Assembly: GCA_032111745.1 (NCBI GenBank)
Contig: JAULUH010000156.1
Location: 1-63,664 of the forward strand
DNA: 63,664 bases
DNA from: Anaerolineae bacterium
GTDB lineage: Bacteria > Chloroflexota > Anaerolineae > JAAEKA01
Reading direction: 5' to 3'
Positions 1 through 63,664 of this stretch are shown piece after piece. The notes under the pieces are model-generated. The model did no database searches. It saw only the letters and a list, made by a program, of their open reading frames with translations, and was not told where the DNA came from. The position numbers and the translations under genes were made by a program. How positions within the stretch are numbered: position 1 is the stretch's first letter; each line of letters begins with the position of its first letter.

Positions 1-203
1 TGCTCCACCGCAAACGCCTCGGCCACCGCCGTCGTCCGGTCTGTGCTGCCGTTCTCCACCACCAGCACCTCGGCCTCATAGCCCTGCCCCTGCAGGAACT
101 GGTCGATCTTCTCCAGGGACCCTGGCAGCCGATGCTCCTCGTTGTACGCCGGGATGATGATGGACAGCAGCGGCGTGGATGTTGGACCCTGATTGGACGT
201 CAT
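1..203 (-). CDS. Glycosyltransferase family 2, N-terminal part (CDS runs off left edge)
   Basis: Reverse translation from ATG at 203..201 gives MTSNQGPTSTPLLSIIIPAYNEEHRLPGSLEKIDQFLQGQGYEAEVLVVENGSTDRT..., the canonical GT2 N-terminal signature (IIIPAYNE ... ENGSTD). It is absent from the ORF track because the window edge truncates it. Confidence 0.75.
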   Translation of the reverse strand, partial: MTSNQGPTSTPLLSIIIPAYNEEHRLPGSLEKIDQFLQGQGYEAEVLVVENGSTDRTTAVAEAFAVE

Positions 204-327
204 AACCGGAGGATTATAAGCCCCAGAGAGCATTCCACAAAACCACGAAACGCCTCACGGAAGACCTGCTTCCGAACCTTTGGTGCCGCTAGGCGCCCTG
301 CAGCGCCCGCTACAGGAGATCGCTGGG

Positions 328-762
328 TCATCGCCCTCGTAGGCTTCTGTATAGCGGATGCATGACCTGGATAATCTCAGCCAGCCGGCGGGCGACCTGG
401 TCGAGATAGCCGGCGTCGTACGGCAAGAGGGGGATGGTATCGTACACCTTGGTCCAGCCCCGGTCCCACGGCTCGGCCTCAACCCCCTCACCCAGCTCGT
501 GCTTGAGCTCCAGCAGGTGGCCAGCGAAGCCCCGGAGCAGGCCCTGGTTGTCGGCGGCGCTGCGGCTCTCGAAGTGTAGCCCCAACTCGAGGCGGTCGCC
601 CAGCCGCGGGGGCACCCGGGACACCTCGTAGTGGAAGCGCGAATCGTCGTCATACAACTGGACGCCCCAGGGCCATACCCGGCCGCGCTGTAGGAGGGGC
701 CCCTCCGGCAGGTGGCGGCGCACGGCGTCGGGCACCGCGGCCATAAACTCACTGCTTCTCAT
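328..762 (-). CDS. Hypothetical protein (no family recognised)
   Basis: C-terminal 144 codons of track ORF 328..1263, starting at MRSSEFMAAVPD. The composition is protein-like. The upstream 166 codons of the track ORF are an out-of-frame overlap with the HD gene and look like a high-GC artefact. The start lies 33 nt after the HD-gene stop. Confidence 0.55.
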   Translation of the reverse strand: MRSSEFMAAVPDAVRRHLPEGPLLQRGRVWPWGVQLYDDDSRFHYEVSRVPPRLGDRLELGLHFESRSAADNQGLLRGFAGHLLELKHELGEGVEAEPWDRGWTKVYDTIPLLPYDAGYLDQVARRLAEIIQVMHPLYRSLRGR

Positions 763-794
763 TCGCCGTCTATACCAGGTTCGACATCCAGGGC

Positions 795-1400
795 CTACCC
801 AGGGGGATCCTGGGTACCGCTCGAGCCATCCAATCCCAGGTCGCCGGCCACACCCTGTAGCGCGGCCAGCACGAACCCGATGTGCTCGTCCAGGTCCTCG
901 CCCAGCTCGGCGGTAAATTCCTCGATCTCGTGGCGGTTGATGGCCGCGGCAAAGGCCTTGTCCTTCCACTTCTTGCGCACCGACCTCACGGTGACATCGC
1001 GCAGGTCCCGGCTGGGCCGGACGTAGCCCACGGCCATGATTAGCCCCGTGAGCTCGTCCACGGCCACCAGGGCACTGTCCAGGCGGGTAGTGCGCGGGAT
1101 GCCCAGGTAGGGCGCGTGGCCCTCCACGGCGTGGATCAGCTCCAGGGGGTAATCCAGCTGGCGGAACAGCCGCAGCCCGGTGCGGGGGTGGCCGTCGACG
1201 GGGTCGTCCATGTCGGGGAAGCGCTCGAAGTCCAGGTCGTGCAGCAGCCCGGTGATGCCCCACAGCGCCTCATCCTCGCCGTATATACGAGCATAGGCGC
1301 GCAGAGACGCCTCCACGGCCAGCACATGCTTGCGCAGGCTGTCGGACTGGATCCACTGGCAGAGCAGGTCCCAGGCTTCGTCACGGGTAGGCAGCGGCAC
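795..1400 (-). CDS. HD-domain metal-dependent phosphohydrolase
   Basis: 201-aa ORF with H...HD motif (LRKHVLAVEASL ... GLLHDLDFERF) and a later HAVEGH motif, typical of small HD/HDIG hydrolases. Confidence 0.8.
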   Translation of the reverse strand: MPLPTRDEAWDLLCQWIQSDSLRKHVLAVEASLRAYARIYGEDEALWGITGLLHDLDFERFPDMDDPVDGHPRTGLRLFRQLDYPLELIHAVEGHAPYLGIPRTTRLDSALVAVDELTGLIMAVGYVRPSRDLRDVTVRSVRKKWKDKAFAAAINRHEIEEFTAELGEDLDEHIGFVLAALQGVAGDLGLDGSSGTQDPPG

Positions 1401-1700
1401 AGGCTCATCGTCCTCCTGCAGTGGGATGTGGGTCGGCCGCCGCTATTCTAACACGGATAGGCTGAGAGAACAAGAGAATTGACGATCTGTTCTACCTGCT
1501 GGGCCGAAAAAGGGGGTGGCGACCGCCAGTGTGACGGTGCCGCACCGCCTCAGGTTCTGCTCGACTGTAGGTATGCACCCAACTCAACATGGTATCGTCC
1601 GTGTGCCCTGTGTCCTTTGGCCACTGCGGCGCATTTCTCTGACGAGCAGCACAAGGCCAACGGCCAAAACGATCAGAGGCCGGGGGAGCCCCTTCATGTA

Positions 1701-2753
1701 TCAGCCCTTTGCGCGCAGCACCAGGACTACCATGGCCGCGATGACCAGCAGGGCGGCTACCAGCGAGCCGATGGCGATAATCGCCAGTAGCCCGCCCCGG
1801 CTGAGGCCGTCCTGCGTCGTCGGGCCACGGGTGGGACGCGGCACGCGCAGGGGTGGCTCAGAGCGGGGTTCTGAAGTCGCTGTAGGCGCTACCAGCGCCA
1901 GGGTATCGGGGGTGGGCGTTGAGGTGGTCGCCTGAGCAGCCGGCTCGACGCCAGGTGCGGTAGGCTCAACCGCTGCCTGGAGCTGGGCAGGTGGGGATGG
2001 TGACGTGGCAGGTTCCGGCTGGGGCAGCGCACTGCCTGGCAAGGGATTGGTAGCTGACGGCGTGGTTGACAGTGGCAAGGTGGCCACTACTGGGGCCGAG
2101 GTAGGCGTGCCCGCGGTGGGAGGAGTGGGCGACGGCGCTGCCGGGATCGGCGTAGCCGGCACGAGCGTGCTGGTGGCGGGAACCGCGGTCGGCAGCGGTG
2201 TGTTGGTGGACGCCTGCACAGCCGACGTGGGCGACGGATTGACTGCAGGCGTCTGGGCCGGCTGCTGCGTGGGGGTGGACGTGGGCACGACCACCACCGG
2301 AGCGACAGTAGCCGTGGCGGTGGCCGTGGATGTTGGCGGAGTCTCCGCTGCCACTCTGAGGTTGAGTTCTGTCACGACTCCAGCTTGATACGCATAGCTG
2401 TCCTGCCATTCGCCGCCAGGCACGGCGACCTGAGCCTTCACGCCGTCAACAAAGAACTCGATGGGGGCATTGGTCTGGATACTGCCCTGGACCCCTAGCT
2501 TTGGCTCAGCGATGGTGCGTCCACCGTAGCGGCCGGCCACTGTCACTTGAATGGGATTGCCCTGGATGCCGACCTTGACCCCGGCGCCTCGTGCCTCTAC
2601 CTGGGCGCCGACTGGCGCCGGACTGCCGTTCACTTCGGCAGTGCCGTAGAAGGCCTGGGGTGGCTCGGGAACTTGCGCAATCGCCGGAGTCGCAGTGAAG
2701 GTCGCAGCCAAGACCGCGCCGAAGATCAGCAATATGGTGGTGCACCTGTTCAT
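1701..2753 (-). CDS. Secreted Pro/Thr-rich surface protein with C-terminal membrane anchor
   Basis: Start moved to ATG MNRCTTILLIFGAVLAATFTATPAIAQ (signal peptide), because the track GTG start at 2774 lies in the U-tract of the upstream terminator. Architecture: ~110-aa N-terminal 'FYG' domain, long P/T/A-rich linker, then C-terminal GGLLAIIAIGSLVAALLVIAAMVVLVLRAKG (TM helix plus basic tail). Confidence 0.7.
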   Translation of the reverse strand: MNRCTTILLIFGAVLAATFTATPAIAQVPEPPQAFYGTAEVNGSPAPVGAQVEARGAGVKVGIQGNPIQVTVAGRYGGRTIAEPKLGVQGSIQTNAPIEFFVDGVKAQVAVPGGEWQDSYAYQAGVVTELNLRVAAETPPTSTATATATVAPVVVVPTSTPTQQPAQTPAVNPSPTSAVQASTNTPLPTAVPATSTLVPATPIPAAPSPTPPTAGTPTSAPVVATLPLSTTPSATNPLPGSALPQPEPATSPSPPAQLQAAVEPTAPGVEPAAQATTSTPTPDTLALVAPTATSEPRSEPPLRVPRPTRGPTTQDGLSRGGLLAIIAIGSLVAALLVIAAMVVLVLRAKG

Positions 2754-2781
2754 GGGGTTGCCGGTGAGGAGCACAAAAGGA

Positions 2782-2810
2782 AAGCAGGGGGTTACCCAGA
2801 CCCCCTGCTT
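2782..2810 (-). terminator. Intrinsic terminator after CDS 2819..3766
   Basis: Perfect 10-11 bp GC-rich stem (aagcaggggg / ccccctgctt). On the minus strand it is followed by TCCTTTTGTGC (U-rich), 9 nt after the stop codon. Confidence 0.7.
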
Positions 2811-2818
2811 CTCGTGTA

Positions 2819-3766
2819 TCAGTATACTTCGATGAGAGTGAGGTACTTCAGGTAGATTACCTTGCTGAACGTCACCTCGATGGTGTGGTTGGCCGTGACG
2901 TTGGGGAAGGTGTAGCTTGTGATCGGGCCCTGCGAGACGCCATCTACTTTCACGTCGGCGACGGCGTAGCCGGTGCTAGGCGTGATGGTGAAGGTCTGGT
3001 CCGCGCCGTACTCCACACTGACCGCACCCGACGGGGATATGCTCCCGCCTGGCCCTGCCGTTGCCGTGATCGTGTAGAAGATCCTCGCGAAGGTGGCCTC
3101 GATGGTGTGATTGGCCGTGACGTTGGGGAAGGTGTAGCTTGGGATCGGGCCCTGCGAGACGCCATCTACTTTCACGTCGGCAATGACGTAGCCGGTGCCA
3201 GGTGTGATGGTGAAGGTCTGGTCCGCGCCGCAAGCCACGTTGACTGAGCCCGATGGAGATATGCTCCCGCCCGGCCCAGCCGATGCCGTGATCGTGCTGC
3301 CGACTACAATCATCAGGTCCAGGTTGGTACTTCCGGCGTCCTTGAAGGGATAGGTGTCTGACCATGTCCCCGTAGCTACATCATACAGCCGCGCCCACAC
3401 ACCGCCCACGTAGAACGCGATGGGCTCACCCGGTACGGCGCCGCTGCCCGCAGGGTCCGAGCCGCGCCCGGGAACGTAGAAGGCGGAATCATAACCGTAC
3501 CTGCTCAAGGAGTCCACGGTGGTAGTGGCCTCGCCGGTCCAGCCCGGCTCGGTCGACCGCGCCGTGACCAGCGTGCCAGCCGGCAGCGTCCTGCCGCAGT
3601 CCGTGCGCACGTTGCCATAGAACCAGTGCGGGCGGCCGGGAATCTCTGGACCCACGGCCTCCGATGACCATGCCGACGCAACCGTTGCCAGCACGAGCAT
3701 CAACACGACGGCCACTACCAGGGTCAGCCCCAGTTTCCTAGTAAGTGCAGCATCCAACCGTCTCAT
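2819..3766 (-). CDS. Secreted protein: N-terminal 'FYG' domain plus two tandem Ig-like (divergent InlB B-repeat-like) modules
   Basis: AAGGAG SD before ATG and a signal-anchor LTLVVAVVLMLVLATVASA. Two ~75-aa repeats: TITA(S/T)AGPGGSISPSG..V..GADQTFTITP.TGY..ADVKVDGVSQGPI.SYTFPNVTANHTIE.TF. Confidence 0.8.
   Translation of the reverse strand: MRRLDAALTRKLGLTLVVAVVLMLVLATVASAWSSEAVGPEIPGRPHWFYGNVRTDCGRTLPAGTLVTARSTEPGWTGEATTTVDSLSRYGYDSAFYVPGRGSDPAGSGAVPGEPIAFYVGGVWARLYDVATGTWSDTYPFKDAGSTNLDLMIVVGSTITASAGPGGSISPSGSVNVACGADQTFTITPGTGYVIADVKVDGVSQGPIPSYTFPNVTANHTIEATFARIFYTITATAGPGGSISPSGAVSVEYGADQTFTITPSTGYAVADVKVDGVSQGPITSYTFPNVTANHTIEVTFSKVIYLKYLTLIEVY
2867..3298 (-). repeat. Tandem in-frame coding repeat, 2 copies, period 225 nt
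   Basis: Residues ~157-226 and ~232-300 of CDS 2819..3766 are near-identical. The DNA is also visibly repeated (e.g. gtgattggccgtgacgttggggaaggtgtagcttg occurs twice). Confidence 0.85.
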
Positions 3767-3867
3767 CGATTCATCTCCTTACAAGGTCGAAAAGGCCCTG
3801 CGTTGCCTTCTCGGTGAGACTGTAGCGTTCACCCATTCAATGGATGACTGCCATGTGCTTACCGCAG

Positions 3868-3899
3868 AACTGGCAGGAGCCCACCGGCTCCTGCCAGTT
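3868..3899 (-). terminator. Hairpin (putative terminator) after CDS 3953..5287
   Basis: Perfect 14-bp stem aactggcaggagcc / ggctcctgccagtt with a 4-nt loop, ~55 nt downstream of the stop. There is no clear U-tract. Confidence 0.5.
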
Positions 3900-3952
3900 C
3901 CCAGACAACCTCGGTATTCAAGTCCTAATCGAGATCGTCAAGTGAACCGACC

Positions 3953-5287
3953 TTACGGGTTGATGGTCCCGTCCTCGGAAACTGCCAACCAGTAGCCGGC
4001 ACCCGGGACCATCGAGGACCAATCGTACACCTGAACCCACACCTCGCTCCAGGCGTCGTAGCGCCAGAACGATTCGACCGACTGATAGAGGGGGAAACCG
4101 AGATAGTCGAACGCGCTGTTGCAGCACCACCAGGTTGGCTCACCCCACTGGGTGTAGCCGATGAGATTCCAATCCTCGTACACGCGGTACGTAGGCGGCA
4201 TCCCCTCGCTCCAGGTGCCGACGAAGGTCAGGTCTTCCGCTGCTGCCATCTCGATCCAGTAACCCTTGCCATCTTCGATCTTGGTCAAGGTATCCCCTGG
4301 AGCACCCGCGGGCGCAGTCCACTTGTGCCAGGTGCCGCTCGGGCGATCGTACGTCAGTACCTGCTTCACACTATTGTGTGCGATAAGGTGAAGCAGGACG
4401 TCCTCGATGTCTTCGTCGTAGAGCACCAGCGGCGTCGAGATCAGGTTCCAGCCCGGCCGCAGGCTGGTGGTGTAGCGGTTCTGCACATAGACCAGATTCC
4501 AGTCACATGCCGTGAGGCCGACAAGGTTTGTGGCGCAGATGCGAACATAACCCTCGTCGTCCGGCACCTGGCTCGTATCCCAGCGGGCCTCATACTGGTG
4601 CGGAATGCCAGGGGTCGGCACGCCGTCCGCAATCCAGACCCAGTCCTCATCGGTAAGCCCGCACCAGCCTTCCGGAGCCCGCCAGTTGCTGAGGACGCAG
4701 TACTCGAACACGACCGACACGATATCGGTGCCGTCGAAGGCCCAGTCATCCTCGGCTGTGCCAACCATCAAGTAGTCCTGGCCCGTCACCCAGGCTCCAT
4801 AAGCTGGCTTGACCAGCTCGACCCACGGAGAGGTGTCGTCAACAAGCACTGCGCTCGAGACCTTGTCGCAGAAAAGCGGCGGCATGTCCCAGTCATAGTC
4901 CATGACGCAGACTACGATGTCGTACCAACCGCTCGCCAACCACCACGGAACGTAGATCGAGGAAGTGAGATCGTTGGGTCCCGTGCCCAGTGTGGGAGCG
5001 TCAACGATCTCTTGGACTTCCGATATCACAGAGTTGTACTTGTCCTGCAACCGTACACGGACCCACACGTCGTCCACCTGGGTGCCCACGATAGCGACAG
5101 TGTAGCCAACCTCGAGGCTACTGTCCGGTTGGACAAATGCTGGGTCGTCGGCAGTCGGCGACGTGATCACGACCCCATGCACCCATTCCGGGGCAGCAAC
5201 CGCAACCGGAGCCAGCATGGCCAGCATGATGAACACCGTGAGCGCTAAGGTTAGCAGGGGACGAGTTGACCTGTGAGAACGAGACAT
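3953..5287 (-). CDS. Secreted Trp/Asp-rich hypothetical protein
   Basis: AAGGAGG SD 5 nt before ATG and a signal peptide LLTLALTVFIMLAMLAPVAVAAPEW. 444 aa with many W residues (PWWLASGWYD, DYDWDMPP, EPTWWCCN). No family recognised. Confidence 0.75.
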   Translation of the reverse strand: MSRSHRSTRPLLTLALTVFIMLAMLAPVAVAAPEWVHGVVITSPTADDPAFVQPDSSLEVGYTVAIVGTQVDDVWVRVRLQDKYNSVISEVQEIVDAPTLGTGPNDLTSSIYVPWWLASGWYDIVVCVMDYDWDMPPLFCDKVSSAVLVDDTSPWVELVKPAYGAWVTGQDYLMVGTAEDDWAFDGTDIVSVVFEYCVLSNWRAPEGWCGLTDEDWVWIADGVPTPGIPHQYEARWDTSQVPDDEGYVRICATNLVGLTACDWNLVYVQNRYTTSLRPGWNLISTPLVLYDEDIEDVLLHLIAHNSVKQVLTYDRPSGTWHKWTAPAGAPGDTLTKIEDGKGYWIEMAAAEDLTFVGTWSEGMPPTYRVYEDWNLIGYTQWGEPTWWCCNSAFDYLGFPLYQSVESFWRYDAWSEVWVQVYDWSSMVPGAGYWLAVSEDGTINP

Positions 5288-5308
5288 TTGATCCTCCTTG
5301 ACTGATTG

Positions 5309-5959
5309 TCATGACAATGATCCCGCTGGCTTCAATACCGGCCTGCGGTGGACCCACATCTGAAACCGTGCATCAACGATACGCCTGTAGCCTTCAGCCA
5401 AATCACCTCCTCTCGGATAATTGCACTGTTGATAAAGGTACCCGACACCGCGGATGGTGCGGATTAAGCGTGGCTGACTGGAATTGAGTTCCGCCTTCCG
5501 GCGCAGCCGTGGATTAGATGAGTCGCCGCGCTCCACACAGACTACGAATGGATCATAACACACGAGGCCCCGCCTGTCAAGCATTTGTACAGGGCTTCGC
5601 AAAAGTCGCAGACCATCATGATCGACCAACGCTCAAGTAGTTTCGCAGGTAACCGATCAGACATAAGACCAGCCTTCGCATACCATTTGCGCAGCTTCTC
5701 GGCGCTAGTCCGAGGTCTGAATGCTGCAGAAGGCTCATCCTTCAGGACTCTTGAGAAGCCCTATCAGGTGCGTCACCACGCTCCGCACTGACGCTCCCTC
5801 TACTGGCACCCCGGTGATCGCACTGCCGAGGTCCTCCATCGCCAGGACCTGACCGGCCCGCACCACCATGGCCGAAAATACTACAACCTCTCCGGGGGTC
5901 AACCATTGGGCGTGTTCACATCGCACGCGCCGGTTGAACCAGAGCGGCGAAACGTTCAA
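5309..5959 (-). pseudogene. Decayed OmpR/PhoB-type winged-helix (Trans_reg_C) regulator, two non-contiguous remnants
   Basis: ORF 5735..5959 reads LTPGEVVVFSAMVVRAGQVLAMEDL...SVRSVVTHLIGLLK (helix-turn-helix part). ORF 5309..5629 reads NPRLRRKAELNSSQPRLIRTIRGVGYLY (recognition-helix end plus wing). They are in different frames, no receiver domain is present, and no intact ORF joins them. Confidence 0.35.
5552..5580 (-). promoter_or_regulatory. Sigma70-type promoter, TTGACA-17-TATGAT, reading toward CDS 3953..5287
   Basis: Minus strand reads TTGACAggcggggcctcgtgtgtTATGAT. The -35 is perfect, the spacer is 17 nt and the -10 matches 5/6. This implies a ~255-nt leader. Confidence 0.55.
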
Positions 5960-6264
5960 GAGGATCGAACCAATAATAGTATATCACAACAATGGACAGA
6001 GCAATATGATCTGCGTCATATTTTTGCGGCAATGTGGCGTTGTCAGCCCATTCGCTGTCCTGTTGCCAATACCCTAGGCAGTGCTCACACCAAGATACTC
6101 ACGTGAATTACCGACAACGGTGCCATCAATCTCATTCGCCGAGCCGGCTATCGTTACATCCCGGGTGCCAAGCGCTTTCTGTCAGCAAGACCCGACCGGA
6201 GCCCTGCCCTTCTGTATGCCCCGTAATCGTCAGAGAACTGAGAACCCTACCCCTGACCCCTGTA

Positions 6265-6293
6265 TTGACACCCAGAACACTTGTTCGTATAAT
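6265..6293 (+). promoter_or_regulatory. Consensus sigma70-type promoter TTGACA-17-TATAAT
   Basis: TTGACAcccagaacacttgttcgTATAAT. It is followed by AGGAG and the ATG at 6312, giving a very short leader. Confidence 0.7.
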
Positions 6294-6311
6294 AGAATCA
6301 GGAGCCGTTCC

Positions 6312-7493
6312 ATGCACATCCAGCGTACCCTCGACCTGCATGAAAAAGTTGGCCTGCTGGGCCAGCAGGCCCAATATGACCTGTGCGAGGTGGCCGGCCA
6401 GCCTACGCCGGTACCGGGCGCGGCCCCAGGGAGCCGGGTGCCGGACGTGAGCGATTCCGTGGCCACCGTGATCGGTAAGGGTGGGCGTCGGGTGCCCCTG
6501 CTGCGCATCATGCAGACCAGCGCCTGCGAGAAGAACTGCTACTACTGCCCATTCCGCGCCGGCCGCTCGCTGCGCCGGGCCACGCTGCAGCCCGAGGAAC
6601 TGGCGGCGGCCTTCGACCAGATGCAGCGCCGCGGCCTGGTGGAGGGACTCTTCCTGAGCTCCGGCATCATCGGCACCGCCCGCACCATGGATCGCATGCT
6701 GGCTACCGTGGAGCTGGTGCGCCAGAAGTACCAGTGGCGCGGCTACATCCACCTCAAGATCATGCCCAACGTCGAGGAGGCCCAGATCGAGGCCGCGGTG
6801 CGGCTGGCGGACCGGGTGTCGGTGAACCTGGAGGCGCCCAACGAGCAGCGGCTGGCTGCGCTGGCCCCCAAGAAGGAGTTCGCCCACGGCCTGGTAGAGC
6901 CGCTGCAGCGGGCCTGGGCCGTGGTACGCCGCCTGCGCCACGCCGGCTATCACGTGGCCGGCGCCGGGGCCAGCACCCAGTTCGTGGTAGGACCGGCCGG
7001 CGAGAGCGACCAGGAGCTGTTGGCCACCAGCCAGATGCTGTACCACCGGATGGGCGTGCGCCGGGCCTATTACTCGGCCTTCAACCCCATCTCCGACACG
7101 CCGCTGGAGGGCGCCGCGGCCACCCCGCCCCTGCGAGAGCACCGCCTCTACCAGGCCGACTTCATGCTGCGCCAGTACGGCTTCGACGTCGCCGAGCTGC
7201 CCTTCGACGCCGCGGGCAACCTGGCCGCGGACCGGGACCCTAAGGTGGCCTGGGCACAGGCCCATCCTGAGGCCTTCCCGGTGGAGGTAAATCAGGCCCC
7301 CCAGGCCATGCTGCTGCGGGTGCCGGGCATCGGCCCGCTGGGCGCGGCGAGCATCGTACGCGCTCGCCGCCAGGGCAGGCTGGCGTCCCTGTCTGACCTG
7401 CAGAAGCTGGGCGTGCGCGCCAGCCACGCCGCACCCTACATCCTCCTCGACGGCCGGCGGCCGGCGTACCAACTCAGTCTCTTCGCCACGTAG
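6312..7493 (+). CDS. Putative DNA modification/repair radical SAM protein (HhH-containing family)
   Basis: Start set at MHIQRTLDLHEKVGLLGQQAQYDLCEVAG, matching the usual N-terminus of this family, with an AGGAG SD. It has the radical SAM cluster CEKNCYYC and a C-terminal helix-hairpin-helix LLRVPGIGPLGAASIV. The upstream 77 codons of the track ORF overlap the promoter. Confidence 0.85.
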   Translation: MHIQRTLDLHEKVGLLGQQAQYDLCEVAGQPTPVPGAAPGSRVPDVSDSVATVIGKGGRRVPLLRIMQTSACEKNCYYCPFRAGRSLRRATLQPEELAAAFDQMQRRGLVEGLFLSSGIIGTARTMDRMLATVELVRQKYQWRGYIHLKIMPNVEEAQIEAAVRLADRVSVNLEAPNEQRLAALAPKKEFAHGLVEPLQRAWAVVRRLRHAGYHVAGAGASTQFVVGPAGESDQELLATSQMLYHRMGVRRAYYSAFNPISDTPLEGAAATPPLREHRLYQADFMLRQYGFDVAELPFDAAGNLAADRDPKVAWAQAHPEAFPVEVNQAPQAMLLRVPGIGPLGAASIVRARRQGRLASLSDLQKLGVRASHAAPYILLDGRRPAYQLSLFAT

Positions 7494-7565
7494 GAGTCAC
7501 AAAGGCGTGTGAAGGCCTACACTCTCATCTAAATCTCGCGTCCGAAGTCAGGCACGAAGAAGCAC

Positions 7566-7594
7566 TTGACAATATTAAAGGTTTATGGTAAACT
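7566..7594 (+). promoter_or_regulatory. Sigma70-type promoter TTGACA-17-TAAACT
   Basis: TTGACAatattaaaggtttatggTAAACT in a locally AT-rich patch. It is the only plausible promoter upstream of the giant CDS. Confidence 0.6.
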
Positions 7595-8028
7595 AGTGAC
7601 ATCAGCAACGAGCCAGTGATCTGGCAAGGGCCAGAGTACGCTGACTCCTGGTATCGGAGATGTCCTATCTACAGGGCATCGCCAGTATTGTGTGAATGAT
7701 CAGTTCATCGTGGCTGCACTGCGTCGATGCTGAAGGAACTGAGCATGGCACGGCCGAGACGAGGGCATACTGCAAGCCCTCTTCCCCTCGAATGCTCCGC
7801 AGGTATCTGGTCCGCAGGGGATGCCTCTTGCAGAGGGCATAGCATCGCGGCGAACGCCTACCTCCCTTCCACCGTTGGTCATGGAGCCGGGAGCTGGCCA
7901 TTGCCGGCAATGGTGGCCCGAGATTGTCGCAAGACCCGACTGATGCGCACCACGCAAGCTGATCCCCCTGGCCGGTCAGGCCATTTCATGAGAACAGCGT
8001 TATAGGGTCATTGACCAGAGGAGGAGTC
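7595..8028 (+). promoter_or_regulatory. Long (~430 nt) 5' leader of the giant CDS; possible cis-regulatory RNA or uORF
   Basis: No convincing CDS lies between the promoter and the GGAGGAG-ATG at 8029. Several local hairpins occur (e.g. gagggc-N9-gccctc). No riboswitch class was recognised by eye. Confidence 0.3.
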
Positions 8029-11000
8029 ATGTCCTGGACCACTCAATTCGGAAGCCCCACGCGCACTAGCTACACCTCAATTGACCGGGCGGACACAGCG
8101 ATGGTCGGACACGCCTACATGGAGTTTGAGCCGTATATCGGGACGTGGGTACAGCCCGTTTCCAACGCAACTGGAACGGTTGTGTTTTTTCCAGCCGCCG
8201 ATGGTGTGCGGGCGATCAACATTGACCCCGGGAACTCTCCCTACATGAGCGTGCGGTGGGGCTTTCCGACAAAACGCCCGGTCGAGGATACCGTGACGTT
8301 TCACAACGGGTACGTCTACTTCACCTGTTTGGATCATCGCATTTACAAGGTGAACGCAGATACAGGAGCGGAGGTCTGGTCCTGGGAGGGACCGGCGGGC
8401 TTCTCCGTCAACCCATTGGTTGTGACAGTGGGCGGAGACGTAATGGTTTTCGCAGGGTGCCGCAACGGAGTTTTCTACGCGTTAACAGATCACGGGTCCA
8501 GCGCGTCAGTGGCGTGGGAGTTCGATACCGGCTATCCCGTTCTCAACAGCGCCACGGCAAATGCGAATTCAAATACTACCGTCGTGTGGTGGTGTAGCAT
8601 GGACGGACACGTCTATCGGGCGAACGCGGCGAACGGCTCGAGCCGCGTGCAGTCCGCCAAACTCCTGACCGCTGGCTTTCGCATGGCGCCGGTTGTGTAC
8701 GACTCCTCCAACGACCTGCTATATGTTTCAATTGAACGTAACTGGAAGCAGGCTACGGAGCGTGGCCCTGGAACCTGGGACGCGTCGCAAATGGTCATCG
8801 GCCCCAGCATTGAAAGCTGGTGGCTCCGCCAGGGGGAAGCCGATGAAAGCAACAACGGCATATGGTTCTGGAAACGGGTAACTGGCGTGAACGGGCCATG
8901 GCCCGGAGGCGCGTCGTCTACGGTGATCGACTTCCTGCAAGACCCGGATGATACTAGATACAGGCGGTCACTAGGAATGTTTGATGATTCGCCTAACGGG
9001 GACGGGAAAGCGGAGTATCGCAACCTGATTATCCTCAATGGCACGACTATGGCAGAAAAGACCTGGGACTTTGGCGATGGTGTGCAACGCAGAGCGCCGA
9101 TCCTTAACCACGACGGACACACCCGCCCGCGGCCAGGGATTGCTATACTGCCAGACGGCACGGCTGTTTTCTACATGCTGTCGGTTGACAACCAGTATAT
9201 CTCTGTGGCCTACCTCTATCGCTGGGTACCGGGATCCCGATACGCATGGCCTGTGCCTGGAAGCGCACACAACCAAGATGAAGCGATGCAACCAACCGTG
9301 GGTCCGGTGTGGGCAGACGCCCCCTATGGGTGGGAGCACGGCACGGACGGGAACAAACACTCTAGCGCCAGCGGCGGTAAGGCGTCTTTCACTAACTTTG
9401 ACGCCTTTTCCCCTAGATGCGGGGCTGACTCGTATTTCCAGGGCCCCTACGATGCGTCGATGGGTGGGGCATATTTGGCGTTCGGGGGATCGAAGGGAAT
9501 ATACTGCCCACTGCAACCATATGGTCACCAAGTAATCTTGAGCGAAACCTGCGTGGTATACCTGGCATATAATTGCCTGATCATGTGGACCACTACGGGG
9601 ACCGACGAAAAGGCGCGAGTGGGCAACGTGGTGCCGCGCATGGACACATCCACAGCGCATCCCTTGCCATCTGTCAGCGTCGCAGATGTCCAGGCGCGAC
9701 TTGAGGCGGAAGTAGCCAGTGTGCTATCGCTCAGTGGGGGAAATAAGCTGCTACGCCCTGCGTATGTCTCTCATTCCAACCTGGACAGGACGGCTGAGAA
9801 TGAAACAGCCAATATCCCCTACAACCTGCAATACGAACGCGATTTGGCGCGGACGTATGTGGCGCTCTGCAGCGCCGCCGAGCACGTAGGCAACCCCGCG
9901 CCGATCAAGGCATACATCAAGTGGCTGTGGCAAAACTACCCGCCATATAACCAGCCCGGCCTGATCGCATGGACAGGAGAGGCCCGCGAGTGGAGCACAA
10001 TCCCCGATGGGGCATGGAAGGACGGGGACGGGAATAGTCGCAATTTGGAGACGGACTGGGTGACCTATGAGCAAGGTCCGTGGGGCTGGAACCCGTACAG
10101 GGTGTACGCAACCATGCGAGTCTGCCAAGTCCTGGCAGACGACCCTGACATTGACCCAGCAGACGCATGGGATTACCTGTTTGAGCACTGGAGCGGGTCC
10201 GGTGTCTTTGCGGACACGTTCGCCTACAAGGATACTCCCTACGAGACAGATCAGATTGACAAAAAGGATGCTCTGATCGCCTGCTACGCGGCGGGCATGA
10301 TCGGGGCAAAATGGATATGCGAGCAGGTTGGGGACACCGTGCGGGCGGCTCAGTGCGATACCAAGCTTGCCGACCTGGCACAGAAATATGATGACGCGTG
10401 GACAAATCCGTTTCGACCTCTAGGGGTTGCGGGCACGGATGACCCTTACCCTATAACAGGTCTGGGATCACAGATCCCGTGGAAAACCGGCAGGATATGG
10501 AATCTGTCCCGCTGGTGGTACTGGATGACGCCTGAGTTCGCAGAGTACCTACAGGACAACCACGCCGACATTGTAGCAACGATGCAAAACGGTATTGCCG
10601 AATATTGGAGCCTGGCCCCGTACTGGTACTTGACTCACTTCCACGCATCGATGAACGAAGCGACTATGGGGCCGCTGCATGACAGGTCGATGCTCCAGGG
10701 AGAAGCACTGTTTGGCAGGGAGTCTCAGCAGGACTTGTTCTCATTGTTAGATATCCCGGCCTACACCGGAGATATGCTGTACATTCAGAACTTGGTTATG
10801 GCACTGGAGGCATCGAGTCCTCCTTCCGCTCCAACCTTTGGAGCCATCTCTGTTCCGAGCGCGACACCTCAGTACGATACCGTAGAGATCGACTTCGATC
10901 TGTCAACCGTAGCCACAAACCTGTTTCTACCCTATGACTCAGCGCCGCCCGCTGGCCAGGTTACTGTTGGCGTCACCGTGGACGCCCATTTCACCGATCC

Positions 11001-13614
11001 CCATGGTGAGATCCACACTGTGCCCGCATTCTACTACCGGCACTTCACCACAGAGCGGCGCAATAATCGGGATTGGGTCTATCCGGATCCATCTGGAGAC
11101 ACCTGGAAGATCCGCTTCACACCACCCCTGCCCGGAACCTGGAGCCTGGTCCTCTCGGCGGAGGATGCGGGTGGCTCAGCCACCTCTGAGGTCTATACCA
11201 TCGAGGTGCCAGAAGCTGCGAAACCCGGCTTCCTCGAAGTTAGCCCCACCGATCCTCGCTACTTTCAACGGGAGAACGGCACCTACTTCTCAGGCCTGGG
11301 CTTCAACACAGCCTGGCAGGAATTCGACTGGAACAATCCCACCACCGCCGAGGCGCGCATACGGTCGAACGCCAACTACGGCATCAACCTGTTGCGGTAC
11401 TGGCCCAGCGAGATGCCCCTGTTCGGCGGCCTGATCAACCCGTTGCGCCAATGGGACGCCGACCAGACCGGCGATACCGAGCCAGCCATCAGCCTGTTCG
11501 ACGCTGATAACCAACCGGGACCCGGTTACTCCGCAGAGGTCTTGTGGCGCCTACACACGACCCGGGGCAGCAATTTCACACGCTTCCTAGCCCTGGGTTG
11601 GTTGACCGAACCGCTGGCGGTCAAGCCCGACACCACCTACCGCGTCTCCCTGAAGCTGCTCATCCCGCAAGACCTGCTGCCCGCGGCAGCCGGTGACGCC
11701 GGTTTCGTGATCAAAAGCCATCCCGGCTGGCTGGATGCCGACCAGGGGGTTAGCAACATGTTTGGCCAGCCCCAATCTGCCTACCATCTCTCGACCGAGG
11801 AGCGGTGGCAGACTGTGTCCTGCCTCTATACCACGGGCAGCGCCGAATACTACCTGCCCTGGCTGTATTTCGCGCTGGTGAATGTGGCGGCCGACGAGAA
11901 GATCGTCTACTTCGACGATGTACAAATTGCGGAGAGCCTCGGGGGAGGACGCTACGGGCCCAACCTGTTCGACAAGGGCGTGGCGTCTCAACATGAGTAC
12001 GTCAGCCAGCGCTATTCATGGGCCCTGGATCACTTCCTCGACTACGCCGGGCACCAGGGGGTTGCGCTCAAGCTAGTGCTGTTGGAGAAGAACGACAGCA
12101 TCTTCTGCCGGATCGGGGAGGATGGATCTGTAGGTGTAGACTACAGCAATGACAACTTCTACGGTCCGGCGGACCAGAGCGTGACCCGGAGCCGTTGGCT
12201 GCAGCAGGCGTTCTGGCGCTACTGTCAGGCCCGCTGGGGCTATTCGACGGCCGTCCATTCCTGGGAGTTGTGCAACGAGGGTGACCCAGGGAGTGTGCGC
12301 CACTACAATCTAGCCCAGTTCATGGCTGCCTACTTCAACACATTCACAGCCAACCATCACCCCAGCACCACCTCCTTCTGGGCCGGCTTTCCGGCCAAGG
12401 AGTTTTGGCAGAACAACGACTACCCCGATGTGGGCTATGCCGATCTGCACCGCTACGTCTTTGAAGCCGAGCCTGAATGGAACGATACGGCCCGCGCCCA
12501 CATCAACCACGCCATGCAGCTACCTTTCACCGGCCAGCCAGTCATGCGCGGCGAGACGATGGTCGTCGAAGGCGACACCTCCTCCTATGCCAAGCTACTG
12601 CTGAAGGATACCGGAGGCATCTGGTTGAAACACTGGCTGTGGTCGCAGCTACACTGGGACCAGCTCTACGAACTGTTCTGGTATGCCCGCCAGGTGATCA
12701 CCCAGGAGGACCCGCCGGGCAAGGACCAGCGGAAGCACTTCCTGGCACTGGCACGTTTCCTGGAGGGGATCCCCATCCACAACGGCAACTACGAGGATCT
12801 CGGTGCCACGGCCCGGGGCTATCTCGTGGTGGGCCAGAAGGACCGTATCAACGACCGAGCGCACTTCTGGGTCCGCGCGGATGGAAAGGTGCCCTACACC
12901 TGGGTGAACGTCGTCAACAAGGCTGCCATCACCAAGGTGACGTCGGACATCATCATACCGGACATGACTCCCAGGAGGAAGTACGCCGTGTCCAGCATCG
13001 ACACCAGCAACGGGGTGTCGGTGATCGACAGTGTGATGGTGTCCGCCAATAGGGACGGTATTTTGATCCTGAGGAGCAGCCAGTTCAAGGCGCTGCGCGG
13101 CCTGACAGGCGACGTGGCGTTCAAGGTCGAGACCGGTAAAGGAGCCAAGAGAGAGGTCACGGTGAGCACGCACAAGTATCACCAGCTGGGTACCTTGAGG
13201 ACCTACATGAACGCCGAACTGGATGGCCTGCCTGAAGGCGCTAACCGGGCCGGCCAGCCAGTCAACTTCACCATCGATCGAGCCATGTACATGGCGGTGG
13301 AACTGTCCGTCGCCAAGCAGGCCGGCCCCCGGGCTCCTGGGGCCCAGATCGCCCTCTATGCCATGCGTTCCGTGGACGACGTCAACTACGGCTATGGGGG
13401 CGACGACCTGGATCCCCCCCCTACCGACCTACTATGCACGTTGGCGTTGGATGCATCCCCCGAGGCGCGCCTGCTCACCATGGACGGGCTGCGCGCGCCA
13501 GCCACCCGAGCCAAAATCCTGGTGAAGAACCTCACCGGGCAACCGCTGGCAGACAGTGGCAACATGCTCCGCTACCGCCTGTATACAACAATCAGCGAGA
13601 CCGAGGCGTCATAA
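8029..13614 (+). CDS. Giant multidomain glycan-active protein. Domains: PQQ-like beta-propeller, helical region, DUF5060-like Ig domain, GH5-like TIM barrel with CBM-like insert, C-terminal beta domains
   Basis: GGAGGAG SD before ATG MSWTTQF; the track TTG start at 8011 is unlikely. Propeller motifs: HNGYVYFTCLDHRIYKVNADTGAEVWSWE, GVFYALTDHG, MDGHVYRANAANGS. DUF5060-like: HFTDPHGEIHTVPAFYY...WKIRFTPPLPGTWSL. GH5-type acid/base motif: HSWELCNEGDP. CBM4/9-like: VYFDDVQIAE. No N-terminal signal peptide. Confidence 0.85.
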   Translation: MSWTTQFGSPTRTSYTSIDRADTAMVGHAYMEFEPYIGTWVQPVSNATGTVVFFPAADGVRAINIDPGNSPYMSVRWGFPTKRPVEDTVTFHNGYVYFTCLDHRIYKVNADTGAEVWSWEGPAGFSVNPLVVTVGGDVMVFAGCRNGVFYALTDHGSSASVAWEFDTGYPVLNSATANANSNTTVVWWCSMDGHVYRANAANGSSRVQSAKLLTAGFRMAPVVYDSSNDLLYVSIERNWKQATERGPGTWDASQMVIGPSIESWWLRQGEADESNNGIWFWKRVTGVNGPWPGGASSTVIDFLQDPDDTRYRRSLGMFDDSPNGDGKAEYRNLIILNGTTMAEKTWDFGDGVQRRAPILNHDGHTRPRPGIAILPDGTAVFYMLSVDNQYISVAYLYRWVPGSRYAWPVPGSAHNQDEAMQPTVGPVWADAPYGWEHGTDGNKHSSASGGKASFTNFDAFSPRCGADSYFQGPYDASMGGAYLAFGGSKGIYCPLQPYGHQVILSETCVVYLAYNCLIMWTTTGTDEKARVGNVVPRMDTSTAHPLPSVSVADVQARLEAEVASVLSLSGGNKLLRPAYVSHSNLDRTAENETANIPYNLQYERDLARTYVALCSAAEHVGNPAPIKAYIKWLWQNYPPYNQPGLIAWTGEAREWSTIPDGAWKDGDGNSRNLETDWVTYEQGPWGWNPYRVYATMRVCQVLADDPDIDPADAWDYLFEHWSGSGVFADTFAYKDTPYETDQIDKKDALIACYAAGMIGAKWICEQVGDTVRAAQCDTKLADLAQKYDDAWTNPFRPLGVAGTDDPYPITGLGSQIPWKTGRIWNLSRWWYWMTPEFAEYLQDNHADIVATMQNGIAEYWSLAPYWYLTHFHASMNEATMGPLHDRSMLQGEALFGRESQQDLFSLLDIPAYTGDMLYIQNLVMALEASSPPSAPTFGAISVPSATPQYDTVEIDFDLSTVATNLFLPYDSAPPAGQVTVGVTVDAHFTDPHGEIHTVPAFYYRHFTTERRNNRDWVYPDPSGDTWKIRFTPPLPGTWSLVLSAEDAGGSATSEVYTIEVPEAAKPGFLEVSPTDPRYFQRENGTYFSGLGFNTAWQEFDWNNPTTAEARIRSNANYGINLLRYWPSEMPLFGGLINPLRQWDADQTGDTEPAISLFDADNQPGPGYSAEVLWRLHTTRGSNFTRFLALGWLTEPLAVKPDTTYRVSLKLLIPQDLLPAAAGDAGFVIKSHPGWLDADQGVSNMFGQPQSAYHLSTEERWQTVSCLYTTGSAEYYLPWLYFALVNVAADEKIVYFDDVQIAESLGGGRYGPNLFDKGVASQHEYVSQRYSWALDHFLDYAGHQGVALKLVLLEKNDSIFCRIGEDGSVGVDYSNDNFYGPADQSVTRSRWLQQAFWRYCQARWGYSTAVHSWELCNEGDPGSVRHYNLAQFMAAYFNTFTANHHPSTTSFWAGFPAKEFWQNNDYPDVGYADLHRYVFEAEPEWNDTARAHINHAMQLPFTGQPVMRGETMVVEGDTSSYAKLLLKDTGGIWLKHWLWSQLHWDQLYELFWYARQVITQEDPPGKDQRKHFLALARFLEGIPIHNGNYEDLGATARGYLVVGQKDRINDRAHFWVRADGKVPYTWVNVVNKAAITKVTSDIIIPDMTPRRKYAVSSIDTSNGVSVIDSVMVSANRDGILILRSSQFKALRGLTGDVAFKVETGKGAKREVTVSTHKYHQLGTLRTYMNAELDGLPEGANRAGQPVNFTIDRAMYMAVELSVAKQAGPRAPGAQIALYAMRSVDDVNYGYGGDDLDPPPTDLLCTLALDASPEARLLTMDGLRAPATRAKILVKNLTGQPLADSGNMLRYRLYTTISETEAS

Positions 13615-13654
13615 CAGGGAAACGTGGGTGTGGACAGAAAGGGGAGATATCAAA

Positions 13655-13682
13655 GGGCGGGTGCTTTGCGAAGCACCCGCCC
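13655..13682. terminator. Bidirectional hairpin terminator between convergent genes
   Basis: Perfect 12-bp stem gggcgggtgctt / aagcacccgccc with loop tgcg, 41 nt after the giant CDS stop. A second GC hairpin with a 17-nt tandem repeat (ggcctccgtgcccgcc x2, 13705..13737) sits next to the BY-kinase stop. Confidence 0.7.
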
Positions 13683-13763
13683 TTACCATCACGTCGTAGG
13701 GGCGGGCCTCCGTGCCCGCCCGGCCTCCGTGCCCGCCTAGCCCTGGCATAAACGCCGCTGGGA

Positions 13764-15422
13764 CTATTTGGCGCCCGTGCCAGCCCCTGGTAATAGCCGG
13801 CGCCAATCCTGCGGCTTGCTCCGGCGGCCCTGGCTGCCGCCAGTGCCACCATCACCACCGCCGCCCTCTTCATCCTGGCTGTAGTACTGGTGGTAGTAGT
13901 AGTAGTAGTATGAGCCACTACCGCGCGGCTGTATGCGGTTCAGCGACACGCCCAGGATATTCGCACCAACCTTCTCCAGCGCCTCCTTGGCGTTCTGAGC
14001 TATCTGGCGCCGGGTGATCCCGGCCTCGACCACCAACACCACACCGTCGGTCTGCCGGGCCAGGATGGCCGCATCGGTCACGGCCAGCGTCGGCGGGCTG
14101 TCCAGCAGAACTACATCGGCGCGATCCGCCAGCTGATGCAGCAGGTCGCGGAAGCGCTCCGAGCCCAGCATCTCCGCCGGGTTAGGGGGTAGTGGCCCCG
14201 TGGTAAGCACCTGCAGGTTTTCGTAGCGCGTATCCTGCAACAGGCTGTCCAGGTCGGGCTGGACTTGCAGCAAGGCGTTGGACAGGCCGATGCTGTTGGG
14301 CAGCTGGAACAGCCGGTGCAGGGTCGGCCGCCGCAGGTCAGTGTCCATCAGGATCACGCGCTGGCCCTGCTGGGCCATCACCAACCCCAGGTTGGCCAGG
14401 GTCGTGCTCTTGCCCTCACTGGGGCTGGAGCTGGTGATCATCAAGGTGCGAGGTGGATTGTCCAGCGCCGAGAACTGGATGTTGGTGCGCAAGATGCGGT
14501 AGGCTTCGGCAGTGGGAGACTTGGGCTGCAGCCCGGCCACGAGCTTCTGCTCCGGCGACTCGCCCTCGATCTGCGTCACGGCACCCAGGGTGGTTAGATC
14601 CAGCGAGTTCTTAATATCGTCGGGATTCTTCAACGTGTCGTCGAGGTAGTCCAACAGAAAGGCCGCCCCCAGGGCCAGCAGCATGCCGATCGCCGCGGCC
14701 AGCACGATGGTCAGGGCTTTGTTGGGTCCAATAGGCTCCGTGGGCAGCTCGGCCGGCGCGACGACGTTGACGGCATTGATGCCGCCGCCTACGAAGCCCA
14801 GGAGCTGGGCATAGTTGGCCTGATAGGTGGTCAGTTTCTGTTCCAGGGCTTGGATCTGGGTCTGGGTGTCGGCGATCTGGCGCGCGCTGAACATATTGCC
14901 CAGCTGCTGCCTGAGCTCGTCAACTCGAACGGTGGTTTCGTCGATGTTCCGTTCCAGGTCCTGCAGCTGCTTGGTCACGAAATCACGCCGATCCTGGGTT
15001 ACCTTGGCAACGCCGCTGGGGCTCTGCTCGATCAACTGGTTCGCCAGCTCGTTGGCTACGGCCTGCGCGCGCTGGGGGCTGGTGTCCGCAACGCTAATCT
15101 CGATCAACTGCGTGTTTGGCACCAGAGACACCGAATAGTTGGGCAACCATTTCAAGCCCAAGGCCTGCATCGTCGCCAGGCGCACCGTATCGCGACGAGC
15201 CAGCTCGGCGTAGGTCTGGGCCAACTGCTGGCCCAGCCACAGGTCGTTGGCTACCGGGTTGGGGTTCTCGATGGTGCTGCCGATCATCAGCGTCGTCTTG
15301 GCGCTGTAGACCGATGGTTGCTGGCGCGTAGCGATAAAACTGGCTGCCATCGCCACCAGGGTCGACAACAGGATAAGCCACAGCCATTTGCGAATGGTTT
15401 GAAAGTACTGGCGAAGTTCCAT
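13764..15422 (-). CDS. Polysaccharide co-polymerase (Wzz domain) fused to BY tyrosine autokinase
   Basis: N-terminal Wzz-like TM plus coiled-coil region. Walker A SSSPSEGKSTTLANLG, DTDLRRP, Walker B VVLLDSPP. C-terminal Tyr cluster GSGSYYYYYYHQYYSQ. Confidence 0.9.
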   Translation of the reverse strand: MELRQYFQTIRKWLWLILLSTLVAMAASFIATRQQPSVYSAKTTLMIGSTIENPNPVANDLWLGQQLAQTYAELARRDTVRLATMQALGLKWLPNYSVSLVPNTQLIEISVADTSPQRAQAVANELANQLIEQSPSGVAKVTQDRRDFVTKQLQDLERNIDETTVRVDELRQQLGNMFSARQIADTQTQIQALEQKLTTYQANYAQLLGFVGGGINAVNVVAPAELPTEPIGPNKALTIVLAAAIGMLLALGAAFLLDYLDDTLKNPDDIKNSLDLTTLGAVTQIEGESPEQKLVAGLQPKSPTAEAYRILRTNIQFSALDNPPRTLMITSSSPSEGKSTTLANLGLVMAQQGQRVILMDTDLRRPTLHRLFQLPNSIGLSNALLQVQPDLDSLLQDTRYENLQVLTTGPLPPNPAEMLGSERFRDLLHQLADRADVVLLDSPPTLAVTDAAILARQTDGVVLVVEAGITRRQIAQNAKEALEKVGANILGVSLNRIQPRGSGSYYYYYYHQYYSQDEEGGGGDGGTGGSQGRRSKPQDWRRLLPGAGTGAK

Positions 15423-15439
15423 AGGCCTTTACGGGTTCC

Positions 15440-17752
15440 TCACTTGATCCAGACCGGTTCCCAATCGTTGTGTTGATTGCTACTCACGTTGCGCAGGCTG
15501 GTACCGTTGGCGTTCATCACCCATAGCTGACGCCGGCCCTCACCGCGGTTGGAGTAGAACAGAATCTGGCTGCCGTCGGACGACCACGCCGGGGAGCGAT
15601 CCCACTCCCAGGTGTTGCGCGTCAGTTGGCGCAGATCGCTGCCGTCGCGTGCCACCAGGTAAACCTCGTCGTTGCCGGAGGAGTTGGAGACCAGGGCCAC
15701 GGTCTCGCCGCCAGGCGACCATACGGCATCAAAGGTGGCGCCTCGCACGCTGACCAGGCGCCGCCGGGAGCCGTCGATCTCATTCTGCACGATGACCTGG
15801 GGCCGGCGAGCCAGGTCCAGCTCCTCGAGCAGGCGCTCGGTGCCATCAGGCGATAGGGCCTGGCGAGCCACCGCGGCCTGGTAGGCCGGCAGATCCTCTG
15901 CCAGCAAGGGCTCTGCCTGGGTGCAGCCTTCCGTGCTGTTGACGCAAGCCGCATCGGCCACGAAGAGCTGGGGGGCTCCCAGCCGGTCGGACAGGAACAC
16001 GATCTTGTTGCGTAGCCGGTCCGGCACATCGCTCTCCGCCGGAATCGTGGGCAGCGGTGTCGCCGTGGGCACCTCCACCGCGACCTGGTTGGCCGGCGGC
16101 GTACCTGTGGTCAACGCACTGATGGTGGCATAGGCCGCCTGGGCCACCGCCGTCTGCTCGTTGGCTGCTGGCCCCAGGGACAAAGGCGTGGGGGTGGCCG
16201 TAGTGACCCCTGGTAGTGACACCACGGGCGGGCCCGCCTCCACGGTACGGGTAGCCTCGGCGATCGCATAGGCCAGTTGCGTAGCCACATTCTCCGCCGT
16301 CGGCGTATTGGTTACCACAGCCAGAATCGGCGTGGGCGTGGCGGTCACAGCATAGTCCGGAATCGGCGTCCACGTGCCTGTAGTCAGGGCCTGGGCCGTC
16401 GCGTACACGGCAATGGCCGTGGCTGTGGCATCATTGGCCGGCACGAGGGTCGGAATCACCACAGGCGGCAACCCCAGGGACTGGCGCTCTGCGTCCGCGG
16501 TTTCCTGGTTAACCGGTGTGGGCGTTGCGGTTACCATCGCGCGTGGGGTTGGCGCCGGTGTGCCGACCTCCATCGCAAAAGCGGTGGCGCTCAGGGCAAT
16601 AGCCGCGGCCGTCAACACGTTCTCCGGCGTTGGGGTGCTGGTCACCACAATGAAATCCCGGGTCGGAATCGGCGGCGGCGTGGCCGGAGGTGGGCCGTTG
16701 ATCACAATCAGCCTCGGGCTATTGCCCAGGGTCTCGGGTCCCTGGCCCGAGTCCCACGTGAACAGGTTATCAGGACCAGTCTCCGGGCCATCCAACCGAA
16801 ACACCAGCTGTGTCTTCTGATCGACGACCGCCTGCTCCAATACCTTCAACTGCTCTTCGCTGAGCACGAAGCGATTGGAGACCAGCGGCTTCACCTCTGT
16901 CTGGGCCACAGGAGGAACCAGGGACTGCACAACCGGGGCGTTGTGTAGTTCCTGATAGGTCAGCTGGCTCCAGCTCTCACCAACCTGGGGGGCCATCAAC
17001 TTGACCTCCCAGATGCCGTTGGCGCCTGGTTCCAGCCGGCTGTCGTCCAGGCCGGTGATCTCCAATGCCACATAGCGGATGGGCGCGCCGCGGGGGAGAC
17101 GGGACAGGTCAAATAGGATGGCACTGTGGATCAGGGCCTCCTGATACTTGCCGGCGTGCAGGAAAGAGTCGCCAAAATAGCTGTCGCGCGAGTCAAGGCT
17201 GCCGAACCATCCCACCCCAGCGGGCGATGGTGTGATCTCCACGCGAACCTCATCGCCGGCGATGGTTGGCACTGCGCCAGGCGCTTGGGCCACTGGCACC
17301 GAACCTGGCGCGTCCGCCAGTAGGGGCGGGGGTGGGGTTGGGATTGCACTGGTCGTGCTCGGGGCTGGCGCTGTCTCCGCCACCGTCGCCGGCGTGGGGG
17401 TGGAGGCACCAGGGGCAGCCAGCAAGCGTATCAGCTGCCATCCGGCGAGGAGCGCCACGACGCCGACCGCAGCCCATAGCACCCACCGCAGCCACGGCAC
17501 AGCCCGCTGCGGAGTTGCTGATTCGTTTTCATTATGCAAGGCGACGGGAGAGCCCTGAAGGCGCGCCTGAAAGCGCGGGCAATTGACGTGCTCTGCCGTC
17601 AAGCAATAATGGCTTTGGTGCTCTGCACTGGGCGAGTGCTCCCCGTCGCTGGGGAGAGCAAAACAGCGATGGCTCTCGCTGGCATAGCTGTAGCGCAAAG
17701 CCGGGTCGCTCTTGAGGCCCACATAGGGGCATACAACATCACCAGTTGGCAT
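15440..17752 (-). CDS. Membrane protein: Cys/His-rich cytoplasmic N-terminus, TM helix, Pro/Thr-rich region, TolB-like (PD40) beta-propeller
   Basis: Start placed at ATG MPTGDVVCPYVGL; the track start 17836 is a TTG. N-terminal motif: CPYVGL...HRCFA...HYCLTAEHVNCPRF. TM helix: WVLWAAVGVVALLAGWQLI. C-terminal PD40-type repeats: VWSPGGETVALVSNSSGNDEVYLV, PAWSSDGSQILFYSNRGEGRRQLWVMN. Confidence 0.75.
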   Translation of the reverse strand: MPTGDVVCPYVGLKSDPALRYSYASESHRCFALPSDGEHSPSAEHQSHYCLTAEHVNCPRFQARLQGSPVALHNENESATPQRAVPWLRWVLWAAVGVVALLAGWQLIRLLAAPGASTPTPATVAETAPAPSTTSAIPTPPPPLLADAPGSVPVAQAPGAVPTIAGDEVRVEITPSPAGVGWFGSLDSRDSYFGDSFLHAGKYQEALIHSAILFDLSRLPRGAPIRYVALEITGLDDSRLEPGANGIWEVKLMAPQVGESWSQLTYQELHNAPVVQSLVPPVAQTEVKPLVSNRFVLSEEQLKVLEQAVVDQKTQLVFRLDGPETGPDNLFTWDSGQGPETLGNSPRLIVINGPPPATPPPIPTRDFIVVTSTPTPENVLTAAAIALSATAFAMEVGTPAPTPRAMVTATPTPVNQETADAERQSLGLPPVVIPTLVPANDATATAIAVYATAQALTTGTWTPIPDYAVTATPTPILAVVTNTPTAENVATQLAYAIAEATRTVEAGPPVVSLPGVTTATPTPLSLGPAANEQTAVAQAAYATISALTTGTPPANQVAVEVPTATPLPTIPAESDVPDRLRNKIVFLSDRLGAPQLFVADAACVNSTEGCTQAEPLLAEDLPAYQAAVARQALSPDGTERLLEELDLARRPQVIVQNEIDGSRRRLVSVRGATFDAVWSPGGETVALVSNSSGNDEVYLVARDGSDLRQLTRNTWEWDRSPAWSSDGSQILFYSNRGEGRRQLWVMNANGTSLRNVSSNQHNDWEPVWIK

Positions 17753-17870
17753 CAGAAGCTTTGTTTTTCCTTTTTTCACCTGTGGAGTCGACACTCGGTG
17801 GAGCGCGATTATACCACCTTCACAAGGCCGGGACAATTCGGGCGGTCGAGCTTGCGCCCCTTCATGCCCG

Positions 17871-18731
17871 TTACCCTTCCATCTGCCCCCTTGCTGCGGA
17901 CAAGGCCTCCAACAGAAATGGCCACAGGTCCGTTGTAGGACGATAACGCAGGCGGTACGCGGGTACCTGCGCCGCCAGGCGTTCCACCACGGCCAGCCAG
18001 GCCAGGGCGCTGGATACCCGCTCTACGGCCACCTTTTCGGTCGCCAGCAGGCCCAGCGCGGCCTGGCCGGGATCCAGCGGCTCCAGCGCAAACTCTGGCC
18101 CATGTTCCAGTAGCAGCAAGGCCTGCAGAGGCAGGCGACGGTTACGGCGTTGCACCATTTCCGGCGGCGTACTGGCGCCCCAAAATGGCGTGCTCGCCAG
18201 CATGGGCTGCGTCCCGGCCAGTGACACCACCAGGGTCTCGTCCGTCAACACCTCCGCATATCCCGCCGCCAGCCGCGATAGCGTGGTCTTGCCTGCACCC
18301 GATGGCCCGCAGCAGGCCAGGCCCATGCCGTCCAACACGATCGCTGCGCCGTGCAACAGCAGCCCCTCATGTTCCCGGGGTAGGGCCTGCATGCAGATGA
18401 AGCCCAGCACCCGATCCAGGGCCGATGGCGCCCGTTCCGGCGACGGCGTGCTGACCTCAGCCCGTCGCTCGACCAGGTCGATCCATCCTTCGTGTGCGGA
18501 GACTCCGAAGCGAGTCACGTCGCCCTCGTGCACAACCCAGGGCGCGTCCTGGTCGGACCGGCTGGCAGCGTGGATCACGGCCACATCCCAGGGAGGCATC
18601 TCGCCCGCCGGCGCGCCTACCGGCAGACCAAATTCAGCATAGCGCGCGACCAGGGCCGCCAGCCAGGTGCGCTCCGGCACGTGCACCACGCAGCGCACGC
18701 CGGCGATGTCAACGGTGAAGTCGTGGAACAT
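17871..18731 (-). CDS. HPr kinase/phosphorylase-like (HprK-related) P-loop protein
   Basis: 286 aa. The C-terminal half has LLLHGAAIVLDGMGLACCGPSGAGKTTLSRL, matching the HprK C-terminal P-loop. No HPr or PTS context is present. Confidence 0.75.
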   Translation of the reverse strand: MFHDFTVDIAGVRCVVHVPERTWLAALVARYAEFGLPVGAPAGEMPPWDVAVIHAASRSDQDAPWVVHEGDVTRFGVSAHEGWIDLVERRAEVSTPSPERAPSALDRVLGFICMQALPREHEGLLLHGAAIVLDGMGLACCGPSGAGKTTLSRLAAGYAEVLTDETLVVSLAGTQPMLASTPFWGASTPPEMVQRRNRRLPLQALLLLEHGPEFALEPLDPGQAALGLLATEKVAVERVSSALAWLAVVERLAAQVPAYRLRYRPTTDLWPFLLEALSAARGQMEG

Positions 18732-18773
18732 AGGACTAGATGGCCAGTTCGCAGGGCGCGCTTCAGAGCGCCG

Positions 18774-19961
18774 CTACGAGCTAGGAGGCTTGGAGGACTG
18801 CGCCTGGCTGGTGAGCAGCTCCCGGAGGCCCAGCACCCAGCGGTAGGGATAGGCCAGGGGTACCAGCCAGTCGCTGTCAAGGGCGTAGCGCTGCCGCATA
18901 TAGTTGCGTGATGGAAACAGATGGGCCAGGGCAAAGGGCACTCGGGCCCGCCAGCCTGGTAGGCCGGCCAGGTCGGCCCAGAAGCGCTGGGCCACCGGTC
19001 GCTCCGGCGCAGTGAGCCAGCTCACCACGCGCTGCTCCACCGGCGATACCGGCAGGGCCAGCGCCTCGGCCAGCTGCGCCTCAGGAATGGGTACCGCCCA
19101 CTCCCCGGCCAGCTCTGCCAACACGCGCTGCACGGGCGTCACCAGGTGAAATGCGCCGGCCTTCTCAAGCAACATATCCCAATCGATCAGGGCGCCGGAC
19201 AGTGCCACCAGGGTGGCGATGTCATAGAACCAGCGCAGCCCCACCCCTTTGTGATGCAGCACCAGGTGCGCCGACAGATAGAGCAGATTAGCCTCCGGGC
19301 TCAGCACCTGCGCAGGCCGCCCGGCCAAAGTGAGTTCTCGGGCCGTCTGCCAGAACCAGTCCGTGGCCAGCCTCTCCTGGTAGTAGGGTGCATCTAGTAG
19401 ATACCAGTGGATTTCCAGGGTCACCGGCACCACGCCCGGCCGCCGCAGGGTGATCTCGTTCTCGTACGCCAGGGTCAGCCCGGGGTGCGGCTCATCGTGA
19501 ACCCGCCCGTAGCCCAGGGCCTCCAGCTGCGCCACTGCGGCCAGAACGTCGTCAGCGCGAAACAACAGATCGACGTCGGTCATCGGGCGCAGGGCAGCGT
19601 TGCCGTATAATTCCTCGCCCAGAGCTGCGCCCTTGAGCACGATCACAGGTAGGCCTGCGGCGGCCAGCGAGTCCAGCGCCTCGGCCAGCCCCATGCCGAC
19701 ATAGGCATTCTGGATCGCGGTCTGCTGGTAGATCCACAGCAGTGCTTCCTCCACCGGGGCTGGCACCAGGTCACGACCGCGCACTGCGTCGTAAAGCAAT
19801 GGCCCCACGCCCACCGGCCCGACATGTTCCAGAAGGCCAGGCCAGTCCAACTCGGGTCTGGTGGCCTCGCTGCGCGCAGCGTCCAGCGCCGCCGGTTCCC
19901 AACGGCTACGCAGGCATTGCACGAGGAAATCCCAGGTTGGTTGATCCAATTGAGCAGGCAT
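18774..19961 (-). CDS. Uncharacterised nucleotidyltransferase family protein (NTP_transf_5-like)
   Basis: VIVLKGAALGEELYGNAALRPMTDVDLLF and TLEIHWYLLD motifs typical of this family. The start is 9 nt after the C25 gene stop. Confidence 0.7.
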   Translation of the reverse strand: MPAQLDQPTWDFLVQCLRSRWEPAALDAARSEATRPELDWPGLLEHVGPVGVGPLLYDAVRGRDLVPAPVEEALLWIYQQTAIQNAYVGMGLAEALDSLAAAGLPVIVLKGAALGEELYGNAALRPMTDVDLLFRADDVLAAVAQLEALGYGRVHDEPHPGLTLAYENEITLRRPGVVPVTLEIHWYLLDAPYYQERLATDWFWQTARELTLAGRPAQVLSPEANLLYLSAHLVLHHKGVGLRWFYDIATLVALSGALIDWDMLLEKAGAFHLVTPVQRVLAELAGEWAVPIPEAQLAEALALPVSPVEQRVVSWLTAPERPVAQRFWADLAGLPGWRARVPFALAHLFPSRNYMRQRYALDSDWLVPLAYPYRWVLGLRELLTSQAQSSKPPSS

Positions 19962-19970
19962 GCATTGCTC

Positions 19971-22898
19971 TCAGTGCGCCGCTGCCGGCACCAGAGCCCA
20001 ACCTTTCGTCACGTGGGGCAGGTACATCCTGCCTCCAGACGGCACGCGCAACCGGAGCGCAGGATCACCCAAGAAGACCGTGGTGTCCACGACGTCGCGT
20101 GAGCTACTGCCACCGGCGATGAAATAGGCCTTCGCCGCGTTAACCGCGAGCCCTGCCCGGTCTGTTCGATCCTGGAAGATGGCCCTCGACAATCCCTGGT
20201 CCAGCCCCAGCAGGGAACCGCCTACGTGAAGCCCGGTAGGCGACAGGTCAGCCACCACACCCCGGCCTGGAGTGAGCAGCAGCACTTCGCCCAGGGAGCG
20301 CTCGTCAAAATTGTACGTGGCGATGCTCTGAATGCCGACGAAGTAGCCGGACCAACAGGTGTAGTGGGCGCTGAAAGGTAGGCCCGCCCCAGGGGCGAGG
20401 GTAGCAGGATCGAGAGTGTTGAATACGTCGACGGTTCCCCAGCGGAAGCGCGAGGCGTGGCCGTACCACTGCAGGTAGAGGGCACCTTCGGCAAACGCGG
20501 TCTTGATGGCAGCACGTACCTCAGGGCCCGAATCGTGGGCACTATCCATGTTGAAGTAGATCGCCCGGCTCTGTGTGCCGGGGGGCAGGGCCAGGCGCAC
20601 CGTGTCGCTGAGCCGGTGGAAGTTGCCGGCAGGATCTGCGTTGTTGTCGGCCACGAACACTGCCCGGCGCTGCCAGCTACCCGCTGGCGCAGTCTTTTCG
20701 TAGGCGATGATCTTGTCGACCACGGCCGTGACGTCTGCGGGGGTCTTGGCCGGGATGCGGCCTAGCGCCATGTCGGGCATGTAGTCATTTGGGCCGTCCA
20801 CGCTGACATAGCGGTTGTCTGCAGCGGTCTCACCGATGAACGGATCGATGTGCAGCAGATAGGGAGGGAGAAGGTTGGGCAGGCTGGGAGCCACCGCACC
20901 CTTGAAGTCGATGTGGCCATCTCCCACCAGTAACACGTACTGCGGCGGCGCTTGGCCCGCATTCCAGTTGCGGTAGGCGTAGGAAAGGAAGGAGCGGATC
21001 GCCTCCGGATCCACACGGCCGAAGCTGAACTCGTCGTAGATGTCCTGCACGTCCACCTTGGCCACCCGCAGCCCTTCGGCGGCCCGATGGTTCAGTAAGG
21101 GCTGGACAGCATCCCAGAGGGAGAAGTGGACGATGGCGATGTAATCGGCCCGGTTGCCCGGGGCGCGCCAACTCGAGGGCTGGTCCACTTCCACCGCCCT
21201 GGGCGCCAGCAGGCCAGCATCGCTGCTAAGCACGTAGCGAGGCGCGGCATCCGCAGCCTGCCAGGCATCCCAGAAGCGTATCGTGGTGCTGCCGCCCACG
21301 GCCTCGGCCTGCACGGTGCCCAGCTGCACCGGGCGCAGGGGATTGCGCACGTCCAACACCCGCACGGCACCGGTGGTGAACCCGGTGACAGACACCTGCG
21401 CGCGCTGGCCAGTGACGGCCAGGCCGTCGATCCCGATTTGGTCGTTCTCGGCGTCAGCGCGCGCTGGATATGTGATCTCCACCCAGTCAGGCGAGACCCA
21501 ATAGCTGGAAACAGTGGGCAGCTGGGCTAGCGCGGCCTCCAGGGTAATACGGCTGGGGGAGGTGTCGAGCCAGGCCGCGGGCACCGCGGCCTGGGCTACG
21601 AACGGGGTGCTGCCATCCCAGGTGAACACTCCGGCTGGCTGGCCGTTCACCTGCAGGGCCACGGACTGGTCGGGCGCCGCGGCCTGGGACTGGCCGCCGT
21701 GCAGGCGAGCACGGATGGTGGCGGAATTGGACTTAGAACTTAACGGCGAATGGGTAGAAGGCGGAACGGATAGCGCTTGCGGGGCCAGGTCATCGAGGAC
21801 AAAGTCGTAGGTCACACGGGCGGTGGGGGACTGGGTGTTGACAGAGAGCGGGTTGTCGAAGAAATGGTCGACGTCCCTGGGAAGGGGGTAGGTACTGTAG
21901 TAGATCCGGTCGAACTCGACCCGCGCGGTTTGGAGGATGGTGATGACGAGAGGCTCGGAACCGGTGGGGGGCACGTCGCGGCGTTGCACACGGCCGCCGG
22001 CCGCGCCGCCATAGGCCAGACGGTAGACGTTGCGCGTCGTATAACGGCCCTCGTAGGGCTCGCCGTAGAAGACCACCAGGTCACCAGCATCGAAGCGGCC
22101 ATCGTCGCTGCCGGTCACCAGGATATCCACTGGCTGGCCCAGATAGGTCATGGAGAAAGTGGCCGGGTTCAACGAAGCCACGGGCACGCCCGCGGCCTGC
22201 AGCTCGCCATAGGTCAGGCGATACAGGCCGCCGCGCCCGGTGTAGACACGCACTGCACCCTGCTCCGCGGCGGGTTGCTGTGCAACCGCGGTAACGGGCT
22301 CGAGTGCCTCCGGCTCCGGGGCCACAGGCGTAAACGACAGGGTAATCCCTAGGTCGGGATGATAACGCAGCTGGCCAGATACAGGGTTAACCTGGAACGG
22401 GAACACGGTTACCGGCAATAGTCGCCGGCCGCGCTGGACCAGTTCGGGGCCGGTCACGACCGGGCTGGCGGGGTAAAAGGCATCGGAGGTGTAGATGACG
22501 GGGTCAGGCCGGTCCACCAAGGGTACCGATCCTGGCAGGTCGGGTTGGGTCGTCCAGCTCTCTGGGTAGTTAAGGTCCAGCTCCGGCACGGGTACTGCCG
22601 GTAGCGTGCCGGGAGCCGCCAGCACTTGCGGGCCGGTCGACTCATAGACCAGGTGCCACTGGCCCTCGGGCGGCAGCTCCACCAGCGTCGACCACACAGG
22701 CAACGCCGGCGCGCCGGGCGTGTCGTGCGCGGCGTAGCCCTCCACGCGCAGGCCATCACCGTCAAGGTGGTAGGTGGGAGTCTGCACGCGCAGGGTGATC
22801 GGCTCAGGCTGTTCAGGCCTCGCCGCAGCGGGCGTCACAGAGGCCAAAAGCACGCCAACGACCAGTAAGAGGGCTAAGGCTTTCGTACGAATCGACAA
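19971..22898 (-). CDS. Secreted peptidase C25 (gingipain-like) family protein
   Basis: TTG start with GAGGA SD and signal peptide ALALLLVVGVLLASVTPAAA. C25 core: YVLLVGDGHIDF...DNRYVSVDGPNDYMPDMALGRIPA. Putative catalytic His in LQWYGHASRF and Cys in SAHYTCWSGYF. Confidence 0.8.
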   Translation of the reverse strand: MSIRTKALALLLVVGVLLASVTPAAARPEQPEPITLRVQTPTYHLDGDGLRVEGYAAHDTPGAPALPVWSTLVELPPEGQWHLVYESTGPQVLAAPGTLPAVPVPELDLNYPESWTTQPDLPGSVPLVDRPDPVIYTSDAFYPASPVVTGPELVQRGRRLLPVTVFPFQVNPVSGQLRYHPDLGITLSFTPVAPEPEALEPVTAVAQQPAAEQGAVRVYTGRGGLYRLTYGELQAAGVPVASLNPATFSMTYLGQPVDILVTGSDDGRFDAGDLVVFYGEPYEGRYTTRNVYRLAYGGAAGGRVQRRDVPPTGSEPLVITILQTARVEFDRIYYSTYPLPRDVDHFFDNPLSVNTQSPTARVTYDFVLDDLAPQALSVPPSTHSPLSSKSNSATIRARLHGGQSQAAAPDQSVALQVNGQPAGVFTWDGSTPFVAQAAVPAAWLDTSPSRITLEAALAQLPTVSSYWVSPDWVEITYPARADAENDQIGIDGLAVTGQRAQVSVTGFTTGAVRVLDVRNPLRPVQLGTVQAEAVGGSTTIRFWDAWQAADAAPRYVLSSDAGLLAPRAVEVDQPSSWRAPGNRADYIAIVHFSLWDAVQPLLNHRAAEGLRVAKVDVQDIYDEFSFGRVDPEAIRSFLSYAYRNWNAGQAPPQYVLLVGDGHIDFKGAVAPSLPNLLPPYLLHIDPFIGETAADNRYVSVDGPNDYMPDMALGRIPAKTPADVTAVVDKIIAYEKTAPAGSWQRRAVFVADNNADPAGNFHRLSDTVRLALPPGTQSRAIYFNMDSAHDSGPEVRAAIKTAFAEGALYLQWYGHASRFRWGTVDVFNTLDPATLAPGAGLPFSAHYTCWSGYFVGIQSIATYNFDERSLGEVLLLTPGRGVVADLSPTGLHVGGSLLGLDQGLSRAIFQDRTDRAGLAVNAAKAYFIAGGSSSRDVVDTTVFLGDPALRLRVPSGGRMYLPHVTKGWALVPAAAH

Positions 22899-22993
22899 AG
22901 TAGTCTATCCTCTGATCAGGATGCATGGGCAGGTTTGTCGCGCGCACTGAAGTGCGCTACGAACCTATTATACTCCTGGACCGGGCGACAAAG

Positions 22994-23028
22994 GAGACGC
23001 CGGGCCCCGGTGAAGGGCCCGGCGTCTC
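22994..23028 (-). terminator. Intrinsic terminator after CDS 23054..24622
   Basis: Perfect 14-bp stem gagacgccgggccc / gggcccggcgtctc with a 7-nt loop. It is followed on the minus strand by CTTTGT, 26 nt after the stop. Confidence 0.7.
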
Positions 23029-23053
23029 TGCCTTGCGTGGGTATCGAGGTTGG

Positions 23054-24622
23054 CTAGCGCTTGCGGCGCTGCGCCACGAACGCTGCGGCCATGGCCAGGC
23101 CGGCCGTGACCGGGACAGCCACCAGCGGCAGGCTCGCCGCGGCAGCACTACCGGCGTTCGCGCTCTGGCTGGAGAACTCGCTCAGGGTGACCGCGGTGGG
23201 ATCCAGGCAGGCGGCGCCGGCCGGCCCGCTGAGAGCAGTGGCTCCGCCGAGGTCGACGCTCTCGACCCAGTAGTAGTATGTATTGCCGGTAACGGCCGTG
23301 CTGTCCACGAATTGGTAGGCAGCACCAGTGGTGCTACCGGGGACCTTGGACGGGATCAACGCGGCGTTGACCTGCTCCCGGGCACCGTCAACCGCAGTGC
23401 TGCGGTACACGTTGAAGCCCTGGTTATTTACCTCGCTCACCGTCTCCCAGGAGACCGTGGCGACGCCGGCGGAGCAGGTGGCTCCCAGGCTGGACATTTC
23501 CAGCGCAGTCGGACCTGCGGTATTGGTGAAAATGCACGTGGTGATCTCGCCCAAGGCCACATCCACCGTGACCTTCCGGTTGGTCAGGTCAACGTTGCCT
23601 GTGGTCTGCCCGTTCCTGGTGCACACCAGGCTGGACAGGGTCCAGCCCTCTTCGCCAAGATCGAACACCTCCTCCACCGTGTAGCTGCCGGCTTCGGCGA
23701 TGATCAGCTTTTTGGGATCCTGCGTATCGGTCAGAGAAAAGGTCTGGGTGTAGTCATTCGGGCCTGTGACGCCGAAGTCGAACACGTGGTTGGCACCCGG
23801 TGGATTGGTCACCTTGTCGACGATGATTTGCCCCGGCGCAATAATCTTGCCCCACAGGCAGGCCACGTTGTCGGTGCGTTCCTCGGTGATGAACTCCGTC
23901 TTCGTGCTGTCTTCGCCGGGGAACACCTGCTCAAGGCAGTTGCCGTTGGGCGGATCGGGGACGAAGCCCAGAATCTGCAGGGTGTATTCGGTACCTTCGC
24001 ATACGAAGGTAGTGCTGGGCACGCTGTCCACGGTCACCCTGTCCGGACATATCGTGTCTCCCTCATATTTGCACGGTTCCTGGTTAAAAGTCTCCTCGAG
24101 GTTGAATCGGTAGACCAACTCCGGTGTCACCGTGGAGTTGTCATTGCAGGTCACTGGTACCTTCACGGTCAGGTCCACGTAGTTGAGCGGATTCGGGAAG
24201 TTCAGCAGCGGGTTATTGTAATGAGTGAACTGGCCGAGGTAGAAGGGGGTCTGGGGAGCCAGATCGCCAACATCGTTATTGCCGTCGAAGCCGAAGCCGC
24301 TGCGGTCGCCAATGGGGCCGCAGTTCTCTCCAACCTCGCCATAGCGCACCTGGTTTTCGTCAGTGTCAGGCGGTGTCTGTATGGCTGGATCAGATTCGCT
24401 GCTTGCGGTCGGGAAGTCTCCCGGCCCAGTGGCCCAGGCATCACAGGTAGCTCCCTCTTCGTGAATTCCTGGCTTGGCATCTGGGATACCCCACACGCCG
24501 TCGACATTGCCCACGGCCAGAGCCGAGGCCACGGCGACGAGCAGCAACGTGATCACTGTAGCCAGCGTCACGGCTCTCGCTCCAACCGGTAGATGTCGCG
24601 ATATTCGCTTGCGAAAGGACAT
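23054..24622 (-). CDS. Secreted multidomain surface protein with C-terminal anchor-like tail
   Basis: Start set at AAGGAGG-ATG MSFRKRISRH (track start 24712 unlikely) with signal peptide VTLATVITLLLVAVASALA. A prealbumin/SpaA-like module (IIVDKVTNPPG...CIFTNT) is followed by an FN3-like 'WETVSEVNNQGFNVYRS...YYYWVESVD' module. C-terminus: AVTLSEFSS...LPLVAVPVTAGLAMAAAFVAQRRKR. Confidence 0.8.
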   Translation of the reverse strand: MSFRKRISRHLPVGARAVTLATVITLLLVAVASALAVGNVDGVWGIPDAKPGIHEEGATCDAWATGPGDFPTASSESDPAIQTPPDTDENQVRYGEVGENCGPIGDRSGFGFDGNNDVGDLAPQTPFYLGQFTHYNNPLLNFPNPLNYVDLTVKVPVTCNDNSTVTPELVYRFNLEETFNQEPCKYEGDTICPDRVTVDSVPSTTFVCEGTEYTLQILGFVPDPPNGNCLEQVFPGEDSTKTEFITEERTDNVACLWGKIIAPGQIIVDKVTNPPGANHVFDFGVTGPNDYTQTFSLTDTQDPKKLIIAEAGSYTVEEVFDLGEEGWTLSSLVCTRNGQTTGNVDLTNRKVTVDVALGEITTCIFTNTAGPTALEMSSLGATCSAGVATVSWETVSEVNNQGFNVYRSTAVDGAREQVNAALIPSKVPGSTTGAAYQFVDSTAVTGNTYYYWVESVDLGGATALSGPAGAACLDPTAVTLSEFSSQSANAGSAAAASLPLVAVPVTAGLAMAAAFVAQRRKR

Positions 24623-25095
24623 GGATTCCTCCTTGCCACTGGGGCAACTTGTGCGGAGATGTCTCACACACTCAATGAACTGCAGCACGGAATGTGCGCT
24701 GATCCGACTCAAGAGATGGGCTGGCGTCCATCACGGGCCTACCGATGGAGAACCCTTGGCTTCATGTGCTGCTAGCCAACCTTCCGGCCACGTGATCGAG
24801 GACCGGGCTGGGCGCCCGGGACAGGACCTTGGCTCCATCCGATCCAAGGGCTGAAGTCGAAGGAAGCCGGGAGGGATGCCCTGAACACAGCAGCATCCGC
24901 ATCATGGCCGTGACGTGATGCGACCGCGGCCATGATGCGAGCTTCTTCAGGGGTGACAACGGATCAAGCCCGGTTCCCACCAGGCAGGCCCTAACGGCCA
25001 GAGAGCACGGTTCTGGGTCGGCACAGGGCCAGCTACCATCCATGGGACAGCAGGCCGTGAAGCGCCAGATGGATCCGTTGATCGTCAGGAGTGCT

Positions 25096-25290
25096 CTAGC
25101 AAACGCCGGTATCGCCGGCAGATGTGGCCAGAGGGCCCAGGAAGTTCTGCGGTCCCTCGATCGACTGCGGAGGGAAGCTCTCCTGGGCGCGAGCTTCCAG
25201 CGTTCGCTCGAACACGATGGATGGCTTCTCCCACGAGCGGCGGCTCGGGGATGCGATGGTCGTCGACGTCAGTCTGGACGGAGTCTGCAT
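25096..25290 (-). CDS. Candidate precursor peptide (64 aa) of the adjacent radical SAM/PqqD cassette
   Basis: AGGAGG SD 5 nt before ATG, 43 nt downstream of the rSAM stop on the same strand. Third-position GC is high, as in neighbouring genes. Sequence: MQTPSRLTSTTIASPSRRSWEKPSIVFERTLEARAQESFPPQSIEGPQNFLGPLATSAGDTGVC. Confidence 0.55.
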   Translation of the reverse strand: MQTPSRLTSTTIASPSRRSWEKPSIVFERTLEARAQESFPPQSIEGPQNFLGPLATSAGDTGVC

Positions 25291-25333
25291 GAAATCCTCC
25301 TATGAGTGGTCAAACTGATAGCTTGGTCGCGGT

Positions 25334-26560
25334 CTATCCGTTCATCGGCAGTGCAAACCCGTCGATTCCGTCCAGTAGAGGGATCGGCTGGGCGAACGGC
25401 GTAGAGTTGGCTGCCGGCGGGTTGATGCGCAGGCGAGCCTGCAGAGGTGTCTCCGGGATCGCTTCTCCCGGATGCAGCTGGGCAAAGCGAGCCTGGGCCT
25501 GCTGGCAGGCCAGTGAATGGCCGCCGTACAGGTCACCGTGCTCTTTCCAGGCCAACCCGGAGCATCGTCCTTCGCAATAGGCGTTGATCGAGCACACCTG
25601 GCACTCGGGCAGGCTCTTGAAGGTGTGCCGCGCCTGTAGCTCTTGCAGGATAGGTGCGTTGGCCCAGATATCGCCGAAGCGTTGCTGGCGCAAATTGCCA
25701 GCCGGGATGCGCAATTCCAGGCACGGATAGACATCACCGTACGGGCTGATCAGGCACGACGATAGGCCCACCGAACAGGTGCGACTCTCAGGCTGCCGCA
25801 CGAGAGGCCTGAACTGGCCGCCGTCGGCGAGCATCGCTGCGGTAATCTGCAGGCGATCCAGCTGATGCTGGCCTGCCTTGTCGGTGCCATCGTCGGCCGT
25901 GGAAATCTTGAATACCTGCTCATAACGCACACCCAACTCCTGCGCCAACTTGATCATCTGCTGGCGCTCAGCGATGTTCAGATCCATCAGCAGGGTGTTG
26001 AGCTTCACCGGCACCCGCCGCTCCTGCAGGAGCTGGACTCCCCGCAGGACACGGCGCAGGGTGTCCTGGCTACGAGCGATGGCATCGAAAGTAGCCGCCG
26101 AGGCGCCCAGAAGGCTGATATCCACCCGAGACGGTGCCAGGGAAGCGATGCGATCGGCCCGCTCCGGTGTGATCAGCGTGCCGTTAGTCTTGAGATTGAC
26201 GTCAAAGCCCAGGGCCCGCGCTCGTTCGGCGATGCTGAAGAAATCGCGGCGGGCCAGAATCTCGCCACCGGTCAGGGTGAGCCGCAGGGTGCCGGCCTCC
26301 GCCAACTGGTCCAGCACGTGGAGGCACTCCTCAGTGTCCAGCTCCGGTTGAGCCAGAGGCACATTATAGCACATGATGCAGTCCAGGTTGCAGACGTGAG
26401 TCAGCTCCCACAGGACTGTAAACGGCACGTGCTCGCGCTTCAACCGAGACAGCAGCGCCTCGTACGGATCCGCCGCGCTATCGGGCACAGCGCAGCCATC
26501 GAAGCTGCGGTCCACGGGATCGGCGACCTGGGGTACGGCCAACGGGATCATCGTCGTCAT
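25334..26560 (-). CDS. Radical SAM enzyme with C-terminal SPASM-type auxiliary-cluster domain (peptide-modifying type)
   Basis: CNLDCIMC (CxxxCxxC) near residue 60. C-terminal Cys-rich region: CSVGLSSCLISPYGDVYPC ... CQVCSINAYCEGRC. Start taken at ATG 26560; the track TTG at 26566 is also possible. Confidence 0.9.
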   Translation of the reverse strand: MTTMIPLAVPQVADPVDRSFDGCAVPDSAADPYEALLSRLKREHVPFTVLWELTHVCNLDCIMCYNVPLAQPELDTEECLHVLDQLAEAGTLRLTLTGGEILARRDFFSIAERARALGFDVNLKTNGTLITPERADRIASLAPSRVDISLLGASAATFDAIARSQDTLRRVLRGVQLLQERRVPVKLNTLLMDLNIAERQQMIKLAQELGVRYEQVFKISTADDGTDKAGQHQLDRLQITAAMLADGGQFRPLVRQPESRTCSVGLSSCLISPYGDVYPCLELRIPAGNLRQQRFGDIWANAPILQELQARHTFKSLPECQVCSINAYCEGRCSGLAWKEHGDLYGGHSLACQQAQARFAQLHPGEAIPETPLQARLRINPPAANSTPFAQPIPLLDGIDGFALPMNG

Positions 26561-26575
26561 GTCCAACTGCTCAAC

Positions 26576-26848
26576 TCATTCTACCCAATCCACCAGGCCC
26601 CTGGTCTCCAGGTCAGAGAGAAACTCCGCCACCTGCTGTCGGGCCTCGGACAGCGACACCTCAAAGTCCTGGGTCAGGAGGGCGGCAATCTCATCCATGG
26701 TGCGGCTGCCGTCGGCCAGTTCCCAGATGCGCGACCCGGTGGGATTCAACATGCGCACCGTGTTCTCGGCCGGGCTGATGATAACGGCGTCCTGGCCGAA
26801 GACTCGCGAGGCCGTGCGTGGGCTGTGTAGGGGCTTGCGCTGATCCAC
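26576..26848 (-). CDS. PqqD-family protein (RiPP recognition element-type peptide chaperone)
   Basis: 90 aa with AGGAG SD and a GTG start. VIISPAENTVRMLNPTGSRIWELADGSRTMDEIAALLTQDFEVSLSEARQQVAEFLSDLETRGLV is a textbook PqqD/RRE pattern. Confidence 0.85.
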   Translation of the reverse strand: MDQRKPLHSPRTASRVFGQDAVIISPAENTVRMLNPTGSRIWELADGSRTMDEIAALLTQDFEVSLSEARQQVAEFLSDLETRGLVDWVE

Positions 26849-26876
26849 AACACTCTCCTAGGCGAATGTCCTAGAC

Positions 26877-26905
26877 ATTCTAAAGCAAGTCTAAACGGCT
26901 GTCAA
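26877..26905 (-). promoter_or_regulatory. Sigma70-type promoter TTGACA-17-TAGAAT for the PqqD-rSAM-peptide unit
   Basis: Minus strand reads TTGACAgccgtttagacttgcttTAGAAT in the 92-nt gap after the sugar-transferase stop, ~22 nt upstream of the PqqD start. Confidence 0.6.
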
Positions 26906-26940
26906 CAGGCAAATTGTCCAAAACACCAGCGGTCTTACAC

Positions 26941-28443
26941 CTATTGACCCTTCAGTTGTAGCATCACAGAGATAGTGCGCAAGATGATGCGCAGGTCCAG
27001 CAGCATGTTGGCGTTCTTGACGTAGTACAGGTCATATTCCAGCTTGATACGCGAGTCGTCTACGGTGTTCCCGTAGCGATACTGCACCTGGGCCCAGCCG
27101 GTGATCCCTGGCCGCACCGCATGCCGGGCCCGGTAGAGGGGGACGGTCTTGGCCAGGCTCTCCACGAACTCGGGCCGCTCCGGCCGCGGGCCGATGAGGC
27201 TCATCTCACCGCGCAGCACGTTGATGAACTGGGGCAACTCGTCAATACGGGTCTTGCGCATGACACGCCCGGCCGGCGTGATGCGATCGTCGCCCGATCT
27301 AGCCCACACGGCGCCGGTGTGCTTCTCGGCATCCGGCACCATGGAACGAAACTTGATACAGTGGAAGGGCCGGCCACCTGCGCCCACGCGCCACTGGCGG
27401 TAGAACAGCGGCCCAGGAGAGAACATCCGGTTGGAGATAGCCACGAATGGGATCACCAACGCCAGCACAGCCATGCCGGCCAGGGAGGCGGCAAGGTCCA
27501 CCACCCGTTTGGCGACCAGGTACAATCGGTGGCCTGCGTCCTCATCCATGGGCAATGCGTCGCTCAAGTTGCGCCCCACGTGTTGCACGGGCACCCGCGC
27601 CAGCAGGCGCTCGTAGATGGTCGACATGGTGGTCACACGCAGGCCCAGCTCCCGGCAGCGCAGCAGTTCGTCGAACAGCCCGTCGACGATGTCATGCCGG
27701 TGGGTGATGGCCAGGATGATCTCATCCACATCCAGCGCCTGGGCCATGGGCACCAGCACACTGTGGCCTCCTAGCACCGGAATGCCCCGGACATCCTGAC
27801 CGTTCAGCTGCACCGAGTCGTCGACAAAGCCCATGATCTGATAGCCCGTGCCTCGATAGGGGTTGGCATCGTCCGGAGCCGTCCTAAACATATCCACCAA
27901 CGTGCGGCCCGCCAGGCCTGCGCCCACCACCAGGGCGCGCTGCGTGAAGCGGGGCTGCGCAAACAGGTTGGCATAGACAACGCGCCAGGCGGCGATGCTC
28001 ACCAGCGCCAGCCCGCCAAAGATGAAGATGATGCCCCGAGAGATCAGAGGAGGGGTCAGCTGCGGGATGAAGGTATAGACCAGCACCGTAGTTGCCACTG
28101 CAGCCGCCACGTTGCGAATGCTGTTCATGGTGCTGGCGGCGCGCGCCAGATCATACACGTCGAAGAACAGAGCTACCAGCCCCCATACCACCGTCAGGGT
28201 AATGTACCATTTGAAGGGGTCCAACAACTGGGCCAGCGTATCGGGCGTATCGTTGCCCAGGGCCCAGGCCACCATCAGCGCAGTGTTGAGCAAAAGAACA
28301 TCTATTATGAACAACAACACCTTGCGCTCTGAATTGCGCAGGCGCAAACTGGCCCCAGCCCCGCGTTTGGGTGACGTCAGAACGTAATCGGCCTTGCTCC
28401 GGTTGGATAAGCCTTCGTTGAAGCCTCTGGAGTCGAGACTCAT
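26941..28443 (-). CDS. Exopolysaccharide priming polyprenyl-phosphate sugar phosphotransferase (Bac_transf family, WbaP/EpsB-like)
   Basis: N-terminal TM bundle, a central nucleotide-binding-like domain (ALVVGAGLAGR) and the canonical C-terminus: GPLFYRQWRVGAGGRPFHCIKFRSM...DDRITPAGRVMRKTRIDELPQFINVLRGEMSLIGPRPERPEF. Confidence 0.9.
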   Translation of the reverse strand: MSLDSRGFNEGLSNRSKADYVLTSPKRGAGASLRLRNSERKVLLFIIDVLLLNTALMVAWALGNDTPDTLAQLLDPFKWYITLTVVWGLVALFFDVYDLARAASTMNSIRNVAAAVATTVLVYTFIPQLTPPLISRGIIFIFGGLALVSIAAWRVVYANLFAQPRFTQRALVVGAGLAGRTLVDMFRTAPDDANPYRGTGYQIMGFVDDSVQLNGQDVRGIPVLGGHSVLVPMAQALDVDEIILAITHRHDIVDGLFDELLRCRELGLRVTTMSTIYERLLARVPVQHVGRNLSDALPMDEDAGHRLYLVAKRVVDLAASLAGMAVLALVIPFVAISNRMFSPGPLFYRQWRVGAGGRPFHCIKFRSMVPDAEKHTGAVWARSGDDRITPAGRVMRKTRIDELPQFINVLRGEMSLIGPRPERPEFVESLAKTVPLYRARHAVRPGITGWAQVQYRYGNTVDDSRIKLEYDLYYVKNANMLLDLRIILRTISVMLQLKGQ

Positions 28444-28519
28444 GGCTACACCTTTCTGCCACGTCTACCGTGAAAAAAGCGCCAAATTCTTTGAGTCTGT
28501 TGTTAGTGGCCGGCAACGG

Positions 28520-29665
28520 TCAACCGGCGCCAACCGTTGGCCAGCCAGAGCTTACTGTCTTGTACATAGTGTGCAGGATGTCTTGCTCGCGGCGGCGCTG
28601 CTGATCGTACCACACCCGTCCGGCCTGGCCCATCGCGGCCAGCCGATCTGGATCCGAAAGCGCCTCGCTCAGGCATCCGGCCAGAGCCTGGGCATCACCA
28701 GGGGGCACGATCCAGCCTGTATGGCCCGGTTCCACGTATTCAGGCAACGCGCCCACGCGCGTTACGATTACGGGCTTCTTGAAGAAGTACGCAGCAGCTA
28801 CCAGGGCCGACTGGGTGGCATCTACATAGGGCAATACTACCAAGCCACAACGGCGGAACAGATCTAGGGCTTCTTGATCGTCGATTCGCCGGTTGAACAC
28901 CTCAATTTGAGGCGGGATCCGGTCTACCCACTCTTCTGGAAGGGATCCTGGCCCGGCCATTGTCAAGAATGGAAGCATGCGATGCTGGCGTGCCAAGGCC
29001 TCCCCAGCCTCAAACAGATACGCCACCCCTTTGTAGCGCTCGAGGCGACCGAAAAACAAGGCCCAAGGTTCGTGGACGATCTCCAGGGCTGAAGACCCTT
29101 GGGCTAGTTCTAGTGTATCATGACTCAGAAACAAATGCAATAGTGGTGTGGCCCAGATTCGCTGCGCTGGCAGACCTTTAACAAGTAAGCGTTGCCGGTA
29201 GACCTCGCCGTGCACCAGGATGTGGCTCGACCACCTCAGCACCGCCCGATTCCACAGGCGGATGAGCTCGCCAAATCGCACCCCTACGTGCGGGTCCAGG
29301 TCATGTAGCGTATGGATTACCGGGACTCCTTGCCGGCGCAACTCCCGGACCAGGGCTGGGTTCCACAGATGCACACCCGTAAAATGCACCACGGCCGGCT
29401 GGCCGGCGCTGCGCGCCAGGTCCAGTACAGTGCTAAGGACCTGACGTCCAGCCGGCACATCCAGCCCCTCGGCGGTGAAGCCGGTACTCTGCATCGTGAC
29501 CGGCGTGTGAATCGCCACATCAGGAGAGTAGCGATCCCGTACCAGTGTGGAGGTGGACACCAGGTGCACATCATAGCGACCATCGCCGGCCAGGCGATTG
29601 GCCAGGTCGGCCGTATACTGATGCATGCCGAAGGTAGGCGACAGCAGGACGTAGATTATGCGCAC
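28520..29665 (-). CDS. Glycosyltransferase family 4 (GT-B fold)
   Basis: Start placed at GTG giving MRIIYVLLSPTFGMHQY, a typical GT4 N-terminus; the track TTG at 29698 is possible. C-terminal donor-binding region: GLVVLPYVDATQSALVAAAYFFKKPVIVTRVGALPEYVEPGHTGWIV. Confidence 0.85.
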   Translation of the reverse strand: MRIIYVLLSPTFGMHQYTADLANRLAGDGRYDVHLVSTSTLVRDRYSPDVAIHTPVTMQSTGFTAEGLDVPAGRQVLSTVLDLARSAGQPAVVHFTGVHLWNPALVRELRRQGVPVIHTLHDLDPHVGVRFGELIRLWNRAVLRWSSHILVHGEVYRQRLLVKGLPAQRIWATPLLHLFLSHDTLELAQGSSALEIVHEPWALFFGRLERYKGVAYLFEAGEALARQHRMLPFLTMAGPGSLPEEWVDRIPPQIEVFNRRIDDQEALDLFRRCGLVVLPYVDATQSALVAAAYFFKKPVIVTRVGALPEYVEPGHTGWIVPPGDAQALAGCLSEALSDPDRLAAMGQAGRVWYDQQRRREQDILHTMYKTVSSGWPTVGAG

Positions 29666-29790
29666 GGGCTTCAGTATATAACACGCATCGTAGGGCAAGT
29701 GTTACATTTCATGCATAACGGGGAAGAAGTCGGTAAAGGTAGTATTGACGCCTCAGGGCCAGCCTCGTATTGCCCATGGACCGGTACACC

Positions 29791-31362
29791 TTAACGCCGA
29801 GGCAACAACTCCGCTACCAGACCTCCTGGCGGTTGCCAGGCGACCTCCTGGCTGCCCCAACCTTCCTGTTGCCAGGCGTCACTTCGGCTCAGCACCTCCT
29901 CCCACCATTCAACCCGGTCCGCTCGGGAATCGACCAGAAGCACCCGGGCCGGCGCATCAGCCTGCTGGGCGATAGAGGCCAGGATGGCATCCAGCCGCCG
30001 GCCATCGTTCACGACTACGGCCACCTGGCGCGGCCCAAAATAGACCAGGTAGAGGCCTACCAGGTCATCGCTGCGAACCAGCACCAGGTCGCCGGGTGAA
30101 GTCTCAGCCACCACCTGCGTCGCCAGCGCATAGGTCCGGTTACGTACCAGGTCATGCCTGGGCAACACCTCGAAGGCAGCGTTGGCAAAGGCTACAATGG
30201 CCACTGCTGCGGCCAGGCCAAATGCCCAGCGCCGGCTCTCCTCGCGGCGCGCTCCCGCCAGTAGCGCCATCAACAGCCACCAGGCCGCCAACACCTGCAC
30301 CCAGAAACTCACATCTCCAGGTACCCAGTAGAAGCCGAACGCGGCATAGAGCGTGGTCCACACGGCCAAGATCCCCAACGGGCGTCGCTGTGCCGGCCAC
30401 AGGCGCGCGCGCCATCGCCATGCCACAACAAGGGGAACCAGAGCTGCCGCCAGCACCGCCAGATAGGTGAGAGCAAACCCTACGCGGCCAGCCAGGCTAG
30501 CCTGGCTGAGAAAGTCCTGGGTGGTGCCCTCCAGGCTGAGGCCCGGAAACAGGATCAGGCCGCGCAAAAACGCGTAGACACCATGGGGCAGGCTGAACCA
30601 GGTTGGCTCACCGTAGACACTGCCACCGCTGAGCGCTGCCCGCAGGCGGTCCCCCTGGCCGCCAGACCACACGGCCAGGAACACCGCCAGGACCGGCAGG
30701 GTGGTGGCCGCCACGGTCCCGACGTAGCGCAAGGCATGGCGCCGCCACCTCGGGCCTGCCAGTTGGTCGTCCAGCCACAGGCCAGCCAGCACCACAGGCA
30801 CCAGGAACGCGCCCGTCAGATAGCTCAGGATGGCCAGGGTAGTGCCGAGGCCCAGCAGGATCGGATAGCCCGCATGCTGCCACTGTCCCGGTGAAACGGC
30901 CAGCAGGCCCCATAGCACCAGCAATGTGGTCGCCAGCGGGATGGTCACGAACTCGGCCTCGACGCTGAGCAGCCAGATCCCGCCGGACACGGCAAAACCG
31001 ATACCAATCGCGATCGCCATACCAATGGACCGGCTCAGATGCCGGGCCATGCTAGTGATCAGGCCAGCGGCCAGCGCGCCGCCCAGCGCGTTCAGCACCT
31101 GCAAGGGCAGCAGCGCCCGCCCGGTCCAACCGGCCAACCGCCAGGCCTGCACGAAGAGCCACCCCAGGGGATGCAGCAAGGGATGGTAGGGATCCAAGAG
31201 GTATGCTGGAACCCCCGCCTCGATGGCCAGGGCATAACCGATGCTGTCCCCTGTGTAGTAGCGCGACAGGGTAGCCACGTACAAGAGGAAGACCACTCCT
31301 GTAACGGCCGTGGCAGCCAGCCAGGACGGCCGGGACATGGATGGGGTTGGCGCAGCGCTCAC
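29791..31362 (-). CDS. Polytopic membrane protein, GT-C-like (DUF2723/PMT-like) with soluble C-terminal domain
   Basis: About 11 predicted TM segments. First-loop motif YYTGDSIGYALAIEAG. ~110-aa hydrophilic C-terminus. Family assignment is tentative. Confidence 0.6.
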   Translation of the reverse strand: MSAAPTPSMSRPSWLAATAVTGVVFLLYVATLSRYYTGDSIGYALAIEAGVPAYLLDPYHPLLHPLGWLFVQAWRLAGWTGRALLPLQVLNALGGALAAGLITSMARHLSRSIGMAIAIGIGFAVSGGIWLLSVEAEFVTIPLATTLLVLWGLLAVSPGQWQHAGYPILLGLGTTLAILSYLTGAFLVPVVLAGLWLDDQLAGPRWRRHALRYVGTVAATTLPVLAVFLAVWSGGQGDRLRAALSGGSVYGEPTWFSLPHGVYAFLRGLILFPGLSLEGTTQDFLSQASLAGRVGFALTYLAVLAAALVPLVVAWRWRARLWPAQRRPLGILAVWTTLYAAFGFYWVPGDVSFWVQVLAAWWLLMALLAGARREESRRWAFGLAAAVAIVAFANAAFEVLPRHDLVRNRTYALATQVVAETSPGDLVLVRSDDLVGLYLVYFGPRQVAVVVNDGRRLDAILASIAQQADAPARVLLVDSRADRVEWWEEVLSRSDAWQQEGWGSQEVAWQPPGGLVAELLPRR

Positions 31363-31381
31363 AAGCCAAACCGCCTGCGGG

Positions 31382-31657
31382 TCATGGCGGCGCAGGCGTG
31401 CTCATCAACCGCGCATAGACCTGGTCTATCTGGCGGTACACCACCTGCCAGGCATACGTTTCCTCCACCCAGGCCTGGCCATTGGCCCGCAGCGCTGCGT
31501 TTAGCCCGGGATCCCGCAACACGCGCACTGTAGCCGCCGCAAAGGCCGCGGCATCGCCGGCAATCCGGATGTTCTCCCCGTCCCGCACCTCGATGCCCTC
31601 AGCACCGATAGGCGTGGCAACGGTAGGCAGGCCCCATATCGTTCCGGCATTGTTCAT
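31382..31657 (-). pseudogene. 3' remnant of a GT4 glycosyltransferase (last ~83 codons only)
   Basis: WGLPTVATPIGAEGIEVRDGENIRIAGDAAAFAAATVRVLRDPGLNAALRANGQAWVEETYAWQVVYRQIDQVYARLM aligns to the C-terminus of CDS 32867..34111 (most residues identical by eye). Homology stops abruptly at ~31632, where the HEPN gene ends. Confidence 0.7.
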
Positions 31658-32175
31658 GGCCTGAACTCCTGGCTATCTGCCAGTTGGTCTGCCAGAGTAT
31701 AGAGCCATGCTACAAAGCGCTGGACGTCAGTTTCCACCTGGCTCCAAACCACCGGGTAGCGGCTCACCAAGCGCTCAACGCGTTCCGCATCCAATTCAAA
31801 CCCGTAGATGTTACGCACAACGTGGCGGAAAGCCAGGTACTCGCGCAGGTTCTGGACGGTAGCGGGAGCAAGCAAGGCAGGCCGACCCTGCCAAGCTGTT
31901 TCCATTCGCTCTAACAGACGCCGGTGCCAATCGAAACCCGTGGGAGCTCCTCCATTTAACTCTGATGCGACTATTTGAAAGATGCGCTCGCAACCCGTAT
32001 AGAAGTTGTGGAGTTTGAGGGCCAGGTTCTCGTAGAACAGAGCGGAGTGTCCAGGATCGCGGACTATCTCCTCCTGAACGGCAGCTACCTCGCCAACCAA
32101 CCTCCGGAGATGTCCCAAATCTGCGTTGATGTCAGCAGCCAGACCCCGCAATGCTTCCGGTGAAACTTGTTGCAT
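31654..32175 (-). CDS. HEPN-domain protein (HepT-like putative RNase toxin)
   Basis: 173 aa, all-helical, with LREYLAFRHVVRNIYGFELD (R-x4-H-type HEPN motif region). The start is coupled to the stop of the upstream nucleotidyltransferase (TGAGATG). Confidence 0.7.
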   Translation of the reverse strand: MQQVSPEALRGLAADINADLGHLRRLVGEVAAVQEEIVRDPGHSALFYENLALKLHNFYTGCERIFQIVASELNGGAPTGFDWHRRLLERMETAWQGRPALLAPATVQNLREYLAFRHVVRNIYGFELDAERVERLVSRYPVVWSQVETDVQRFVAWLYTLADQLADSQEFRP

Positions 32176-32176
32176 C

Positions 32177-32602
32177 TCAAATCTCTTCTCCGGTGATCAA
32201 AACCCGGGCTCTGAAGTGGGGTGCCAAGTCCTCCAAAGGTTTCAAATCGATTGGAAAGACGCTCAGCTTGGCGGCCAAAGCCAGCGCTGGAAAGTAATCG
32301 CCCGGTGCCAGGCCCTCGACTGCCAGGTCGATATCGGAGGCCGCGTGGAATCGGCCACGTACGAGCGAACCAAACAACACAACACGCGAGACACCGAAAC
32401 GGGCGCGCAGCATGCCGGCAATGTGCGCGGCATCGCCACGCGCCCGCTGCGCCAATCTCTCGTTGATTCTGCACGCAGATGCTTGCCGATCCCGCCAATA
32501 CGCCAGGTAAGTGTCGGCATAGTGCACACCCATTGGCTCGTGGCTTGTTGCCGCATCGATCTGAGCCGCTGCAGGAGCACCATCTGGTGGTTTTGTAGCC
32601 AT
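32177..32602 (-). CDS. Minimal nucleotidyltransferase (MNT/MntA-like antitoxin)
   Basis: VVLFGSLVRGRFHAASDIDLAVEG is the GS...DxD pol-beta NTase signature. It lies immediately upstream of the HEPN gene. Confidence 0.8.
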   Translation of the reverse strand: MATKPPDGAPAAAQIDAATSHEPMGVHYADTYLAYWRDRQASACRINERLAQRARGDAAHIAGMLRARFGVSRVVLFGSLVRGRFHAASDIDLAVEGLAPGDYFPALALAAKLSVFPIDLKPLEDLAPHFRARVLITGEEI

Positions 32603-32608
32603 GACTCA

Positions 32609-32637
32609 ATTATAAGCCACCAGCAGCAGACCGGCAA
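32609..32637 (-). promoter_or_regulatory. Promoter TTGCCG-17-TATAAT giving a leaderless or near-leaderless MNT/HEPN transcript
   Basis: Minus strand reads TTGCCGgtctgctgctggtggctTATAATtgagtcATG. The -10 ends 6 nt before the ATG and no SD is present. Confidence 0.45.
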
Positions 32638-32756
32638 TTGACCTGGACGCGAGCGGACATCGAACGGGCCTGGGGTCCTTGACGCCTGGCCATGCTCGCC
32701 TTGCTCCAGGGGGGAGCCGGTGGCGACACAAGTCAAGCAGCGATTGGAACTCAATA

Positions 32757-32842
32757 CCTCTTCCCACCACAGAGCCTAGTCCGCCCTGGAGTCAACCAGA
32801 AGCACCCAGGCCGGCGCATCAGCCTGCTGGGCGACATAGGCC
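32757..32842 (-). pseudogene. ~86-nt remnant homologous to the 3' end of the GT-C-like gene 29791..31362
   Basis: 32757..32842 aligns with 29895..29980, sharing accagaagcaccc(a/g)ggccggcgcatcagcctgctgggcga. It translates as AYVAQQADAPAWVLLVDSRAD* versus ASIAQQADAPARVLLVDSRADRVEWW in the intact gene. Confidence 0.5.
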
Positions 32843-32866
32843 CGGTGGCACCACCAGACCTGAGGG

Positions 32867-34111
32867 TCATGGCAGTGCCGGCGTGCCCATCAGACGCGCA
32901 TAGACTCGATCCACCTGGCGGTAGACCATCTGCCAGGCATAGGTTTCCTCCACCCAGGCCCGGCCATTGGCTCGCAGTGCTGCGTTTAGCCCTGGATTTC
33001 GCACCACGCGCACCGTGGCGGCGGCAAACGCCGCGGCATCGCCGGCAATCAAGATGTTCTCTCCATCTCGCAGCGCAATGCCCTCGGCACCGATGGGCGT
33101 GGCCACGATGGGCAGGCCCCACAGCCAGGCGTCCAGGATCTTGACCCGCATGCCCCCGCCCGAAAACAGGGGGACTACAAAGGCATCCGCAGCAGCCAGG
33201 TACGGCTGAGGGTCAGCCACGTAGCCTGTTACCTCCACGCGCGGGTCAGCGGCCAGGGCCTGCACCTCGGGTGGCGGGTTCTTGCCTACCACCACAAAGC
33301 GTGCTTCTGGTACTTCCTTCCACAGCAGGGGCATCACCTCCCTGGCAAACCATAGCACGCCGTTCACATTGGGTGGCCAGAACATAGTGCCCAAATGCAG
33401 AATGGTGGGAGGGTGGGGTGAGGAGGGAGCGATAGGAGCCACGGAGGTGGGATCCACACAGATGGGCACGGTGGTGAACTTCGTCGCCAACTCCAGTCGT
33501 TCTGCCGCAGGAAAGAGGGCCAGAAGATGGTCCTGGTCCGCTAGGGTGACGGTCAAGAGCGCATCATAGGAGCGCACCATATCCATCTCATAGCGCCGGA
33601 AGGCCCGGGCCTCGCGGTCGGTGACCAGGCGCCGCAGCCCGGTGGACTCACCGGCCATGCGTTCGGTAAGTAGATAGATGGCGTTATGCTCATCCAGGAT
33701 GGTACGGGGACGCCGGGGCGCAGCATCGGCGGCCAGCAGCCCCCATCCGGCCATGCTTAGTTGATCGGCATGGACAAAGTCAAAGTCCTGTTCACGCGCC
33801 AGGCGCTGGAGGGCGGCTGCCATCTCGGCCATCTCGTCGCGGGCAATGACCATGGGTTGGCCCGTGAGCAACCCCTTGGCACCCGCTCGCACATTGCGGG
33901 CCATGCTGCGCTGGATGGGCACGGGGTAGACGGCCTGGCAGAAGCTGCGCAAGTGTTCGACGTAGTTGGGGCGATCGTCAGGACGCACGAAGGAGACGAG
34001 GGTGAGCGCGTGCTGTGCAGCCAGGTGGCGTGCCATGTGATAAGCACGTACCTTGGGCCCGGCGTCCAGGGGATAGGGCAAGACCTGGGTCAGAAAGAGG
34101 ATGTGCGACAT
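32867..34111 (-). CDS. Glycosyltransferase family 4
   Basis: MSHILFLTQVLPYPLDAGPKVRAY N-terminus and FVVPLFSGGGMRVKILDAWLWGLPIVATPIGAEGI donor-binding motif. Confidence 0.9.
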   Translation of the reverse strand: MSHILFLTQVLPYPLDAGPKVRAYHMARHLAAQHALTLVSFVRPDDRPNYVEHLRSFCQAVYPVPIQRSMARNVRAGAKGLLTGQPMVIARDEMAEMAAALQRLAREQDFDFVHADQLSMAGWGLLAADAAPRRPRTILDEHNAIYLLTERMAGESTGLRRLVTDREARAFRRYEMDMVRSYDALLTVTLADQDHLLALFPAAERLELATKFTTVPICVDPTSVAPIAPSSPHPPTILHLGTMFWPPNVNGVLWFAREVMPLLWKEVPEARFVVVGKNPPPEVQALAADPRVEVTGYVADPQPYLAAADAFVVPLFSGGGMRVKILDAWLWGLPIVATPIGAEGIALRDGENILIAGDAAAFAAATVRVVRNPGLNAALRANGRAWVEETYAWQMVYRQVDRVYARLMGTPALP

Positions 34112-34147
34112 GAAAACGTCAGGATCGGAGAACGGATGGTTGGCGGC

Positions 34148-35578
34148 TCAACCCACCCTCTCGACCGGAACAGAGGAGTCCACGTGCCACACCCTGGTCT
34201 GCAAGCCCCTTAGCAGCTCACCTATCCCCAACGCTGCGAACACGATAAGCACCGCGTCCACCGGCAGGCGATAGCGAGTAAAGGCCCAGGTCAGGATGTG
34301 GAGGATGGTGTAGAAGACAATGAACAGGTAGAGCAGTCCGGAGTCCGAGGCCAGGATTGCCCCCGTTCGGGACAGGACCGAGCGCGTGGAGGCGGTTCCG
34401 CCAGCAGCCTGCCACTGAAGCCGCAGATCCACCACCAGCCCATACAGCATGAATGGCAGCATGAGTGCGAACGACCCCACCCGGCCCACGTTGTGGAGCA
34501 GTGTGCTGTCGGCAGTGGGCCAGAACTCGAAGTAGTCACGCACCCGGCTCAGGGATAACAACAGGTACCGCCCCGGATCCGCCAACACGAAGCCAATACC
34601 CCGGCGCAATAGCTCCCTATCCCACTGGGCTTCGTTTAATCCCTGACTTAACAACTCCCCTGGCAGAGGAGCCGCCTCAAACTCCCGAAAACTGGTGCCG
34701 TGCATGGGATGTTGGGCCGAGTACATGGCAAAACCAGTATTGGAGTTGAGCAGCAAAAAACCGCCGTAAACCCAGTAGTTGCGGATGGTGAAAGGTAGTA
34801 TGAAAAGGCCTAGGATCAGGCTGGAGCCGAACACCACACCAGCTGCCCGGCGCAGCACCTTCTGGCGATAGCCTAGCCAGAGCATCCAGATGAACATCAA
34901 TGCCAGCCAGGGCAAAATAGATTGGCGGAACAACGTGGCCACGCCCATCGCCACGCCCAGCAACACCACTTCCTTGACTAGCGATCCCTGGCCCCTGCGT
35001 AGCCCCTGGGCTACGGCGATGGCTCGCTCCAGTGACCAGAGAAGGGCGACAATGTAGAACGTCTCGGTCATCAATGTCGCCGCGTACAATATGAAGTAGA
35101 AATACACCGCGCCCAGTAAAGCCGCCGTCAAGGGCACGGGCTGAGAGATCTCAAGGCGCCCAACCCGCAGCCACGGGATGGCACCGGAGACGGTGCGCCG
35201 GGCCAGGAAATACAGGGCTAAAGGCAATAGAATCCCACCCAACACTGCCTCAGCCAGACGGGCCGCCAGTGGTTGCACGCCAAAAAGCCGGTACACAGCG
35301 GCAACGAACAGCGATTGCAGAAATGACCAATGAGCCGTCGGCGCATCGGCCAGGGTAAAGGGATACCACTGGCGCTCAAAGCTGAAACCATGGCCGGCGA
35401 TAAGACGTGCTCCAAGCGCGTGATAAGAGCGCTGGTCGGTAAGCAATGGCGGCGCATCGACCACGTTGCCCAGGTGAACAGCGATGCCAACTCGCAGTAG
35501 CACCGCCACCACCACCACGACTGTTAGCAGGATACGTCGATGTATAATCCAAGCTCGCTCTGGCAATGATTCGGGCAC
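34148..35578 (-). CDS. GT-C fold membrane glycosyltransferase (GT39/ArnT/PMT_2-like)
   Basis: About 12 TM segments. The first periplasmic loop LTDQRSYHALGARLIAGHGFSF is paralogous to CDS 37860..39257. Confidence 0.75.
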   Translation of the reverse strand: MPESLPERAWIIHRRILLTVVVVVAVLLRVGIAVHLGNVVDAPPLLTDQRSYHALGARLIAGHGFSFERQWYPFTLADAPTAHWSFLQSLFVAAVYRLFGVQPLAARLAEAVLGGILLPLALYFLARRTVSGAIPWLRVGRLEISQPVPLTAALLGAVYFYFILYAATLMTETFYIVALLWSLERAIAVAQGLRRGQGSLVKEVVLLGVAMGVATLFRQSILPWLALMFIWMLWLGYRQKVLRRAAGVVFGSSLILGLFILPFTIRNYWVYGGFLLLNSNTGFAMYSAQHPMHGTSFREFEAAPLPGELLSQGLNEAQWDRELLRRGIGFVLADPGRYLLLSLSRVRDYFEFWPTADSTLLHNVGRVGSFALMLPFMLYGLVVDLRLQWQAAGGTASTRSVLSRTGAILASDSGLLYLFIVFYTILHILTWAFTRYRLPVDAVLIVFAALGIGELLRGLQTRVWHVDSSVPVERVG

Positions 35579-35602
35579 TTCAATATCTCAAGAGAGGCGT
35601 GC

Positions 35603-36721
35603 TCATCCGGCTACTTGCCCGATAAACGCTGCCACCTGGTCGGCATGGGTCTCCAGACTCACCTCCCCAGCCGCAGCCACCAGGGCACCCCTGGCCAGGC
35701 TCTCCCGCCAGGTCTCCTCTGTCACGCACCTGGACAAAGCCTGTTGCAGGGCTTTGGCCTCCGGCTCCACTACCACACCAGTGCTGTCATGGCGCAGGGC
35801 ATCGGGCAAGCCCCGGGAATCGGTTGCCACCACAACTTTGCCCATGGCCATGGCTTCCAGAATCGTTGTAATTCCGGCGGCCTGGAGGGTGTCCCGTAGC
35901 GGCACCACCACCAGCAGCGCCCCGGCATAGAGCTGGCGCAGATCGCGATAGGACAGGGACTGGGTCATGACGGAGACTTGAGGCGGAATCCGGCCGATAC
36001 TGTTGCGCTGGCGGTGCATCCAGGGACTGGAGGGACGGACCAAGACGGGTACATTCATGGAGCGAACGGCGTCGAACAGCAGATCGTAGTTGCGCATCTC
36101 GGCCCCCACGGCGAGGATGTAGGGCGCCCTCCCCGGCAGGTGGGGTTCTGGCCGGTAGAACCGGGTATCCACACCCTGGGAGATCGAGGTCACCGGCGCG
36201 CTCGTGCCGCCGAGCGTCTTTTGGAGGACACTGCGCTGCCACTCCGTCACACAGATCCAGCCATCGATCTTCATGACCGGCCTCAGGATACGAAGCAAAG
36301 CCAACCAGTCAGGGGAAAACACCCGGTGCACGTATACCACGTGGGTATGGGGCAGGCGCGCCAGCCTGAGCGCCAGCGCCACGGGGATACCCCAAGTCTC
36401 GCCGGTGGAGTAGATCACACTCTCCGGGGGCAGCTCGCGCACTCTCGCCATCGCCCGCTGCAGGTTGGCCGATAGCGATCGAGCCACCCGGGATGGCTTT
36501 ATGCCCTGAATGCGCGCCGGTGACGGATACCATTCCTCGATGGTGGTACCAGGAAGACGCTCGGCGATAAGCCGGTAGTCCAGACGCGGCGCCAGCCCCT
36601 GCTCAGCTTCACGAACACGGGTCCTGTCCTCAGGACCAACTACAATGATCATAGACCCTTCAAGGCAACCCATGCAAACATAGTCAGTTGCTCCCGATAC
36701 CCTACGAAACCCCGGGGTCAT
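35603..36721 (-). CDS. Glycosyltransferase family 4
   Basis: LLVVVPLRDTLQAAGITTILEAMAMGKVVVATDSRGLPDAL motif. An alternative start MIIVVGPED at 36652 (GAAGGG SD) is possible. Confidence 0.8.
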   Translation of the reverse strand: MTPGFRRVSGATDYVCMGCLEGSMIIVVGPEDRTRVREAEQGLAPRLDYRLIAERLPGTTIEEWYPSPARIQGIKPSRVARSLSANLQRAMARVRELPPESVIYSTGETWGIPVALALRLARLPHTHVVYVHRVFSPDWLALLRILRPVMKIDGWICVTEWQRSVLQKTLGGTSAPVTSISQGVDTRFYRPEPHLPGRAPYILAVGAEMRNYDLLFDAVRSMNVPVLVRPSSPWMHRQRNSIGRIPPQVSVMTQSLSYRDLRQLYAGALLVVVPLRDTLQAAGITTILEAMAMGKVVVATDSRGLPDALRHDSTGVVVEPEAKALQQALSRCVTEETWRESLARGALVAAAGEVSLETHADQVAAFIGQVAG

Positions 36722-36886
36722 CGCCCTGGTCTCGCCACCGGTCTGAGGCTTTGCCGCCTACGGCCACAAGCAAGATGCCAACACGAGGTCATTCCCCATG
36801 CGGCCGAGGGACAACAGCAGATTGCGGTCCGTATCGACAATCACGAAGGCATCGACTCCGCTCTTCCCCTCTCTACCTCTCACCTC

Positions 36887-37081
36887 TCAGCCAGCCTCAA
36901 TCCACGGCAAGAATACCCCCGCCGGGTTGCCTTCCGCTAGCTTGAGGTGATGGTAGTCGCCGTCGCAATAGCTAAGGCAACGTCGCAATAACTGGGCCGG
37001 CCCCTGGGCATACCCGATTGCTGGCACAGCAGACAGACTCACCACCAGCGTCGCCAGGGTGGCCAGGCTGAGTTTTCGCAT
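36887..37081 (-). CDS. Small secreted peptide (64 aa, 2 Cys), hypothetical
   Basis: Internal ATG of track ORF 36887..37147 with a GAGGA SD. Signal peptide MRKLSLATLATLVVSLSAVPAIGYAQG. Mature ~37 aa: PAQLLRRCLSYCDGDYHHLKLAEGNPAGVFLPWIEAG. Confidence 0.45.
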   Translation of the reverse strand: MRKLSLATLATLVVSLSAVPAIGYAQGPAQLLRRCLSYCDGDYHHLKLAEGNPAGVFLPWIEAG

Positions 37082-37109
37082 GTGTCCTCGCCCCGGTACG
37101 CCTGGAACT

Positions 37110-37838
37110 CTATGGTTCGGCTGCATCATTCCTTGTCTTTCGTGCAACGGCTAGAAGAGAAATGCCGAAAGGTACAGGCAGGGCCCGCTCCAGCCGCTTG
37201 ACCGCCGGCACGACAAGGTTGAATAGACGCAGCTGGCCAGAAGGCGGAGTGTCCTGCTTGCGCACCCTGCCGTTAGCCCACCAGCCCAACGCACCCAAGG
37301 TGTTGATGTACTTCTGAGTCACGGTGTCCAGACCGACCTGCTGAAAAAGGTCGGCCATCATCTGTTTATCGTAGCGCCGATAGTGACCAATAGCCCGGTC
37401 GATGGTGCCATAGAGCCAGGCGTGAGCTGGCACGACGAGGATTAGATGGCCACTTGGCCGCAACACATGCGCTGCGTTGCGCAGGGCCGCCTCGTGATCC
37501 TCGATATGTTCGAACACGTTCAGTGAGAAGACAGTGTCAACGTCGAAACACGCGAACGCCGCAAAGGGGTCGCTGGTGGCATCGGCTTCGAAAACTTGCA
37601 CGTTGGGATAGGCTGTATAGAGCTTGCACACGTGGGTGACGCTCTGTGGCGAGGTCTCCGTACCCACGTACAACTCGCGGTTGACCAAGTAGCGGGCAAA
37701 GTTGCCCAGGCCGCAACCGATCTCCAGGATGCGTTGCCCGAGATAGGGCTCGATCTCCTCGTACAGCCATTGATCAACCTCGTCGATCAACAACCTGTCC
37801 TCACGGACTTTCTGCAGTGCGACCTCGTTGTAGTTCAA
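37110..37838 (-). CDS. Class I SAM-dependent methyltransferase
   Basis: Motif I ILEIGCGLGNFARYL and motif post-I/II FDVDTVFSLNVFEHI. TTG start with AAGGGGA SD. Confidence 0.85.
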   Translation of the reverse strand: MNYNEVALQKVREDRLLIDEVDQWLYEEIEPYLGQRILEIGCGLGNFARYLVNRELYVGTETSPQSVTHVCKLYTAYPNVQVFEADATSDPFAAFACFDVDTVFSLNVFEHIEDHEAALRNAAHVLRPSGHLILVVPAHAWLYGTIDRAIGHYRRYDKQMMADLFQQVGLDTVTQKYINTLGALGWWANGRVRKQDTPPSGQLRLFNLVVPAVKRLERALPVPFGISLLAVARKTRNDAAEP

Positions 37839-37859
37839 GCAGTCCCCTTGGCGTTCAGG

Positions 37860-39257
37860 TTAGGGTCCAGAATGCCTCTGTGCAGAGATAAGAGTTGGCG
37901 TCCTGGCCTTGGAAATGCGCATTGCCAGGTCATAGATTCCATGGGCAGCAAATAGGACAAGAAGAGCATCCACTGGGAGGCGATAACGCACATTGGCCCA
38001 AGAGGCCAGGTGGATCACGGTATAGATCATAATGAGACTCAAGAGCAGCACCACGTACTCGCGAGATAACAGTGGAAGCTTCTGGCCAGCCGGCAGGGAG
38101 GGAACCGGATGTCGCAGCCACTTCGCAGCCAGGTACAGGCCATACAACGCAAAGGGCAAGATAACCCCGAAGCTCAAGACACGTGCCACGTTGCTCACCA
38201 GTGTAGAATCCGCAGTGGGCCAGAAGAGAAAGTACACCGGAACACGGCTTAGAGATAGCATGAGATAACGGACCGGGTCATTGACAACGAACTGCACGCC
38301 CCGTCCCATCAATGCTCGATCGAGTTCTGCCTCATTGAGATTACGCAGTTCCTCCGGGATCAGATCGCCGTAGGTCACCCCAAGCTCTTCGGAGAGTACT
38401 GGCACGAAGCGAGTACCGTAGATGGGATGGTTGCTCCAGAAGAAGGTGAAACCAGCGTTTGTGTTGGGCATGCTCCAGCGCCCAAAAGCCTGGTAGTTGC
38501 GCCAGATGAAGGGTGAGATGGCCAGCGTGGCGACGAACCCGGCAACAGCGAGCGCCCCCAGTGTCGCGGTCAAGCGTTGCCGCGACCGCGACACGAGCAC
38601 CAGCCAGGGTACCAGGACGGCCAGGATGGCCGCTGCCAGCTGCCGCAACAACACGGTGACGGCCATCGCCAGACCTAGCTCCAGACCCAGTATCAGGTAA
38701 CGCCGGCCAGCAAGCGCAGGCCGGGCGGTAGCCTCGGCCAGCCGCATTGACACATCCACGATCCAGAGAATTCCGACGATATAGAAGGCCTCGCTCATTA
38801 GTGAGGCCCCATAGTTGACGAAGTAGAAATAGACGGCTGTCAGACCAGCCGCTATCAAGCCCACTGGCTGGCCAAAAGTGCGGAGGCCGATGCGATAGAT
38901 CAGCCAGGGCGTCAATACACCCACCGCCACCGCCTGGATCAGCCGCGCCACCAACGGATTGTGCCCCACCGTGGCATAGATCGCCGCCAGGAACAGCGTA
39001 TAAAGGTAGGACCAGAACGCAGTGGGCTGGTTAGCCCTGGCATAAGGCCACCAATCTATCGCAAAACTGAATCCATAGCCGTCGATGACCCGCTGGGCCA
39101 GCGCATCGTACGAGACTTGGTCGAAAGTGCCACCTCGGGTCTCTTCCAGGGCATTACCCAGGGCCAGAGCGAGAGCAATGCGTAGAAGCACCGAGAGCAC
39201 CAGAATCGTCGCCAGGATGCCTGCAGGTCTGGTAGCACGAATGCGAAGGGGGGGCAT
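37860..39257 (-). CDS. GT-C fold membrane glycosyltransferase (GT39/ArnT/PMT_2-like)
   Basis: Polytopic protein. TFDQVSYDALAQRVIDGYGFSF loop motif. Paralogue of 34148..35578, including the C-terminal RYRLPVDA motif. Confidence 0.75.
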   Translation of the reverse strand: MPPLRIRATRPAGILATILVLSVLLRIALALALGNALEETRGGTFDQVSYDALAQRVIDGYGFSFAIDWWPYARANQPTAFWSYLYTLFLAAIYATVGHNPLVARLIQAVAVGVLTPWLIYRIGLRTFGQPVGLIAAGLTAVYFYFVNYGASLMSEAFYIVGILWIVDVSMRLAEATARPALAGRRYLILGLELGLAMAVTVLLRQLAAAILAVLVPWLVLVSRSRQRLTATLGALAVAGFVATLAISPFIWRNYQAFGRWSMPNTNAGFTFFWSNHPIYGTRFVPVLSEELGVTYGDLIPEELRNLNEAELDRALMGRGVQFVVNDPVRYLMLSLSRVPVYFLFWPTADSTLVSNVARVLSFGVILPFALYGLYLAAKWLRHPVPSLPAGQKLPLLSREYVVLLLSLIMIYTVIHLASWANVRYRLPVDALLVLFAAHGIYDLAMRISKARTPTLISAQRHSGP

Positions 39258-39263
39258 GGCCGC

Positions 39264-40241
39264 CTACATTTCGCCCAGTTCCAGCAACAGACGCCGATAC
39301 GTGCGGGCGCGGCTGTCCCAAGCTGGAGAAAATCGGGCACCGGCCGCAGCAACGATCCATCGCGGCCAGTAGGCTGCACGCACAAGAGTCTTGAAGCGGT
39401 TGGCCTCGTGCTCACCGCCGAACTTCCGATAAAACTGGATCTTGCTGCGATAGAGCTGCAAGTACATTGCCTCTGCCACCTGCCGGCTGCTGGCTTCACC
39501 GAAGTGAGTAACCTCAGCTTCGGGCACGTACCACAATTCCCAACCGGCCTGGGCCAGCCGATAGCACAGGTCGACCTCCTCCGTATACATGAAATAGCGG
39601 TCATCTAGCACGCCCACCTGATCCAGTGCAGCACGCCGCAGCAGCAGGCAGGCCCCCTTGATCACGTCCACGCGCCGCGGTGTGTGTGTATCCCACTCAG
39701 CCTGAGGATACGTGGCTTGTGGGGAAAGCTGTTCGAGGTAACTCAGGCGCCAGAACTCCCGGCCGGGGGTCAGCATCGGCTGGCACGACAACTGTAGGCT
39801 GCCGTCGTCGTTGAGCAGCCTCGCCCCGGCAGCCCCGGCCTTGGGATTGGCGTCCAAAAACGCCACCAGGGTATGCAGCGCGGCCTCATGCACCTCGGTG
39901 TCGCTGTTCAATAGCAACACGTGGCGACCCTGGCATAGCGCTATGGCCTGGTTATTAGCACGCGCAAAGCCGACGTTGTGGGAGTTCTCGATCAGCCTGA
40001 CCCATGGGAAACGCGCCCGCACCGTCTCTAGACTGCCGTCGGTCGAAGCGTTGTCCACGACGAAGACCTCGGCAAATAGGAAGCCGCGAGCTGGCACCGC
40101 CAGGGCGCCACCGTAGTTCGCTGTCGACGGGATATTCGGGTCTATGAACTGGCTGGCCTGCACCGAATCCAGGCATTGCGCCAGGTATTCGCGCGTGTTC
40201 CAGTTCACGATCACGATAGACAGGTCAGGGCGTCCTGTCAC
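39264..40241 (-). CDS. Glycosyltransferase family 2
   Basis: LSIVIVNWNTREYLAQCLDSV ... VVDNASTDGS ... NVGFARANN motifs. Confidence 0.9.
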   Translation of the reverse strand: MTGRPDLSIVIVNWNTREYLAQCLDSVQASQFIDPNIPSTANYGGALAVPARGFLFAEVFVVDNASTDGSLETVRARFPWVRLIENSHNVGFARANNQAIALCQGRHVLLLNSDTEVHEAALHTLVAFLDANPKAGAAGARLLNDDGSLQLSCQPMLTPGREFWRLSYLEQLSPQATYPQAEWDTHTPRRVDVIKGACLLLRRAALDQVGVLDDRYFMYTEEVDLCYRLAQAGWELWYVPEAEVTHFGEASSRQVAEAMYLQLYRSKIQFYRKFGGEHEANRFKTLVRAAYWPRWIVAAAGARFSPAWDSRARTYRRLLLELGEM

Positions 40242-40245
40242 GCCG

Positions 40246-41652
40246 TCACCCCTCTTGCTCTCCCATATTGTCCAGAGCGACCAGCCCGCCCATGAACAGC
40301 CAGATCAGCACACTGGCCTGGAAGCCAGGAAAGCCAATATTGTAGACGAAGGGGAGGATCCAATCCGCAAACAACATGAGGATCAGCGCGCCAGCGCCAG
40401 CCGCTAGCATGCCGTTCACATAACCAGCCGTGAAACCAACACGGTACTTCCTGCGCAGACGCATACCGAGCAGGCCAATCTCCACGATGAGCCAAACGAA
40501 CAGCGCGAGGCCGACCAGGCCCATATGAGAAAAGACGTCAATATAGTTGTTGTGCGCCGAGAGCGCAACTGAGCTGTAGAAGAGCCTGCCGTAGCTAAGA
40601 GAACCGGTCAGCCCGTAGGGACGATAGGCGGCAGGACCCAGCCCAAGGATCGGATTGCGCATGGTCAGCTCGATGACGCGTTGGTTGAGGGCAAGTCGCG
40701 TGCCGCCGCTCAACTGCCACTCGGCATCACCGCCGGCAAATTCATACACGGCGGGGCCAAGCACGCCAGTAACCGCCAGGGCCACGATCAGCACGATAAC
40801 TAGCCAGCCTAGACGCGGATACCGAAGCCAGAGGAGTGTGCTCAACGCTGTTGCTACTCCCACCCAGTTGGAGACGGCATCTCGCTGATCGATGAAGACG
40901 TAGACTATGCTGGCGACCAGGACAGCCACCAAGAACAGGCGCCATGGCCCAGAGAGTCCCCGATGGAACAACAGCTGCCCGCCCGCCAAGGCGGCCAGCA
41001 GGGTCCATAGGGGCGCTCGGGTAAAGGCAATAGTGGTGAACTCACTTAGCCAGCCGTCTAGGCCAGGTAGGGTACGCAGGATGGCCACACTACCTGCCAC
41101 CAGGAAGAAGGTGGCTGTCAAGCGACGCAACCAGATCTCGTCCTTGACCAGGTTGGCACTCAGCCCGAAGGCAGCCGCAGACAAGGCAAAGATGCTCCAC
41201 TGAGCAATTTGCACTAATGCGAAGTTGCTTTTCCGCGGCACCAGCGGGTCCCAGGTGATGTTTCCAACGGCAAGGGCGAGCAGCCCAACCGCCAGGAACA
41301 GTAGCAACGGCCAGTTGACCCGCGAGGGCACCAGATGAATGCGTCCACGCACCATCAAAGCGAGCAACGCCAGGACCACCAGAGCCGGAATCAGCAGGAC
41401 CGTGAGGTTGAAATTGACCTCGGTGCCGGTACCAAACTCAGCTGGCACCACAAGTGGCACAACCACAAGAGCAAGCAAGCCCAACACCGGGGACTGTAGC
41501 ATGAGCAGTGCTGCCATAGCCGCTACCAGTAGCGCTAGCCATTGGAGGGACGCGCGCAGACCCAGAACGGCTGCTGCCAGCAAGACCATGGCGACGATAA
41601 AAACCGTCCACAAATCGACAGATGGTGCAGTGCGGCGGATATTCTTGATCAT
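40246..41652 (-). CDS. O-antigen ligase/polymerase-like membrane protein (Wzy_C domain)
   Basis: About 12 TM segments and the characteristic loop SAHNNYIDVFSHMGLVGLALFVWLI. Confidence 0.8.
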   Translation of the reverse strand: MIKNIRRTAPSVDLWTVFIVAMVLLAAAVLGLRASLQWLALLVAAMAALLMLQSPVLGLLALVVVPLVVPAEFGTGTEVNFNLTVLLIPALVVLALLALMVRGRIHLVPSRVNWPLLLFLAVGLLALAVGNITWDPLVPRKSNFALVQIAQWSIFALSAAAFGLSANLVKDEIWLRRLTATFFLVAGSVAILRTLPGLDGWLSEFTTIAFTRAPLWTLLAALAGGQLLFHRGLSGPWRLFLVAVLVASIVYVFIDQRDAVSNWVGVATALSTLLWLRYPRLGWLVIVLIVALAVTGVLGPAVYEFAGGDAEWQLSGGTRLALNQRVIELTMRNPILGLGPAAYRPYGLTGSLSYGRLFYSSVALSAHNNYIDVFSHMGLVGLALFVWLIVEIGLLGMRLRRKYRVGFTAGYVNGMLAAGAGALILMLFADWILPFVYNIGFPGFQASVLIWLFMGGLVALDNMGEQEG

Positions 41653-41716
41653 GGGATAGCCATCTTGTGCGCAGGAACTACCAGCTTGTCAGCGAATGCA
41701 TGGGATAGGCTACCGG

Positions 41717-42922
41717 TCATGGCCGGATCGCCTGCTCCACCAATCGCTCCACATGCCAGACAAATCGGCCAGCAATGAAGCGCCAATCATAAGTGGTTTC
41801 TACCAGGCTCCTGGCGTTCCTGACGAGGCGCTGTCGCAATTCCGAGTTCTCCAGTAGCGTAGTCACCTGGCGGGCGAACGATTCTGAGGTGTCTGCCAAC
41901 AGGACATGTTCACCGTCAATGGCCTCGATCCCCTCAACCCCTTTGGACGTCGTGACCACGGGCGTACCCAAGGCCATAGCCTCGAGGATCTTGAGACGGG
42001 TCCCACCGCCTTCACGGAGAGGCACGACGCAGACACTGGCCTCGCCTACTGGCCGGCGGATGTCATCGACATAACCCGTAAGCGCTACCGACTCGTCGAT
42101 TGCCAACCCGGAGAGGTCAACCCCCCGGGTCGAGCCGGTGATAGCCAGTGTTACATCTGGCACGACTTGCTTGATGCGCGAGTAGATCTCGGCCAAGAAG
42201 TATTGCATGGCATCATAGTTTGCATAGTAGCCGAGAGCACCGTTGTAGACCAGCGCTCGATCCCGCGGCTGGACCAGGCCAGGAACATTGTGTTGGCAAT
42301 CTACGCCGTTGGGGATCAGGACAATCCGATCGGCCAAGTGGGGCACCAGGGACCGACTAACCTGGCAATCCTGTTCCGATACCATTGAAATCATGTCGAA
42401 CTTCGGAAACAAGCCAGCCTCGTAGCGACGGGCCTTCTGCGCGCTCACCCAGGTTTGGCCTCGCAACCAAAGCCCGGACGACTGCCCGTGGCGGTCCTGC
42501 ATCCAACGTGTCAGAGAATTGTGTTCTTCCAGCACGCGAGCAATAGAGGAAGGCGCTTCCAGGGCATAGGCTGCCATGACCTCGGTTGAGGCGATAATGA
42601 CGTCAAAGGATTGCCTGTGTAAGGTCTGACGGACCAGCTCACGCATTGCCGGGATAGGACGGGTGAACAGTGGAACTGGCGACAGAAAACGCCTCAGCGT
42701 ACTGGCGCGATTCGTTGCGAAGGGATCCAGGGCAACGACCTGGATATCCCGACAGAACTGCTGTAATTCCCCGGCATCGTGCTCCTTAGCCATATCAAAG
42801 GCGAACGACAGCAGTGTCACCTCGTGGGACTGGCCCAGCGCCCATAGCAAGTGATAGACTCTGATCTTATACCCGATGTCGAGAGGAAAAGGAAACCAGG
42901 TAGCAAGAAACAGAACTCTCAC
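41717..42922 (-). CDS. Glycosyltransferase family 4
   Basis: MRVLFLATWFPFPLD N-terminus and CVVPLREGGGTRLKILEAMALGTPVVTTSKGVEGI. Confidence 0.9.
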   Translation of the reverse strand: MRVLFLATWFPFPLDIGYKIRVYHLLWALGQSHEVTLLSFAFDMAKEHDAGELQQFCRDIQVVALDPFATNRASTLRRFLSPVPLFTRPIPAMRELVRQTLHRQSFDVIIASTEVMAAYALEAPSSIARVLEEHNSLTRWMQDRHGQSSGLWLRGQTWVSAQKARRYEAGLFPKFDMISMVSEQDCQVSRSLVPHLADRIVLIPNGVDCQHNVPGLVQPRDRALVYNGALGYYANYDAMQYFLAEIYSRIKQVVPDVTLAITGSTRGVDLSGLAIDESVALTGYVDDIRRPVGEASVCVVPLREGGGTRLKILEAMALGTPVVTTSKGVEGIEAIDGEHVLLADTSESFARQVTTLLENSELRQRLVRNARSLVETTYDWRFIAGRFVWHVERLVEQAIRP

Positions 42923-42977
42923 AAAAGCACCTTATACCTTCCGTCCATCTGGCTCAGCACTGAGAAACCTAGGCCTG

Positions 42978-44165
42978 CTAGGCCAGTGCTATGCCACTCC
43001 TCTCTTGGATCGCTTGGTCAAGGCGGTCAAGCAACTGCTCGATGTGGGCGCCCGGCCTCCAAGCTACCCTGGCCTTGGCCAGCGCCGTGCGGCCCATACG
43101 CTCCTGATCTTCAGGTGACTCCAGAAGAGTGGACAGGCGCGTGCTTAACTGCTTCACATCACCCGGGGCAATCAGATACCCGGTCTGCTCGCTCTCCAAC
43201 CAGTCGGGCACACCACCAACGGCAAAGGCCACCACGGCGCGGCCACGTGCATATGCCTCGGGACCTATACGGCCATAGGGCTCCGGCCATGCGGACGGCA
43301 TGGCCACAAACGCACATTGCCGGTATAGGTCCTCCAGGTCAGCCTGGTCAACCCAGCCGGCGAATCGGATGCGACGGGCAATTCCTAACTCGCTGGCCAG
43401 ACCTTCGCAGGCCGGTCGCACCGGGCCATCTCCAGCCACGATCAGCTGCCAATCCACCGGCACATCTGCAAGAGCACGAATGAGTTCCAGCAGCCCTTTC
43501 TCTGCCGTCACTCGACCAGCATATAGAATAGTGCTGGGGTCCGAGGGAGACACGTATTCGGGCAGTGCATTGCCGATCAGCACAGGCGCCAGGATACTGA
43601 CTCGCTTCGGTGGCAATCCATTGAATACTAGATGACGGCGCATGAACTGGCTGCCGACAAAGATGTTGGTGTTGTGGTAGGCTTCAATCAGCGAGCGCAC
43701 CGTGCTCAGTTTGCGGATATGACCAACCGGATTGCGACCAAAAGAACATCTCTCGGCATACGCATTAACAAGGCAGCCCGGCCCTGCCTTCCGCTGACAC
43801 ACCTGCCTGGATCGACGCAGGTATAGGGCCAAACCCGGACAGACCAGGTAAGGGCTGTGAACATACGCCACGCTGGGTAGCCGATCGATAATCCAGCGAA
43901 CCACCTGCGGGTCATGCACTACGTGCATATAAGCAACCTCGGGCTGGAAGTTGGCAATCACCCGATCTATGCCCGCAAGAACGGCCTCAGTCCGTGGTTC
44001 CAAGACCTGTACTGTCCCCGGCATTAGGCTATCCGGCTCTTCCGCTGCGAAACTGACCAGATGCGATTCGTGGCCTGCCACCGCCAGGGCGTCAGACACA
44101 TCGCTGATGTAGCCCTCCGCACCGCCAGCGTTAGAACCGTACTGGTTGAAATGCAGGATCCTCAT
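42978..44165 (-). CDS. Glycosyltransferase family 4
   Basis: Start at ATG MRILHFNQYG, overlapping the upstream stop as ATGA. FVAMPSAWPEPYGRIGPEAYARGRAVVAFAVGGVPDWL. Confidence 0.9.
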   Translation of the reverse strand: MRILHFNQYGSNAGGAEGYISDVSDALAVAGHESHLVSFAAEEPDSLMPGTVQVLEPRTEAVLAGIDRVIANFQPEVAYMHVVHDPQVVRWIIDRLPSVAYVHSPYLVCPGLALYLRRSRQVCQRKAGPGCLVNAYAERCSFGRNPVGHIRKLSTVRSLIEAYHNTNIFVGSQFMRRHLVFNGLPPKRVSILAPVLIGNALPEYVSPSDPSTILYAGRVTAEKGLLELIRALADVPVDWQLIVAGDGPVRPACEGLASELGIARRIRFAGWVDQADLEDLYRQCAFVAMPSAWPEPYGRIGPEAYARGRAVVAFAVGGVPDWLESEQTGYLIAPGDVKQLSTRLSTLLESPEDQERMGRTALAKARVAWRPGAHIEQLLDRLDQAIQERSGIALA

Positions 44166-45400
44166 ACGACTATGTCGCTCAACCACGCCTCGATATCGCT
44201 AACCATACGATCCAGGGTGAAGCGCTCTTGGATCATGCGCTGAGCCGCCACCACCAGACTCCTGCCACTGGCCGGATCACTGATCACCCTAGTGATCTGG
44301 GCGGCCAAAGCTGCTGCGTCCTCCGCACCGAAGGTCAGCCCAGTAATACCGTCCTGTAGCATCTCCACCTGACCCCCGACCTCGGTACCGATCACTAACA
44401 GCCTGGCAGCCATAGCCTCCATGACTGTGCGCGCCATAGGCTCCGGCCAGGTCGACGTGAACAGGAACACGTCAAACCGACCCAGCCAGGACGGAATCTC
44501 CGGCTGCGGTACATGGCCGACGAAATCAACTCGCTCCTCAATGCCCAGCCGCCCGACCAGTTCGCACAACTGCGCCTCGTAGTCCGGGTGCCCCGCCCCG
44601 ATGATCGTCAGGCTCACCTGCTCAGCCATACCCTGCTGCCGGAGCTTACCAACCGCCTCGATCGCCGTGTGCACCCCTTTCTGAGGCAGGAGACTGCCGA
44701 CATACACAAGCCGCAATGGGCGGCGTCCATCGTAATCGCCGAGCGCAGCATACCGCTGGAAGGACTCCAGGTCGATGCCACCGAATAGGACACCGGTTGA
44801 GGGAGGAAGTTTGCCTGTGGCCACTAAAGCATCGCGCACATACTGGCTGCAACACAGGGCGCGTTCAAAGCGCAAGCTGGGCGGATAGCCCTCCTGTCTA
44901 AGGCGGCGTAGCGCCCACCCACGCACTGGCGCCTTAATAAGCTCACCAACCTTACTTCCCCCGGGCAACCGCCAATACTCGACGTGGATGTCGGGATCCT
45001 GCGGCCAGTAGGATGAGACAAAATACGCCACCCGGCTGGGCATCCACTGTTCAAGCCAGTAAGGGAGATTGCGCGACAGGTCATACATGCCCCACACCAC
45101 TGCCACATCTGGCTCATATGTGTCCAGCACGCGCCTTAGCTCCTCCTGGTTCTCTCGTTCGTGCCGGCGATGATAGCGCAGGAAATCAATGGACCGGTAG
45201 TGATACAAGTCCGCCTGGAGATGCAGTGTGCGCGCGACGTCGGGTTCAACTGGCTCAGTTCCGTTTACCCCATGTTGGCTGGTCAAGACGAACACCTGAT
45301 GCCCCCGGTCGCGCAGCCTCACGGCTACCTCCTGGCACCACTGTTCGTAGCCGCCCAACTCATATGGTGGATACAGATTGGTCAGAAACAGAATCCTCAT
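44162..45400 (-). CDS. Glycosyltransferase family 4
   Basis: Start at ATG MRILFLTNLYPPYELGGYE. VFLFTSTWPEPMARTVMEAMAARLLVIGTEVGGQVEML. Confidence 0.9.
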   Translation of the reverse strand: MRILFLTNLYPPYELGGYEQWCQEVAVRLRDRGHQVFVLTSQHGVNGTEPVEPDVARTLHLQADLYHYRSIDFLRYHRRHERENQEELRRVLDTYEPDVAVVWGMYDLSRNLPYWLEQWMPSRVAYFVSSYWPQDPDIHVEYWRLPGGSKVGELIKAPVRGWALRRLRQEGYPPSLRFERALCCSQYVRDALVATGKLPPSTGVLFGGIDLESFQRYAALGDYDGRRPLRLVYVGSLLPQKGVHTAIEAVGKLRQQGMAEQVSLTIIGAGHPDYEAQLCELVGRLGIEERVDFVGHVPQPEIPSWLGRFDVFLFTSTWPEPMARTVMEAMAARLLVIGTEVGGQVEMLQDGITGLTFGAEDAAALAAQITRVISDPASGRSLVVAAQRMIQERFTLDRMVSDIEAWLSDIVV

Positions 45401-45457
45401 GCCCGGCAACCTGCTGTCATGACGCCGCCGCGACCTCACTACCCCTGGCGCTTCACC

Positions 45458-46993
45458 CTAGTGCCTCCGCCACAGATGCCATGCCACCGCACCCAGCACT
45501 AGCATAAGCGCTGGAATGATGCCGGCCAGGCTTCCTACGAAGGGGTTTGATACCGGTGCACGACCGTCATCAAGTGCGGCGATCGCTTCTGTAGAGACAC
45601 CCGAATCCGTAGTAGCAGAGTGGTTCAGATCATCGCCAGCCCTTACCTGCTGGCTGGATTGATCATCCACTGGCTGCACGGCTGTGGTCCCACCGGTGGG
45701 CAAAGGTACTGGCGTGCGCGCAGGTACTCCGGGGATGGTACCGGACACATGCCAGATCTCGCCGGCCTGGTCGCTCAGGTTCGTATTCCATAGCGCGTGG
45801 ATCTCGTTTCCAAGCCGCACCGTGGCCGCTGTCCAGTGCCCACCCGGTCCCGTAATCTCGGTTTCGATGTTTGCCCACTGCCATAACGACCAACCACCGT
45901 CGAGCAACCGCCAGTAGAAAAGCCCGCCAACCTGATCGCGGGTACGCATGTTGGAGAGCACATGAAGGTTGCCATTATCATCGGTGACATTAACGTTGAA
46001 CCCTGCAATTCCCTCCAGGTCAGGGTAGATAGTCTGCGGCGGTCCCCAGGTCTCCCCTCCATCCAATGATGTACGCACCTGCCGGCCTACGTTAGCCGGG
46101 TAGACATAAGTTAAATGCAGTTCAGAGTCGCCAACAATGCCAAGGGATGGGTATTGCGCGCTGGCCTTACCCTTCTCTCCCTGGGCAAGCTTGACCGCTT
46201 TGCTCCAGGTCTGGCCGCTGTCCACGCTGCGCGCATAATAGATGGCAGGGGCGAATCGAGCGCTGGCTTCCACTGTACCCCAGAGTGCATGCATGCGTCC
46301 TTTGGGATCGATGGTGAGCGAAAGGTGCAGCAACGCGTCTTCGTCTGGTTCGAGTCCGGGCGACAACCGTACCGGCGTGTCAACGACTAGACCCTGGTTG
46401 GTGATCCTGGTGTAGTACACCGCAGGGTCATCGCCGCGCGTGGCGAACAAGATATGGGGAACATCTTGGGCATCCACAGCGATGTCGGATTCCCAAGCCG
46501 TGCGGGCGCTATTCCCCACTGGAACGGCCGGAAGCCACGCCTGCGCTGATCCTGCTTCTTGGGCCGGTGCGCGACTATAGTAGATCGTTGACACCCCAGT
46601 CCAGACCAGGTGCAGAATCTGCTGGGAATCAATGGCCAGAGAGGGATACTCGGCGATATTGTCGTTGGACAACGCAATGATATCGGCCGGGTCCGACCAT
46701 TCCGAGCCGTCCCACCGGGTGTATACCAGGGTATTGCCATCTAGATTCAGCTGGCCAGGAATGCCTAATACTGACTGACCACCCATTTCCTCAGCCCAGA
46801 TGACGTGCACGTTGCCAGCTGAGTCGGCCGCCATAGTCGGACGATTGGAGCTTGTCGGTGTGTTGGAGATATTGCGAGCAGGAGACCAGGCAATCCTCCA
46901 GTCCTGTGCCCTTGCATGCCTGGAACCTCCCAGGCCGGCGACCAGCACTATCCCAGTCAGTACGAGTGCCAAGTAGATTCTCACAAGTGTCAT
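45458..46993 (-). CDS. BNR/Asp-box (sialidase-like) beta-propeller protein with N-terminal signal/anchor and C-terminal TM tail
   Basis: Start at ATG MTLVRIYLALVLTGIVLVAGLGG. Asp-box motifs SVDSGQTWSK and SLDGGETWGP. C-terminus SLAGIIPALMLVLGAVAWHLWRRH. Confidence 0.75.
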   Translation of the reverse strand: MTLVRIYLALVLTGIVLVAGLGGSRHARAQDWRIAWSPARNISNTPTSSNRPTMAADSAGNVHVIWAEEMGGQSVLGIPGQLNLDGNTLVYTRWDGSEWSDPADIIALSNDNIAEYPSLAIDSQQILHLVWTGVSTIYYSRAPAQEAGSAQAWLPAVPVGNSARTAWESDIAVDAQDVPHILFATRGDDPAVYYTRITNQGLVVDTPVRLSPGLEPDEDALLHLSLTIDPKGRMHALWGTVEASARFAPAIYYARSVDSGQTWSKAVKLAQGEKGKASAQYPSLGIVGDSELHLTYVYPANVGRQVRTSLDGGETWGPPQTIYPDLEGIAGFNVNVTDDNGNLHVLSNMRTRDQVGGLFYWRLLDGGWSLWQWANIETEITGPGGHWTAATVRLGNEIHALWNTNLSDQAGEIWHVSGTIPGVPARTPVPLPTGGTTAVQPVDDQSSQQVRAGDDLNHSATTDSGVSTEAIAALDDGRAPVSNPFVGSLAGIIPALMLVLGAVAWHLWRRH

Positions 46994-47144
46994 ATCTGAC
47001 AGACCTTTTTTCCTGTTGAATTCTCTGCTACTCAGCCATTGCGGGCTAGCCCATAGGGAACTACGGAAAGGCAAAGTTTGCCAATAGCATTGAAACAAAC
47101 GCGCCCTAGATACCCAATGGCAGCAATGCTACGCCAGAAATCAC

Positions 47145-48371
47145 TCAACCGGTCGATATTGCCCTGTTCCCAAAACGCTTTCGCAGATCATTCAGAACCC
47201 GATCACCAAGCAGTGACTTCAACCAGCGGGAGGCCACCTGTGGCTCCCTGGCTAACGTCGGATGGTAGCGAACCGCTTTCAGAAAATGCCGACGACTATC
47301 TGCCATGCGACCGCTACCATAGGCTAACAGACCGAGAGCCAGATGAGCGTTGCCATATGCAGTGTTGCGAACCTGGACCAACTCACTCCCAGTTTCCTCG
47401 CTGTCGAAGATTAGGTCCAGGCTCTCCAGCAACGTTGTCCGATTCGTTTCGAAATCATAGTCCAAGAACTGGCCACGCCATCCACGCGGCTGATTACCGC
47501 AGGCCAACTCGTAGAAGACATCCAGTCGAGATGACAGATCAGGATAGATGCAAAAGGCTTGTGTCAGGTACTCTCGGGCCGCCTTCCGATCATTTCGCTG
47601 GAAATAGGAAAGCGCAGCAGCAAAATATGCTGACGCATAGGCGCGCCGTCGTAGAATTGGCCACTGCGAGACAGGACCCTCTGGGGGCCCAAAATGCTTA
47701 GCGGCGGCGCGCATGTTGTCTTCGAACATGTGCTCGACATTGGATGACAAGCCTCCGTGATGTACCCTATAGCGAACCAACACGCGTGGAATCCCGACGA
47801 TGCGAAAGCGGCGCGAGATGCGAAGCCACATGTCCCAGTCAGCATACCCTTGGAGGTTTCGATCGAACAACCCAACTTCGTTCAAGCACGTCTTGCGGAC
47901 CGTCACAGTTGACGGTGGAAAAAAACCGCCGTGTAATAGAACGTCGTATAGGGTGCCGGAAAGCACGGTCTTCGTGCTCACTTGAGAGAGAAGCTCGCCA
48001 TCTCCATCGATAATCTGGACACCAACATAGCAGGCGGCGATCTCATGATCGGATTGCATGATCGACATGACTTCGGCAAGATAGGTAGGCTCCCACAGAT
48101 CATCGTCATCCAGGAACCCGATGAATTGCCCACGCGCCGCCTGAATGCCCGTGTTCCTCGACCCCGCCATGCCGGAGTTAGCTTGACGGATATATCTGAT
48201 CTCCTCTCCAAACGAGGCTGCGACATCAGGTGTGTCATCCGAAGAGCCGTCGTCAACCACAACCACCTCAAAGTCTCGAAAAGTCTGGTTGAGGGCACTG
48301 CGTATTGTCTCAGTCAAGTAGGCCGCATGGTTGTACGCAGGAATCACTACACTCACCAACGGTGAAGGCAT
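47145..48371 (-). CDS. Glycosyltransferase family 2 with C-terminal helical (TPR-like) extension
   Basis: VSVVIPAYNHAAYLTETIRSALNQTFRDFEVVVVDDGSSDDT and DDDDLW motifs. Confidence 0.85.
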   Translation of the reverse strand: MPSPLVSVVIPAYNHAAYLTETIRSALNQTFRDFEVVVVDDGSSDDTPDVAASFGEEIRYIRQANSGMAGSRNTGIQAARGQFIGFLDDDDLWEPTYLAEVMSIMQSDHEIAACYVGVQIIDGDGELLSQVSTKTVLSGTLYDVLLHGGFFPPSTVTVRKTCLNEVGLFDRNLQGYADWDMWLRISRRFRIVGIPRVLVRYRVHHGGLSSNVEHMFEDNMRAAAKHFGPPEGPVSQWPILRRRAYASAYFAAALSYFQRNDRKAAREYLTQAFCIYPDLSSRLDVFYELACGNQPRGWRGQFLDYDFETNRTTLLESLDLIFDSEETGSELVQVRNTAYGNAHLALGLLAYGSGRMADSRRHFLKAVRYHPTLAREPQVASRWLKSLLGDRVLNDLRKRFGNRAISTG

Positions 48372-48372
48372 G

Positions 48373-49233
48373 TTAACTCTCCACAGCCAGCTCAGTGATG
48401 TATTCCTGAAGGGCTTCCCGCCAGGGTCGCATGTGGTTCAGTCCTAGTAGATCCAGATGATAGTTGCGCGCGGCTTCCATACGCGGACGAGGCGCAGACA
48501 GAGGAAACTGTGCTGAGCTAACCGCAGTGATTTGGCAGGAGCTAATTCCTGCAAAGTCCAGAATCGCCTGGGCGAATTCAAGACGGCTACAATGGCCACC
48601 GCTTCCAACTGCGTGATATAAGCCATACAGTCCCGTCGGCAATAGCCTCAGGATTTGCTCAGCCATGTCCGCCGTGTAAGTCGGGGATCCAAACTTGTCG
48701 TTCACGATCCGCAACTCGGATCGTTCCCTCGCCAGCGCAATAATCTTCGCGACAAACTTCTTGTCCTGTGAGTGTCCCCCGAACATCCACCCTGCGCGAA
48801 AGATGAAGTAGTGGCTCGCAAGGCTTTGGACGATCTGCTCGCCCGCAAACTTGGACTTGCTGTAGTGGCTCTGCGGATTTGGAGCATCAAACTCCGTATA
48901 GGCCTCACACTTTGTACCATCAAACACGCTAGCAGTGCTGATGTAGATCACCATGGCCGATACCGCCTGGCTGCCAAGGACCACGTTTCGCGTACCAATA
49001 GCGTTGGTCAGATAGGCCAGATCTGGGTTACGCTCGCATTCGTCCACATCTGTTGCTGCAGCTAGGTGAACAACCGCCTGCGGTTGCACATCTATACAAG
49101 CACGCATGACAGCGGCAGCATCTCGAACGTCCAAATCCTCGATATCTGTGGCCACAACCTCGTGCTCACGGGCAAATATCCGACATAGATCGCCTCCAAG
49201 CATGCCGGCTGCGCCGGTTACAAGAACTCTCAC
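48373..49233 (-). CDS. rmlD: dTDP-4-dehydrorhamnose reductase-like SDR (RmlD family)
   Basis: Start at GGAGGA-GTG giving VRVLVTGAAGMLGGDL. Catalytic YSKSK. RIVNDKFGSPTYTADMAE is typical of RmlD. No rmlABC genes are in the window, so the substrate is uncertain. Confidence 0.75.
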   Translation of the reverse strand: MRVLVTGAAGMLGGDLCRIFAREHEVVATDIEDLDVRDAAAVMRACIDVQPQAVVHLAAATDVDECERNPDLAYLTNAIGTRNVVLGSQAVSAMVIYISTASVFDGTKCEAYTEFDAPNPQSHYSKSKFAGEQIVQSLASHYFIFRAGWMFGGHSQDKKFVAKIIALARERSELRIVNDKFGSPTYTADMAEQILRLLPTGLYGLYHAVGSGGHCSRLEFAQAILDFAGISSCQITAVSSAQFPLSAPRPRMEAARNYHLDLLGLNHMRPWREALQEYITELAVES

Positions 49234-49319
49234 AGTGCTATCCTCCAAGTGTAGGACTTGACTTGCTGGGTCTAAGTTGGTGCCCCGAATTCGCCGATCA
49301 GACGTAGGCATTTCACCCA

Positions 49320-50852
49320 TCACGAGCGGCAATCGTACAAGTCGTAGAAACCGATAGACTTGACCAAGCTGCACTCCTGTTCTATGTAGTCAGCATAGAC
49401 CAATATGGTCTTGCTCATTGGCCCGTCGAGAAGATAGTCGGGAGAGGCCGGGCCGGGAGAGTACGGAGCGCCGCTCGAGGCCAACCCCAGTTGGTCACGC
49501 CTGACCGCTTCTTCTAGAACCTCAAAAGGAGGATGGTGGAAGCGATTCTGGGCCAGGAAATCAACCTCCCACTCCATGGTTTCGATCAATTCATCCGGCT
49601 GTACCTGGGATGTCAAGTAGTCGGCCATCTCCTGAGCGTTTTGGCTAGATGCGTTGAACAGGCGATCCACATGTGCTACTACCCCGTACGCAATGATAGC
49701 CATCGGCACCAATGCGACAGCCAGGCGAGCCAGGTAAGAGCCATTGTCTGCGCCCAGCTGAAGCGCCTGCCACAGCTGATCGCGGCTCAAATGGAAGTCG
49801 TTGGTGAGATCTCCGAAGAGCTTGGCCAGGAAGAGGCTGCTGAGCGAAATCGGCACGAAGGCATATCGAATCCAGCCCACGCTGCCAGCCACGAACCATA
49901 ACAGCCAGACACCGACAAGCGCAAGCAAATGGAACTCTTTGATCCCATCACGCCTCCGACGAATCACATCAAGACCAGCATAGAGAAGAGCCGGGCCTAC
50001 CCAAAGTAGGTAACCGGTCTTGGCCAGATTGTTGAAGTTTGCCAGGATGCGGCCGGGCCGGTACAGGGTTGCCAACGCACGGCTGACCGTATCGCCGCTT
50101 TGCAGGCGCCACCCGTATTCAGCCGCCCCCAAGACCAACAACTGGAGACCCTGCCATCCCACATACATCAGCGCGGCTATCGCCAAAGGGAGCAGCCATC
50201 GCCTGAGACCGGCCCGGCGATAATATGCCACGTCGGCCAGGCCCACCATGCCCAGGACCACTAGCGCAATGATATTCTGCGGCTTGGTGAGGAAGGCCAA
50301 ACCCAGAACTACTCCGCAGCCCACGGTCCACCAGACCGAGGCGCGGTCCAGGCTTCGCTGCCACAGGATGATGCTCCCGAGAATGAGCATCAGCGAGGCC
50401 ATTTCACCCATGGCGAAACGGCCATAAAGGAGAAAATCACCCCATGGCGCCAGCACGAGTAGCCCAACGGCGACGAGTGAGGAACGAACACCCATGAGCC
50501 CCTGAGCAACGCCAAAACAAAAACAGACCGCTGCCAAAGCATACACAACCGAGATAACTCGGCCCTGGACGAGGCCGATTCCAGCCACCTGAAACCAGGC
50601 GGCTATCGGCAACAATAGCACGGGCCCACCACCGTTGAGATAGGGGTCAAAGCGTGCGAATTCGCCAGCGCTCAGAACAGCATACTCACCGTAGAGGGCG
50701 ATGTTTTTGGCCCCGTGCAGGAATACCCCTTCGTCAAACCATGTAGCCGGCCACGAGCCAAGTTCCACCCACAGAAGGAGCACGATCACCAGCAGAAGCG
50801 CGATTATGAGCACATGCTCCTGGCGTCGGAAGCGGTTTGACATGGCAGTCAT
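49320..50852 (-). CDS. GT-C fold membrane glycosyltransferase (GT39/ArnT-like)
   Basis: Polytopic protein. First-loop WFDEGVFLHGAKNIALYG motif and a soluble C-terminal domain. Confidence 0.75.
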   Translation of the reverse strand: MTAMSNRFRRQEHVLIIALLLVIVLLLWVELGSWPATWFDEGVFLHGAKNIALYGEYAVLSAGEFARFDPYLNGGGPVLLLPIAAWFQVAGIGLVQGRVISVVYALAAVCFCFGVAQGLMGVRSSLVAVGLLVLAPWGDFLLYGRFAMGEMASLMLILGSIILWQRSLDRASVWWTVGCGVVLGLAFLTKPQNIIALVVLGMVGLADVAYYRRAGLRRWLLPLAIAALMYVGWQGLQLLVLGAAEYGWRLQSGDTVSRALATLYRPGRILANFNNLAKTGYLLWVGPALLYAGLDVIRRRRDGIKEFHLLALVGVWLLWFVAGSVGWIRYAFVPISLSSLFLAKLFGDLTNDFHLSRDQLWQALQLGADNGSYLARLAVALVPMAIIAYGVVAHVDRLFNASSQNAQEMADYLTSQVQPDELIETMEWEVDFLAQNRFHHPPFEVLEEAVRRDQLGLASSGAPYSPGPASPDYLLDGPMSKTILVYADYIEQECSLVKSIGFYDLYDCRS

Positions 50853-50908
50853 GTATATATTGCTAGTGAATAGCGCCGGGGAGCCGCTTCGCTACTCTTG
50901 CTCAGATT

Positions 50909-50993
50909 TAGGGCGACCAACATGCAGCGGCTCACAAAAAGAAGGCCAACCGCCCAGCAATGCAAGATCCTCAATGCTACTCTTGCTGCTCAC
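50909..50993 (-). pseudogene. 5' remnant of a DegT-type aminotransferase (first ~28 codons)
   Basis: Immediately after the acetyltransferase stop, the sequence reads VSSKSSIEDLALLGGWPSFCEPLHVGRP, then diverges to a stop. Compare MSSKSSIEDLALLGGQPSFCEPLHVGRP at the start of CDS 55404..56624. Confidence 0.65.
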
Positions 50994-51025
50994 TGATCCA
51001 ATGTCCTCTTGACCCTGGCCGGTAC
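50909..51025. repeat. Direct repeat copy 1 (~117 bp) of the acetyltransferase-3'/aminotransferase-5' junction
   Basis: Aligns base-for-base without gaps to 56540..56657 until the last few bases, with roughly one mismatch per 8 nt by eye. Confidence 0.8.
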
Positions 51026-51667
51026 ACCGTAAGCCACCACGTGGTCCGGAATGTCACGCACAACCACAGCGCCAGCGCCAACGATGACACCTGCCCCAAT
51101 TTGGATCCGCTCTATTACCCTGGCGCCGATCCCTATTTGCGTTGCCTCACCAACAGTCACCCGTCCTGCCAGGTTTGCGCCAGGGGAGATATGAGCCGCA
51201 TCACCGATGCTGCACTCATGACCAACGCTAGCCAAGGTATTGATGATGACACTTCTCCCAATCCTGGCACCAGGATTCACAACCGCGCCGGCAACAGTCA
51301 CCGTGCCGGGACCCAACACGGCGTCAGCTGCCACGGTCGATCGAGGATGTATCGCCACGGGAAGGGAGAAACCCCAGGACCGGAGGGTTTCCGTCAGTTC
51401 CAGGCGCATTTTGCAGTCTCCAAATCCCAGGAGAACGTGCCTGACACCTCGATCCCATAGCGGTCCCAGCTGTTCTTCGCCGCCCAGAATCGGTGCACCG
51501 CAGAACTCAGTGCCATGACGACCAGGATCAACGCTATCAAGGAAACCAAGGATGTTGTAAACACCTCCCAGCCGCACGATGTCGGCCACGACCATTGCGT
51601 GTCCCGATGCACCCCAAATGACGAGATCCAGAAGTTGAGAACTTGACGTCATTGGACTTTGGTCCAT
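50990..51667 (-). CDS. Sugar N/O-acetyltransferase, NeuD/PglD family (left-handed beta-helix)
   Basis: N-terminal Rossmann-like LVIWGASGHAMVVADIVRLGGVYNILGFLD and C-terminal hexapeptide repeats (IGDAAHISPGANLAGRVTVGEATQIGIGARV). Confidence 0.85.
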   Translation of the reverse strand: MDQSPMTSSSQLLDLVIWGASGHAMVVADIVRLGGVYNILGFLDSVDPGRHGTEFCGAPILGGEEQLGPLWDRGVRHVLLGFGDCKMRLELTETLRSWGFSLPVAIHPRSTVAADAVLGPGTVTVAGAVVNPGARIGRSVIINTLASVGHECSIGDAAHISPGANLAGRVTVGEATQIGIGARVIERIQIGAGVIVGAGAVVVRDIPDHVVAYGVPARVKRTLDQ

Positions 51668-51824
51668 GTGCTATTCCAGCTTGATAGCTGAAGGACGACG
51701 CTGGACGCCCGGTCGCTTACTTCGGAGCGACGTGACATGTGCATAGTGATCGCTTCGTCGTGCTACCCATTCTCAAGCCAAGCCGAAGGGCTACATCTCC
51801 TCATACTTCTGCGCATAGAGTAGA

Positions 51825-53123
51825 TTACGGCAGCGTGTCTGATATCTGATCCGGAATCTCCCAGAAATGATCCAGATACACCGAGCCAAATCCGAAGCTT
51901 TGCTCGAAAGAATAGCCTGTGTTGCCGGGATCACTAAGCTCGACGTCGAGACAGCGATCGATTTCGACGTAGTCTAACCATTGTATCTGCGGGATGGTGA
52001 TACCGATGTCCATCCCATAGGTTCCACGCGCCAGCGGCAACTTAGGGAACACCAGATCGATCACGTTTTCTCTATGCGGCTGGGCGTCCACCAAGAGGCC
52101 GTGAAGATTGGCCGAGGCAAAATAGGCGATCTTCTCCAGTATTCTGCCCTTCAACATGGCTTCTACAGACACACGCACGGGCCTGGTCACTTCAAACACG
52201 ATCCGGACGCGCAACAGGTCACCGTAGTGATATCCCGTACACGGCTCACCTGCTGCGTTAAGAAAACTGACTTCCGTCAGACGGGCAAGATCCGACTTGT
52301 GAATGCGATCCAAGTCCCGCAACGACAGTTTTGTCTTCAGATTACTCTCCTGAGCAGCAGCATCCCGTGCTTCGCCCAGGTATGTTCTCACGACGTCTTC
52401 TGCTCGGCCGCGATCCGTCAATCTGCCGTTCTGCAGCATAATAGCGCTGGTACAAAGGGCAGTGATGGCACTCATGTTGTGACTCACGAACAGAACCGTG
52501 CGCCCTTCTTTGGTCACGTCCTCCATCTTGCCCAGACACTTGCGCTGGAACGCAGTGTCGCCCACCGCCAGGACCTCATCGACGAGCAGGATCTCAGGCT
52601 CGAGGTACGCCGCAACTGCAAAGGCAAGACGCACATACATGCCACTGGAATAACGCTTGACGGGTGTATCCAGGAAGCGCTCCACCTCCGAAAAATCCAC
52701 AATGGCGTCGAACTTGCGCTCGATTTCGGCCCGACGCATTCCCAGAATAGCCCCGTACATGTATATGTTCTCACGCCCGGACAGCTCGGGATGGAAGCCG
52801 GTACCCACTTCCAGCAAGGAACCAACCCGGCCCAGTAGGCGCACGGTGCCGCTTGTGGGCTCTGTGATGCGTGACAAGATCTTCAAAAGCGTGCTCTTGC
52901 CTGCACCATTACGTCCGATGAGTCCTAAAACCTCACCCTGCTTGACGTTGAAGGAGATGTCCTGCAGTGCCCAAATCGTATCCTCGGTGCCATTCCCTCG
53001 GGTGCCAGCCTGAGAGCGCTTCAAGCGAGCGGTTAGGGCATCGCGCAGGGTATCATGGCGGTGTAATACGCCAATGTGAAATTGCTTGCTGAGATTCTCG
53101 ACCTGGACAGAAATATCAGACAT
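51825..53123 (-). CDS. wzt: Polysaccharide ABC exporter ATP-binding protein with C-terminal glycan-binding-type extension (Wzt/TagH-like)
   Basis: Walker A GRNGAGKSTLLK, signature YSSGMYVRLAFA, Walker B ILLVDEVLAVGD, plus a ~180-aa C-terminal beta-rich domain. Confidence 0.9.
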   Translation of the reverse strand: MSDISVQVENLSKQFHIGVLHRHDTLRDALTARLKRSQAGTRGNGTEDTIWALQDISFNVKQGEVLGLIGRNGAGKSTLLKILSRITEPTSGTVRLLGRVGSLLEVGTGFHPELSGRENIYMYGAILGMRRAEIERKFDAIVDFSEVERFLDTPVKRYSSGMYVRLAFAVAAYLEPEILLVDEVLAVGDTAFQRKCLGKMEDVTKEGRTVLFVSHNMSAITALCTSAIMLQNGRLTDRGRAEDVVRTYLGEARDAAAQESNLKTKLSLRDLDRIHKSDLARLTEVSFLNAAGEPCTGYHYGDLLRVRIVFEVTRPVRVSVEAMLKGRILEKIAYFASANLHGLLVDAQPHRENVIDLVFPKLPLARGTYGMDIGITIPQIQWLDYVEIDRCLDVELSDPGNTGYSFEQSFGFGSVYLDHFWEIPDQISDTLP

Positions 53124-53363
53124 GAGGCTTAGATTTCAGAAACTCCGTATGTAGTTTAGCATGCGCCAGGATGAAATTTCTGGGCATCGAAATTGCACCG
53201 TTGGGTGCACCCACCCGTGAAGCGGCAAGGCGGAATGCTAGCTCTCAATGACACGACGTTGGACAACCTGAAGCTCCCAGATAGAGCGCTTACGGAGGTT
53301 CGGCCAGGACCGACTCTCTGTCACGATTCTGACGTCAAACCTGCATCCTGATTAGCATCCTGA

Positions 53364-54242
53364 TTAGATGATATCTGCAAATGTCTGCTCTGTGGAACGG
53401 AAGTAGAACAGCCCGCCCATGAGGACGGTGACCATGATCACCAAAGAAACCACAAACAGGCCTCCTGGCGGCTGGGCATCGGTCATAACGTTGCCAAGCA
53501 AGGCCCAGCGGAAGCCCTCAACAACACTAGTCATCGGGTTGAGTGCGAGCAGTGGACGCAAAGATTCAGGGATCATGGTTGCGCTGTAGATGACCGGAGT
53601 CACATACATCCAAATCTGCACAACGAAGGGGACCAGTTGCTTGATATCACGGTAGCGGACGTTTAGAGCCGAGAACCATAGGCCAAACCCTAGAGCAGTG
53701 CCCATAGCCATCAAGAGGAACAAGGGTAGGAAGAGTACCGCCGGGGTGGGGGGGATCCGGTATAGCACCAACAACACAACCAACACCATTGCAGAGACAG
53801 CGAAATCGATAAGACCGGCAACTACGCCGCTGAGCGGAATGATCAGCCTAGGAAAGTATACTTTGGTGATCAAGTGAGAGCTATCTACCAGGTTCGTCGA
53901 TGCGCGGGTCAACGACGTTGCAAAGTACTGCCAAGGAACTAGCCCTGCCAGGGCAAATACCGGATAAGGCACGCCATTGGACGGCACACCCAGTAGTAAC
54001 CCAAAAACGCCAGAGAACACCAGAGTCGCCAGTACAGGTTGGAGAACGATCCAACCCACTCCCAGCGCCGTTTGCTTGTAGCGCACCTTGACATCGCGCC
54101 ACACCATGAAAAACAAGAGTTCTCGATACTCCCAAAGCGCACCGAGTTGTAGAGAACCCAGACCCTTTGATGGCTTGATGATGATGATCGGCGGTTCGTC
54201 AGCCTCTGCGCGCTGGGTTATGTGTGAAGAAGTGGAAGTCAT
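53364..54242 (-). CDS. wzm: ABC-2 type polysaccharide exporter permease (Wzm-like)
   Basis: Start at ATG MTSTSSHITQ; the track start overlaps the upstream GT2. It has LWEYRELLFFMVWRDVKVRYKQTALGVGW, the hallmark ABC-2 N-terminal motif, and 6 TM segments. Confidence 0.85.
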   Translation of the reverse strand: MTSTSSHITQRAEADEPPIIIIKPSKGLGSLQLGALWEYRELLFFMVWRDVKVRYKQTALGVGWIVLQPVLATLVFSGVFGLLLGVPSNGVPYPVFALAGLVPWQYFATSLTRASTNLVDSSHLITKVYFPRLIIPLSGVVAGLIDFAVSAMVLVVLLVLYRIPPTPAVLFLPLFLLMAMGTALGFGLWFSALNVRYRDIKQLVPFVVQIWMYVTPVIYSATMIPESLRPLLALNPMTSVVEGFRWALLGNVMTDAQPPGGLFVVSLVIMVTVLMGGLFYFRSTEQTFADII

Positions 54243-54279
54243 ATTTGTTCCCGATGCTATGCCAGTAGCAAAGCCATTT

Positions 54280-55404
54280 CTATTCGCCTGATAACAAGGT
54301 AGTAGCTTGAGCAAGTCTTCGCAGCCGATCAGAGAATCGCTGTCCGAGGATTGCCCGTGCGGTGATTGAGCGGACACCCCGACTTCGAAACCAAGAACGG
54401 TTATAGAGGGCAAACCCCAAGAGACTTTGCCTGACTGCGCGATAGTCGCCCAGTTCTGCCGCGCGAAAGAACCATACCCTATAGAATTGTTGCCGCAGTT
54501 TGCTCATCAAGTGCGGATCCAATTCGGCGTACTGCTTCAGCGTATCCAAGGCTTGTGCAGCCTTCCTTGGAGACGTGTCGACGAAGGACCAGGGACAGAG
54601 CGCCTCAGCCATTTCGATCACGTACTTCAGCTTCCCTTGCATAACGATATCATGGTACTTGAAGTCGAGGCCTCGATCAATCGCATCATAGGCTTGCAGC
54701 ATGTGCGGCAACCATTCCAGCGGAGGCGTCCCGGAATAGACCCCCCCTGAGTGAACCCGGTAAGCAGCCATGATCTCATCAAGATACCCCGCCTTTCCAT
54801 GCTGAGCCACCAGCACCCACAGGGGCCAGTCTCCCACGCCGAGATCGTGGTACCATGCGGGCATAGCGCTGAGCAAGTCGTTGCGAAATATGACGGAGGA
54901 AGTGGGCAGAGGATTCCGAAACACAATGTCCTCAATGGACAGAAAGGGCTTTTGGTCAGCTGGGACCACTGGAGTAGGTTCTATGGCGTCATCCTCGTGT
55001 AGACGCATGACATTGTGATAGCACAGGCTGCACTCAGGATGCGCCTCCAAGAAATCGACCTGCTTCTGCAACTTGAGTGAATCGGTCCAGTAGTCGTCAC
55101 CATCGCACAATGCCACGTAGTGGCCACGACATGCCGCCAACGTTGCGACAAAGTTGGCCATCATTCCCTGGTTGCGCTCCGGCAAGAGAAGTCGAATCCG
55201 CCCTGGATAGCGTTCCCTATAGGTACTAACAATCATGCGCGTGTTATCGGTTGAACAATCCTCGCCGATCACAAGCTCAAACTCGAAACCCGACTTCTGC
55301 ATGAGCACGCTCTCGATGGCCTGCGCGATATATCGTTCGTGGTTATACGTGATCATGACCACGCTGACTTTGACGCTGGCCGGGACATGGTCTGTGGCAT
55401 TCAT
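54280..55404 (-). CDS. Glycosyltransferase family 2
   Basis: VSVVMITYNHERYIAQAIESVLMQKSGFEFELVIGEDCSTDNT and CDGDDYW motifs. Confidence 0.85.
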   Translation of the reverse strand: MNATDHVPASVKVSVVMITYNHERYIAQAIESVLMQKSGFEFELVIGEDCSTDNTRMIVSTYRERYPGRIRLLLPERNQGMMANFVATLAACRGHYVALCDGDDYWTDSLKLQKQVDFLEAHPECSLCYHNVMRLHEDDAIEPTPVVPADQKPFLSIEDIVFRNPLPTSSVIFRNDLLSAMPAWYHDLGVGDWPLWVLVAQHGKAGYLDEIMAAYRVHSGGVYSGTPPLEWLPHMLQAYDAIDRGLDFKYHDIVMQGKLKYVIEMAEALCPWSFVDTSPRKAAQALDTLKQYAELDPHLMSKLRQQFYRVWFFRAAELGDYRAVRQSLLGFALYNRSWFRSRGVRSITARAILGQRFSDRLRRLAQATTLLSGE

Positions 55405-56624
55405 TAGCGCTGCCTCTCCCAGATGCCTTCTAGTCGCGCTATTAACTCCTTACTATCCTTAACAGCCAGGCGCATAATGGCACAGATAACTGCAATCTCC
55501 TCCGGTCCCACGGCCATACCAGTGGGTAAAGACATCACCCGCTTTGCCAGCATCTCTGTCTCCGGCAACAGCAGTCCGGCATGGGGAAAACAGGAACGAT
55601 ATGGCTGCATTTGATGGCAGCCGGGGAAGAAATAGCGTCTGGCTAGTACGTTTTCGGCGTGCAGCATGCGTACCAAATCGTCGCGGTTGATGCCCGCCAC
55701 CGCGTCGTCGACTTCGACGATCACATACTGGAAGTTGTTGCGCTCAGTCTCATCATAGGTGATCAGCTGAATACCCGGTATAGCCTGTAGTCCAGCCCGA
55801 TATGCCACATAGTTACGATGGTTGGCCGCAATGAAATGGTCCAGCGAGTCCAATCCGGTGAGACCCATGGCTGCCGCAACCTCGCTCATCTTGCCGTTGC
55901 TACCGATGTAGATGACACTGTCGAGGCCGTCAAAGCCAAAATTCTTCATTAGCCGTATCTTGGCCGCCAGGTCGTCATCGTTGGTCGCCACAGCACCACC
56001 TTCAAAGGTGTTGAAGAACTTGGTGGCGTGAAAACTGAAAACCTCTGCATGGCCGAAGCTGCCGATCATACGACCCGTGTAGGAGCAGCCAAAGGCATGG
56101 GCGGCATCGAACATCAGTTTGAGGCTGCGGCGTCGAGCGATCTCGCTCAGTTCCTCAATAGCACACGACCGGCCCCACACATGTACGCCGACGATGCCGG
56201 TGGTGCGCGGGGTGATCAACGCCTCCACCTTACCCGGATCAAGGTTGTGGGTGGTCGGGTCCACGTCACAGAAAACGGGCGTGATCTCTTGCCACTGCAG
56301 GGCGTGGGCCGTGGCAATGAAGGTGAAGGAGGGGACAATCACCTCGCCGCGCAGTCCGAGGGCACGAATAGCGATTTCCAGCGCCACGGTGGCGTTGCAC
56401 ATAGCGATGCAGTGCTTAACTCCCAGGAAGTCAGCGACCCGCTGCTCCAATTCTTGCACGAGAGGACCATTGTTGGTCAGCCAGCGGCGGTCCAACAGAT
56501 CGTTGATCCGGCCTAAGAGCGCAGCGCGATCGCCGATGTTAGGGCGACCAACATGCAGCGGCTCGCAAAAGGAAGGCTGACCACCCAACAATGCCAGGTC
56601 TTCTATGCTGCTCTTGCTGCTCAT
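55404..56624 (-). CDS. DegT/DnrJ/EryC1/StrS-family sugar aminotransferase (PLP-dependent)
   Basis: Start at ATG MSSKSSIEDLALLGG. DAAHAFG and SFHATKFFNTFEGG (PLP Lys) motifs. Confidence 0.9.
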   Translation of the reverse strand: MSSKSSIEDLALLGGQPSFCEPLHVGRPNIGDRAALLGRINDLLDRRWLTNNGPLVQELEQRVADFLGVKHCIAMCNATVALEIAIRALGLRGEVIVPSFTFIATAHALQWQEITPVFCDVDPTTHNLDPGKVEALITPRTTGIVGVHVWGRSCAIEELSEIARRRSLKLMFDAAHAFGCSYTGRMIGSFGHAEVFSFHATKFFNTFEGGAVATNDDDLAAKIRLMKNFGFDGLDSVIYIGSNGKMSEVAAAMGLTGLDSLDHFIAANHRNYVAYRAGLQAIPGIQLITYDETERNNFQYVIVEVDDAVAGINRDDLVRMLHAENVLARRYFFPGCHQMQPYRSCFPHAGLLLPETEMLAKRVMSLPTGMAVGPEEIAVICAIMRLAVKDSKELIARLEGIWERQR

Positions 56625-56657
56625 TGATCCAACGTTCTCTTGACCCTGGCCCAGTAC
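56540..56657. repeat. Direct repeat copy 2 (~117 bp)
   Basis: It contains the intact aminotransferase start. Upstream, in another frame, it retains ARVKRTLDQ*, identical to the last 9 codons of acetyltransferase 50990..51667, with an ATGA stop/start overlap. Confidence 0.8.
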
Positions 56658-56951
56658 CTCGACAGCAGCCTTGGACTGATCGCTGCGGAGCTGGCCGAGA
56701 CAGCGGTGTACTTGAGTGAGGACGTCAGTCTGGATACCATGCACATCATCGCTTAGGTGAGAGAGCAGTCACAAAACCTACATTAGCGCCCGCTACGCCA
56801 AGGCGAAACAGCCCAGGAACCTGTCCTGAGCGATGCCGAAGGGGCGATCCCGATTGCCGACTGGGATGCTAGCGATGTCACAACCAGCGGGCCAACCTAA
56901 ATTCCAACAGCCTCGACGCAGGTCGGCATGACTTTAGTTCTGGCAAAGGCC

Positions 56952-57692
56952 CTATGGTGCTTCTCTCCAGTGATCCTCTGTAGAACGCCTGATCCAACAG
57001 AGATTCTCGATACAGCCAGCAACAAACCAAGCGCCAGAGGACAGAGCCAGCCCGATGGTCTGGGAGACCCCTTGGTACCAGAGCGAGTCGTGAAATGCAA
57101 TAGTCGCGTCGTCAGCTAACCACGGTGTGATTCGCTCGAAATCCGACCTGACAGCCTCGAGACTGTGATCACCGTCGATAAAGGCCAGGTTGATCGGACC
57201 AGGTACGTCGTATCGCATCAATTGATCACTTCGCTTCCTCACCGTGATCAACTGGGGGCGTATCCCCTCGGTGTTGCACAGAAATTCGGAATAGGTATCA
57301 CGAATCCCATCAGGCATAGTCTCATTCTGCCACGTATCCACGCACACGACTTTACCACCTATCTTGGCAGCGCCGGCACCCAAATAGCAGGTCGATGCAC
57401 CCAAATAAGAGCCAATCTCCAACATGGTGGCACCCGGTGGACAATTCCTAGCAAGTCGATAAAGGGCTCTCAACTCTTGCTGGCTTGTGAATGTGAAGAT
57501 CTGCGAGGCTGCACCCACACCTGCCCTTCGTAGATTCGACTCGATTGCGTATGTATCAATTCTCTCGCAAAGGGTTCGGGCCCATCTGAAACCCACCTGA
57601 GTTGGAATCAGTGCTAGAGCTATCACGGGATTGCTGTATATTTCAAGACAGTTCTCGGTATGACGTGACCCTGGCCAACTGTATGGTAGCAT
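56952..57692 (-). CDS. Class I SAM-dependent methyltransferase (Methyltransf_24/TylF-like)
   Basis: MLEIGSYLGASTCYLGAG ... VVCVDTW ... LAFIDGDHSLEAVRSDFE motifs. Confidence 0.8.
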   Translation of the reverse strand: MLPYSWPGSRHTENCLEIYSNPVIALALIPTQVGFRWARTLCERIDTYAIESNLRRAGVGAASQIFTFTSQQELRALYRLARNCPPGATMLEIGSYLGASTCYLGAGAAKIGGKVVCVDTWQNETMPDGIRDTYSEFLCNTEGIRPQLITVRKRSDQLMRYDVPGPINLAFIDGDHSLEAVRSDFERITPWLADDATIAFHDSLWYQGVSQTIGLALSSGAWFVAGCIENLCWIRRSTEDHWREAP

Positions 57693-57923
57693 TCGACAGG
57701 CTCAGAAGCCAGTCACGTCAAGACGCAACCGGCACGTAATCGGGTGATGAGCTTGTTACGTTTGAACGTAATCGGGGTTGACACTGCCACGCTCAAATGC
57801 AACGGGCCCACAACAGACCAAAGCCTGTCCAACCCTATCCCAGACACAGGAGGTTGGCCACGATCATCGCGTGTCCCAATCCACCCCCGTTGAGGAGATT
57901 GGGAGAAGCACCGATCTCGACGA

Positions 57924-58898
57924 TCATGGCACTGGCTCGAGTTGTTGCATGGAAACAAGAGGGTACGCTAGCATGAAAGATGCTACAGTATGTCGCAGCC
58001 CTTCGGCCAGCGAGATGGTCGGCTGGTAGCCCAGCCGCGATTCGGCCTTGGCAATCGCTGCCGCCGAGTGCTTCACCTCACCCGCCCGCGCCGGCGCAAA
58101 GGTTGGTGCCACCGGCCGCCCAGTAGCCTCAGCCACCAGCGCCACCAGCTGCAACAGGGTAATGCTCTGGCCACTGGCAATGTTGAAGGTCTCGCCGGCC
58201 ACACCCTCAGCGCGGCACGCCAGGAGATTGGCCTCGGCAATGTTGCCGACATAGACGAAATCGCGCGTTTGCAGACTATCGCCGTAGATGACAGGCGCGC
58301 GGCCGGCCAGCATCAGGGTGATGAACTTGGGGATCACCGCCGCGTACTCGGCGTTGGGATCCTGGCGCGGCCCGAATGCGTTGAAGTAGCGCAGGCACAC
58401 CGTCTCCAGCCCGTACACCTCCGCAAAGGTCCGCGCGTACTGTTCGCCCGCCAACTTCGATGCTGCATAGGGCGACAAGGGGTCCGGTCGCATATCCTCC
58501 TGATGAGGCAATACCGGGTTGTTGCCGTAGGCTGCACTGGACCCGGCGTACACCACCCGCCGCACGCCAGCATCCCGGGCCGCCAGCAGCACATTCAGGG
58601 TGCCGGTGGCGTTTACCTCGTGATTGGCCCTCGGGTCGGCAATCGAGCCCACCACCGACGCCAGGGCCGCGTGATGCAGCACGTAGTCCACCCCGGCCAT
58701 GGCCGCCCGCACGGCATGGAGGTCACGGATGTCCCCCTCGACGAACTCAATCCGGCTCAACCAGGGCCGCAGGTTGTCGATCGTGCCGGTCAAGAGGTTG
58801 TCCAGCACCCGCACTCGGGCACCGTCTTCTTGCAGCAAACGCTCGACGATGTTGGATCCAATAAACCCGGCTCCGCCGGTTACCAAGAACAAGATCAT
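57924..58898 (-). CDS. NAD-dependent nucleotide-sugar epimerase/dehydratase (extended SDR; UDP-sugar 4-epimerase-like)
   Basis: VTGGAGFIGSNIV, catalytic YAASK, and RYFNAFGPRQDP typical of WbpP/TviC-like epimerases. Confidence 0.9.
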   Translation of the reverse strand: MILFLVTGGAGFIGSNIVERLLQEDGARVRVLDNLLTGTIDNLRPWLSRIEFVEGDIRDLHAVRAAMAGVDYVLHHAALASVVGSIADPRANHEVNATGTLNVLLAARDAGVRRVVYAGSSAAYGNNPVLPHQEDMRPDPLSPYAASKLAGEQYARTFAEVYGLETVCLRYFNAFGPRQDPNAEYAAVIPKFITLMLAGRAPVIYGDSLQTRDFVYVGNIAEANLLACRAEGVAGETFNIASGQSITLLQLVALVAEATGRPVAPTFAPARAGEVKHSAAAIAKAESRLGYQPTISLAEGLRHTVASFMLAYPLVSMQQLEPVP

Positions 58899-58942
58899 AG
58901 CCGCTCTTTCATCTACTCGCGTAGCTCAGTGTTCGTCGCAGC

Positions 58943-59338
58943 TCAAGCCCGCGCGCTCCGTGCCACCAACAGGATCCCGGCACAGATCACGCCGATGCCC
59001 ACCCAGCGCACCAGTGGAATGGACTCGCCCAAAATCAGCGATGCGGACAGGGCAACCAACACAAAATTCAAGGCCAGGAATGGGTAGGCCACGCTCAGGT
59101 CGAGCCTGGTCAGCGCCGCGATCCAGGCCAGGGCCGCCAGCACGTAACAGGCCAGCCCCAGCAACACTAGAGGCTCAGAGAAGATAATGCCCAGCACACC
59201 CAGGAGACCTGCGCCACCTTCGCCCAACCCGGCGTGATTCACGCCCAGCTTCATGGTCGTCTGCCCGACCACGCCGGCCGCGATAGACAAGGCAATCAGT
59301 CCGTAGGGAGCAAGGCTCTGTCGTTGGCTTATGGCCAT
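58943..59338 (-). CDS. Small 4-TM EamA/SMR-like transporter (ArnE/ArnF- or GtrA-type polyprenyl-P-sugar flippase candidate)
   Basis: Start at ATG MAISQRQSL, because the track start overlaps the upstream gene. 131 aa with 4 hydrophobic helices. LTRLDLSVAYPFLALNFVLVALSASLILGESIPLVRWVGIGVICAGILLV. Confidence 0.7.
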   Translation of the reverse strand: MAISQRQSLAPYGLIALSIAAGVVGQTTMKLGVNHAGLGEGGAGLLGVLGIIFSEPLVLLGLACYVLAALAWIAALTRLDLSVAYPFLALNFVLVALSASLILGESIPLVRWVGIGVICAGILLVARSARA

Positions 59339-59360
59339 CCTATAGCATTTCCGGTTTCTA

Positions 59361-61094
59361 TTATGGCGCATCGCCTGCGGCCCGCCGCACGTCCGCCGCA
59401 TGCCCTGGCTCGCCGATGTGCTCATACCACCAGGCGCGTATCTCAAGTTGGCCTTCGCTCAGCTCCAGCGGCTGCCACAGTTCCGCAGCCCGTCCGGTAT
59501 CTCCGGCGATGGCGTAGATTTCACCCAATAGCTGGCGGGTGACTCGCTGCCCTGGAGCCGTCTCATAGGCTGCCTCCAGGTGACGACGCGCACCCTCGTA
59601 GTCGCCGCGCGACAGCTCGATCTGCCCCACCCGGCGGTTCGCTGTGGTATTTGCCGGGTCGCGAGCCAGCGCGGCCTGGTAATGAGCCAGGGCCGGGCCT
59701 AGGTCGACCCGAGGCGAACGCCGCAACTCATCCTGAATCGGCCACTTGGGCCACTCATACACACCCAGCTCAGCCCTGGTCTGCGCCACTGCACCCAGAT
59801 TCGCCTGCAACGCCGCCTGCCCACCGGGCAACACCAACACGACCAGCACCAGGACCAGCGCTATCGCCAGAGCCACGGGTACCCACAGCCTCCCTGCCGA
59901 GGCAGCGAAGCTTCCGCCGCCAGCCAGTCCGGCTGCGCCCGCCGCAAAGCCGATGGGCAGGAACATCACCACGGCCAGCATGCTGCTGTAAGCGCCCACA
60001 TCGCTCAAGCCGTGCACCACCTCTGCGGCCAGCGCCGCGCCAGCGGCATAGCCAAACACTGGCGTGGCACAGGCCGGGCTGGTGGCCCGCAATACGCTCC
60101 ACGCGGCCAGCACCAGCAGGCAGAGGAACGCGACCAGGCCAAACACGCCCTGCTCCACGGCCACCTGCACGAACAGGTTGTGCATGTGGGTGATGAAGCC
60201 CACGTGCAGCAGCCGGCCATACGTGGAGTAGACCATCATGGTGCTGCCCAGCCCGCTCCCCGTGAAGGGGTAGTCGGACACCAGGTCCAGGCCATCCCGC
60301 CACAGGGTCGCCCGGCCAATGGCCCCCTGGCCTGCGCTCACCGAACCCATGGCATCCGCCAGGCCCGGCACCCGCACCACAGCCCAGAAGGCGGCCACCA
60401 GCGCGACCAGCGCCAGCACCGCCAACACGTCCAGGAGAATGCGCCGGGCCGGCTCGCGGTACCAACGACGGCGCAAACCCAGGTACACAACCGCCAGCAC
60501 CCCGGCCCCCATGCCCAGCCAGGCGCCGCGCGATACGCTCATCGCTAGCGCCACCGCACCCAATAGCCAGGCCAGCCCGGCCAGGACCACCAGCCACCGC
60601 CGCCGGCCACAGCGCCAGAGCCACCCCAAGCCGGCAGTGCCAAGCCACAGCAGGATGATTAGCCCGCTGGCGGCCACGTTGGCATTGATATCCTCGGGCA
60701 CCGGCAGCGCCGGACGGTTGGCCTGGATCCACTGCCCGGTTGCCAGCAAGGGGGCGAACTTGCCTGGCCCCGCGGTCCACTGGTAGGTCAGCAAGAAATA
60801 GGCACCCAGGGCACCCGCCAGCAGCGCACAGATCACGCTGGCGGAGGCCAGGCCCCGGGCGCCACCTACAGGTCCCATCCACGCCACCACCAAAGCCAGG
60901 ACCAGACCGGCAGCTAGCGGCCAGAATCTATCCCAGGCTGCCGCGCGATCGTAGGCTGCCCATACCCCGAGCAGCGTCGTGAGCAAGAAGGCCAGGACCA
61001 CGACGATAAGAACGCCGGTTGGCCTGGCCCGGATCTCTGTCTTCTGGTCTAGCTCGCCGCCACTGGCCCGCTCGGACAGTCCAGTGGTGGTCAT
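59361..61094 (-). CDS. O-antigen ligase/polymerase-like membrane protein (Wzy_C) with C-terminal TPR domain
   Basis: Polytopic protein with ITHMHNLFVQVAVEQGVFGLVAFLCLL loop motif. The C-terminal ~150 aa hold TPR-like repeats (ALAHYQAALARDPANTTANRRVGQIELSRGDYEGARRHLEAAYE). Confidence 0.8.
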   Translation of the reverse strand: MTTTGLSERASGGELDQKTEIRARPTGVLIVVVLAFLLTTLLGVWAAYDRAAAWDRFWPLAAGLVLALVVAWMGPVGGARGLASASVICALLAGALGAYFLLTYQWTAGPGKFAPLLATGQWIQANRPALPVPEDINANVAASGLIILLWLGTAGLGWLWRCGRRRWLVVLAGLAWLLGAVALAMSVSRGAWLGMGAGVLAVVYLGLRRRWYREPARRILLDVLAVLALVALVAAFWAVVRVPGLADAMGSVSAGQGAIGRATLWRDGLDLVSDYPFTGSGLGSTMMVYSTYGRLLHVGFITHMHNLFVQVAVEQGVFGLVAFLCLLVLAAWSVLRATSPACATPVFGYAAGAALAAEVVHGLSDVGAYSSMLAVVMFLPIGFAAGAAGLAGGGSFAASAGRLWVPVALAIALVLVLVVLVLPGGQAALQANLGAVAQTRAELGVYEWPKWPIQDELRRSPRVDLGPALAHYQAALARDPANTTANRRVGQIELSRGDYEGARRHLEAAYETAPGQRVTRQLLGEIYAIAGDTGRAAELWQPLELSEGQLEIRAWWYEHIGEPGHAADVRRAAGDAP

Positions 61095-61124
61095 TCAAGC
61101 TCCATGGGACAGCGCGCGTCGCGC

Positions 61125-62831
61125 TCAGCTCCGTACGAACTTCACCGTCTGCACGCCCACGCTGACCGCGCTCTTGAAGCCCTCCCAGGTGTTCAGGCCC
61201 TTGACAAAGGTCACCATCGGCCCAGGGCGGAACGACCACTCCCGCGTCGCCCGCTTCTGCCAATACTCCAGCTGCTCCGCCGTCAGGCCGCTCTCGTGGT
61301 AGTCCAGCACGGTCGACTGGTCCATATCCACCTCTTCCCACTTGGTGCCGGGGCGGAACCAGTTGTTCTCCACGACCTCGTAGAAGAAGGGGGTGCCAGG
61401 ATAGGGCGCCGCGATATGGAACAGGGCGATGTCCAGGGGCAGGCTCTTGCTATAGGCGATGGTCTCCTGGATCGTCTCCTCGGTCTCGCCAGGCAGGCCG
61501 ATAATGAAATAGCCCCAGTTCTTGATGCCGGCGGCATGGGACCAGGCCAGGGCATCGTAGGCCTGCTGCTTGCGGTAGCCCTTGCGGGCCCGCTTCAGGA
61601 TCTGCTCGTTGGAACTCTCAATGCCCCACGAGATCAGGTAGCAGCCAGCCTGGCCCATCAACTGGAGCATCTCCGCGTCCACGTAGTCCACCCGGCTGTT
61701 GCACGTCCAGTTCACCTTCAGCCCGTTGTCGACGATGAGCTTGCACAGGCCCACCACCTGGTCCCGGTTGACGGTGAACAGGTCTGCGTACATGTGCACA
61801 TTGTGTATGCCCAGGTCCGACAGCAACACCAATTCCTGGTAGATGTTCTCCGGTGAACGCAGCCGCACGCTGTTCTGGTAACTGACGTGTTTGATGCAGT
61901 ATTTGCAGCCGGCCGGGCAACCACGGCTGCTGACGATGAAGGTGAACGGCCCCTTGATCATGGGCATGCGCTGCTTGTCCAACGGCAACAGGTGATGCAA
62001 CGGCATCGGCAGGTCGTCCATATCCGGGAAAAAGGGCCGGTCACGATTGATGATGATGGTATCGCCATGGCGCCACGCCAGCCCCATGATGTTGGCCAGG
62101 GGAGAGGTCAGCGCCTCGCTCAACACGTCCTGCGGCACCCGCTCCAGGGTGCTGGACGCAAATGGGGACAGGAAGAGGTCCAGGCCGTCGCCATTGCGCA
62201 CCGTGGTGCCGCGGGCCATCCTGGTGTCCTCCACGATCTTGGCCACGCTGGGGTTGCTAGGAGACTTGCCCTCCAGGGTGTCCAAAAGCTCCCGCAACGT
62301 CCCCTCCGGCTCCCCGCGCAGCACAAAATCCAGCGCCGGGAAGGGCCGCATGGTCTCCATGGTCATTGGAGTCACGTGGGTGCCGAAGCCCATGGTCAGC
62401 GCCCCCACCGACTTGGCCACGAATACCCCATACATGTCGTTGCGCAGTGTCGGCGCGGTGACCTGGGTCAGGTAGTACCTGGGACGCTTCTCGTCGACCA
62501 GTTTCTCGAACTCTTCCCAGGTCATGCGCGTGGCGATGCAGTCCACCACCTCGACCGTGTAGTCAGGCACCAGCAGCGCCGCCAGCTGGGCCAGGCTGAC
62601 CTGGGGCCAGATCATGTTCTCACGGCTGCGCCGGCCCACCCGATGCTGGCTGCGGATCCAGATGCCGCCATCCGGGGAGGGCGGGTTCACCAGCATGATA
62701 TCGACGCTGCCGGCCGGCCGCGTGGAAGAAGTCAAGGTCTGCACCGCTGCACCAGCATCAGGGAAGTCCGATGGCCGCAGGGGAGGCACTCGCCGCGTGC
62801 CAAGGTTGGTTTTCACATCGCTTTCAGTCAT
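61125..62831 (-). CDS. B12-binding-domain radical SAM protein (class B rSAM)
   Basis: N-terminal cobalamin-binding-type domain (IMLVNPPSP...VEVVDCIA). Radical SAM core FIVSSRGCPAGCKYC (CxxxCxxC). 568 aa. Confidence 0.85.
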   Translation of the reverse strand: MTESDVKTNLGTRRVPPLRPSDFPDAGAAVQTLTSSTRPAGSVDIMLVNPPSPDGGIWIRSQHRVGRRSRENMIWPQVSLAQLAALLVPDYTVEVVDCIATRMTWEEFEKLVDEKRPRYYLTQVTAPTLRNDMYGVFVAKSVGALTMGFGTHVTPMTMETMRPFPALDFVLRGEPEGTLRELLDTLEGKSPSNPSVAKIVEDTRMARGTTVRNGDGLDLFLSPFASSTLERVPQDVLSEALTSPLANIMGLAWRHGDTIIINRDRPFFPDMDDLPMPLHHLLPLDKQRMPMIKGPFTFIVSSRGCPAGCKYCIKHVSYQNSVRLRSPENIYQELVLLSDLGIHNVHMYADLFTVNRDQVVGLCKLIVDNGLKVNWTCNSRVDYVDAEMLQLMGQAGCYLISWGIESSNEQILKRARKGYRKQQAYDALAWSHAAGIKNWGYFIIGLPGETEETIQETIAYSKSLPLDIALFHIAAPYPGTPFFYEVVENNWFRPGTKWEEVDMDQSTVLDYHESGLTAEQLEYWQKRATREWSFRPGPMVTFVKGLNTWEGFKSAVSVGVQTVKFVRS

Positions 62832-62964
62832 AGATGGGTTCCTTCTCCCTGTATCAATAATCGCTCAAATGCCGGTCTGGATTAGCCGGTGAATCCGAGG
62901 CGTTAGTAACAGGTCACCGGCGAAGTCGGCTAAGCCTACCACCATCTCGGCCGATCCACTGCAA

Positions 62965-63664
62965 TCAACTCTCCATTTGCGGCGCCGCGCGGCCAGCCCA
63001 GGCTCTGCCGCGCAGATCCTCGGCCGCCAGCATCTCGCGCTGGCTCAGATCATCCAGCACCCGCATCACCAGCCACGAAACAAAGAACTGCAGGCCAATC
63101 AGGAACGCCATGGCACTCAGCAAGTAGTAGAACCACATCCGGTCGGCAGTCCACCCGTTGAGAGCCATCACCAGGCTGATGACGCCGAGGATAAGCCCGG
63201 CTGCCATGCCCAGCAGGCCCATCCACCAGAAGTGCTGGTCCAGGGACGGGTCGAAGATCGGCTTGCCAAAGAGCCCCTGCTTGACTGGCCGCTGGTGAAA
63301 CAGCCCCACCAGGTAGTTGAAGGTCGCGCCCAGGTTGAACAGGCTGACGCCGGTCACCGCCAACACCAGCATGCTGAACAGGGCGTACGCGCCCAGCGGC
63401 CCGATGGTGGTGGTGCCGGTCAGGCGCGCCACCAGGGTAGCCAGGGCGATCAATCCTGCCAGCCCCAGGGCCGCCAGGCCCAGGCCGCCGAAGATGCGCA
63501 CCGGGTTGTAGTTGAGCGAGGTCCAGGTGATGGTCTGCGCATAGCGGGTGCCGTCCTTCACCACGCTCAGCTTGGAGCGGCCCACGCGCTCGCTGTACGG
63601 GATGGGTACTTCCACCATGTGCACATCCTCATGCAGCGCGCGCGTGCTCATGATCGGCGTGAAG
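62965..63664 (-). CDS. GT2 polyprenyl-phosphate sugar synthase-like glycosyltransferase, C-terminal part (CDS runs off right edge)
   Basis: The frame is open to the window edge. MVEVPIPYSERVGRSKLSVVKDGTRYAQTI is the conserved GT2 (DPM1/ArnC/GtrB-like) C-terminal catalytic motif. It is followed by 4 TM helices. Confidence 0.7.
   Translation of the reverse strand, partial: FTPIMSTRALHEDVHMVEVPIPYSERVGRSKLSVVKDGTRYAQTITWTSLNYNPVRIFGGLGLAALGLAGLIALATLVARLTGTTTIGPLGAYALFSMLVLAVTGVSLFNLGATFNYLVGLFHQRPVKQGLFGKPIFDPSLDQHFWWMGLLGMAAGLILGVISLVMALNGWTADRMWFYYLLSAMAFLIGLQFFVSWLVMRVLDDLSQREMLAAEDLRGRAWAGRAAPQMES

Follow-up and report, generated by a model that had tools for sequence, protein, structure and literature searches.

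Within a 63,664-nt stretch of Anaerolineae DNA (the whole stretch is referred to here as the window), 13 kb probably encode a single conserved, Chloroflexota-specific system that matures a ribosomally made peptide and is set within a gene cluster for cell-surface polysaccharide. The chemistry and role given to the system are those that we infer. Going by sequence comparison, the recurrence of the same gene families together in dozens of other genomes appears to be more than chance.

Gene organization

The original prediction placed all of the named genes on one strand, and an ORF check confirms them at the stated coordinates, on the minus strand (Table 1). The predicted spacing of the genes from C25 to Wzz is likewise reproduced from the ORF coordinates, with intergenic gaps of 9, 42, 34 (118 with an internal ATG) and 17 nt. 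The precursor peptide ORF begins 43 nt past the radical SAM (rSAM) stop codon. The priming glycosylphosphotransferase gene, located immediately upstream of PqqD, is the final gene of a ~35-kb co-directional glycan cluster.

Table 1. Genes and regulatory-like elements of the peptide locus, in minus-strand order
Feature	Position	Strand	Remarks
Priming polyprenyl glycosylphosphotransferase (context)	26941-28443	minus	NCBIfam EPS_sugtrans 367.9 bits, above 295.55 cut-off
Sigma-70-like promoter match, TTGACA-17-TAGAAT	26877-26905	minus	11/12, consensus match only; in 92-nt gap before PqqD
PqqD-family peptide chaperone (RiPP recognition element)	26576-26848	minus	Pfam PqqD 65.8 bits, cut-off 23.4
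rSAM/SPASM peptide-modifying enzyme, PqqE/SkfB-like	25334-26566	minus	Pfam Radical_SAM + SPASM
Precursor peptide, 64 aa	25096-25290	minus	AGGAGG ribosome-binding site
13-bp perfect hairpin, possible terminator	24898-24939	minus	in 473-nt spacer downstream of peptide gene
Surface protein, signal peptide + choice-of-anchor-K domain	23054-24622	minus	true ATG at 24622
14-bp perfect GC hairpin then CTTTGT, terminator-like	22994-23028	minus	directly past surface-gene stop
Secreted C25-family cysteine peptidase, PorU-like	19971-22898	minus	Pfam Peptidase_C25 248.8 bits
NTP_transf_5 nucleotidyltransferase	18774-19961	minus	Pfam 164 bits
ScmC-family (HprK-like) P-loop protein, putative peptide Ser kinase	17871-18731	minus	Pfam PF27840, precomputed annotation
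Cys/His-rich TolB-like membrane protein	15440-17836	minus	
Wzz domain polysaccharide co-polymerase + BY-kinase fusion	13764-15422	minus	NCBIfam eps_fam 198.5 bits, cut-off 108; Pfam Wzz + GNVR

The surface-protein gene had been described as terminator-bounded. It does have a perfect stem on each side (the 13-bp stem lies ~157 nt beyond the peptide stop), but neither was flagged by a consensus terminator scan, because that scan relies on a T-run and both stems lack one. The 13-bp hairpin has no Rfam match. The description is reasonable but soft. A TATAAT is present upstream of the C25 gene.

The surface protein ends in a beta-sandwich with an FN3-like fold (AF2 model and Foldseek), followed by PTAVTLSEF and then by a membrane helix with an RRKR tail. 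This C-terminal sorting module of surface proteins is previously unannotated. The FN3-like module is found in 16,012 representative clusters (E-value ≤1e-10) and lies at the very C-terminal end of a variety of proteins. At the other end of the locus, the TolB-like protein begins with a Cys/His-rich cytoplasmic part, crosses the membrane through a single helix and continues through a linker rich in Pro and Thr into a TolB-like PD40 propeller. The BY-kinase carries a C-terminal Tyr cluster (YYYYYYHQYY).

Precursor peptide and associated enzymes

The window precursor (MQTPSRLTSTTIASPSRRSWEKPSIVFERTLEARAQESFPPQSIEGPQNFLGPLATSAGDTGVC) has no match among Pfam and NCBIfam models. It has 42 unique homologues, each adjoining an rSAM orthologue. 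The leader, in which WExPxIxLER is conserved across the family, is PqqA-like as judged from its sequence. The core is Gly-rich and is fixed only in [GA]P[LF]xxS and in a lone Cys that is followed by 0-4 residues; the pattern [GA]P[LF]xxS...C(x0-4)-end, which keeps both the Ser and the near-terminal Cys, fits 41 of the 42 unique sequences. The Ser-to-Cys distance differs by several residues among sequences. The gene is usually single-copy, with two copies in three loci (L014, L015 and L020). The precursor has no export signal, and there is no dedicated transporter inside the module.

The best solved relatives of the rSAM protein are PqqE (E-value: 1.8e-22) and SkfB (E-value: 2.3e-18). Its orthologues are 52-92% identical across Chloroflexota, and residues C59, C63 and C66 are invariant. 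The ScmC protein is predicted to have a PEPCK/HprK fold (AF2 model pLDDT: 94.4; top Foldseek matches: PEP carboxykinase and HPr kinase/phosphorylase) and is a putative peptide Ser kinase in which GPSGAGKT, H127 and D164-E165 are invariant. Against the HprK profile its E-value is ~0.003-0.008, and its likeness to HprK and to lasso kinases is at the level of fold and P-loop only. The C25 protein is most similar among solved structures to PorU (6za2, E-value: 4.5e-18), and in an alignment the GH in its WYGHAS falls on the GH in YAGHGG of PorU. An N-terminal signal peptide is present on this protein and on its orthologues.

Conservation and gene order

A ScmC-anchored scan using one genome per species gave 49 loci, all from Chloroflexota; because the loci are phylogenetically related, neither this count nor those below represent independent events. 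In 20 of the 49 loci, PqqD and rSAM genes share the strand of ScmC and are no more than 10 kb from it, usually in the contiguous order ScmC-PqqD-rSAM-peptide-C25. Among the 25 well-flanked loci (≥6 kb on each side), the partners present are NTP_transf_5 (19), C25 (16), Wzz (15) and rSAM (11). When loci are anchored on the rSAM gene instead, PqqD is directly upstream in 37/40, C25 is downstream in 22 of the 23 with room to test, and ScmC is ≤2.5 kb upstream in 16/29 and elsewhere in the locus in 4 more. In the majority of related loci, NTP_transf_5 has ScmC or PqqD as a neighbour. Even for rSAM relatives of 31-41% identity, a ScmC-like gene adjoins rSAM in 26 of 42 metagenome loci, and most of these 26 also carry a PqqD gene.

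PqqD-rSAM-peptide-C25 is the tightest block. A second block consists of NTP_transf_5 and ScmC, often with an S24 peptidase, and usually travels with Wzz/BY-kinase. The two are separated within the same genome in GCA_040766655.1 (L030 and L055) and in CAZKEF01 (L034 and L135). The original prediction had proposed a PqqD-rSAM-peptide unit and a C25-to-Wzz unit as parts of one system. The union holds, as many genomes, with several gene orders among them, have ScmC, NTP_transf_5 and C25 directly joined to PqqD-rSAM-peptide. The division between the units does not, as C25 goes with PqqD-rSAM-peptide, and NTP_transf_5 and ScmC go with Wzz. The RiPP-like roles assigned to the genes (recognition element, modifying enzyme, substrate, kinase, nucleotidyltransferase and protease) agree with the domain and fold evidence.

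Two sets of loci depart from the complete arrangement. In L053, L054, L055 and L135, PqqD-rSAM-peptide-C25 stands alone: its neighbours are LonC, NfeD and MreB, and EPS genes are absent from the vicinity. In the type II clade (L003-L012 and L017-L019), the order is FN3 protein-C25-S24-ScmC, with no PqqD, rSAM or peptide gene within 10 kb and no EPS genes nearby.

Polysaccharide context

A Wzz/BY-kinase gene is found within 10 kb of ScmC in 15/25 well-flanked loci. The priming glycosylphosphotransferase gene (SugTr) is adjacent to PqqD in the window, L081 and L137, and the order SugTr-stp1-NTP5-ScmC-PqqD-rSAM-peptide-C25-Wzz is found in L016 and L027. Five loci (L035, L037, L042, L065 and L068) have the order TolB-Wzz-NTP5-ScmC-PqqD-rSAM; the TolB-like and Wzz genes are also paired in L001, L005, L024, L026 and L033. 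Several genomes have the module flanked by the priming glycosyltransferase on one side and Wzz on the other, a recurrent position that suggests a product in or on the envelope polysaccharide layer. The claim that the system is wired into EPS chain-length control is supported in part by this proximity, and is weakened by the standalone blocks and the type II clade. The tie to EPS recurs across several gene orders and is not universal. That the product is a regulator, primer or anchor is speculation.

The standalone blocks and the type II clade would also fit a less likely reading, a self-contained RiPP pathway (making a signal or antimicrobial, say) functionally unconnected to EPS. Its proximity to the EPS genes would then reflect synteny passed on by descent, or envelope genes being regulated together. 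The hairpins and promoter-like sites in the window are consistent with this, as they part PqqD-rSAM-peptide, the surface gene and the C25-to-Wzz operon from one another. However, Wzz, SugTr or stp1 lies ≤10 kb from ScmC in 15/25 well-flanked loci in at least four gene orders, which points to maintained proximity and argues against frozen synteny. The C25-NTP5-ScmC-TolB-Wzz genes of the window are also separated by only 9-42 nt. Antimicrobial RiPPs typically have hypervariable cores, unlike the conserved core of this usually single-copy precursor.

Proposed model and the role of C25

The proposed steps of the polysaccharide-embedded maturation system begin with PqqD, which would bind the leader and present the peptide to the PqqE/SkfB-like rSAM/SPASM enzyme. 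This enzyme would cross-link the peptide, most probably through a thioether formed by its only Cys. ScmC may then phosphorylate the invariant Ser, and NTP_transf_5 may extend the Ser phosphate with a nucleotide or sugar, by analogy with the lasso-peptide HPr-kinase homologue and nucleotidyltransferase. The product would then reach the surface of the cell, and C25, a secreted peptidase, could there remove the leader or transfer the peptide. Finally, the product may act in, or attached to, the envelope polysaccharide layer; this is the weakest step of the proposal. Weighing against the scheme are the lack of an export signal or dedicated transporter for a peptide paired with a secreted peptidase, the merely fold- and P-loop-level likeness of ScmC to HprK and the lasso kinases, the internal position of the Ser, the standalone blocks and the type II clade.

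It is unlikely that C25 is instead a PorU-like transpeptidase that cuts the FN3 + PTAVTL + helix + RRKR module and joins surface proteins to an acceptor, with the modified phospho-glycosylated peptide as the acceptor or linker tying them to the polysaccharide layer. Such a function would account for the association of a cytoplasmically modified peptide with a secreted peptidase and EPS export genes. PorU, the closest solved relative of C25, is described in two reports as a sortase attaching cargo to anionic LPS (PMC8545088, PMC4560394). In the window and in the majority of loci, type II loci without peptide genes among them, C25 adjoins genes bearing the very widespread C-terminal module. These arguments are purely contextual, and the type II loci carry C25 and FN3 proteins with the peptide absent nearby, so the peptide may be dispensable for such a process. 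In addition, C25 scores 198 bits against the NCBIfam T9SS-sortase model, below its cut-off of 420, and no other T9SS parts are present among the scanned window proteins.

It is very improbable that the peptide is consumed, as in the PQQ and mycofactocin pathways, to make a small redox cofactor out of a few core residues, later decorated by the kinase, the nucleotidyltransferase and nearby glycosyltransferases: the closest solved rSAM relative (PqqE), the PqqA-like leader, the conserved and usually single-copy precursor with seemingly vertical inheritance, and weak MftF-like and MftM-like matches in the window glycan cluster would fit it, but the rSAM protein scores far below the family cut-offs (PqqE, 106 vs 381; MftC, 125 vs 265), the Ser-to-Cys spacing varies whereas cofactor-forming residues keep a fixed spacing, the constant partner, a large peptidase, is secreted and not cytoplasmic, and no dehydrogenase partners are seen in the neighbourhoods.

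Comparison with known systems

The closest catalogued system is SynChlorMet (SCM; NCBIfam TIGR04248-04251 and Pfam PF27840), which comprises ScmC, the PqqD-like ScmD and the rSAM/SPASM proteins ScmE/ScmF. To our knowledge, the SCM cassette is uncharacterised and without an identified precursor, and a literature search found no paper on it. As in SCM, an HprK-like ScmC-family protein adjoins a PqqD homologue and a PqqE-like rSAM/SPASM protein, and ScmC is the best NCBIfam match of the window P-loop protein. Going by NCBIfam and Pfam model names, ScmC together with PqqD and rSAM/SPASM is a cassette of the SynChlorMet type, and the window set is a variant of such cassettes. All of its scores, however, fall far short of the equivalog cut-offs (30.9 vs 125, 35 vs 100 and 90 vs 400). 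It also has one rSAM rather than two and a clear precursor family that belongs to it, and beyond the SCM genes it includes NTP_transf_5, a C25 peptidase that is secreted and, in many cases, an S24 peptidase, all in an EPS/Wzz context.

In lasso peptides, an HPr-kinase homologue has been shown experimentally to phosphorylate Ser, and a nucleotidyltransferase adds hexoses to the phosphate (PMC8498205). The window resembles the paeninodin and pseudomycoidin systems in combining a PqqD-type recognition element with an HPr-kinase homologue and a nucleotidyltransferase. It differs in that the core-modifying enzyme is an rSAM/SPASM protein, no lasso cyclase or B2 protease is found among the window proteins scanned, and ScmC resembles the lasso kinases at fold level only. 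The phosphorylated Ser is C-terminal in lasso peptides; here it is a Cys that is conserved at the terminus, and the invariant Ser has an internal position.

PQQ (PqqA/D/E) and mycofactocin (MftA/B/C) share with the window a short precursor with a WxxP-type leader, a PqqD-family chaperone and a SPASM-domain rSAM. Unlike theirs, the window core has neither E-x3-Y nor C-terminal GVY motifs, the scores are under the family cut-offs and the accessory enzymes differ.

Like PorU of Bacteroidota type IX secretion, the C25 protein is a secreted cysteine peptidase with a polysaccharide-associated locus, and its neighbouring surface proteins bear a C-terminal beta-sandwich module. Its host is instead a member of the Chloroflexota, T9SS parts are not detected in the window, and the module, unlike the T9SS CTD, ends in a membrane helix and basic tail, nearer to LPXTG/PEP-CTERM signals.

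The original prediction knew of no described system with this combination. That must be narrowed, as ScmC, PqqD and rSAM/SPASM are already catalogued together. No paper describing this gene set was found in the literature search, nor any precedent for a C25 enzyme genetically coupled to an rSAM-modified peptide. What is new is that the set has its own precursor family and a secreted C25 peptidase resembling PorU, and that the surface proteins next to it bear a C-terminal sorting module.

Organization of the module

The original prediction placed two sets of genes in this region, the first encoding PqqD, a radical SAM/SPASM protein (rSAM) and a small peptide, and the second running from a Peptidase_C25-family enzyme (C25) to a Wzz/BY-kinase. 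All of these genes are present on the minus strand, and the intergenic gaps in the order C25, NTP_transf_5 protein (NTP5), HprK-like P-loop protein (ScmC), TolB-like protein and Wzz are 9, 42, 34 (118 from an internal ATG) and 17 nt, as had been described. A promoter consensus scan identified a strong sigma-70-like sequence upstream of PqqD, which is a consensus match only.

The surface-protein gene that stands between the two sets had been called terminator-bounded. A perfect hairpin is indeed found on each side of this gene, but a consensus terminator scan based on T-runs flagged neither, and so the hairpins are labelled here only as terminator-like. The hairpin with the 13-bp stem lies in a 473-nt non-coding spacer that separates the precursor gene from the surface-protein gene. 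As an Rfam scan of the whole window returned zero RNA families, this spacer is not explained by a riboswitch or sRNA. A 93-aa ORF within it (24762-25043), which has no family match, was considered as the small peptide and rejected in favor of the 64-aa ORF. PADLOC identified no defence system in the window, reporting only a generic likeness of rSAM proteins to viperin.

Features of the window (forward-strand coordinates)
Feature	Position	Strand	Evidence or remark
rSAM gene outside the module	6081-7493	plus	
Protein with PQQ-like beta-propeller	8011-13614	plus	1,867 aa; propeller N-terminal
Wzz/BY-kinase	13764-15422	minus	Tyr-cluster tail
TolB-like membrane protein	15440-17836	minus	Cys/His-rich N-terminus
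HprK-like P-loop protein (ScmC)	17871-18731	minus	Pfam PF27840
NTP_transf_5 (NTP5)	18774-19961	minus	clear Pfam member
C25 peptidase	19971-22898	minus	Pfam Peptidase_C25, 248.8 bits
Hairpin	23028-22994		14-bp stem
Surface protein	23054-24622	minus	
C-terminus of surface protein	23054-23515	minus	FN3 sorting-type module
Non-coding spacer	24623-25095		473 nt
Hairpin	24939-24898		13-bp stem
64-aa precursor ORF	25096-25290	minus	AGGAGG ribosome-binding site; 43 nt past rSAM gene
rSAM/SPASM	25334-26566	minus	Pfam Radical_SAM, 85.5 bits; SPASM, 42.4 bits
PqqD	26576-26848	minus	Pfam PqqD, 65.8 bits (cut-off 23.4)
Priming glycosylphosphotransferase	26941-28443	minus	
HepT-like toxin-family gene	31654-32175	minus	Pfam HepT-like_2, E-value 6.5e-32
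rSAM gene outside the module	61125-62831	minus	

Precursor peptide

By the general definition, a RiPP cluster contains a gene for a short precursor with leader and core beside a modifying enzyme, together with a PqqD-like recognition element. All of these components are present: the precursor gene adjoins the rSAM gene, and both PqqD and a protein with Radical_SAM and SPASM domains are encoded. The precursor itself matches no Pfam or NCBIfam model. Forty-two unique homologues adjoining rSAM orthologues share a PqqA-like leader, (R/K)xxWExPxIxLERxLE..AQ, which is followed by a Pro/Gly-rich linker. In 41 of the 42, the core consists of [GA]P[LF]xxS, a Gly-rich stretch of variable length and a Cys 0-4 residues from the C-terminus; this Cys is the sole one in 37/42. 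Modification would most obviously fall on the invariant Ser and Cys. A loose leader regular expression found no convincing precursor in distant ScmC-PqqD-rSAM cassettes (31-41% identity).

Predicted modifying enzymes

The solved structures nearest to the rSAM protein are PqqE and SkfB. Its CxxxCxxC cysteines are invariant, and it scores below the cut-off of every curated NCBIfam maturase. Two more radical SAM genes are found in the window. One resembles a UDG-linked putative DNA modification/repair family (303 bits, below the cut-off of 343.5), and the other encodes a 568-aa protein and lies where the glycan cluster ends, far from the module.

The AF2 model of ScmC (pLDDT 94.4) is most similar in Foldseek to PEPCK (E-value: 1e-8), with HprK/P also matched (E-value: 2.5e-6), and its Walker A loop, GPSGAGKT, is invariant. 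By its predicted fold and Walker A loop, ScmC can thus be assigned to the HPr kinase/PEPCK-type P-loop proteins, as a putative peptide Ser kinase. Lasso peptides offer a parallel: a homologue of HPr kinase phosphorylates a Ser in the precursor, and hexoses are attached to this phosphate by a nucleotidyltransferase (PMC8498205). By analogy, this pair is the best experimental precedent for ScmC and NTP5.

C25 peptidase and a candidate sorting module of surface proteins

The C25 protein and its orthologues carry a signal peptide. The nearest solved structure is PorU, and the GH of the C25 sequence WYGHAS aligns with the GH of YAGHGG in PorU. C25 therefore acts outside the cytoplasm. A C25 catalytic domain, including the catalytic His, is present; the candidate catalytic Cys, in TCWSGYF, was assigned by eye only. 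C25 scores 198.2 bits against the NCBIfam T9SS_sortase model, below the equivalog cut-off of 420, and no T9SS partner family besides the sortase was matched among the scanned window proteins. PorU is a sortase that joins cargo to anionic LPS (PMC8545088, PMC4560394).

The surface protein ends in an FN3-like beta-sandwich, PTAVTLSEF, a membrane helix and RRKR. The general form of this sorting-type module is AVTLASF, the FN3-like beta-sandwich (carrying WETxSE..GFNLYR...YYYWLEDVD), PTAVTL, the helix and RRKR. Covered by neither Pfam nor NCBIfam, it also occurs in homologous loci from other genomes (L003 909-6401 and L034 7859-10927), where amylopullulanase-sized enzymes and many other proteins encoded beside C25 carry it. 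A word-indexed search with the module gave just nine matches because of its low sensitivity, and an exhaustive profile search was needed. Among 1.84 billion representative proteins, the latter identified 16,012 representative clusters at E<=1e-10. The secreted proteins bearing the module are very diverse; in almost all of the best 150 of the 16,012, the match runs to the very C-terminus, and these proteins are 130-2,735 aa long. Module-bearing genes cluster around the C25 gene. In view of the module, C25 may be a sorting enzyme like PorU.

In some FN3-module proteins (L025, L032, L035, L037 and L044), a short (L/W)WLP(L/M)V-type tail replaces the membrane helix and basic tail, and the C25 protein of L050 ends likewise. 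This tail may be a second sort of C-terminal signal. The beta-propeller protein of the window, whose gene is convergent with the Wzz gene, lacks the FN3 sorting module.

Linkage of the genes in other genomes

A scan using an alignment of ScmC homologues as query, with one genome per species, found 49 loci, all in Chloroflexota (Anaerolineales, Caldilineales, Ardenticatenales and Thermoflexales). In 20 of these, tblastn synteny places a same-strand PqqD-rSAM pair within 10 kb of ScmC, the commonest order being a contiguous (Wzz)-NTP5-(S24)-ScmC-PqqD-rSAM-peptide-C25. In loci anchored on rSAM, PqqD is immediately 5' of rSAM in 37/40, C25 is 3' of it in 22 of the 23 with enough flank, and ScmC lies no more than 2.5 kb 5' of it in 16/29, with four more having ScmC elsewhere in the locus. 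The proposed link between the two sets of genes, which had rested on proximity, thus holds across genomes, but the boundary between them was misdrawn, as C25 goes with PqqD, rSAM and the peptide. Three sub-blocks emerge: PqqD-rSAM-peptide-C25, NTP5-(S24 peptidase)-ScmC and (TolB-like)-Wzz. Where the first two are apart, they share one genome in both checkable cases (L030 and L055 in GCA_040766655.1; L034 and L135 in CAZKEF01). Among more distant rSAM proteins of metagenome loci (31-41% identical), 26/42 have a ScmC-like neighbour, and most of those also have PqqD, so that the association of ScmC with PqqD and rSAM is both ancient and widespread. The gene set is phylum-wide and appears to be vertically inherited, with a clearly recognisable precursor peptide.

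In the ScmC tree, the sister of the window's own clade consists of type II loci. These have the order FN3 protein-C25-S24-ScmC followed by housekeeping genes, and PqqD, rSAM and the peptide are all absent within 10 kb. The S24-like peptidase (150-195 aa, GASMxPTL motif, Pfam S24 E-value: 2e-6) is encoded between NTP5 and ScmC in the majority of relatives, and its gene frequently overlaps the start of ScmC (L004 5505-5963, L050 9525-10004 and approximately 30 other loci). It is a candidate leader peptidase of the cytoplasm. A tblastn search found no S24 peptidase gene in the window.

Several other genes accompany the module in particular loci. A protein of approximately 2,030 aa, similar to alpha-2-macroglobulin and with an ECSEQ thioester motif, is encoded directly after ScmC in L022 (11042-17143), L024, L029, L030, L041 and L048, in genomes whose PqqD-rSAM-peptide-C25 block sits away from ScmC. 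A divergently oriented NusG paralogue is encoded on the opposite strand approximately 0.6 kb 5' of the first module gene in L052 (7410-7979; first gene PqqD) and L136 (7186-7761; first gene NTP5), with sulfate-activation and sugar-modification genes beyond it. In one genome, a PAS/GAF histidine kinase and a response regulator lie between rSAM and peptide/C25 (L135 11334-14467). Two metagenome contigs of approximately 41% GC (L095 and L097) carry distant cassettes in which the ScmC-like, PqqD and rSAM/SPASM genes are all duplicated, together with a signal-peptidase-I-like gene. All of their scores are below the cut-offs for the SynChlorMet (SCM) equivalogs, and no precursor was recognised.

Polysaccharide context

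Between approximately 62.8 and 13.7 kb, almost all genes are on the minus strand and belong to a glycan cluster encoding the priming glycosylphosphotransferase, many GT2 and GT4 glycosyltransferases, two Wzy-like proteins, Wzm/Wzt, RmlD, DegT and others. The HepT-like gene lies among the glycosyltransferase genes. This layout puts the peptide module between the priming transferase and the Wzz/BY-kinase, rather than merely beside the kinase operon. The latter protein is a Wzc-type co-polymerase/BY-kinase, with the Pfam domains Wzz and GNVR, a score of 198.5 bits against the NCBIfam model eps_fam (cut-off 108) and a YYYYYYHQYY tail.

The suggestion that the pathway is wired into exopolysaccharide (EPS) chain-length control fits part of the comparative data. 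In 15 of 25 well-flanked loci, Wzz is no more than 10 kb from ScmC, and four or more different gene orders put the module inside EPS clusters. The PqqD-rSAM-peptide-C25 block, however, is also found next to LonC and MreB, where the neighbourhood contains no EPS genes. The tie of the module to envelope polysaccharide is recurrent yet facultative.

Proposed model

The proposed pathway is as follows. PqqD would hand the precursor to rSAM, which would cross-link the sole Cys. The invariant Ser would be phosphorylated by ScmC, as its fold and the lasso precedent suggest, and the phosphate would be extended by NTP5, again by precedent. Alternatively, the phospho-Ser could be eliminated and the Cys added in its place, forming a lanthionine-type ring. 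Following cross-linking and phosphate extension, secreted C25 would remove the leader or transfer the peptide at the cell surface, as its gene position and localisation suggest.

The modified peptide could conceivably be a structural linker rather than a free natural product, although we consider this unlikely. Its phospho-Ser, phospho-glycosylated by NTP5, would prime or cap the polysaccharide; the peptide would be exported with the polymer and serve as acceptor for a PorU-like C25 that cuts the FN3, PTAVTL, helix and RRKR signal off surface proteins. If true, Chloroflexota would anchor proteins to exopolysaccharide in a sortase-like manner by way of a ribosomal peptide.

Activated sludge, sediments and hot springs harbour abundant Anaerolineae and Caldilineae, and there is only limited understanding of the envelope biology and filament sheaths of these bacteria. 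The module ties a peptide with predicted rSAM modification to a secreted PorU-type peptidase and a huge unannotated C-terminal sorting module. A link to the envelope, if true, would be a new way to decorate or anchor cell-surface polymers. Even without it, the module would represent a tractable new RiPP class, for which the sequence predicts the modified residues (one Ser and one Cys).

Comparison with known systems

All scores of the module proteins are below the cut-offs of the SCM, HPr-rel-A, GeoRSP, PQQ, mycofactocin and T9SS-sortase equivalogs, and membership in these families was rejected. In phosphorylated lasso clusters, an Asn-synthetase-like lasso cyclase and a B2 leader peptidase are encoded, whereas Pfam and NCBIfam models identified neither among the scanned window proteins. 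The module also differs from PQQ and mycofactocin (PqqE: 106.3 bits, cut-off 381; MftC: 124.6, cut-off 265), whose precursors have E-x3-Y or a C-terminal GVY; the core described here instead ends in a Gly-rich stretch and Cys. Scores for HPr-rel-A (TIGR04352/TIGR04353) are 18.3 bits for HprK-related kinase A (cut-off 200) and 26.9 for PqqD_rel_X (cut-off 35).

SCM has two rSAM/SPASM proteins, ScmE and ScmF, whereas this module has just one. The scores are 90.1 and 79.8 bits for ScmE and ScmF, respectively (cut-off 400 each), and 35.0 for ScmD (TIGR04248; cut-off 100). The window's ScmC scores 30.9 bits against the ScmC equivalog (TIGR04249; cut-off 125) but is nonetheless classed in PF27840 (ScmC), a wider Pfam family. 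We know of no identified substrate or function for the ScmC/PqqD/rSAM cassette family at large. The system is not described in the literature searched (SynChlorMet/ScmC; NTP_transf_5; C25 with rSAM and PqqD; PqqD with exosortase/EPS; PorU with Chloroflexi). The module is real, conserved and absent from that literature. The gene set is a new version of the ScmC/PqqD/rSAM-SPASM cassette type, that of the uncharacterised SynChlorMet system.

Follow-up and report, generated by a model that had tools for sequence, protein, structure and literature searches.

Two conserved genes in a polysaccharide locus

What do a P-loop protein resembling HPr kinase and a nucleotidyltransferase-fold protein, encoded side by side in a locus of Anaerolineae-type Chloroflexota, act on? 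The initial annotation of the window (the whole analyzed stretch of 63,664 nucleotides) had placed two adjoining minus-strand ORFs there, and both were recovered (Table 1). The 286-aa product contains the HPr-kinase-type P-loop CCGPSGAGKTTLS and the 395-aa product the NTP_transf_5-type motifs VLKGAALGEELYGNAALRPMTDVDLLF and TLEIHW, as annotated. The reported spacing of 9 nt between the C25 peptidase gene (stop at 19971) and the NTP_transf_5 gene (start at 19961), and of 42 nt between the latter and the P-loop gene, agreed with the coordinates. The same applied to the neighbors, with the C25 peptidase upstream and the PD40/TolB-like protein and BY-kinase downstream, and to the stated lack of a PTS context, as Pfam scans of approximately 50 window ORFs revealed zero PTS genes. 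Database searches returned 252 homologues of the 286-aa protein and 120 of the 395-aa protein; both ORFs are real, conserved genes.

The window represents a large polysaccharide locus, in which the genes for PqqD, the radical SAM/SPASM enzyme, the precursor peptide, the C25 peptidase, NTP_transf_5, and the ScmC-family protein all lie on one strand. The priming glycosylphosphotransferase gene also adjoins pqqD in the related locus L061. Homologues of the TolB-like protein carry Tricorn_N and PD40 domains, and the C25 peptidase starts with a signal-like hydrophobic segment. The gene for the choice-of-anchor-K surface protein probably has its true start at the ATG at 24622; its product ends in a sorting-signal-like tail (PTAVTL, a transmembrane segment, and RRKR), and its C-terminal module is common to neighboring proteins in many loci. 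Two further radical SAM genes of the window code for proteins without SPASM domain and are distant from the cassette. An anti-phage defense function was rejected: the ScmC-family, NTP_transf_5, C25, PqqD, and TolB-like proteins gave no PADLOC match, and the radical SAM enzyme showed only generic, viperin-level similarity.

Table 1. Features of the cassette and its surroundings in the window
Feature	Coordinates	Strand	Evidence
BY-kinase/polysaccharide co-polymerase (Wzz + GNVR + eps_fam)	13764..15422	(-)	TIGR01007, 198 bits (cut-off 108)
TolB/Tricorn-like PD40 beta-propeller membrane protein	15440..17836	(-)	PD40, E 1e-11
ScmC-family P-loop phosphotransferase-like protein (PEPCK/HprK fold), 286 aa, cytoplasmic	17871..18731	(-)	PF27840, AF2 model
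NTP_transf_5 (PF14907) nucleotidyltransferase-fold protein, 395 aa, cytoplasmic	18774..19961	(-)	Pfam, E 6e-48
Secreted C25-family cysteine peptidase (PorU-like), 975 aa	19971..22898	(-)	Peptidase_C25, E 1e-73
Choice-of-anchor-K surface protein	23054..24712	(-)	NF038131, 59.8 bits (cut-off 30)
Precursor peptide, 64 aa	25096..25290	(-)	Motif kept in related loci
Radical SAM/SPASM peptide maturase-like enzyme, 410 aa	25334..26566	(-)	Radical_SAM, E 6e-24; SPASM, E 9e-11
PqqD-family peptide chaperone (RRE), 90 aa, GTG start	26576..26848	(-)	Pfam PqqD, 65.8 bits (cut-off 23.4)
Candidate sigma-70-like promoter before PqqD-rSAM-peptide, TTGACA-17-TAGAAT, 11/12	26877..26905	(-)	Consensus match only
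Priming polyprenyl glycosylphosphotransferase of EPS locus	26941..28443	(-)	TIGR03025, 368 bits (cut-off 296)

The 286-aa protein is assigned to the ScmC family

In the precomputed Pfam assignments, the 286-aa protein and all 120 homologues among the matches listed were assigned to PF27840 (ScmC). The best NCBIfam match was likewise the ScmC model TIGR04249 (30.9 bits, cut-off 125), which was also the top NCBIfam profile for all of the 20 aligned homologues; HprK_rel_B was additionally matched by 18 and HprK_rel_A by 16 of these. All three P-loop families are tied to PqqD peptide systems by NCBIfam. ScmC-like proteins are numerous (4,353 clusters formed at 50% identity reach E≤1e-10), and to our knowledge the family is uncharacterized, with no member of tested function.

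The proposed profile search with the HprK-related kinase A and B models (TIGR04352, TIGR04355) gave only 18.3 and 21.3 bits for the 286-aa protein, far below the cut-off of 200. No Pfam Hpr_kinase match was obtained at E<0.01, TIGR00679 (HPr kinase/phosphorylase) was matched by one of the 20 homologues (E 0.0047), and the S. xylosus HprK/P structure 1ko7 gave a weak profile match (E 0.0016). In a Foldseek search, the AlphaFold (AF2) model of the protein (pLDDT 93.9) retrieved ATP-dependent PEP carboxykinase (PEPCK) at E 1e-8 and the C-terminal domain of HprK/P at TMt 0.52-0.56; PEPCK fits both domains of the model better than HprK/P does.

The catalytic core of HPr kinase/phosphorylases (His, P-loop GxSGxGKS, Asp-Asp) has its counterpart in the 286-aa protein. 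H127, the P-loop residues G142/S144/G145/G147/K148/T150, and D164-E165 are invariant among the 20 homologues and match the corresponding residues of 1ko7 in the alignment (His in LHG, P-loop GDSGIGKS, and Asp-Asp in ADD). The catalytic residues, whose loss the initial annotation had considered, are thus intact. Of the designation 'HprK-like kinase', the PEPCK/HprK fold and the catalytic core stood, whereas membership in HprK/P, HprK_rel_A, or HprK_rel_B did not, with scores far below the cut-offs. On sequence grounds, the protein is assigned to the ScmC family (PF27840) and not to the true HPr kinases.

The 395-aa protein has a Pol-beta-type nucleotidyltransferase fold

The NTP_transf_5 search suggested beforehand gave 164 bits (cut-off 31.2) and covered profile positions 2-241 of 249. 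Both NTP_transf_5 subtypes retain K110, G111, D129, D131, and H185 without exception, and the protein combines the Pol-beta-type nucleotidyltransferase motif hG[GS]…DxD with the corresponding fold. The core of the AF2 model (pLDDT 93.5) resembles LnuA, ANT(2'')-Ia, MenT1, and FKRP; ANT and LnuA are small-molecule nucleotidyltransferases, and FKRP is a ribitol-phosphate transferase. A sequence search of the PDB with this protein gave no match, and in the searchable literature PF14907 was mentioned, in passing, by one paper. The nucleotidyltransferases of lasso peptide clusters are presumably candidates for membership in PF14907. In two homologues (P0250 and P0356), NTP_transf_5 is fused to an S24/S26-like peptidase.

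A toxin-antitoxin nucleotidyltransferase of the MenT/MNT type was rejected as an identity, the likeness being limited to the fold core and the protein being 395 aa long and encoded in a conserved operon. The HepT-like gene located at 31654-32175 is part of another, separate pair.

A precursor peptide family with PqqD and radical SAM/SPASM partners

The 64-aa peptide pointed out in the initial annotation belongs to a genuine precursor family with 117 or more members; 145 homologues were returned by the database search. Its leader (W20-E-K-P23-S-I-V-F-E28-R29-T-L31-E) and core (GP53LATS57AGDTGVC64) follow the family consensus, WExPxIxLERxLE for the leader and GPLxxS(G-rich)C for the core; the core has a single Cys and one invariant Ser. 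W20, P23, E28, R29, L31, P53, S57, and C64 are invariant in the alignment. In 105 of 117 peptides, the Cys is followed by 0-3 residues to the C terminus, and the invariant Ser mostly lies 5-8 residues before that Cys. The motif was found in 21 related loci in addition to the window, on the strand of the cassette every time. No NCBIfam or Pfam model matched the window peptide, and none of the homologues returned by the search carried a source name or a model from these collections. Between the window and L061, the AGGAGG Shine-Dalgarno site of the peptide gene is conserved, and the codon differences comprise 13 synonymous and 9 non-synonymous changes; the gene is under purifying selection. Two ORFs in the gap between the radical SAM and surface-protein genes, 24762-25043(-) and 25042-25305(+), showed neither family match nor conservation and were treated as non-coding.

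The radical SAM/SPASM gene was located immediately upstream of the peptide gene in 19 of 20 loci. The 410-aa enzyme scored below the thresholds of StsB, MftC, PqqE, and ScmE. The pqqD gene of the window, absent from the initial annotation, codes for a protein with 59% identity to PqqD of the related locus L003 (E 2e-33). A short leader/core precursor next to PqqD and a radical SAM/SPASM enzyme is the arrangement of a generic RRE-dependent radical SAM/SPASM RiPP-type system.

Gene neighborhood of the pair

The census comprised 49 species-representative loci, all from Chloroflexota, with several different gene orders; these are related genomes and not independent samples, and 12 form one syntenic group. 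In the 26 loci with 5 kb or more of sequence to each side (full loci), NTP_transf_5 and a small S24/S26-like peptidase were each present in 19, and either one in all 26. The C25 peptidase was found in 17 of these loci, the BY-kinase in 15, and PqqD in 11; the radical SAM/SPASM enzyme and the conserved precursor peptide each occurred in 12. The recurrent linkage to PqqD/radical SAM or EPS genes that the initial annotation had proposed to look for is thus present among the orthologues.

In 24 of 41 loci, NTP_transf_5 was encoded upstream of ScmC at a distance of ≤900 bp, and in most loci a Sec11-like peptidase lies between the two; this S24/S26 peptidase gene is missing from the window though most relatives have one. 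In 14 of 20 loci, the peptide gene was followed directly by that of the C25 peptidase. In L060, L061, and L058, which were anchored on the peptide, ScmC can be missing nearby; thus, the tightest partners of the peptide are the radical SAM enzyme and the C25 peptidase and not ScmC. A second conserved peptide downstream of ScmC was sought in loci without the known one, but nothing other than housekeeping genes in synteny (Pribosyltran, GMP synthase) turned up there. This synteny indicates that 12 of these loci represent one related lineage.

Proposed function of the pair

From the gene identities, folds, conserved catalytic residues, peptide family, and gene linkage observed, we infer a substrate, an acceptor residue, and a chemistry for the pair. 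Our leading interpretation, put forward tentatively and with a little less than an even chance of being correct, is that the two proteins form the cytoplasmic tailoring module of a Chloroflexota-restricted cassette that matures a small ribosomal peptide and is wired into cell-surface/EPS loci, the pair phosphorylating and then decorating this peptide. PqqD would first bind the conserved leader, and the radical SAM/SPASM enzyme would then modify the core, most likely turning the single invariant Cys into a thioether. With ATP, the ScmC-family protein would phosphorylate a core hydroxyl, the best candidate being the invariant Ser57 of GPLxxS. Drawing on an NTP or NDP-X donor, NTP_transf_5 would then extend this phosphate or a nearby hydroxyl, and may yield a nucleotidylylated or a phospho-sugar/alcohol-modified product, as for ANT/LnuA, FKRP/LicD, and pseudomycoidin. 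Leader removal is assigned provisionally to the Sec11-like S24/S26 peptidase, and the mature product may act extracellularly alongside the secreted C25 peptidase, whose gene directly follows that of the peptide.

The matches to ScmC and HprK_rel models, the HprK/P-like core, the motif and fold of NTP_transf_5, the gene linkage, the peptidase fusion, and the conserved peptide all argue for peptide tailoring, as does the precedent of the lasso clusters. The earlier suggestion that the pair tailors a peptide or protein rather than regulating carbon metabolism is therefore supported, at the level of genomic inference, by the linkage and the intact catalytic residues. Its lasso-type C-terminal Ser acceptor did not hold for this peptide, which ends in Cys and has its candidate Ser in an internal position; measured against the lasso kinases, which use a C-terminal Ser, this would also argue against peptide tailoring. 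Further observations against it are the 14 of 26 full loci in which the peptide, PqqD, and the radical SAM enzyme are all missing within 10 kb of ScmC, and the peptide loci L060, L061, and L058, where no ScmC need be nearby. The BY-kinase gene is the commonest one directly upstream of NTP_transf_5 (14 of 27 loci with room for it), which would also fit polysaccharide synthesis.

The loci without a nearby peptide, the upstream position of the BY-kinase, and the polysaccharide locus surrounding the pair in the window all lend themselves to an alternative in which the pair decorates an exopolysaccharide or a lipid-linked intermediate and the peptide is unrelated. ScmC would then phosphorylate a sugar or lipid and NTP_transf_5 attach a nucleotidyl or phospho-alcohol moiety to a glycan in the manner of LicD/FKRP. 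FKRP and ANT/LnuA among the structural neighbors of NTP_transf_5 and a small-molecule kinase, PEPCK, as best structural match of ScmC are consistent with such a role. We nevertheless consider it rather unlikely. Against it stand the Sec11-like peptidase between the two genes in most loci, its fusion to NTP_transf_5 in two proteins, and the curated families nearest to ScmC, every one of which is part of a PqqD peptide system. Moreover, peptide genes directly follow ScmC in L042, with no radical SAM gene within 10 kb, and NTP_transf_5 in L058, again without a radical SAM gene, and neither fold is that of a usual sugar kinase or sugar-1-phosphate nucleotidyltransferase.

The BY-kinase and TolB/Tricorn-like genes adjoin the pair in the window, as they do in many loci, HprK/P is itself a protein kinase of the same fold, and nearby surface proteins end in a transmembrane segment followed by a basic tail facing the cytoplasm. 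The pair could accordingly act on proteins, with ScmC as an HprK-type Ser/Thr kinase controlling the BY-kinase, the TolB-like export machinery, or the cytoplasmic tails of surface proteins, and NTP_transf_5 AMPylating or nucleotidylylating the same target. This role appears distinctly improbable: no conserved Ser/Thr motif was identified in the surface-protein tails, the co-linked PqqD, radical SAM enzyme, leader-bearing peptide, and peptidase fusion fit peptide maturation better, and the ScmC clade is no closer to HprK/P than to PEPCK. A genuine HPr kinase/phosphorylase in carbon catabolite control, with NTP_transf_5 next to it by coincidence, is effectively refuted: its sole support is the common P-loop/His/acidic-pair core with the weak 1ko7 match, against which stand the Hpr_kinase and TIGR00679 results, the closer fit to PEPCK, the lack of PTS, HPr, or CcpA-type genes among the approximately 50 scanned window ORFs, and a conserved neighborhood unrelated to carbon metabolism.

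With peptide tailoring as the preferred function, the cassette provides one ScmC clade with a testable candidate substrate, a short peptide that contains a single Cys and one invariant Ser, and with a defined set of partners (PqqD, radical SAM/SPASM, NTP_transf_5, and Sec11-like peptidase). If the proposed chemistry is correct, kinase-plus-nucleotidyltransferase tailoring extends beyond lasso peptides, and PF14907 and PF27840 obtain their first function outside lasso clusters. It would also link a ribosomal peptide pathway to exopolysaccharide/surface-protein biology in Anaerolineae-type Chloroflexota, filamentous bacteria that abound in sludge, sediments, and mats and have for the most part not been cultured. 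More speculatively, and with a low probability of being right, the product could be a Cys-crosslinked peptide, decorated with phospho- or nucleotidyl-/glycosyl groups, whose role is that of a structural adaptor in the Chloroflexota cell envelope rather than that of an antibiotic-type RiPP. It would then be the primer, linker, or acceptor at which the PorU-like C25 peptidase joins surface proteins with PTAVTL-TM-RRKR tails and/or exopolysaccharide; if true, this would amount to a previously unknown protein-sorting/anchoring system built around a ribosomal peptide.

Comparison with known systems

The cassette contains the same kinds of parts as the SynChlorMet cassette (TIGR04248-04251: ScmC, ScmD/PqqD, and the radical SAM/SPASM enzymes ScmE and ScmF), for which no mention was found in the searchable literature. 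Both have an ScmC-type P-loop protein of approximately 280 aa, a PqqD chaperone, and radical SAM/SPASM chemistry. The window proteins fall far short of the SynChlorMet equivalog cut-offs (ScmC, 30.9 versus 125; ScmD, 35 versus 100; ScmE, 90.1 versus 400; ScmF, 79.8 versus 400). SynChlorMet, as described in TIGRFAMs, has two PqqE-like radical SAM/SPASM genes, whereas the window cassette has one, with an identifiable precursor peptide as a further difference. Across the related loci, the Chloroflexota cassette additionally comprises NTP_transf_5, a Sec11-like peptidase, the secreted C25 peptidase, and the BY-kinase/EPS context.

In lasso systems, precursors are phosphorylated by an HprK homologue, a nucleotidyltransferase adds hexoses to the resulting phosphate, and nucleotidyltransferase-protease fusions occur in the clusters (PMC8498205). 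The pairing of an HprK-related kinase with a nucleotidyltransferase (paeninodin PadeK; pseudomycoidin PsmK kinase and PsmN nucleotidyltransferase) is found here as well, as is a PqqD-type leader-binding protein with a precursor peptide beside the pair; a fusion of nucleotidyltransferase and leader peptidase sometimes occurs in both (PMC8498205). Pfam scans of all large ORFs of the window revealed neither an Asn-synthetase-like lasso cyclase nor a transglutaminase-type B2 protease, and a lasso cluster was rejected. Unlike in lasso systems, the maturase is a radical SAM/SPASM enzyme and the peptidase a Sec11-like S24/S26 enzyme, and, unlike phosphorylated lasso peptides, the cassette occurs in Chloroflexota inside EPS loci. 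Literature searches for RiPPs with HPr kinase returned only lasso work and one general RiPP genome-mining survey; HPr kinase, PqqD, and radical SAM together gave no match.

HPr-rel-A (TIGR04352, with TIGR04353 PqqD_rel_X) and HprK-related kinase B (TIGR04355) are distant homologues in the P-loop core and are also PqqD-linked; scores of 18-21 bits against cut-offs of 200, and of 26.9 against 35 for PqqD_rel_X, place the window proteins in different clades. HPr kinase/phosphorylase and ATP-dependent PEPCK share with ScmC the fold, the His, the GxxGxGK(T/S) motif, and the acidic pair; ScmC differs in having no family-level sequence membership in either, a compact two-domain architecture of approximately 280 aa, and an unrelated context. 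For the 975-aa C25 peptidase, the models of the type IX secretion sortases PorU and PorU2 were the best NCBIfam matches, and its position among surface proteins with C-terminal sorting-signal-like tails is a further likeness to PorU. With NF033707, the model of the PorU sortase, it scored 198 bits (cut-off 420); further T9SS parts were not seen in the window, and the C-terminal signals consist of a motif, a transmembrane segment, and a basic tail and not of T9SS CTDs. The cassette, itself undescribed, is a variant of the kinase/PqqD/radical SAM cassettes already known and not a lasso system.

The ScmC/NTP_transf_5 pair and its surroundings

Inspection of the window recovered the two adjacent minus-strand ORFs with the positions, lengths and motifs of the initial annotation (Table), separated from each other by 42 nt and from the upstream C25 peptidase gene by 9 nt. 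The neighbors described there, and the lack of a PTS context, were likewise found: the window revealed no PTS genes, and neither an Asn-synthetase-like cyclase nor a transglutaminase-type protease. A large polysaccharide locus encodes a priming glycosylphosphotransferase, many GT1/GT2/GT4 enzymes, two Wzy-like proteins, a Wzm/Wzt ABC exporter, RmlD, DegT, a PglD-like acetyltransferase and an epimerase.

Table. Coordinates of features in the window
Feature	Positions	Strand	Remarks
Radical SAM + HHH_3 protein, 470 aa	6081-7493	+	
1867-aa ORF	8011-13614	+	just past the BY-kinase gene
BY-kinase	13764-15422	-	downstream of the pair
PD40/TolB-like protein	15440-17836	-	downstream of the pair
Promoter-like site (10/12, extended -10)	17836-17808		overlaps the annotated TTG start of the TolB-like ORF
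ScmC-family protein, 286 aa	17871-18731	-	contains CCGPSGAGKTTLS
NTP_transf_5 protein, 395 aa	18774-19961	-	contains VLKGAALGEELYGNAALRPMTDVDLLF and TLEIHW
C25 peptidase	19971-22898	-	upstream of the NTP_transf_5 gene
Surface protein	23054-24712	-	C-terminal module
Precursor peptide, 64 aa	25096-25290	-	43 nt past the radical SAM stop
Radical SAM/SPASM gene	25334-26566	-	PqqD gene directly upstream
PqqD protein	26576-26848	-	Pfam PqqD 65.8 bits; 59% identical to PqqD of related locus L003
Polysaccharide locus	26941 to about 62800		
HepT-like toxin gene	31654-32175	-	PF20797, E 6e-32
ORF overlapping upstream of HepT-like gene	32085-32609	-	no Pfam match
Third radical SAM protein, 568 aa	61125-62831	-	without SPASM

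The TolB/Tricorn-like ORF comprises a Cys/His-rich cytoplasmic N-terminus, a transmembrane segment (residues 112-131) and C-terminal PD40 repeats; Met at residue 29 is probably its true start. The 1867-aa ORF, encoded on the opposite strand, shows similarity to PQQ-like β-propellers and DUF5060, with no transmembrane segments predicted. The radical SAM + HHH_3 protein is 74% identical in the related loci L005, L009 and L013, where it lies beside the BY-kinase gene on the opposite strand, and may belong to the same neighborhood. The HepT-like gene lies among glycosyltransferase genes, and the ORF overlapping it may encode an MNT-type partner. The third radical SAM gene occupies the distal end of the polysaccharide locus.

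Both proteins of the pair retain intact active sites

The single match of the 286-aa protein in a Pfam scan was a weak one to AAA_33, using a Pfam copy without PF27840; this newer family ('ScmC') is carried by every homologue in a large protein database. The best NCBIfam match was the SynChlorMet cassette protein ScmC for 20/20 aligned homologues, followed by HprK-related kinases B (18/20) and A (16/20), all far below the curated cut-offs. Both domains of the AlphaFold model (pLDDT 93.9) matched ATP-dependent PEP carboxykinases (E about 1e-8, TM about 0.5), and the HprK/P catalytic domain was matched with a target-normalized TM of 0.52-0.56; the predicted fold is that of the known PEPCK/HprK superfamily. 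H127, the P-loop (G142/S144/G145/G147/K148/T150) and D164-E165 are invariant and align with LHG, GDSGIGKS and ADD of Staphylococcus xylosus HprK/P, indicating that the phosphotransfer machinery is intact. Thus, the catalytic core implied by the HPr-kinase-type P-loop of the initial annotation was borne out; the sub-threshold scores gave no membership of HprK/P or HprK-related kinases A/B, and the protein is outside HprK/P proper. Profile searches against 50%-identity representative clusters yielded 53 clusters at E ≤ 1e-30, essentially the protein's own clade, and 4,353 at E ≤ 1e-10, most of them proteins of ~270 aa matched over their full length; the latter number indicates a large family of ScmC-like proteins, which appears to have no characterized members. 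The next-nearest clades also missed every curated NCBIfam cut-off.

The 395-aa protein is a clear NTP_transf_5 member (164 bits versus a cut-off of 31.2), as initially assigned. K110, G111, D129, D131 and H185 are invariant in 24 homologues across two sequence subtypes. Searches with the sequence alone detected no solved structures; the AlphaFold model (pLDDT 93.5) has a Pol-β-type nucleotidyltransferase core, with the small-molecule nucleotidyltransferases LnuA and ANT(2'')-Ia, the toxin MenT1 and the ribitol-phosphate transferase FKRP as nearest solved relatives. L005, L009 and L013 share the gene order of the window with 56-74% identity for C25, ScmC, TolB-like protein and BY-kinase versus only 31-32% for NTP_transf_5; in other loci, NTP_transf_5 is of a type with 45-57% identity to that of the window. 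As judged from these identities, the same slot seems able to hold either of two NTP_transf_5 subtypes.

Conserved linkage in Chloroflexota

A census covering a single genome for each species, annotated by BLASTP with the proteins of the window and of one related locus, gave 49 ScmC loci, all from Chloroflexota (including Anaerolineales, Caldilineales, Ardenticatenales, Thermoflexales, Litorilinea and 'Ca. Amarolinea'). Where the ScmC gene was flanked by 5 kb or more on each side (26 loci), NTP_transf_5 and a small peptidase (151-164 aa) were each present in 19, both in 12 and at least one in all 26. Linkage to C25 (17/26), BY-kinase (15/26), radical SAM/SPASM (12/26) and PqqD (11/26) was recurrent. 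The gene directly upstream of ScmC encoded the small peptidase in 28/41 loci and NTP_transf_5 in 11/41; the latter lay within 900 bp upstream in 24/41. The lineages differ in gene order, which argues for selection on the linkage; the loci nevertheless come from related genomes, and 12 of the loci form one syntenic group. The modules are separable in peptide-anchored loci: all are present in L059, and only PqqD, radical SAM, peptide and C25 in L060 and L061. The order in L058 is TolB-like, BY-kinase, NTP_transf_5, peptide and C25; in L042 the peptide gene is immediately 3' of ScmC, with no radical SAM gene within 10 kb.

The small peptidase, absent from the window, has Sec11/archaeal signal-peptidase boxes (GxSMxPTL, GD, HRLV, GDxxxxPD), weak matches to TIGR02228 and Peptidase_S24, and no N-terminal membrane anchor. 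Two NTP_transf_5 homologues, P0250 (558 aa) and P0356 (552 aa), are natural fusions to such an S24/S26 peptidase (GKSMEPTL / VAHRLV / QGDGR..PD).

A precursor peptide family

A σ70-like promoter (11/12 consensus match) precedes the PqqD gene. The 64-aa peptide of the initial annotation proved to be a real gene, conserved in related loci: relative to the close relative L061, it has 13 synonymous and 9 nonsynonymous codon differences, with 15/25 nucleotide changes at third positions and the AGGAGG Shine-Dalgarno site kept. Its motif recurs in 21 related loci, each time on the cassette strand; of 20 ScmC-anchored loci, radical SAM precedes it in 19, and C25 (14) or a surface protein (5) follows. 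Leader residues W20, P23, E28, R29 and L31 and core residues P53, S57 and C64 are invariant. A profile search gave 145 homologues, whose named sources are all Chloroflexi; none has a source-given name or a Pfam domain, and no NCBIfam model matches the 64-aa peptide. Among 117 peptides with the leader motif, GP[LF]xxS occurs in 115 and a single Cys in 111, followed by 0-3 residues in 105. L022, L023 and L028 each contain two copies; the second of L028 (16402-16611), just before the C25 gene, stops at the conserved Ser ('...FLGPLKLS') and could represent either a shortened pseudogene or a C-terminal-Ser variant.

Surface proteins beside C25, that of the window included, share a C-terminal module of ~75 aa, in which a (Y/F)(Y/W)YW(L/V)EDVDLxGxxTxHGPVSV domain is followed by the motif PTAVTL, a hydrophobic transmembrane helix and a basic RRR/RRKR tail; it also occurs in L001, L006, L010, L011, L019, L023, L025, L027, L029, L039, L042 and L050, and is not represented by any model of Pfam or NCBIfam. 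It looks like a tripartite sorting signal. A second class of C25 neighbors ends in 'WLP(L/M)(V/L)xRQ'. The PorU-like C25 enzyme could be the sortase of these proteins. In a more speculative reading that these tails and this enzyme would allow, the modified peptide might help to anchor surface proteins or EPS.

Proposed function of the pair

The linked parts are eight: a leader-bearing peptide, an RRE-type chaperone (PqqD), radical SAM/SPASM, a P-loop phosphotransferase and a nucleotidyltransferase, both with intact active sites, a soluble Sec11-like peptidase, a secreted C25 peptidase and EPS machinery. In the proposed route, PqqD would present the leader, the radical SAM/SPASM enzyme would crosslink via the single Cys, ScmC would phosphorylate the invariant Ser, and NTP_transf_5 would then extend that phosphate, or a hydroxyl; after leader removal by the Sec11-like peptidase, the mature product would act extracellularly together with C25. 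That the pair tailors this peptide is a tentative assignment, falling somewhat short of probable; the specific chemistry, phospho-Ser followed by extension, is roughly half as likely.

Decoration of a glycan or lipid by the pair draws support from the BY-kinase gene, the immediate upstream neighbor of NTP_transf_5 in 14/27 loci with room, from the lack of a nearby peptide in 14/26 loci, and from FKRP and PEPCK among the structural neighbors; it is weakened by the linkage, sometimes fusion, of the Sec11-like peptidase to NTP_transf_5 and by the PqqD associations of the ScmC family. Possibly, the pair instead controls the BY-kinase or export machinery by protein phosphorylation or AMPylation. 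Defense-system and toxin-antitoxin readings of the cassette found no support, and canonical HprK carbon regulation is effectively excluded.

Comparison with known systems

The only experimental precedent for the proposed pair chemistry is that of lasso peptides, to whose kinase/nucleotidyltransferase tailoring duo the pair is likened: there, the precursor receives a phosphate from an HprK homologue, this phosphate is extended with hexoses by a nucleotidyltransferase, and fusions of nucleotidyltransferase and protease are known (PMC8498205). The reported fusions to the B2 protease are mirrored by P0250 and P0356. The database-defined SynChlorMet and HPr-rel-A systems likewise join PqqD and an 'HprK-related' P-loop protein, radical SAM being optional. 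By the membership tests of each of these three systems, the cassette falls outside, and no paper found in a literature search describes it. New are the precursor family, which has no name in any source, the trio of NTP_transf_5, Sec11-like peptidase and ScmC, the close association between peptide and C25, and the confinement of the cassette to Chloroflexota polysaccharide loci.

Follow-up and report, generated by a model that had tools for sequence, protein, structure and literature searches.

The PqqD-family protein, the radical SAM/SPASM enzyme (rSAM) and the short peptide encoded side by side in this Anaerolineae contig are best read as the core of a multi-enzyme RiPP pathway that is conserved in Chloroflexota and acts at the cell envelope, a reading to which we assign a probability of about 0.6. 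In the window (the whole stretch of 63,664 nucleotides that was analysed), the cassette comprises genes for the PqqD protein, the rSAM/SPASM enzyme and a conserved 64-residue precursor under a predicted promoter. Across Chloroflexota these three genes travel together with a gene for a secreted Peptidase_C25 (C25), and an ScmC-family kinase and a PF14907 nucleotidyltransferase-fold enzyme are frequent partners of the three-gene core. The system probably represents a new RiPP family whose product is Cys-crosslinked and Ser-phosphorylated or phospho-glycosylated, a chemistry and a role that we infer from the comparisons described below.

The arrangement described in the earlier note, namely a promoter, a PqqD-type ORF, an rSAM/SPASM gene of about 408 codons and a 64-codon ORF, was confirmed to the base. 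All four elements lie on the minus strand, with 15 nt between the PqqD and rSAM genes and 43 nt between the rSAM and peptide genes. The promoter matches the consensus at 11 of 12 positions and is the top-ranked site in 5.8 kb, where four promoter-like sites were observed as against 1.4 ± 1.1 in shuffled sequences. L081, the closest relative, has the same two hexamers, AGGAG ribosome-binding site and GTG start, whereas the surrounding intergenic DNA is conserved at only 83% identity. An RNA hairpin predicted 3′ of the peptide gene may act as a stabiliser, an attenuator or a partial terminator; both arms of its stem are identical in L081 and in a further locus, L083, while the loop and flanks diverge. 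A scan of positions 22000-29000 against Rfam gave no relevant match, and the hairpin belongs to no Rfam family.

Table 1. Features of the cassette and its surroundings in the window.
Feature	Positions	Strand	Basis and remarks
Wzc-type chain-length determinant and tyrosine autokinase	13764..15422	(-)	TIGR01007, 198.5 bits; in 14/47 loci
Membrane protein with Cys-rich N-terminus and TolB-like beta-propeller	15440..17836	(-)	In 10/47 loci
ScmC-family HPr-kinase/PEPCK-fold P-loop kinase, 286 aa	17871..18731	(-)	Alignment, NCBIfam, Pfam PF27840, Foldseek
PF14907 (NTP_transf_5) nucleotidyltransferase-fold enzyme	18774..19961	(-)	164 bits; DVD at residues 129-131
Secreted Peptidase_C25, PorU-like, 975 aa	19971..22898	(-)	Pfam C25, 248.8 bits; signal peptide
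Choice-of-anchor-K surface protein	23054..24622	(-)	NF038131, 59.8 bits (cut-off 30); signal peptide
RNA hairpin, 12-bp stem, without U-tract	24899..24938	(-)	Folding; 3′ of peptide gene
Precursor peptide, 64 codons	25096..25290	(-)	AGGAGG then ATG; alignment, synteny, selection
Radical SAM/SPASM enzyme, 408 aa	25334..26560	(-)	Pfam Radical_SAM and SPASM; ATG at 26560; CNLDCIMC
PqqD-family RiPP recognition element, 90 aa	26576..26848	(-)	Pfam PqqD; GTG start, AGGAG ribosome-binding site
Sigma-70-type promoter, TTGACA-17-TAGAAT	26877..26905	(-)	92-nt gap after priming sugar transferase gene
EPS priming polyprenyl glycosylphosphotransferase, directly upstream of cassette	26941..28443	(-)	TIGR03025, 367.9 bits (cut-off 295.55)

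The domain content, the SPASM cysteines and the synteny of the peptide agree in supporting the earlier proposal of a system composed of a RiPP recognition element (RRE), an rSAM/SPASM enzyme and a precursor peptide. The PqqD protein scored 65.8 bits against Pfam PqqD (cut-off 23.4) but reached no specific NCBIfam cut-off, the top model being lasso_PqqD_Bac at 37.8 bits against a required 80. Its gene lies directly upstream of the rSAM gene in 44 of 47 orthologous loci, and the RRE is a separate protein rather than a domain built into the rSAM. The rSAM scored 85.5 bits for Radical_SAM and 42.4 bits for SPASM in Pfam. Its CX3CX2C motif (C57-x3-C61-x2-C64) is invariant among 19 homologues, and it satisfies the full seven-Cys SPASM pattern, CX9-15GX4C / CX2CX5CX3C / C, in the form C262-x12-G-x4-C280, C320-x2-C323-x5-C329-x3-C333 and C352, all of which are invariant in its relatives. 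There is one rSAM in the window and in the orthologous loci; more than 770 rSAM clusters were found, and identity across orders is 53-74%.

By sequence and fold the rSAM resembles RiPP maturases. The best match in a PDB sequence search was PqqE (6c8v, residues 45-352), and a fold search placed SkfB, PqqE and SuiB first. Among NCBIfam models, alignments with StsB (residues 50-355) and MftC (47-337) run the full length of the enzyme, whereas the heme-enzyme models cover residues 51-228 only. No curated NCBIfam or Pfam family specifically claims the rSAM, the PqqD protein or the peptide, and as a result these genes are labelled 'hypothetical' or, wrongly, 'heme synthase' or 'AlbA'.

The small ORF is a real, conserved gene. 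Of the 47 orthologous loci, 34 yielded a homologue in a tblastn search and 10 more in a motif search; the three or four loci left over are on contigs that stop just past the rSAM gene. The homologous ORF is therefore present in essentially all orthologous loci, and lies 3′ of the rSAM wherever a Chloroflexota locus extends far enough downstream. Two outcomes that the earlier note gave as refuting a peptide-modifying unit did not occur: the rSAM reaches no curated non-peptide family, and homologous loci do carry a homologous small ORF. A word-indexed search returned only two close relatives, and the homologues came from synteny-guided tblastn together with the motif search; about 28 clusters of peptides of 60-70 residues were found in a library of 1.84 billion proteins. 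Between the window and L081, codons 16-44 differ by nine synonymous and no non-synonymous changes, indicating purifying selection on the peptide.

Alignment of 31 homologues showed that, after a variable N-terminus, the window peptide carries the leader motif W20-x2-P23-x-I25-x2-E28-R29-x-L31 and, after a variable Pro/Gly linker, the core L51-G-P-L-x-x-S57-x-G-x-x-G-x-C64 (family consensus WExPxIxxERxLExxAQ and LGPLxxSGGxGxC, respectively). Peptides of the window type end in GxC or GxCx, with a single conserved Cys and an internal conserved Ser, and the gene is present in a single copy in the window. Long TPR proteins that matched the peptide profile proved to be false positives arising from a 'YERALEV.TRESYPQ' repeat. 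A Tat or Sec signal was considered and rejected, since basic residues precede W20 but a hydrophobic h-region does not follow. The earlier note had not recognised the peptide as any named class, and it still stands outside them: scanning eight diverse members against NCBIfam and Pfam gave no match, and a literature search returned no pertinent account of the peptide or of this combination of genes.

The cassette had been described as self-contained, and this description has to be abandoned. A secreted C25 is encoded near the cassette in all 20 loci with full flanks, usually directly 3′ of the peptide gene, and in loci such as L004, L020 and L034 the peptide gene is still directly upstream of C25 though apart from the rSAM gene. 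In the window, a choice-of-anchor-K surface protein with a C-terminal YYYW...PTAVTL-TM-RRKR tail is encoded between the two, and a remnant of the region where C25 would start persists at 24788..24762. Judging from the sequence of this interval, the lineage of the window probably acquired the surface-protein gene at this site by insertion, which is why the cassette looked isolated here. The catalytic dyad of C25, His662/Cys848, is kept in most orthologues; because partial or paralogous ORFs contaminated the alignment, our reading of it was confined to the two catalytic motifs. The C25 protein bears a signal peptide whereas the precursor is without a secretion signal, and this counts against our best reading. 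Of the earlier statement that the unit has no exporter, immunity gene or leader peptidase of its own, the first two parts stand, as none was found among the recurrent neighbours, while the third is not supported, given the invariable secreted C25.

The kinase and the PF14907 enzyme are likewise recurrent and are encoded in the window at 17871-19961, 5-7 kb downstream of the cassette. We identified the kinase by NCBIfam scans of individual family members and by a Foldseek search with its AlphaFold model; PDB sequence searches with the protein alone or as a profile gave generic P-loop matches only. HprK_rel_B was matched by 24 of 28 members, HprK_rel_A by 21 and ScmC by 18, and the precomputed Pfam family is PF27840 'ScmC'. 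The model (pLDDT 94.8) matched PEPCK with E = 3e-8 and HPr kinase 1knx with E = 7e-6, and H127, G142-x-S144-G-x-G147-K148-T and D164 are invariant in the alignment. Among the 20 full-flank loci the kinase is found in 12 and the PF14907 enzyme in 10, the latter also in 21 of 31 distant loci, and both are absent within 8 kb in eight. Perhaps the two are accessory enzymes, or perhaps their genes lie elsewhere, as in L084, where ScmC and C25 genes adjoin without an rSAM.

These partners invite comparison with two named systems. SynChlorMet (TIGR04248-TIGR04251), which to our knowledge has been defined computationally, without experimental characterisation, likewise combines an ScmC-family kinase, a PqqD chaperone, rSAM/SPASM enzymes and short peptides. 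However, the window proteins miss its cut-offs widely (ScmC, 30.9 vs 125; ScmD, 35 vs 100; ScmE, 90.1 vs 400; ScmF, 79.8 vs 400). SynChlorMet has two rSAM paralogues where the window system has one with a different peptide family, and only the latter adds a PF14907 enzyme, an invariable secreted C25 and an EPS-locus setting. The closest look to the SynChlorMet cassette is that of Nitrospira-type relatives with two or three rSAMs.

The second comparison is with the phospho-glycosylated lasso peptides paeninodin, pseudomycoidin and Bsf, which appear to share the trio of an HPr-kinase homologue, an 'uncharacterised nucleotidyltransferase' and a PqqD (B1) protein. PsmN of the pseudomycoidin system, annotated as an 'uncharacterised NTP transferase', is presumably a member of PF14907. 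By analogy, the PF14907 enzyme of the window may be the functional counterpart of PsmN (PMC6993621). Experiments have shown that the C-terminal Ser of lasso precursors is a target of HprK-type kinases and that PsmN hexosylates the resulting phosphate (PMC6993621, PMC8498205); for BsfK the target is an internal Ser (PMC10368454). The lasso leader motif Y-x-x-P-x-L and the W-x-x-P-x-I of the window peptide have equal spacing (PMC10368454). Lasso clusters also contain fusions of a nucleotidyltransferase with a peptidase (PMC8498205), and the related locus L057 has a parallel in its PF14907-S24 fusion, with a weak Peptidase_S24 match (E = 1e-3). In the window system, however, an rSAM/SPASM enzyme replaces the class-defining lasso enzyme: neither the Asn-synthetase-like cyclase (C) nor the B2 transglutaminase-type peptidase was found in the scanned window genes or among recurrent neighbours. 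As window-type peptides end in Cys or Cys-x, with the conserved Ser internal, their phosphorylation site would differ from that of lasso peptides with a C-terminal Ser.

Remote relatives in Nitrospira, Rokubacteria and Acidimicrobiia retain one or more rSAMs, the kinase, the PF14907 enzyme and an S24-like peptidase, and wholly lack C25. Their peptides have an aromatic-x-x-P-x-[ILV] leader in common, and 15 of 19 end in Ser, as do the lasso precursors PadeA and PsmA (PMC6993621, PMC8498205). Nitrospira-type loci pair three-Cys cores with three rSAM genes. A rule of one rSAM per Cys holds only loosely, the ratio being 3:3 in these loci, one rSAM to two Cys in remote Chloroflexi and 1:1 in the window. 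A small S24/S26-like peptidase, which has no Pfam match when it stands alone, was found in 13 of 47 loci; the window has no homologue of it.

In the pathway that we propose, PqqD would bind the leader through W-x-x-P-x-I and present the C-terminal core to the rSAM/SPASM enzyme, whose radical modification would depend on the single conserved Cys. Its product would most likely be one Cys-S-to-carbon thioether ring within LGPLxxSGGxGxC, an assignment that is a guess because there is only one Cys; epimerisation, a C-C crosslink or anSME-type oxidation of Cys to formylglycine may occur instead. The kinase would phosphorylate Ser57, and the PF14907 enzyme could then decorate the phosphate, for example with a hexose, like PsmK and PsmN in pseudomycoidin. 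After export, the secreted C25 would remove the leader or otherwise use the peptide, while in the relatives leader removal may fall to the S24-like peptidase.

The link to envelope or EPS biology suggested earlier is strengthened by the comparison of loci. EPS genes lie within 8-10 kb of the system in 12 of the 20 full-flank loci, a priming transferase gene is near it in 13 of 47, and in several loci the module lies between the priming transferase and Wzc genes. The membrane protein with the TolB-like propeller appears to be an occasional partner whose membership of the system is uncertain. No exporter is conserved among the recurrent neighbour families, and each remaining gene family is found in 14 or fewer of the 47 loci. 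Conservation of the core from one order to another, and the repeated embedding of the genes between those for EPS priming and chain-length control, make a function at the cell surface or in the EPS matrix probable for the mature product, rather than one as a bacteriocin.

It is unlikely that the product is instead a secreted antimicrobial or signalling sacti- or ranthipeptide that lies in a glycan locus by chance. The combination of an rSAM/SPASM enzyme, an RRE and a Cys-containing core follows the grammar of sactipeptides and of Skf-type RiPPs (AlbA, StsB, SkfB, CteB), with StsB the best full-length peptide-maturase model for the rSAM and SkfB its best fold match, yet the enzyme falls far below the relevant cut-offs (StsB, 131.5 bits vs 625; AlbA, 56.7 vs 850). 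The RRE of those systems is an N-terminal domain of the rSAM, whereas here it is a stand-alone PqqD protein, and the core holds a single Cys. Neither an immunity gene nor a dedicated ABC or PCAT exporter was found among recurrent neighbours, the peptide gene is single in the window, and the core is conserved across the phylum, whereas bacteriocin cores are usually far more variable. The recurrent position in EPS operons also speaks against a chance location.

By analogy with the T9SS sortase PorU, which attaches cargo to A-LPS, C25 might act as a transpeptidase that sorts tailed surface proteins, a reading that we consider quite unlikely. The modified peptide would then be an envelope adaptor, serving as the acceptor or linker that joins these proteins to exopolysaccharide, or else as a polysaccharide primer; this presumes that it is Cys-crosslinked and Ser-phospho-glycosylated before use. 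PorU (NF033707) is indeed the best NCBIfam match of C25, which is secreted and keeps the His/Cys dyad, but its 198 bits fall short of the cut-off of 420. Other loci also encode surface proteins with the YYYW-PTAVTL-TM-RRR tail next to C25, which itself bears the tail in L017; C25 could serve these neighbours and not the peptide, which counts against our best reading. The retention of the peptide gene beside C25 away from the rSAM, the ScmC-C25 pair of L084 and the embedding of the module in EPS operons fit such a linker. Against it, the peptide has no known export route, C25 is missing from relatives outside Chloroflexota, and a T9SS context is lacking, with no T9SS genes seen in the window. 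We know of no T9SS in Chloroflexota.

A cofactor of the PQQ or mycofactocin type, excised from the peptide C-terminus as a redox or prosthetic molecule for enzymes of the glycan locus, is very improbable. PqqA/D/E and MftA/B/C also combine a stand-alone PqqD chaperone, an rSAM/SPASM enzyme and a short peptide, mycofactocin is also glycosylated, the PqqE and MftC alignments point the same way, and high conservation would suit a housekeeping role. However, the rSAM misses the PqqE and MftC cut-offs by a wide margin (106.3 bits vs 381 and 124.6 vs 265), and the core has neither the Glu/Tyr pair of the PqqA E-x3-Y motif nor the C-terminal Val-Tyr of MftA. No PqqB/C/F or MftD/E/F homologue and no conserved oxidoreductase occurs among the recurrent neighbour families, and the associated peptidase is extracytoplasmic. 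That the rSAM is an AhbD/NirJ-type heme or cofactor enzyme and the small ORF irrelevant is exceedingly improbable: AhbD and NirJ2 hold its top NCBIfam E-values, and several homologues are named 'AdoMet-dependent heme synthase' in JGI records, but at 155 and 143 bits both models stay below their cut-offs of 500 and align with the N-terminal half alone (residues 51-228), no curated non-peptide family was reached, PqqD and a conserved peptide are obligate neighbours, and no heme-pathway genes are found nearby.

The preferred reading, an envelope-acting RiPP pathway, would connect radical-SAM chemistry with the module, known from experiments, that phosphorylates and glycosylates lasso peptides. 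It defines a wider family spanning several phyla, including Nitrospira, Rokubacteria and Acidimicrobiia, for which it predicts a crosslink (-2 Da), a phosphate (+80 Da) and hexose additions (+162 Da). Little is known of how filamentous Chloroflexota (among them Ca. Amarolinea, Anaerolineae and Caldilineae), which dominate activated sludge, anaerobic digesters and sediments, build their surfaces and matrix. Phylum-wide peptide maturation in the company of a secreted cysteine peptidase and EPS operons points to a role in the envelope or biofilm over one in antibiosis. Should the modified peptide prove to be an envelope adaptor, Chloroflexota would have a RiPP that plays a structural role in sorting proteins or in assembling EPS.

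Reading of the minus strand of the window showed that an earlier note, made from the sequence alone, had described the anatomy of the cassette correctly throughout: a promoter, a PqqD ORF, a radical SAM (rSAM) gene and a 64-codon ORF, with their spacings. The promoter-like site matched the consensus at 11 of 12 positions and was the top one of four sites found in a 5.8-kb scan, compared to 1.4 ± 1.1 sites in shuffled sequence. In the locus of the closest relative (L081), both promoter hexamers, the ribosome-binding site and the GTG start were identical to those of the window, the remaining intergenic DNA was ~83% identical, and the peptide was 86% identical.

Features of the cassette and its surroundings in the window
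Feature	Position	Strand	Evidence or spacing
Promoter, TTGACA-17 nt-TAGAAT	26905..26877	minus	sequence reading
PqqD ORF, 90 aa, AGGAG and GTG start	26848..26576	minus	Pfam PqqD; 15 nt to rSAM ORF
rSAM ORF, 408 aa, ATG start, CNLDCIMC inside	26560..25334	minus	Radical_SAM and SPASM domains; 43 nt to peptide ORF
Peptide ORF, 64 codons, AGGAGG and ATG start	25290..25096	minus	conserved homologues
RNA hairpin	24899-24938	minus	~160 nt past peptide stop
Block conserved with L081 C25 gene	24788..24762	minus	then 8 codons and a stop
Surface-protein gene, between peptide and C25 genes	23054-24622	minus	
C-terminal YYYW-PTAVTL module of this surface protein	23054-23400		
Peptidase_C25 (C25)	19971-22898	minus	Pfam
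PF14907 nucleotidyltransferase	18774-19961	minus	9-nt gap from C25
ScmC-like gene	17871-18731	minus	42-nt gap from PF14907
TolB-like membrane protein, 798 aa	15440-17836	minus	
Wzc	13764-15422	minus	
HepT-like toxin domain gene	31654-32175	minus	Pfam HepT-like_2, 110 bits
1867-aa ORF	8011-13614	plus	weak beta-propeller and DUF5060 matches

The 90-aa protein was a PqqD domain (Pfam, 65.8 bits) that reached no specific NCBIfam cut-off, the top models being those for lasso, GeoRSP, ScmD and PQQ PqqD proteins at 34-38 bits. Alignment of the rSAM enzyme with 18 homologues showed an invariant CX3CX2C motif and a complete seven-cysteine SPASM pattern. The enzyme reached no NCBIfam equivalog cut-off: AhbD and NirJ scored 155 and 143 bits against cut-offs of 500, with the alignment confined to residues 51-228, and the peptide maturases StsB and MftC aligned across nearly the entire protein, yet far under their cut-offs. 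The top PDB sequence match was PqqE (residues 45-352), and the folds nearest to the AlphaFold model (pLDDT 74.6) were SkfB, PqqE and SuiB, all RiPP maturases. More than 770 homologous clusters of 60-92% identity were found, from Chloroflexota wherever the source was named. Scanning a single genome for each GTDB species yielded 274 confirmed relatives, and 78 loci were kept. Forty-seven of these were orthologous (rSAM 53-74% identical) and came from Anaerolineae, Caldilineae, Thermoflexales, Ardenticatenaceae and Ca. Amarolinea.

The 64-aa product had no match in Pfam or NCBIfam. Its ORF is a conserved gene: tblastn located a homologue in 34 of the 47 orthologous loci, mostly 46-360 nt past the rSAM stop, a motif search added the peptide in 10 further loci, and the loci lacking it were contigs ending right past the rSAM gene. 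In an alignment of 31 peptides, M1, W20, P23, E28, R29 and L31 were invariant, and A35, G52, P53, L54, S57 and C64 were at least 90% conserved. The peptides were built of a variable N-terminus, a leader (WExPxIxxERxLExxAQ), a Pro/Gly-rich linker of varying length and a core (LGPLxxSGGxGxC), after which came 0-1 residues, in rare cases as many as 9. Comparison with L081 showed nine synonymous and no non-synonymous differences in codons 16-44, and six non-synonymous differences in codons 2-15. A profile search of 1.84 billion representative proteins retrieved ~28 more clusters of peptides 60-70 aa long, together with a few long TPR proteins that were false positives. One relative's locus (L005) carried two precursor copies (9273 and 11287), one upstream of the PqqD gene and the other downstream of the rSAM gene, with identical leader and core and differing N-termini.

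We then surveyed the neighbourhood using tblastn with the window proteins and clustering of all ORFs around the 47 orthologous loci. The cassette had been described as self-contained, and this was not borne out. Among the 20 loci whose flanks each extended over 8 kb or more, PqqD, the peptide (motif search included) and C25 were each present in all 20, the ScmC-like protein in 12 and PF14907 in 10. These loci also contained an EPS gene (Wzc, priming transferase or GT4) in 12 cases, a choice-of-anchor-K-type surface protein in 12 and an S24/S26-like small peptidase in six. The most frequent gene order was PF14907, ScmC-like, PqqD, rSAM, peptide and C25, and in three loci (L008, L023 and L044) the block from PF14907 to C25 lay between the priming transferase and Wzc. 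ORF clustering revealed no conserved exporter, because every other gene family occurred in at most 14 of the 47 loci. Both the kinase and PF14907 were absent locally in 8 of the 20 full-flank loci. In another relative's locus (L084, 6641-10825), a C25 peptidase, a 151-aa ORF and an ScmC gene lay together with no rSAM gene within 10 kb; some components of the system therefore need not be encoded beside the rSAM cassette.

In the window, the partner genes came downstream of the cassette on the minus strand, separated by short gaps. The peptide gene of L081 is directly followed by the C25 gene, and a block in the window that shares conserved sequence with the start region and ribosome-binding site of that C25 gene looks like a relic of it. 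Together, the retained block and the L081 gene order indicate that the surface-protein gene was probably inserted between the peptide and C25 genes in the window's lineage, which would explain why the cassette had looked self-contained. The hairpin past the peptide stop consisted of a 12-bp stem, with arms GCAUCAUGGCCG and CGGCCAUGAUGC, around a 16-nt loop. Both stem arms were identical in L081 and a further locus (L083), with differing loop and flanks. The hairpin lacked a U-tract, matched no Rfam family, and could determine how much peptide mRNA is present relative to downstream mRNA. The 798-aa protein encoded between the ScmC-like gene and Wzc recurred in 10 of the 47 loci. Its N-terminus was rich in Cys (CPYVGL...HRCF...CLTAEHVNCPRF) and its C-terminal part was a TolB-like propeller; it also had a single transmembrane segment and long linkers rich in Pro, Thr and Ala. 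The HepT-like gene within the glycan locus probably belongs to a HepT/MNT toxin-antitoxin pair, and the 1867-aa ORF on the opposite strand, at the border of the locus, may encode a large protein of the surface or one acting on glycans.

The C25 protein matched Pfam Peptidase_C25 across the full domain (248.8 bits) and resembled the PorU model most, scoring 198 bits, below the cut-off of 420. A signal peptide was present at its N-terminus and in its orthologues, most of which kept the motifs LLVGDGH and C(W)SGYF (presumed His/Cys dyad). The ScmC-like protein had no Pfam match by local scan, and its precomputed assignment was PF27840, named 'ScmC'. In an alignment of 28 sequences, H127, G142-x-S-G-x-G-K-T and D164 were invariant, forming the HPr-kinase signature, and members matched the NCBIfam models HprK-related kinase B (24/28), HprK-related kinase A (21/28) and ScmC (18/28). 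The confident structural model (pLDDT 94.8) matched PEP carboxykinases (E = 3e-8) and HPr kinase 1knx (E = 7e-6). Sequence and model thus place it, as a predicted kinase, in the HPr-kinase/PEPCK P-loop superfamily and in Pfam 'ScmC'. The PF14907 protein carried a DVD motif at residues 129-131.

Surface proteins adjoining C25 genes shared a C-terminal module, LIPSQ..G..GG.Y...TYYYW(V/L)E(D/S)VD..G..T.HGPVS..PTAVTL...A, followed by a transmembrane helix and RRR(K). It was found in the window, Ca. Amarolinea (L004), L014 (two proteins), L016, L017 (on the C25 protein itself), L080 (two proteins) and L081, matched no Pfam or NCBIfam model, and is a candidate sorting signal.

More remote loci (rSAM 32-41% identical) came from Nitrospira, Rokubacteria, Methylomirabilota, Acidimicrobiia, Elusimicrobiota, Omnitrophica and other Chloroflexota. 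The ScmC-like kinase was present in 29 of 31, PF14907 in 21 and the S24-like peptidase, often fused to PF14907, in 22; C25 was limited to Chloroflexota members among the loci compared. Remote leaders followed the same logic as those of the window type, an aromatic-x-x-P-x-[ILV] motif followed by L-E/N and A (for example, KKPYxxPxLFRVELNQEQAIL... and KPYxKPxIVYLAPLEAxA...), and the cores contained 2-3 Cys and were Ser-terminated in 15 of 19. Nitrospira-type loci had three rSAM/SPASM genes and three-Cys cores. One Nitrospiraceae locus (L057, 9651-16046) encoded PqqD, two adjacent rSAM/SPASM enzymes, two tandem peptides (one Ser-terminated), an ScmC-like kinase, a third rSAM/SPASM enzyme and a PF14907-S24 fusion (14367-16046), and had a methyltransferase and an ECF sigma factor as neighbours instead of EPS genes. 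The S24/S26 (LexA or signal-peptidase)-like protein of ~160 aa, with the motif GxSMxPTL...AHRLVRR (L005 16488-17072, L017 6077-6553, L034 7526-8026 and others), also occurred in 13 of the 47 orthologous loci. It lay mostly next to the ScmC-like kinase, was absent from the window, and is a candidate for leader removal in the cytoplasm.

The computationally defined SynChlorMet cassette was closest in composition. Membership in SynChlorMet, sactipeptide, mycofactocin, PQQ, lasso or AhbD/NirJ families was rejected, as curated cut-offs were not reached and diagnostic features were not found. No description of this gene combination was found among the papers searched. We rate the system as a new RiPP family, set in an EPS context and unusual for its invariable C25 partner. 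By analogy, it would work like an RRE-dependent rSAM/SPASM RiPP pathway carrying a lasso-type phospho-glycosylation module.

The C-terminal Ser of lasso precursors is the phosphorylation target of HprK-type kinases; PsmN, an 'uncharacterised NTP transferase', subsequently decorates the phosphate with one or two hexoses (PMC6993621, PMC8498205). Lasso clusters also contain nucleotidyltransferase-B2 peptidase fusions (PMC8498205). In co-expression with the RRE BsfB1, the Ser that BsfK phosphorylates is an internal one, and lasso leaders contain a YxxPxL motif (PMC10368454). The observations cover the genes themselves and how well they are conserved, the domains and folds of their products, the C25 secretion signal and the leader/core architecture. 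Beyond these, we propose that PqqD would bind the leader at W20-x-x-P23-x-I25, and the rSAM/SPASM enzyme would form a Cys64-dependent crosslink, most simply one thioether. The kinase may phosphorylate Ser57; the L034 peptide ends exactly at the equivalent Ser, and those of L025 and L026 end in Cys-Ser. The PF14907 enzyme would decorate the phosphate, and the product would leave the cytoplasm, outside which C25 would trim or use it. Alternatively, C25 might serve the neighbouring surface proteins instead of the peptide. We consider it improbable that the peptide serves as a structural adaptor, either in the attachment of surface proteins by C25 or in the priming of EPS. For the modified peptide we favour a surface or EPS role, since the core is conserved phylum-wide and the module is repeatedly embedded in EPS operons.
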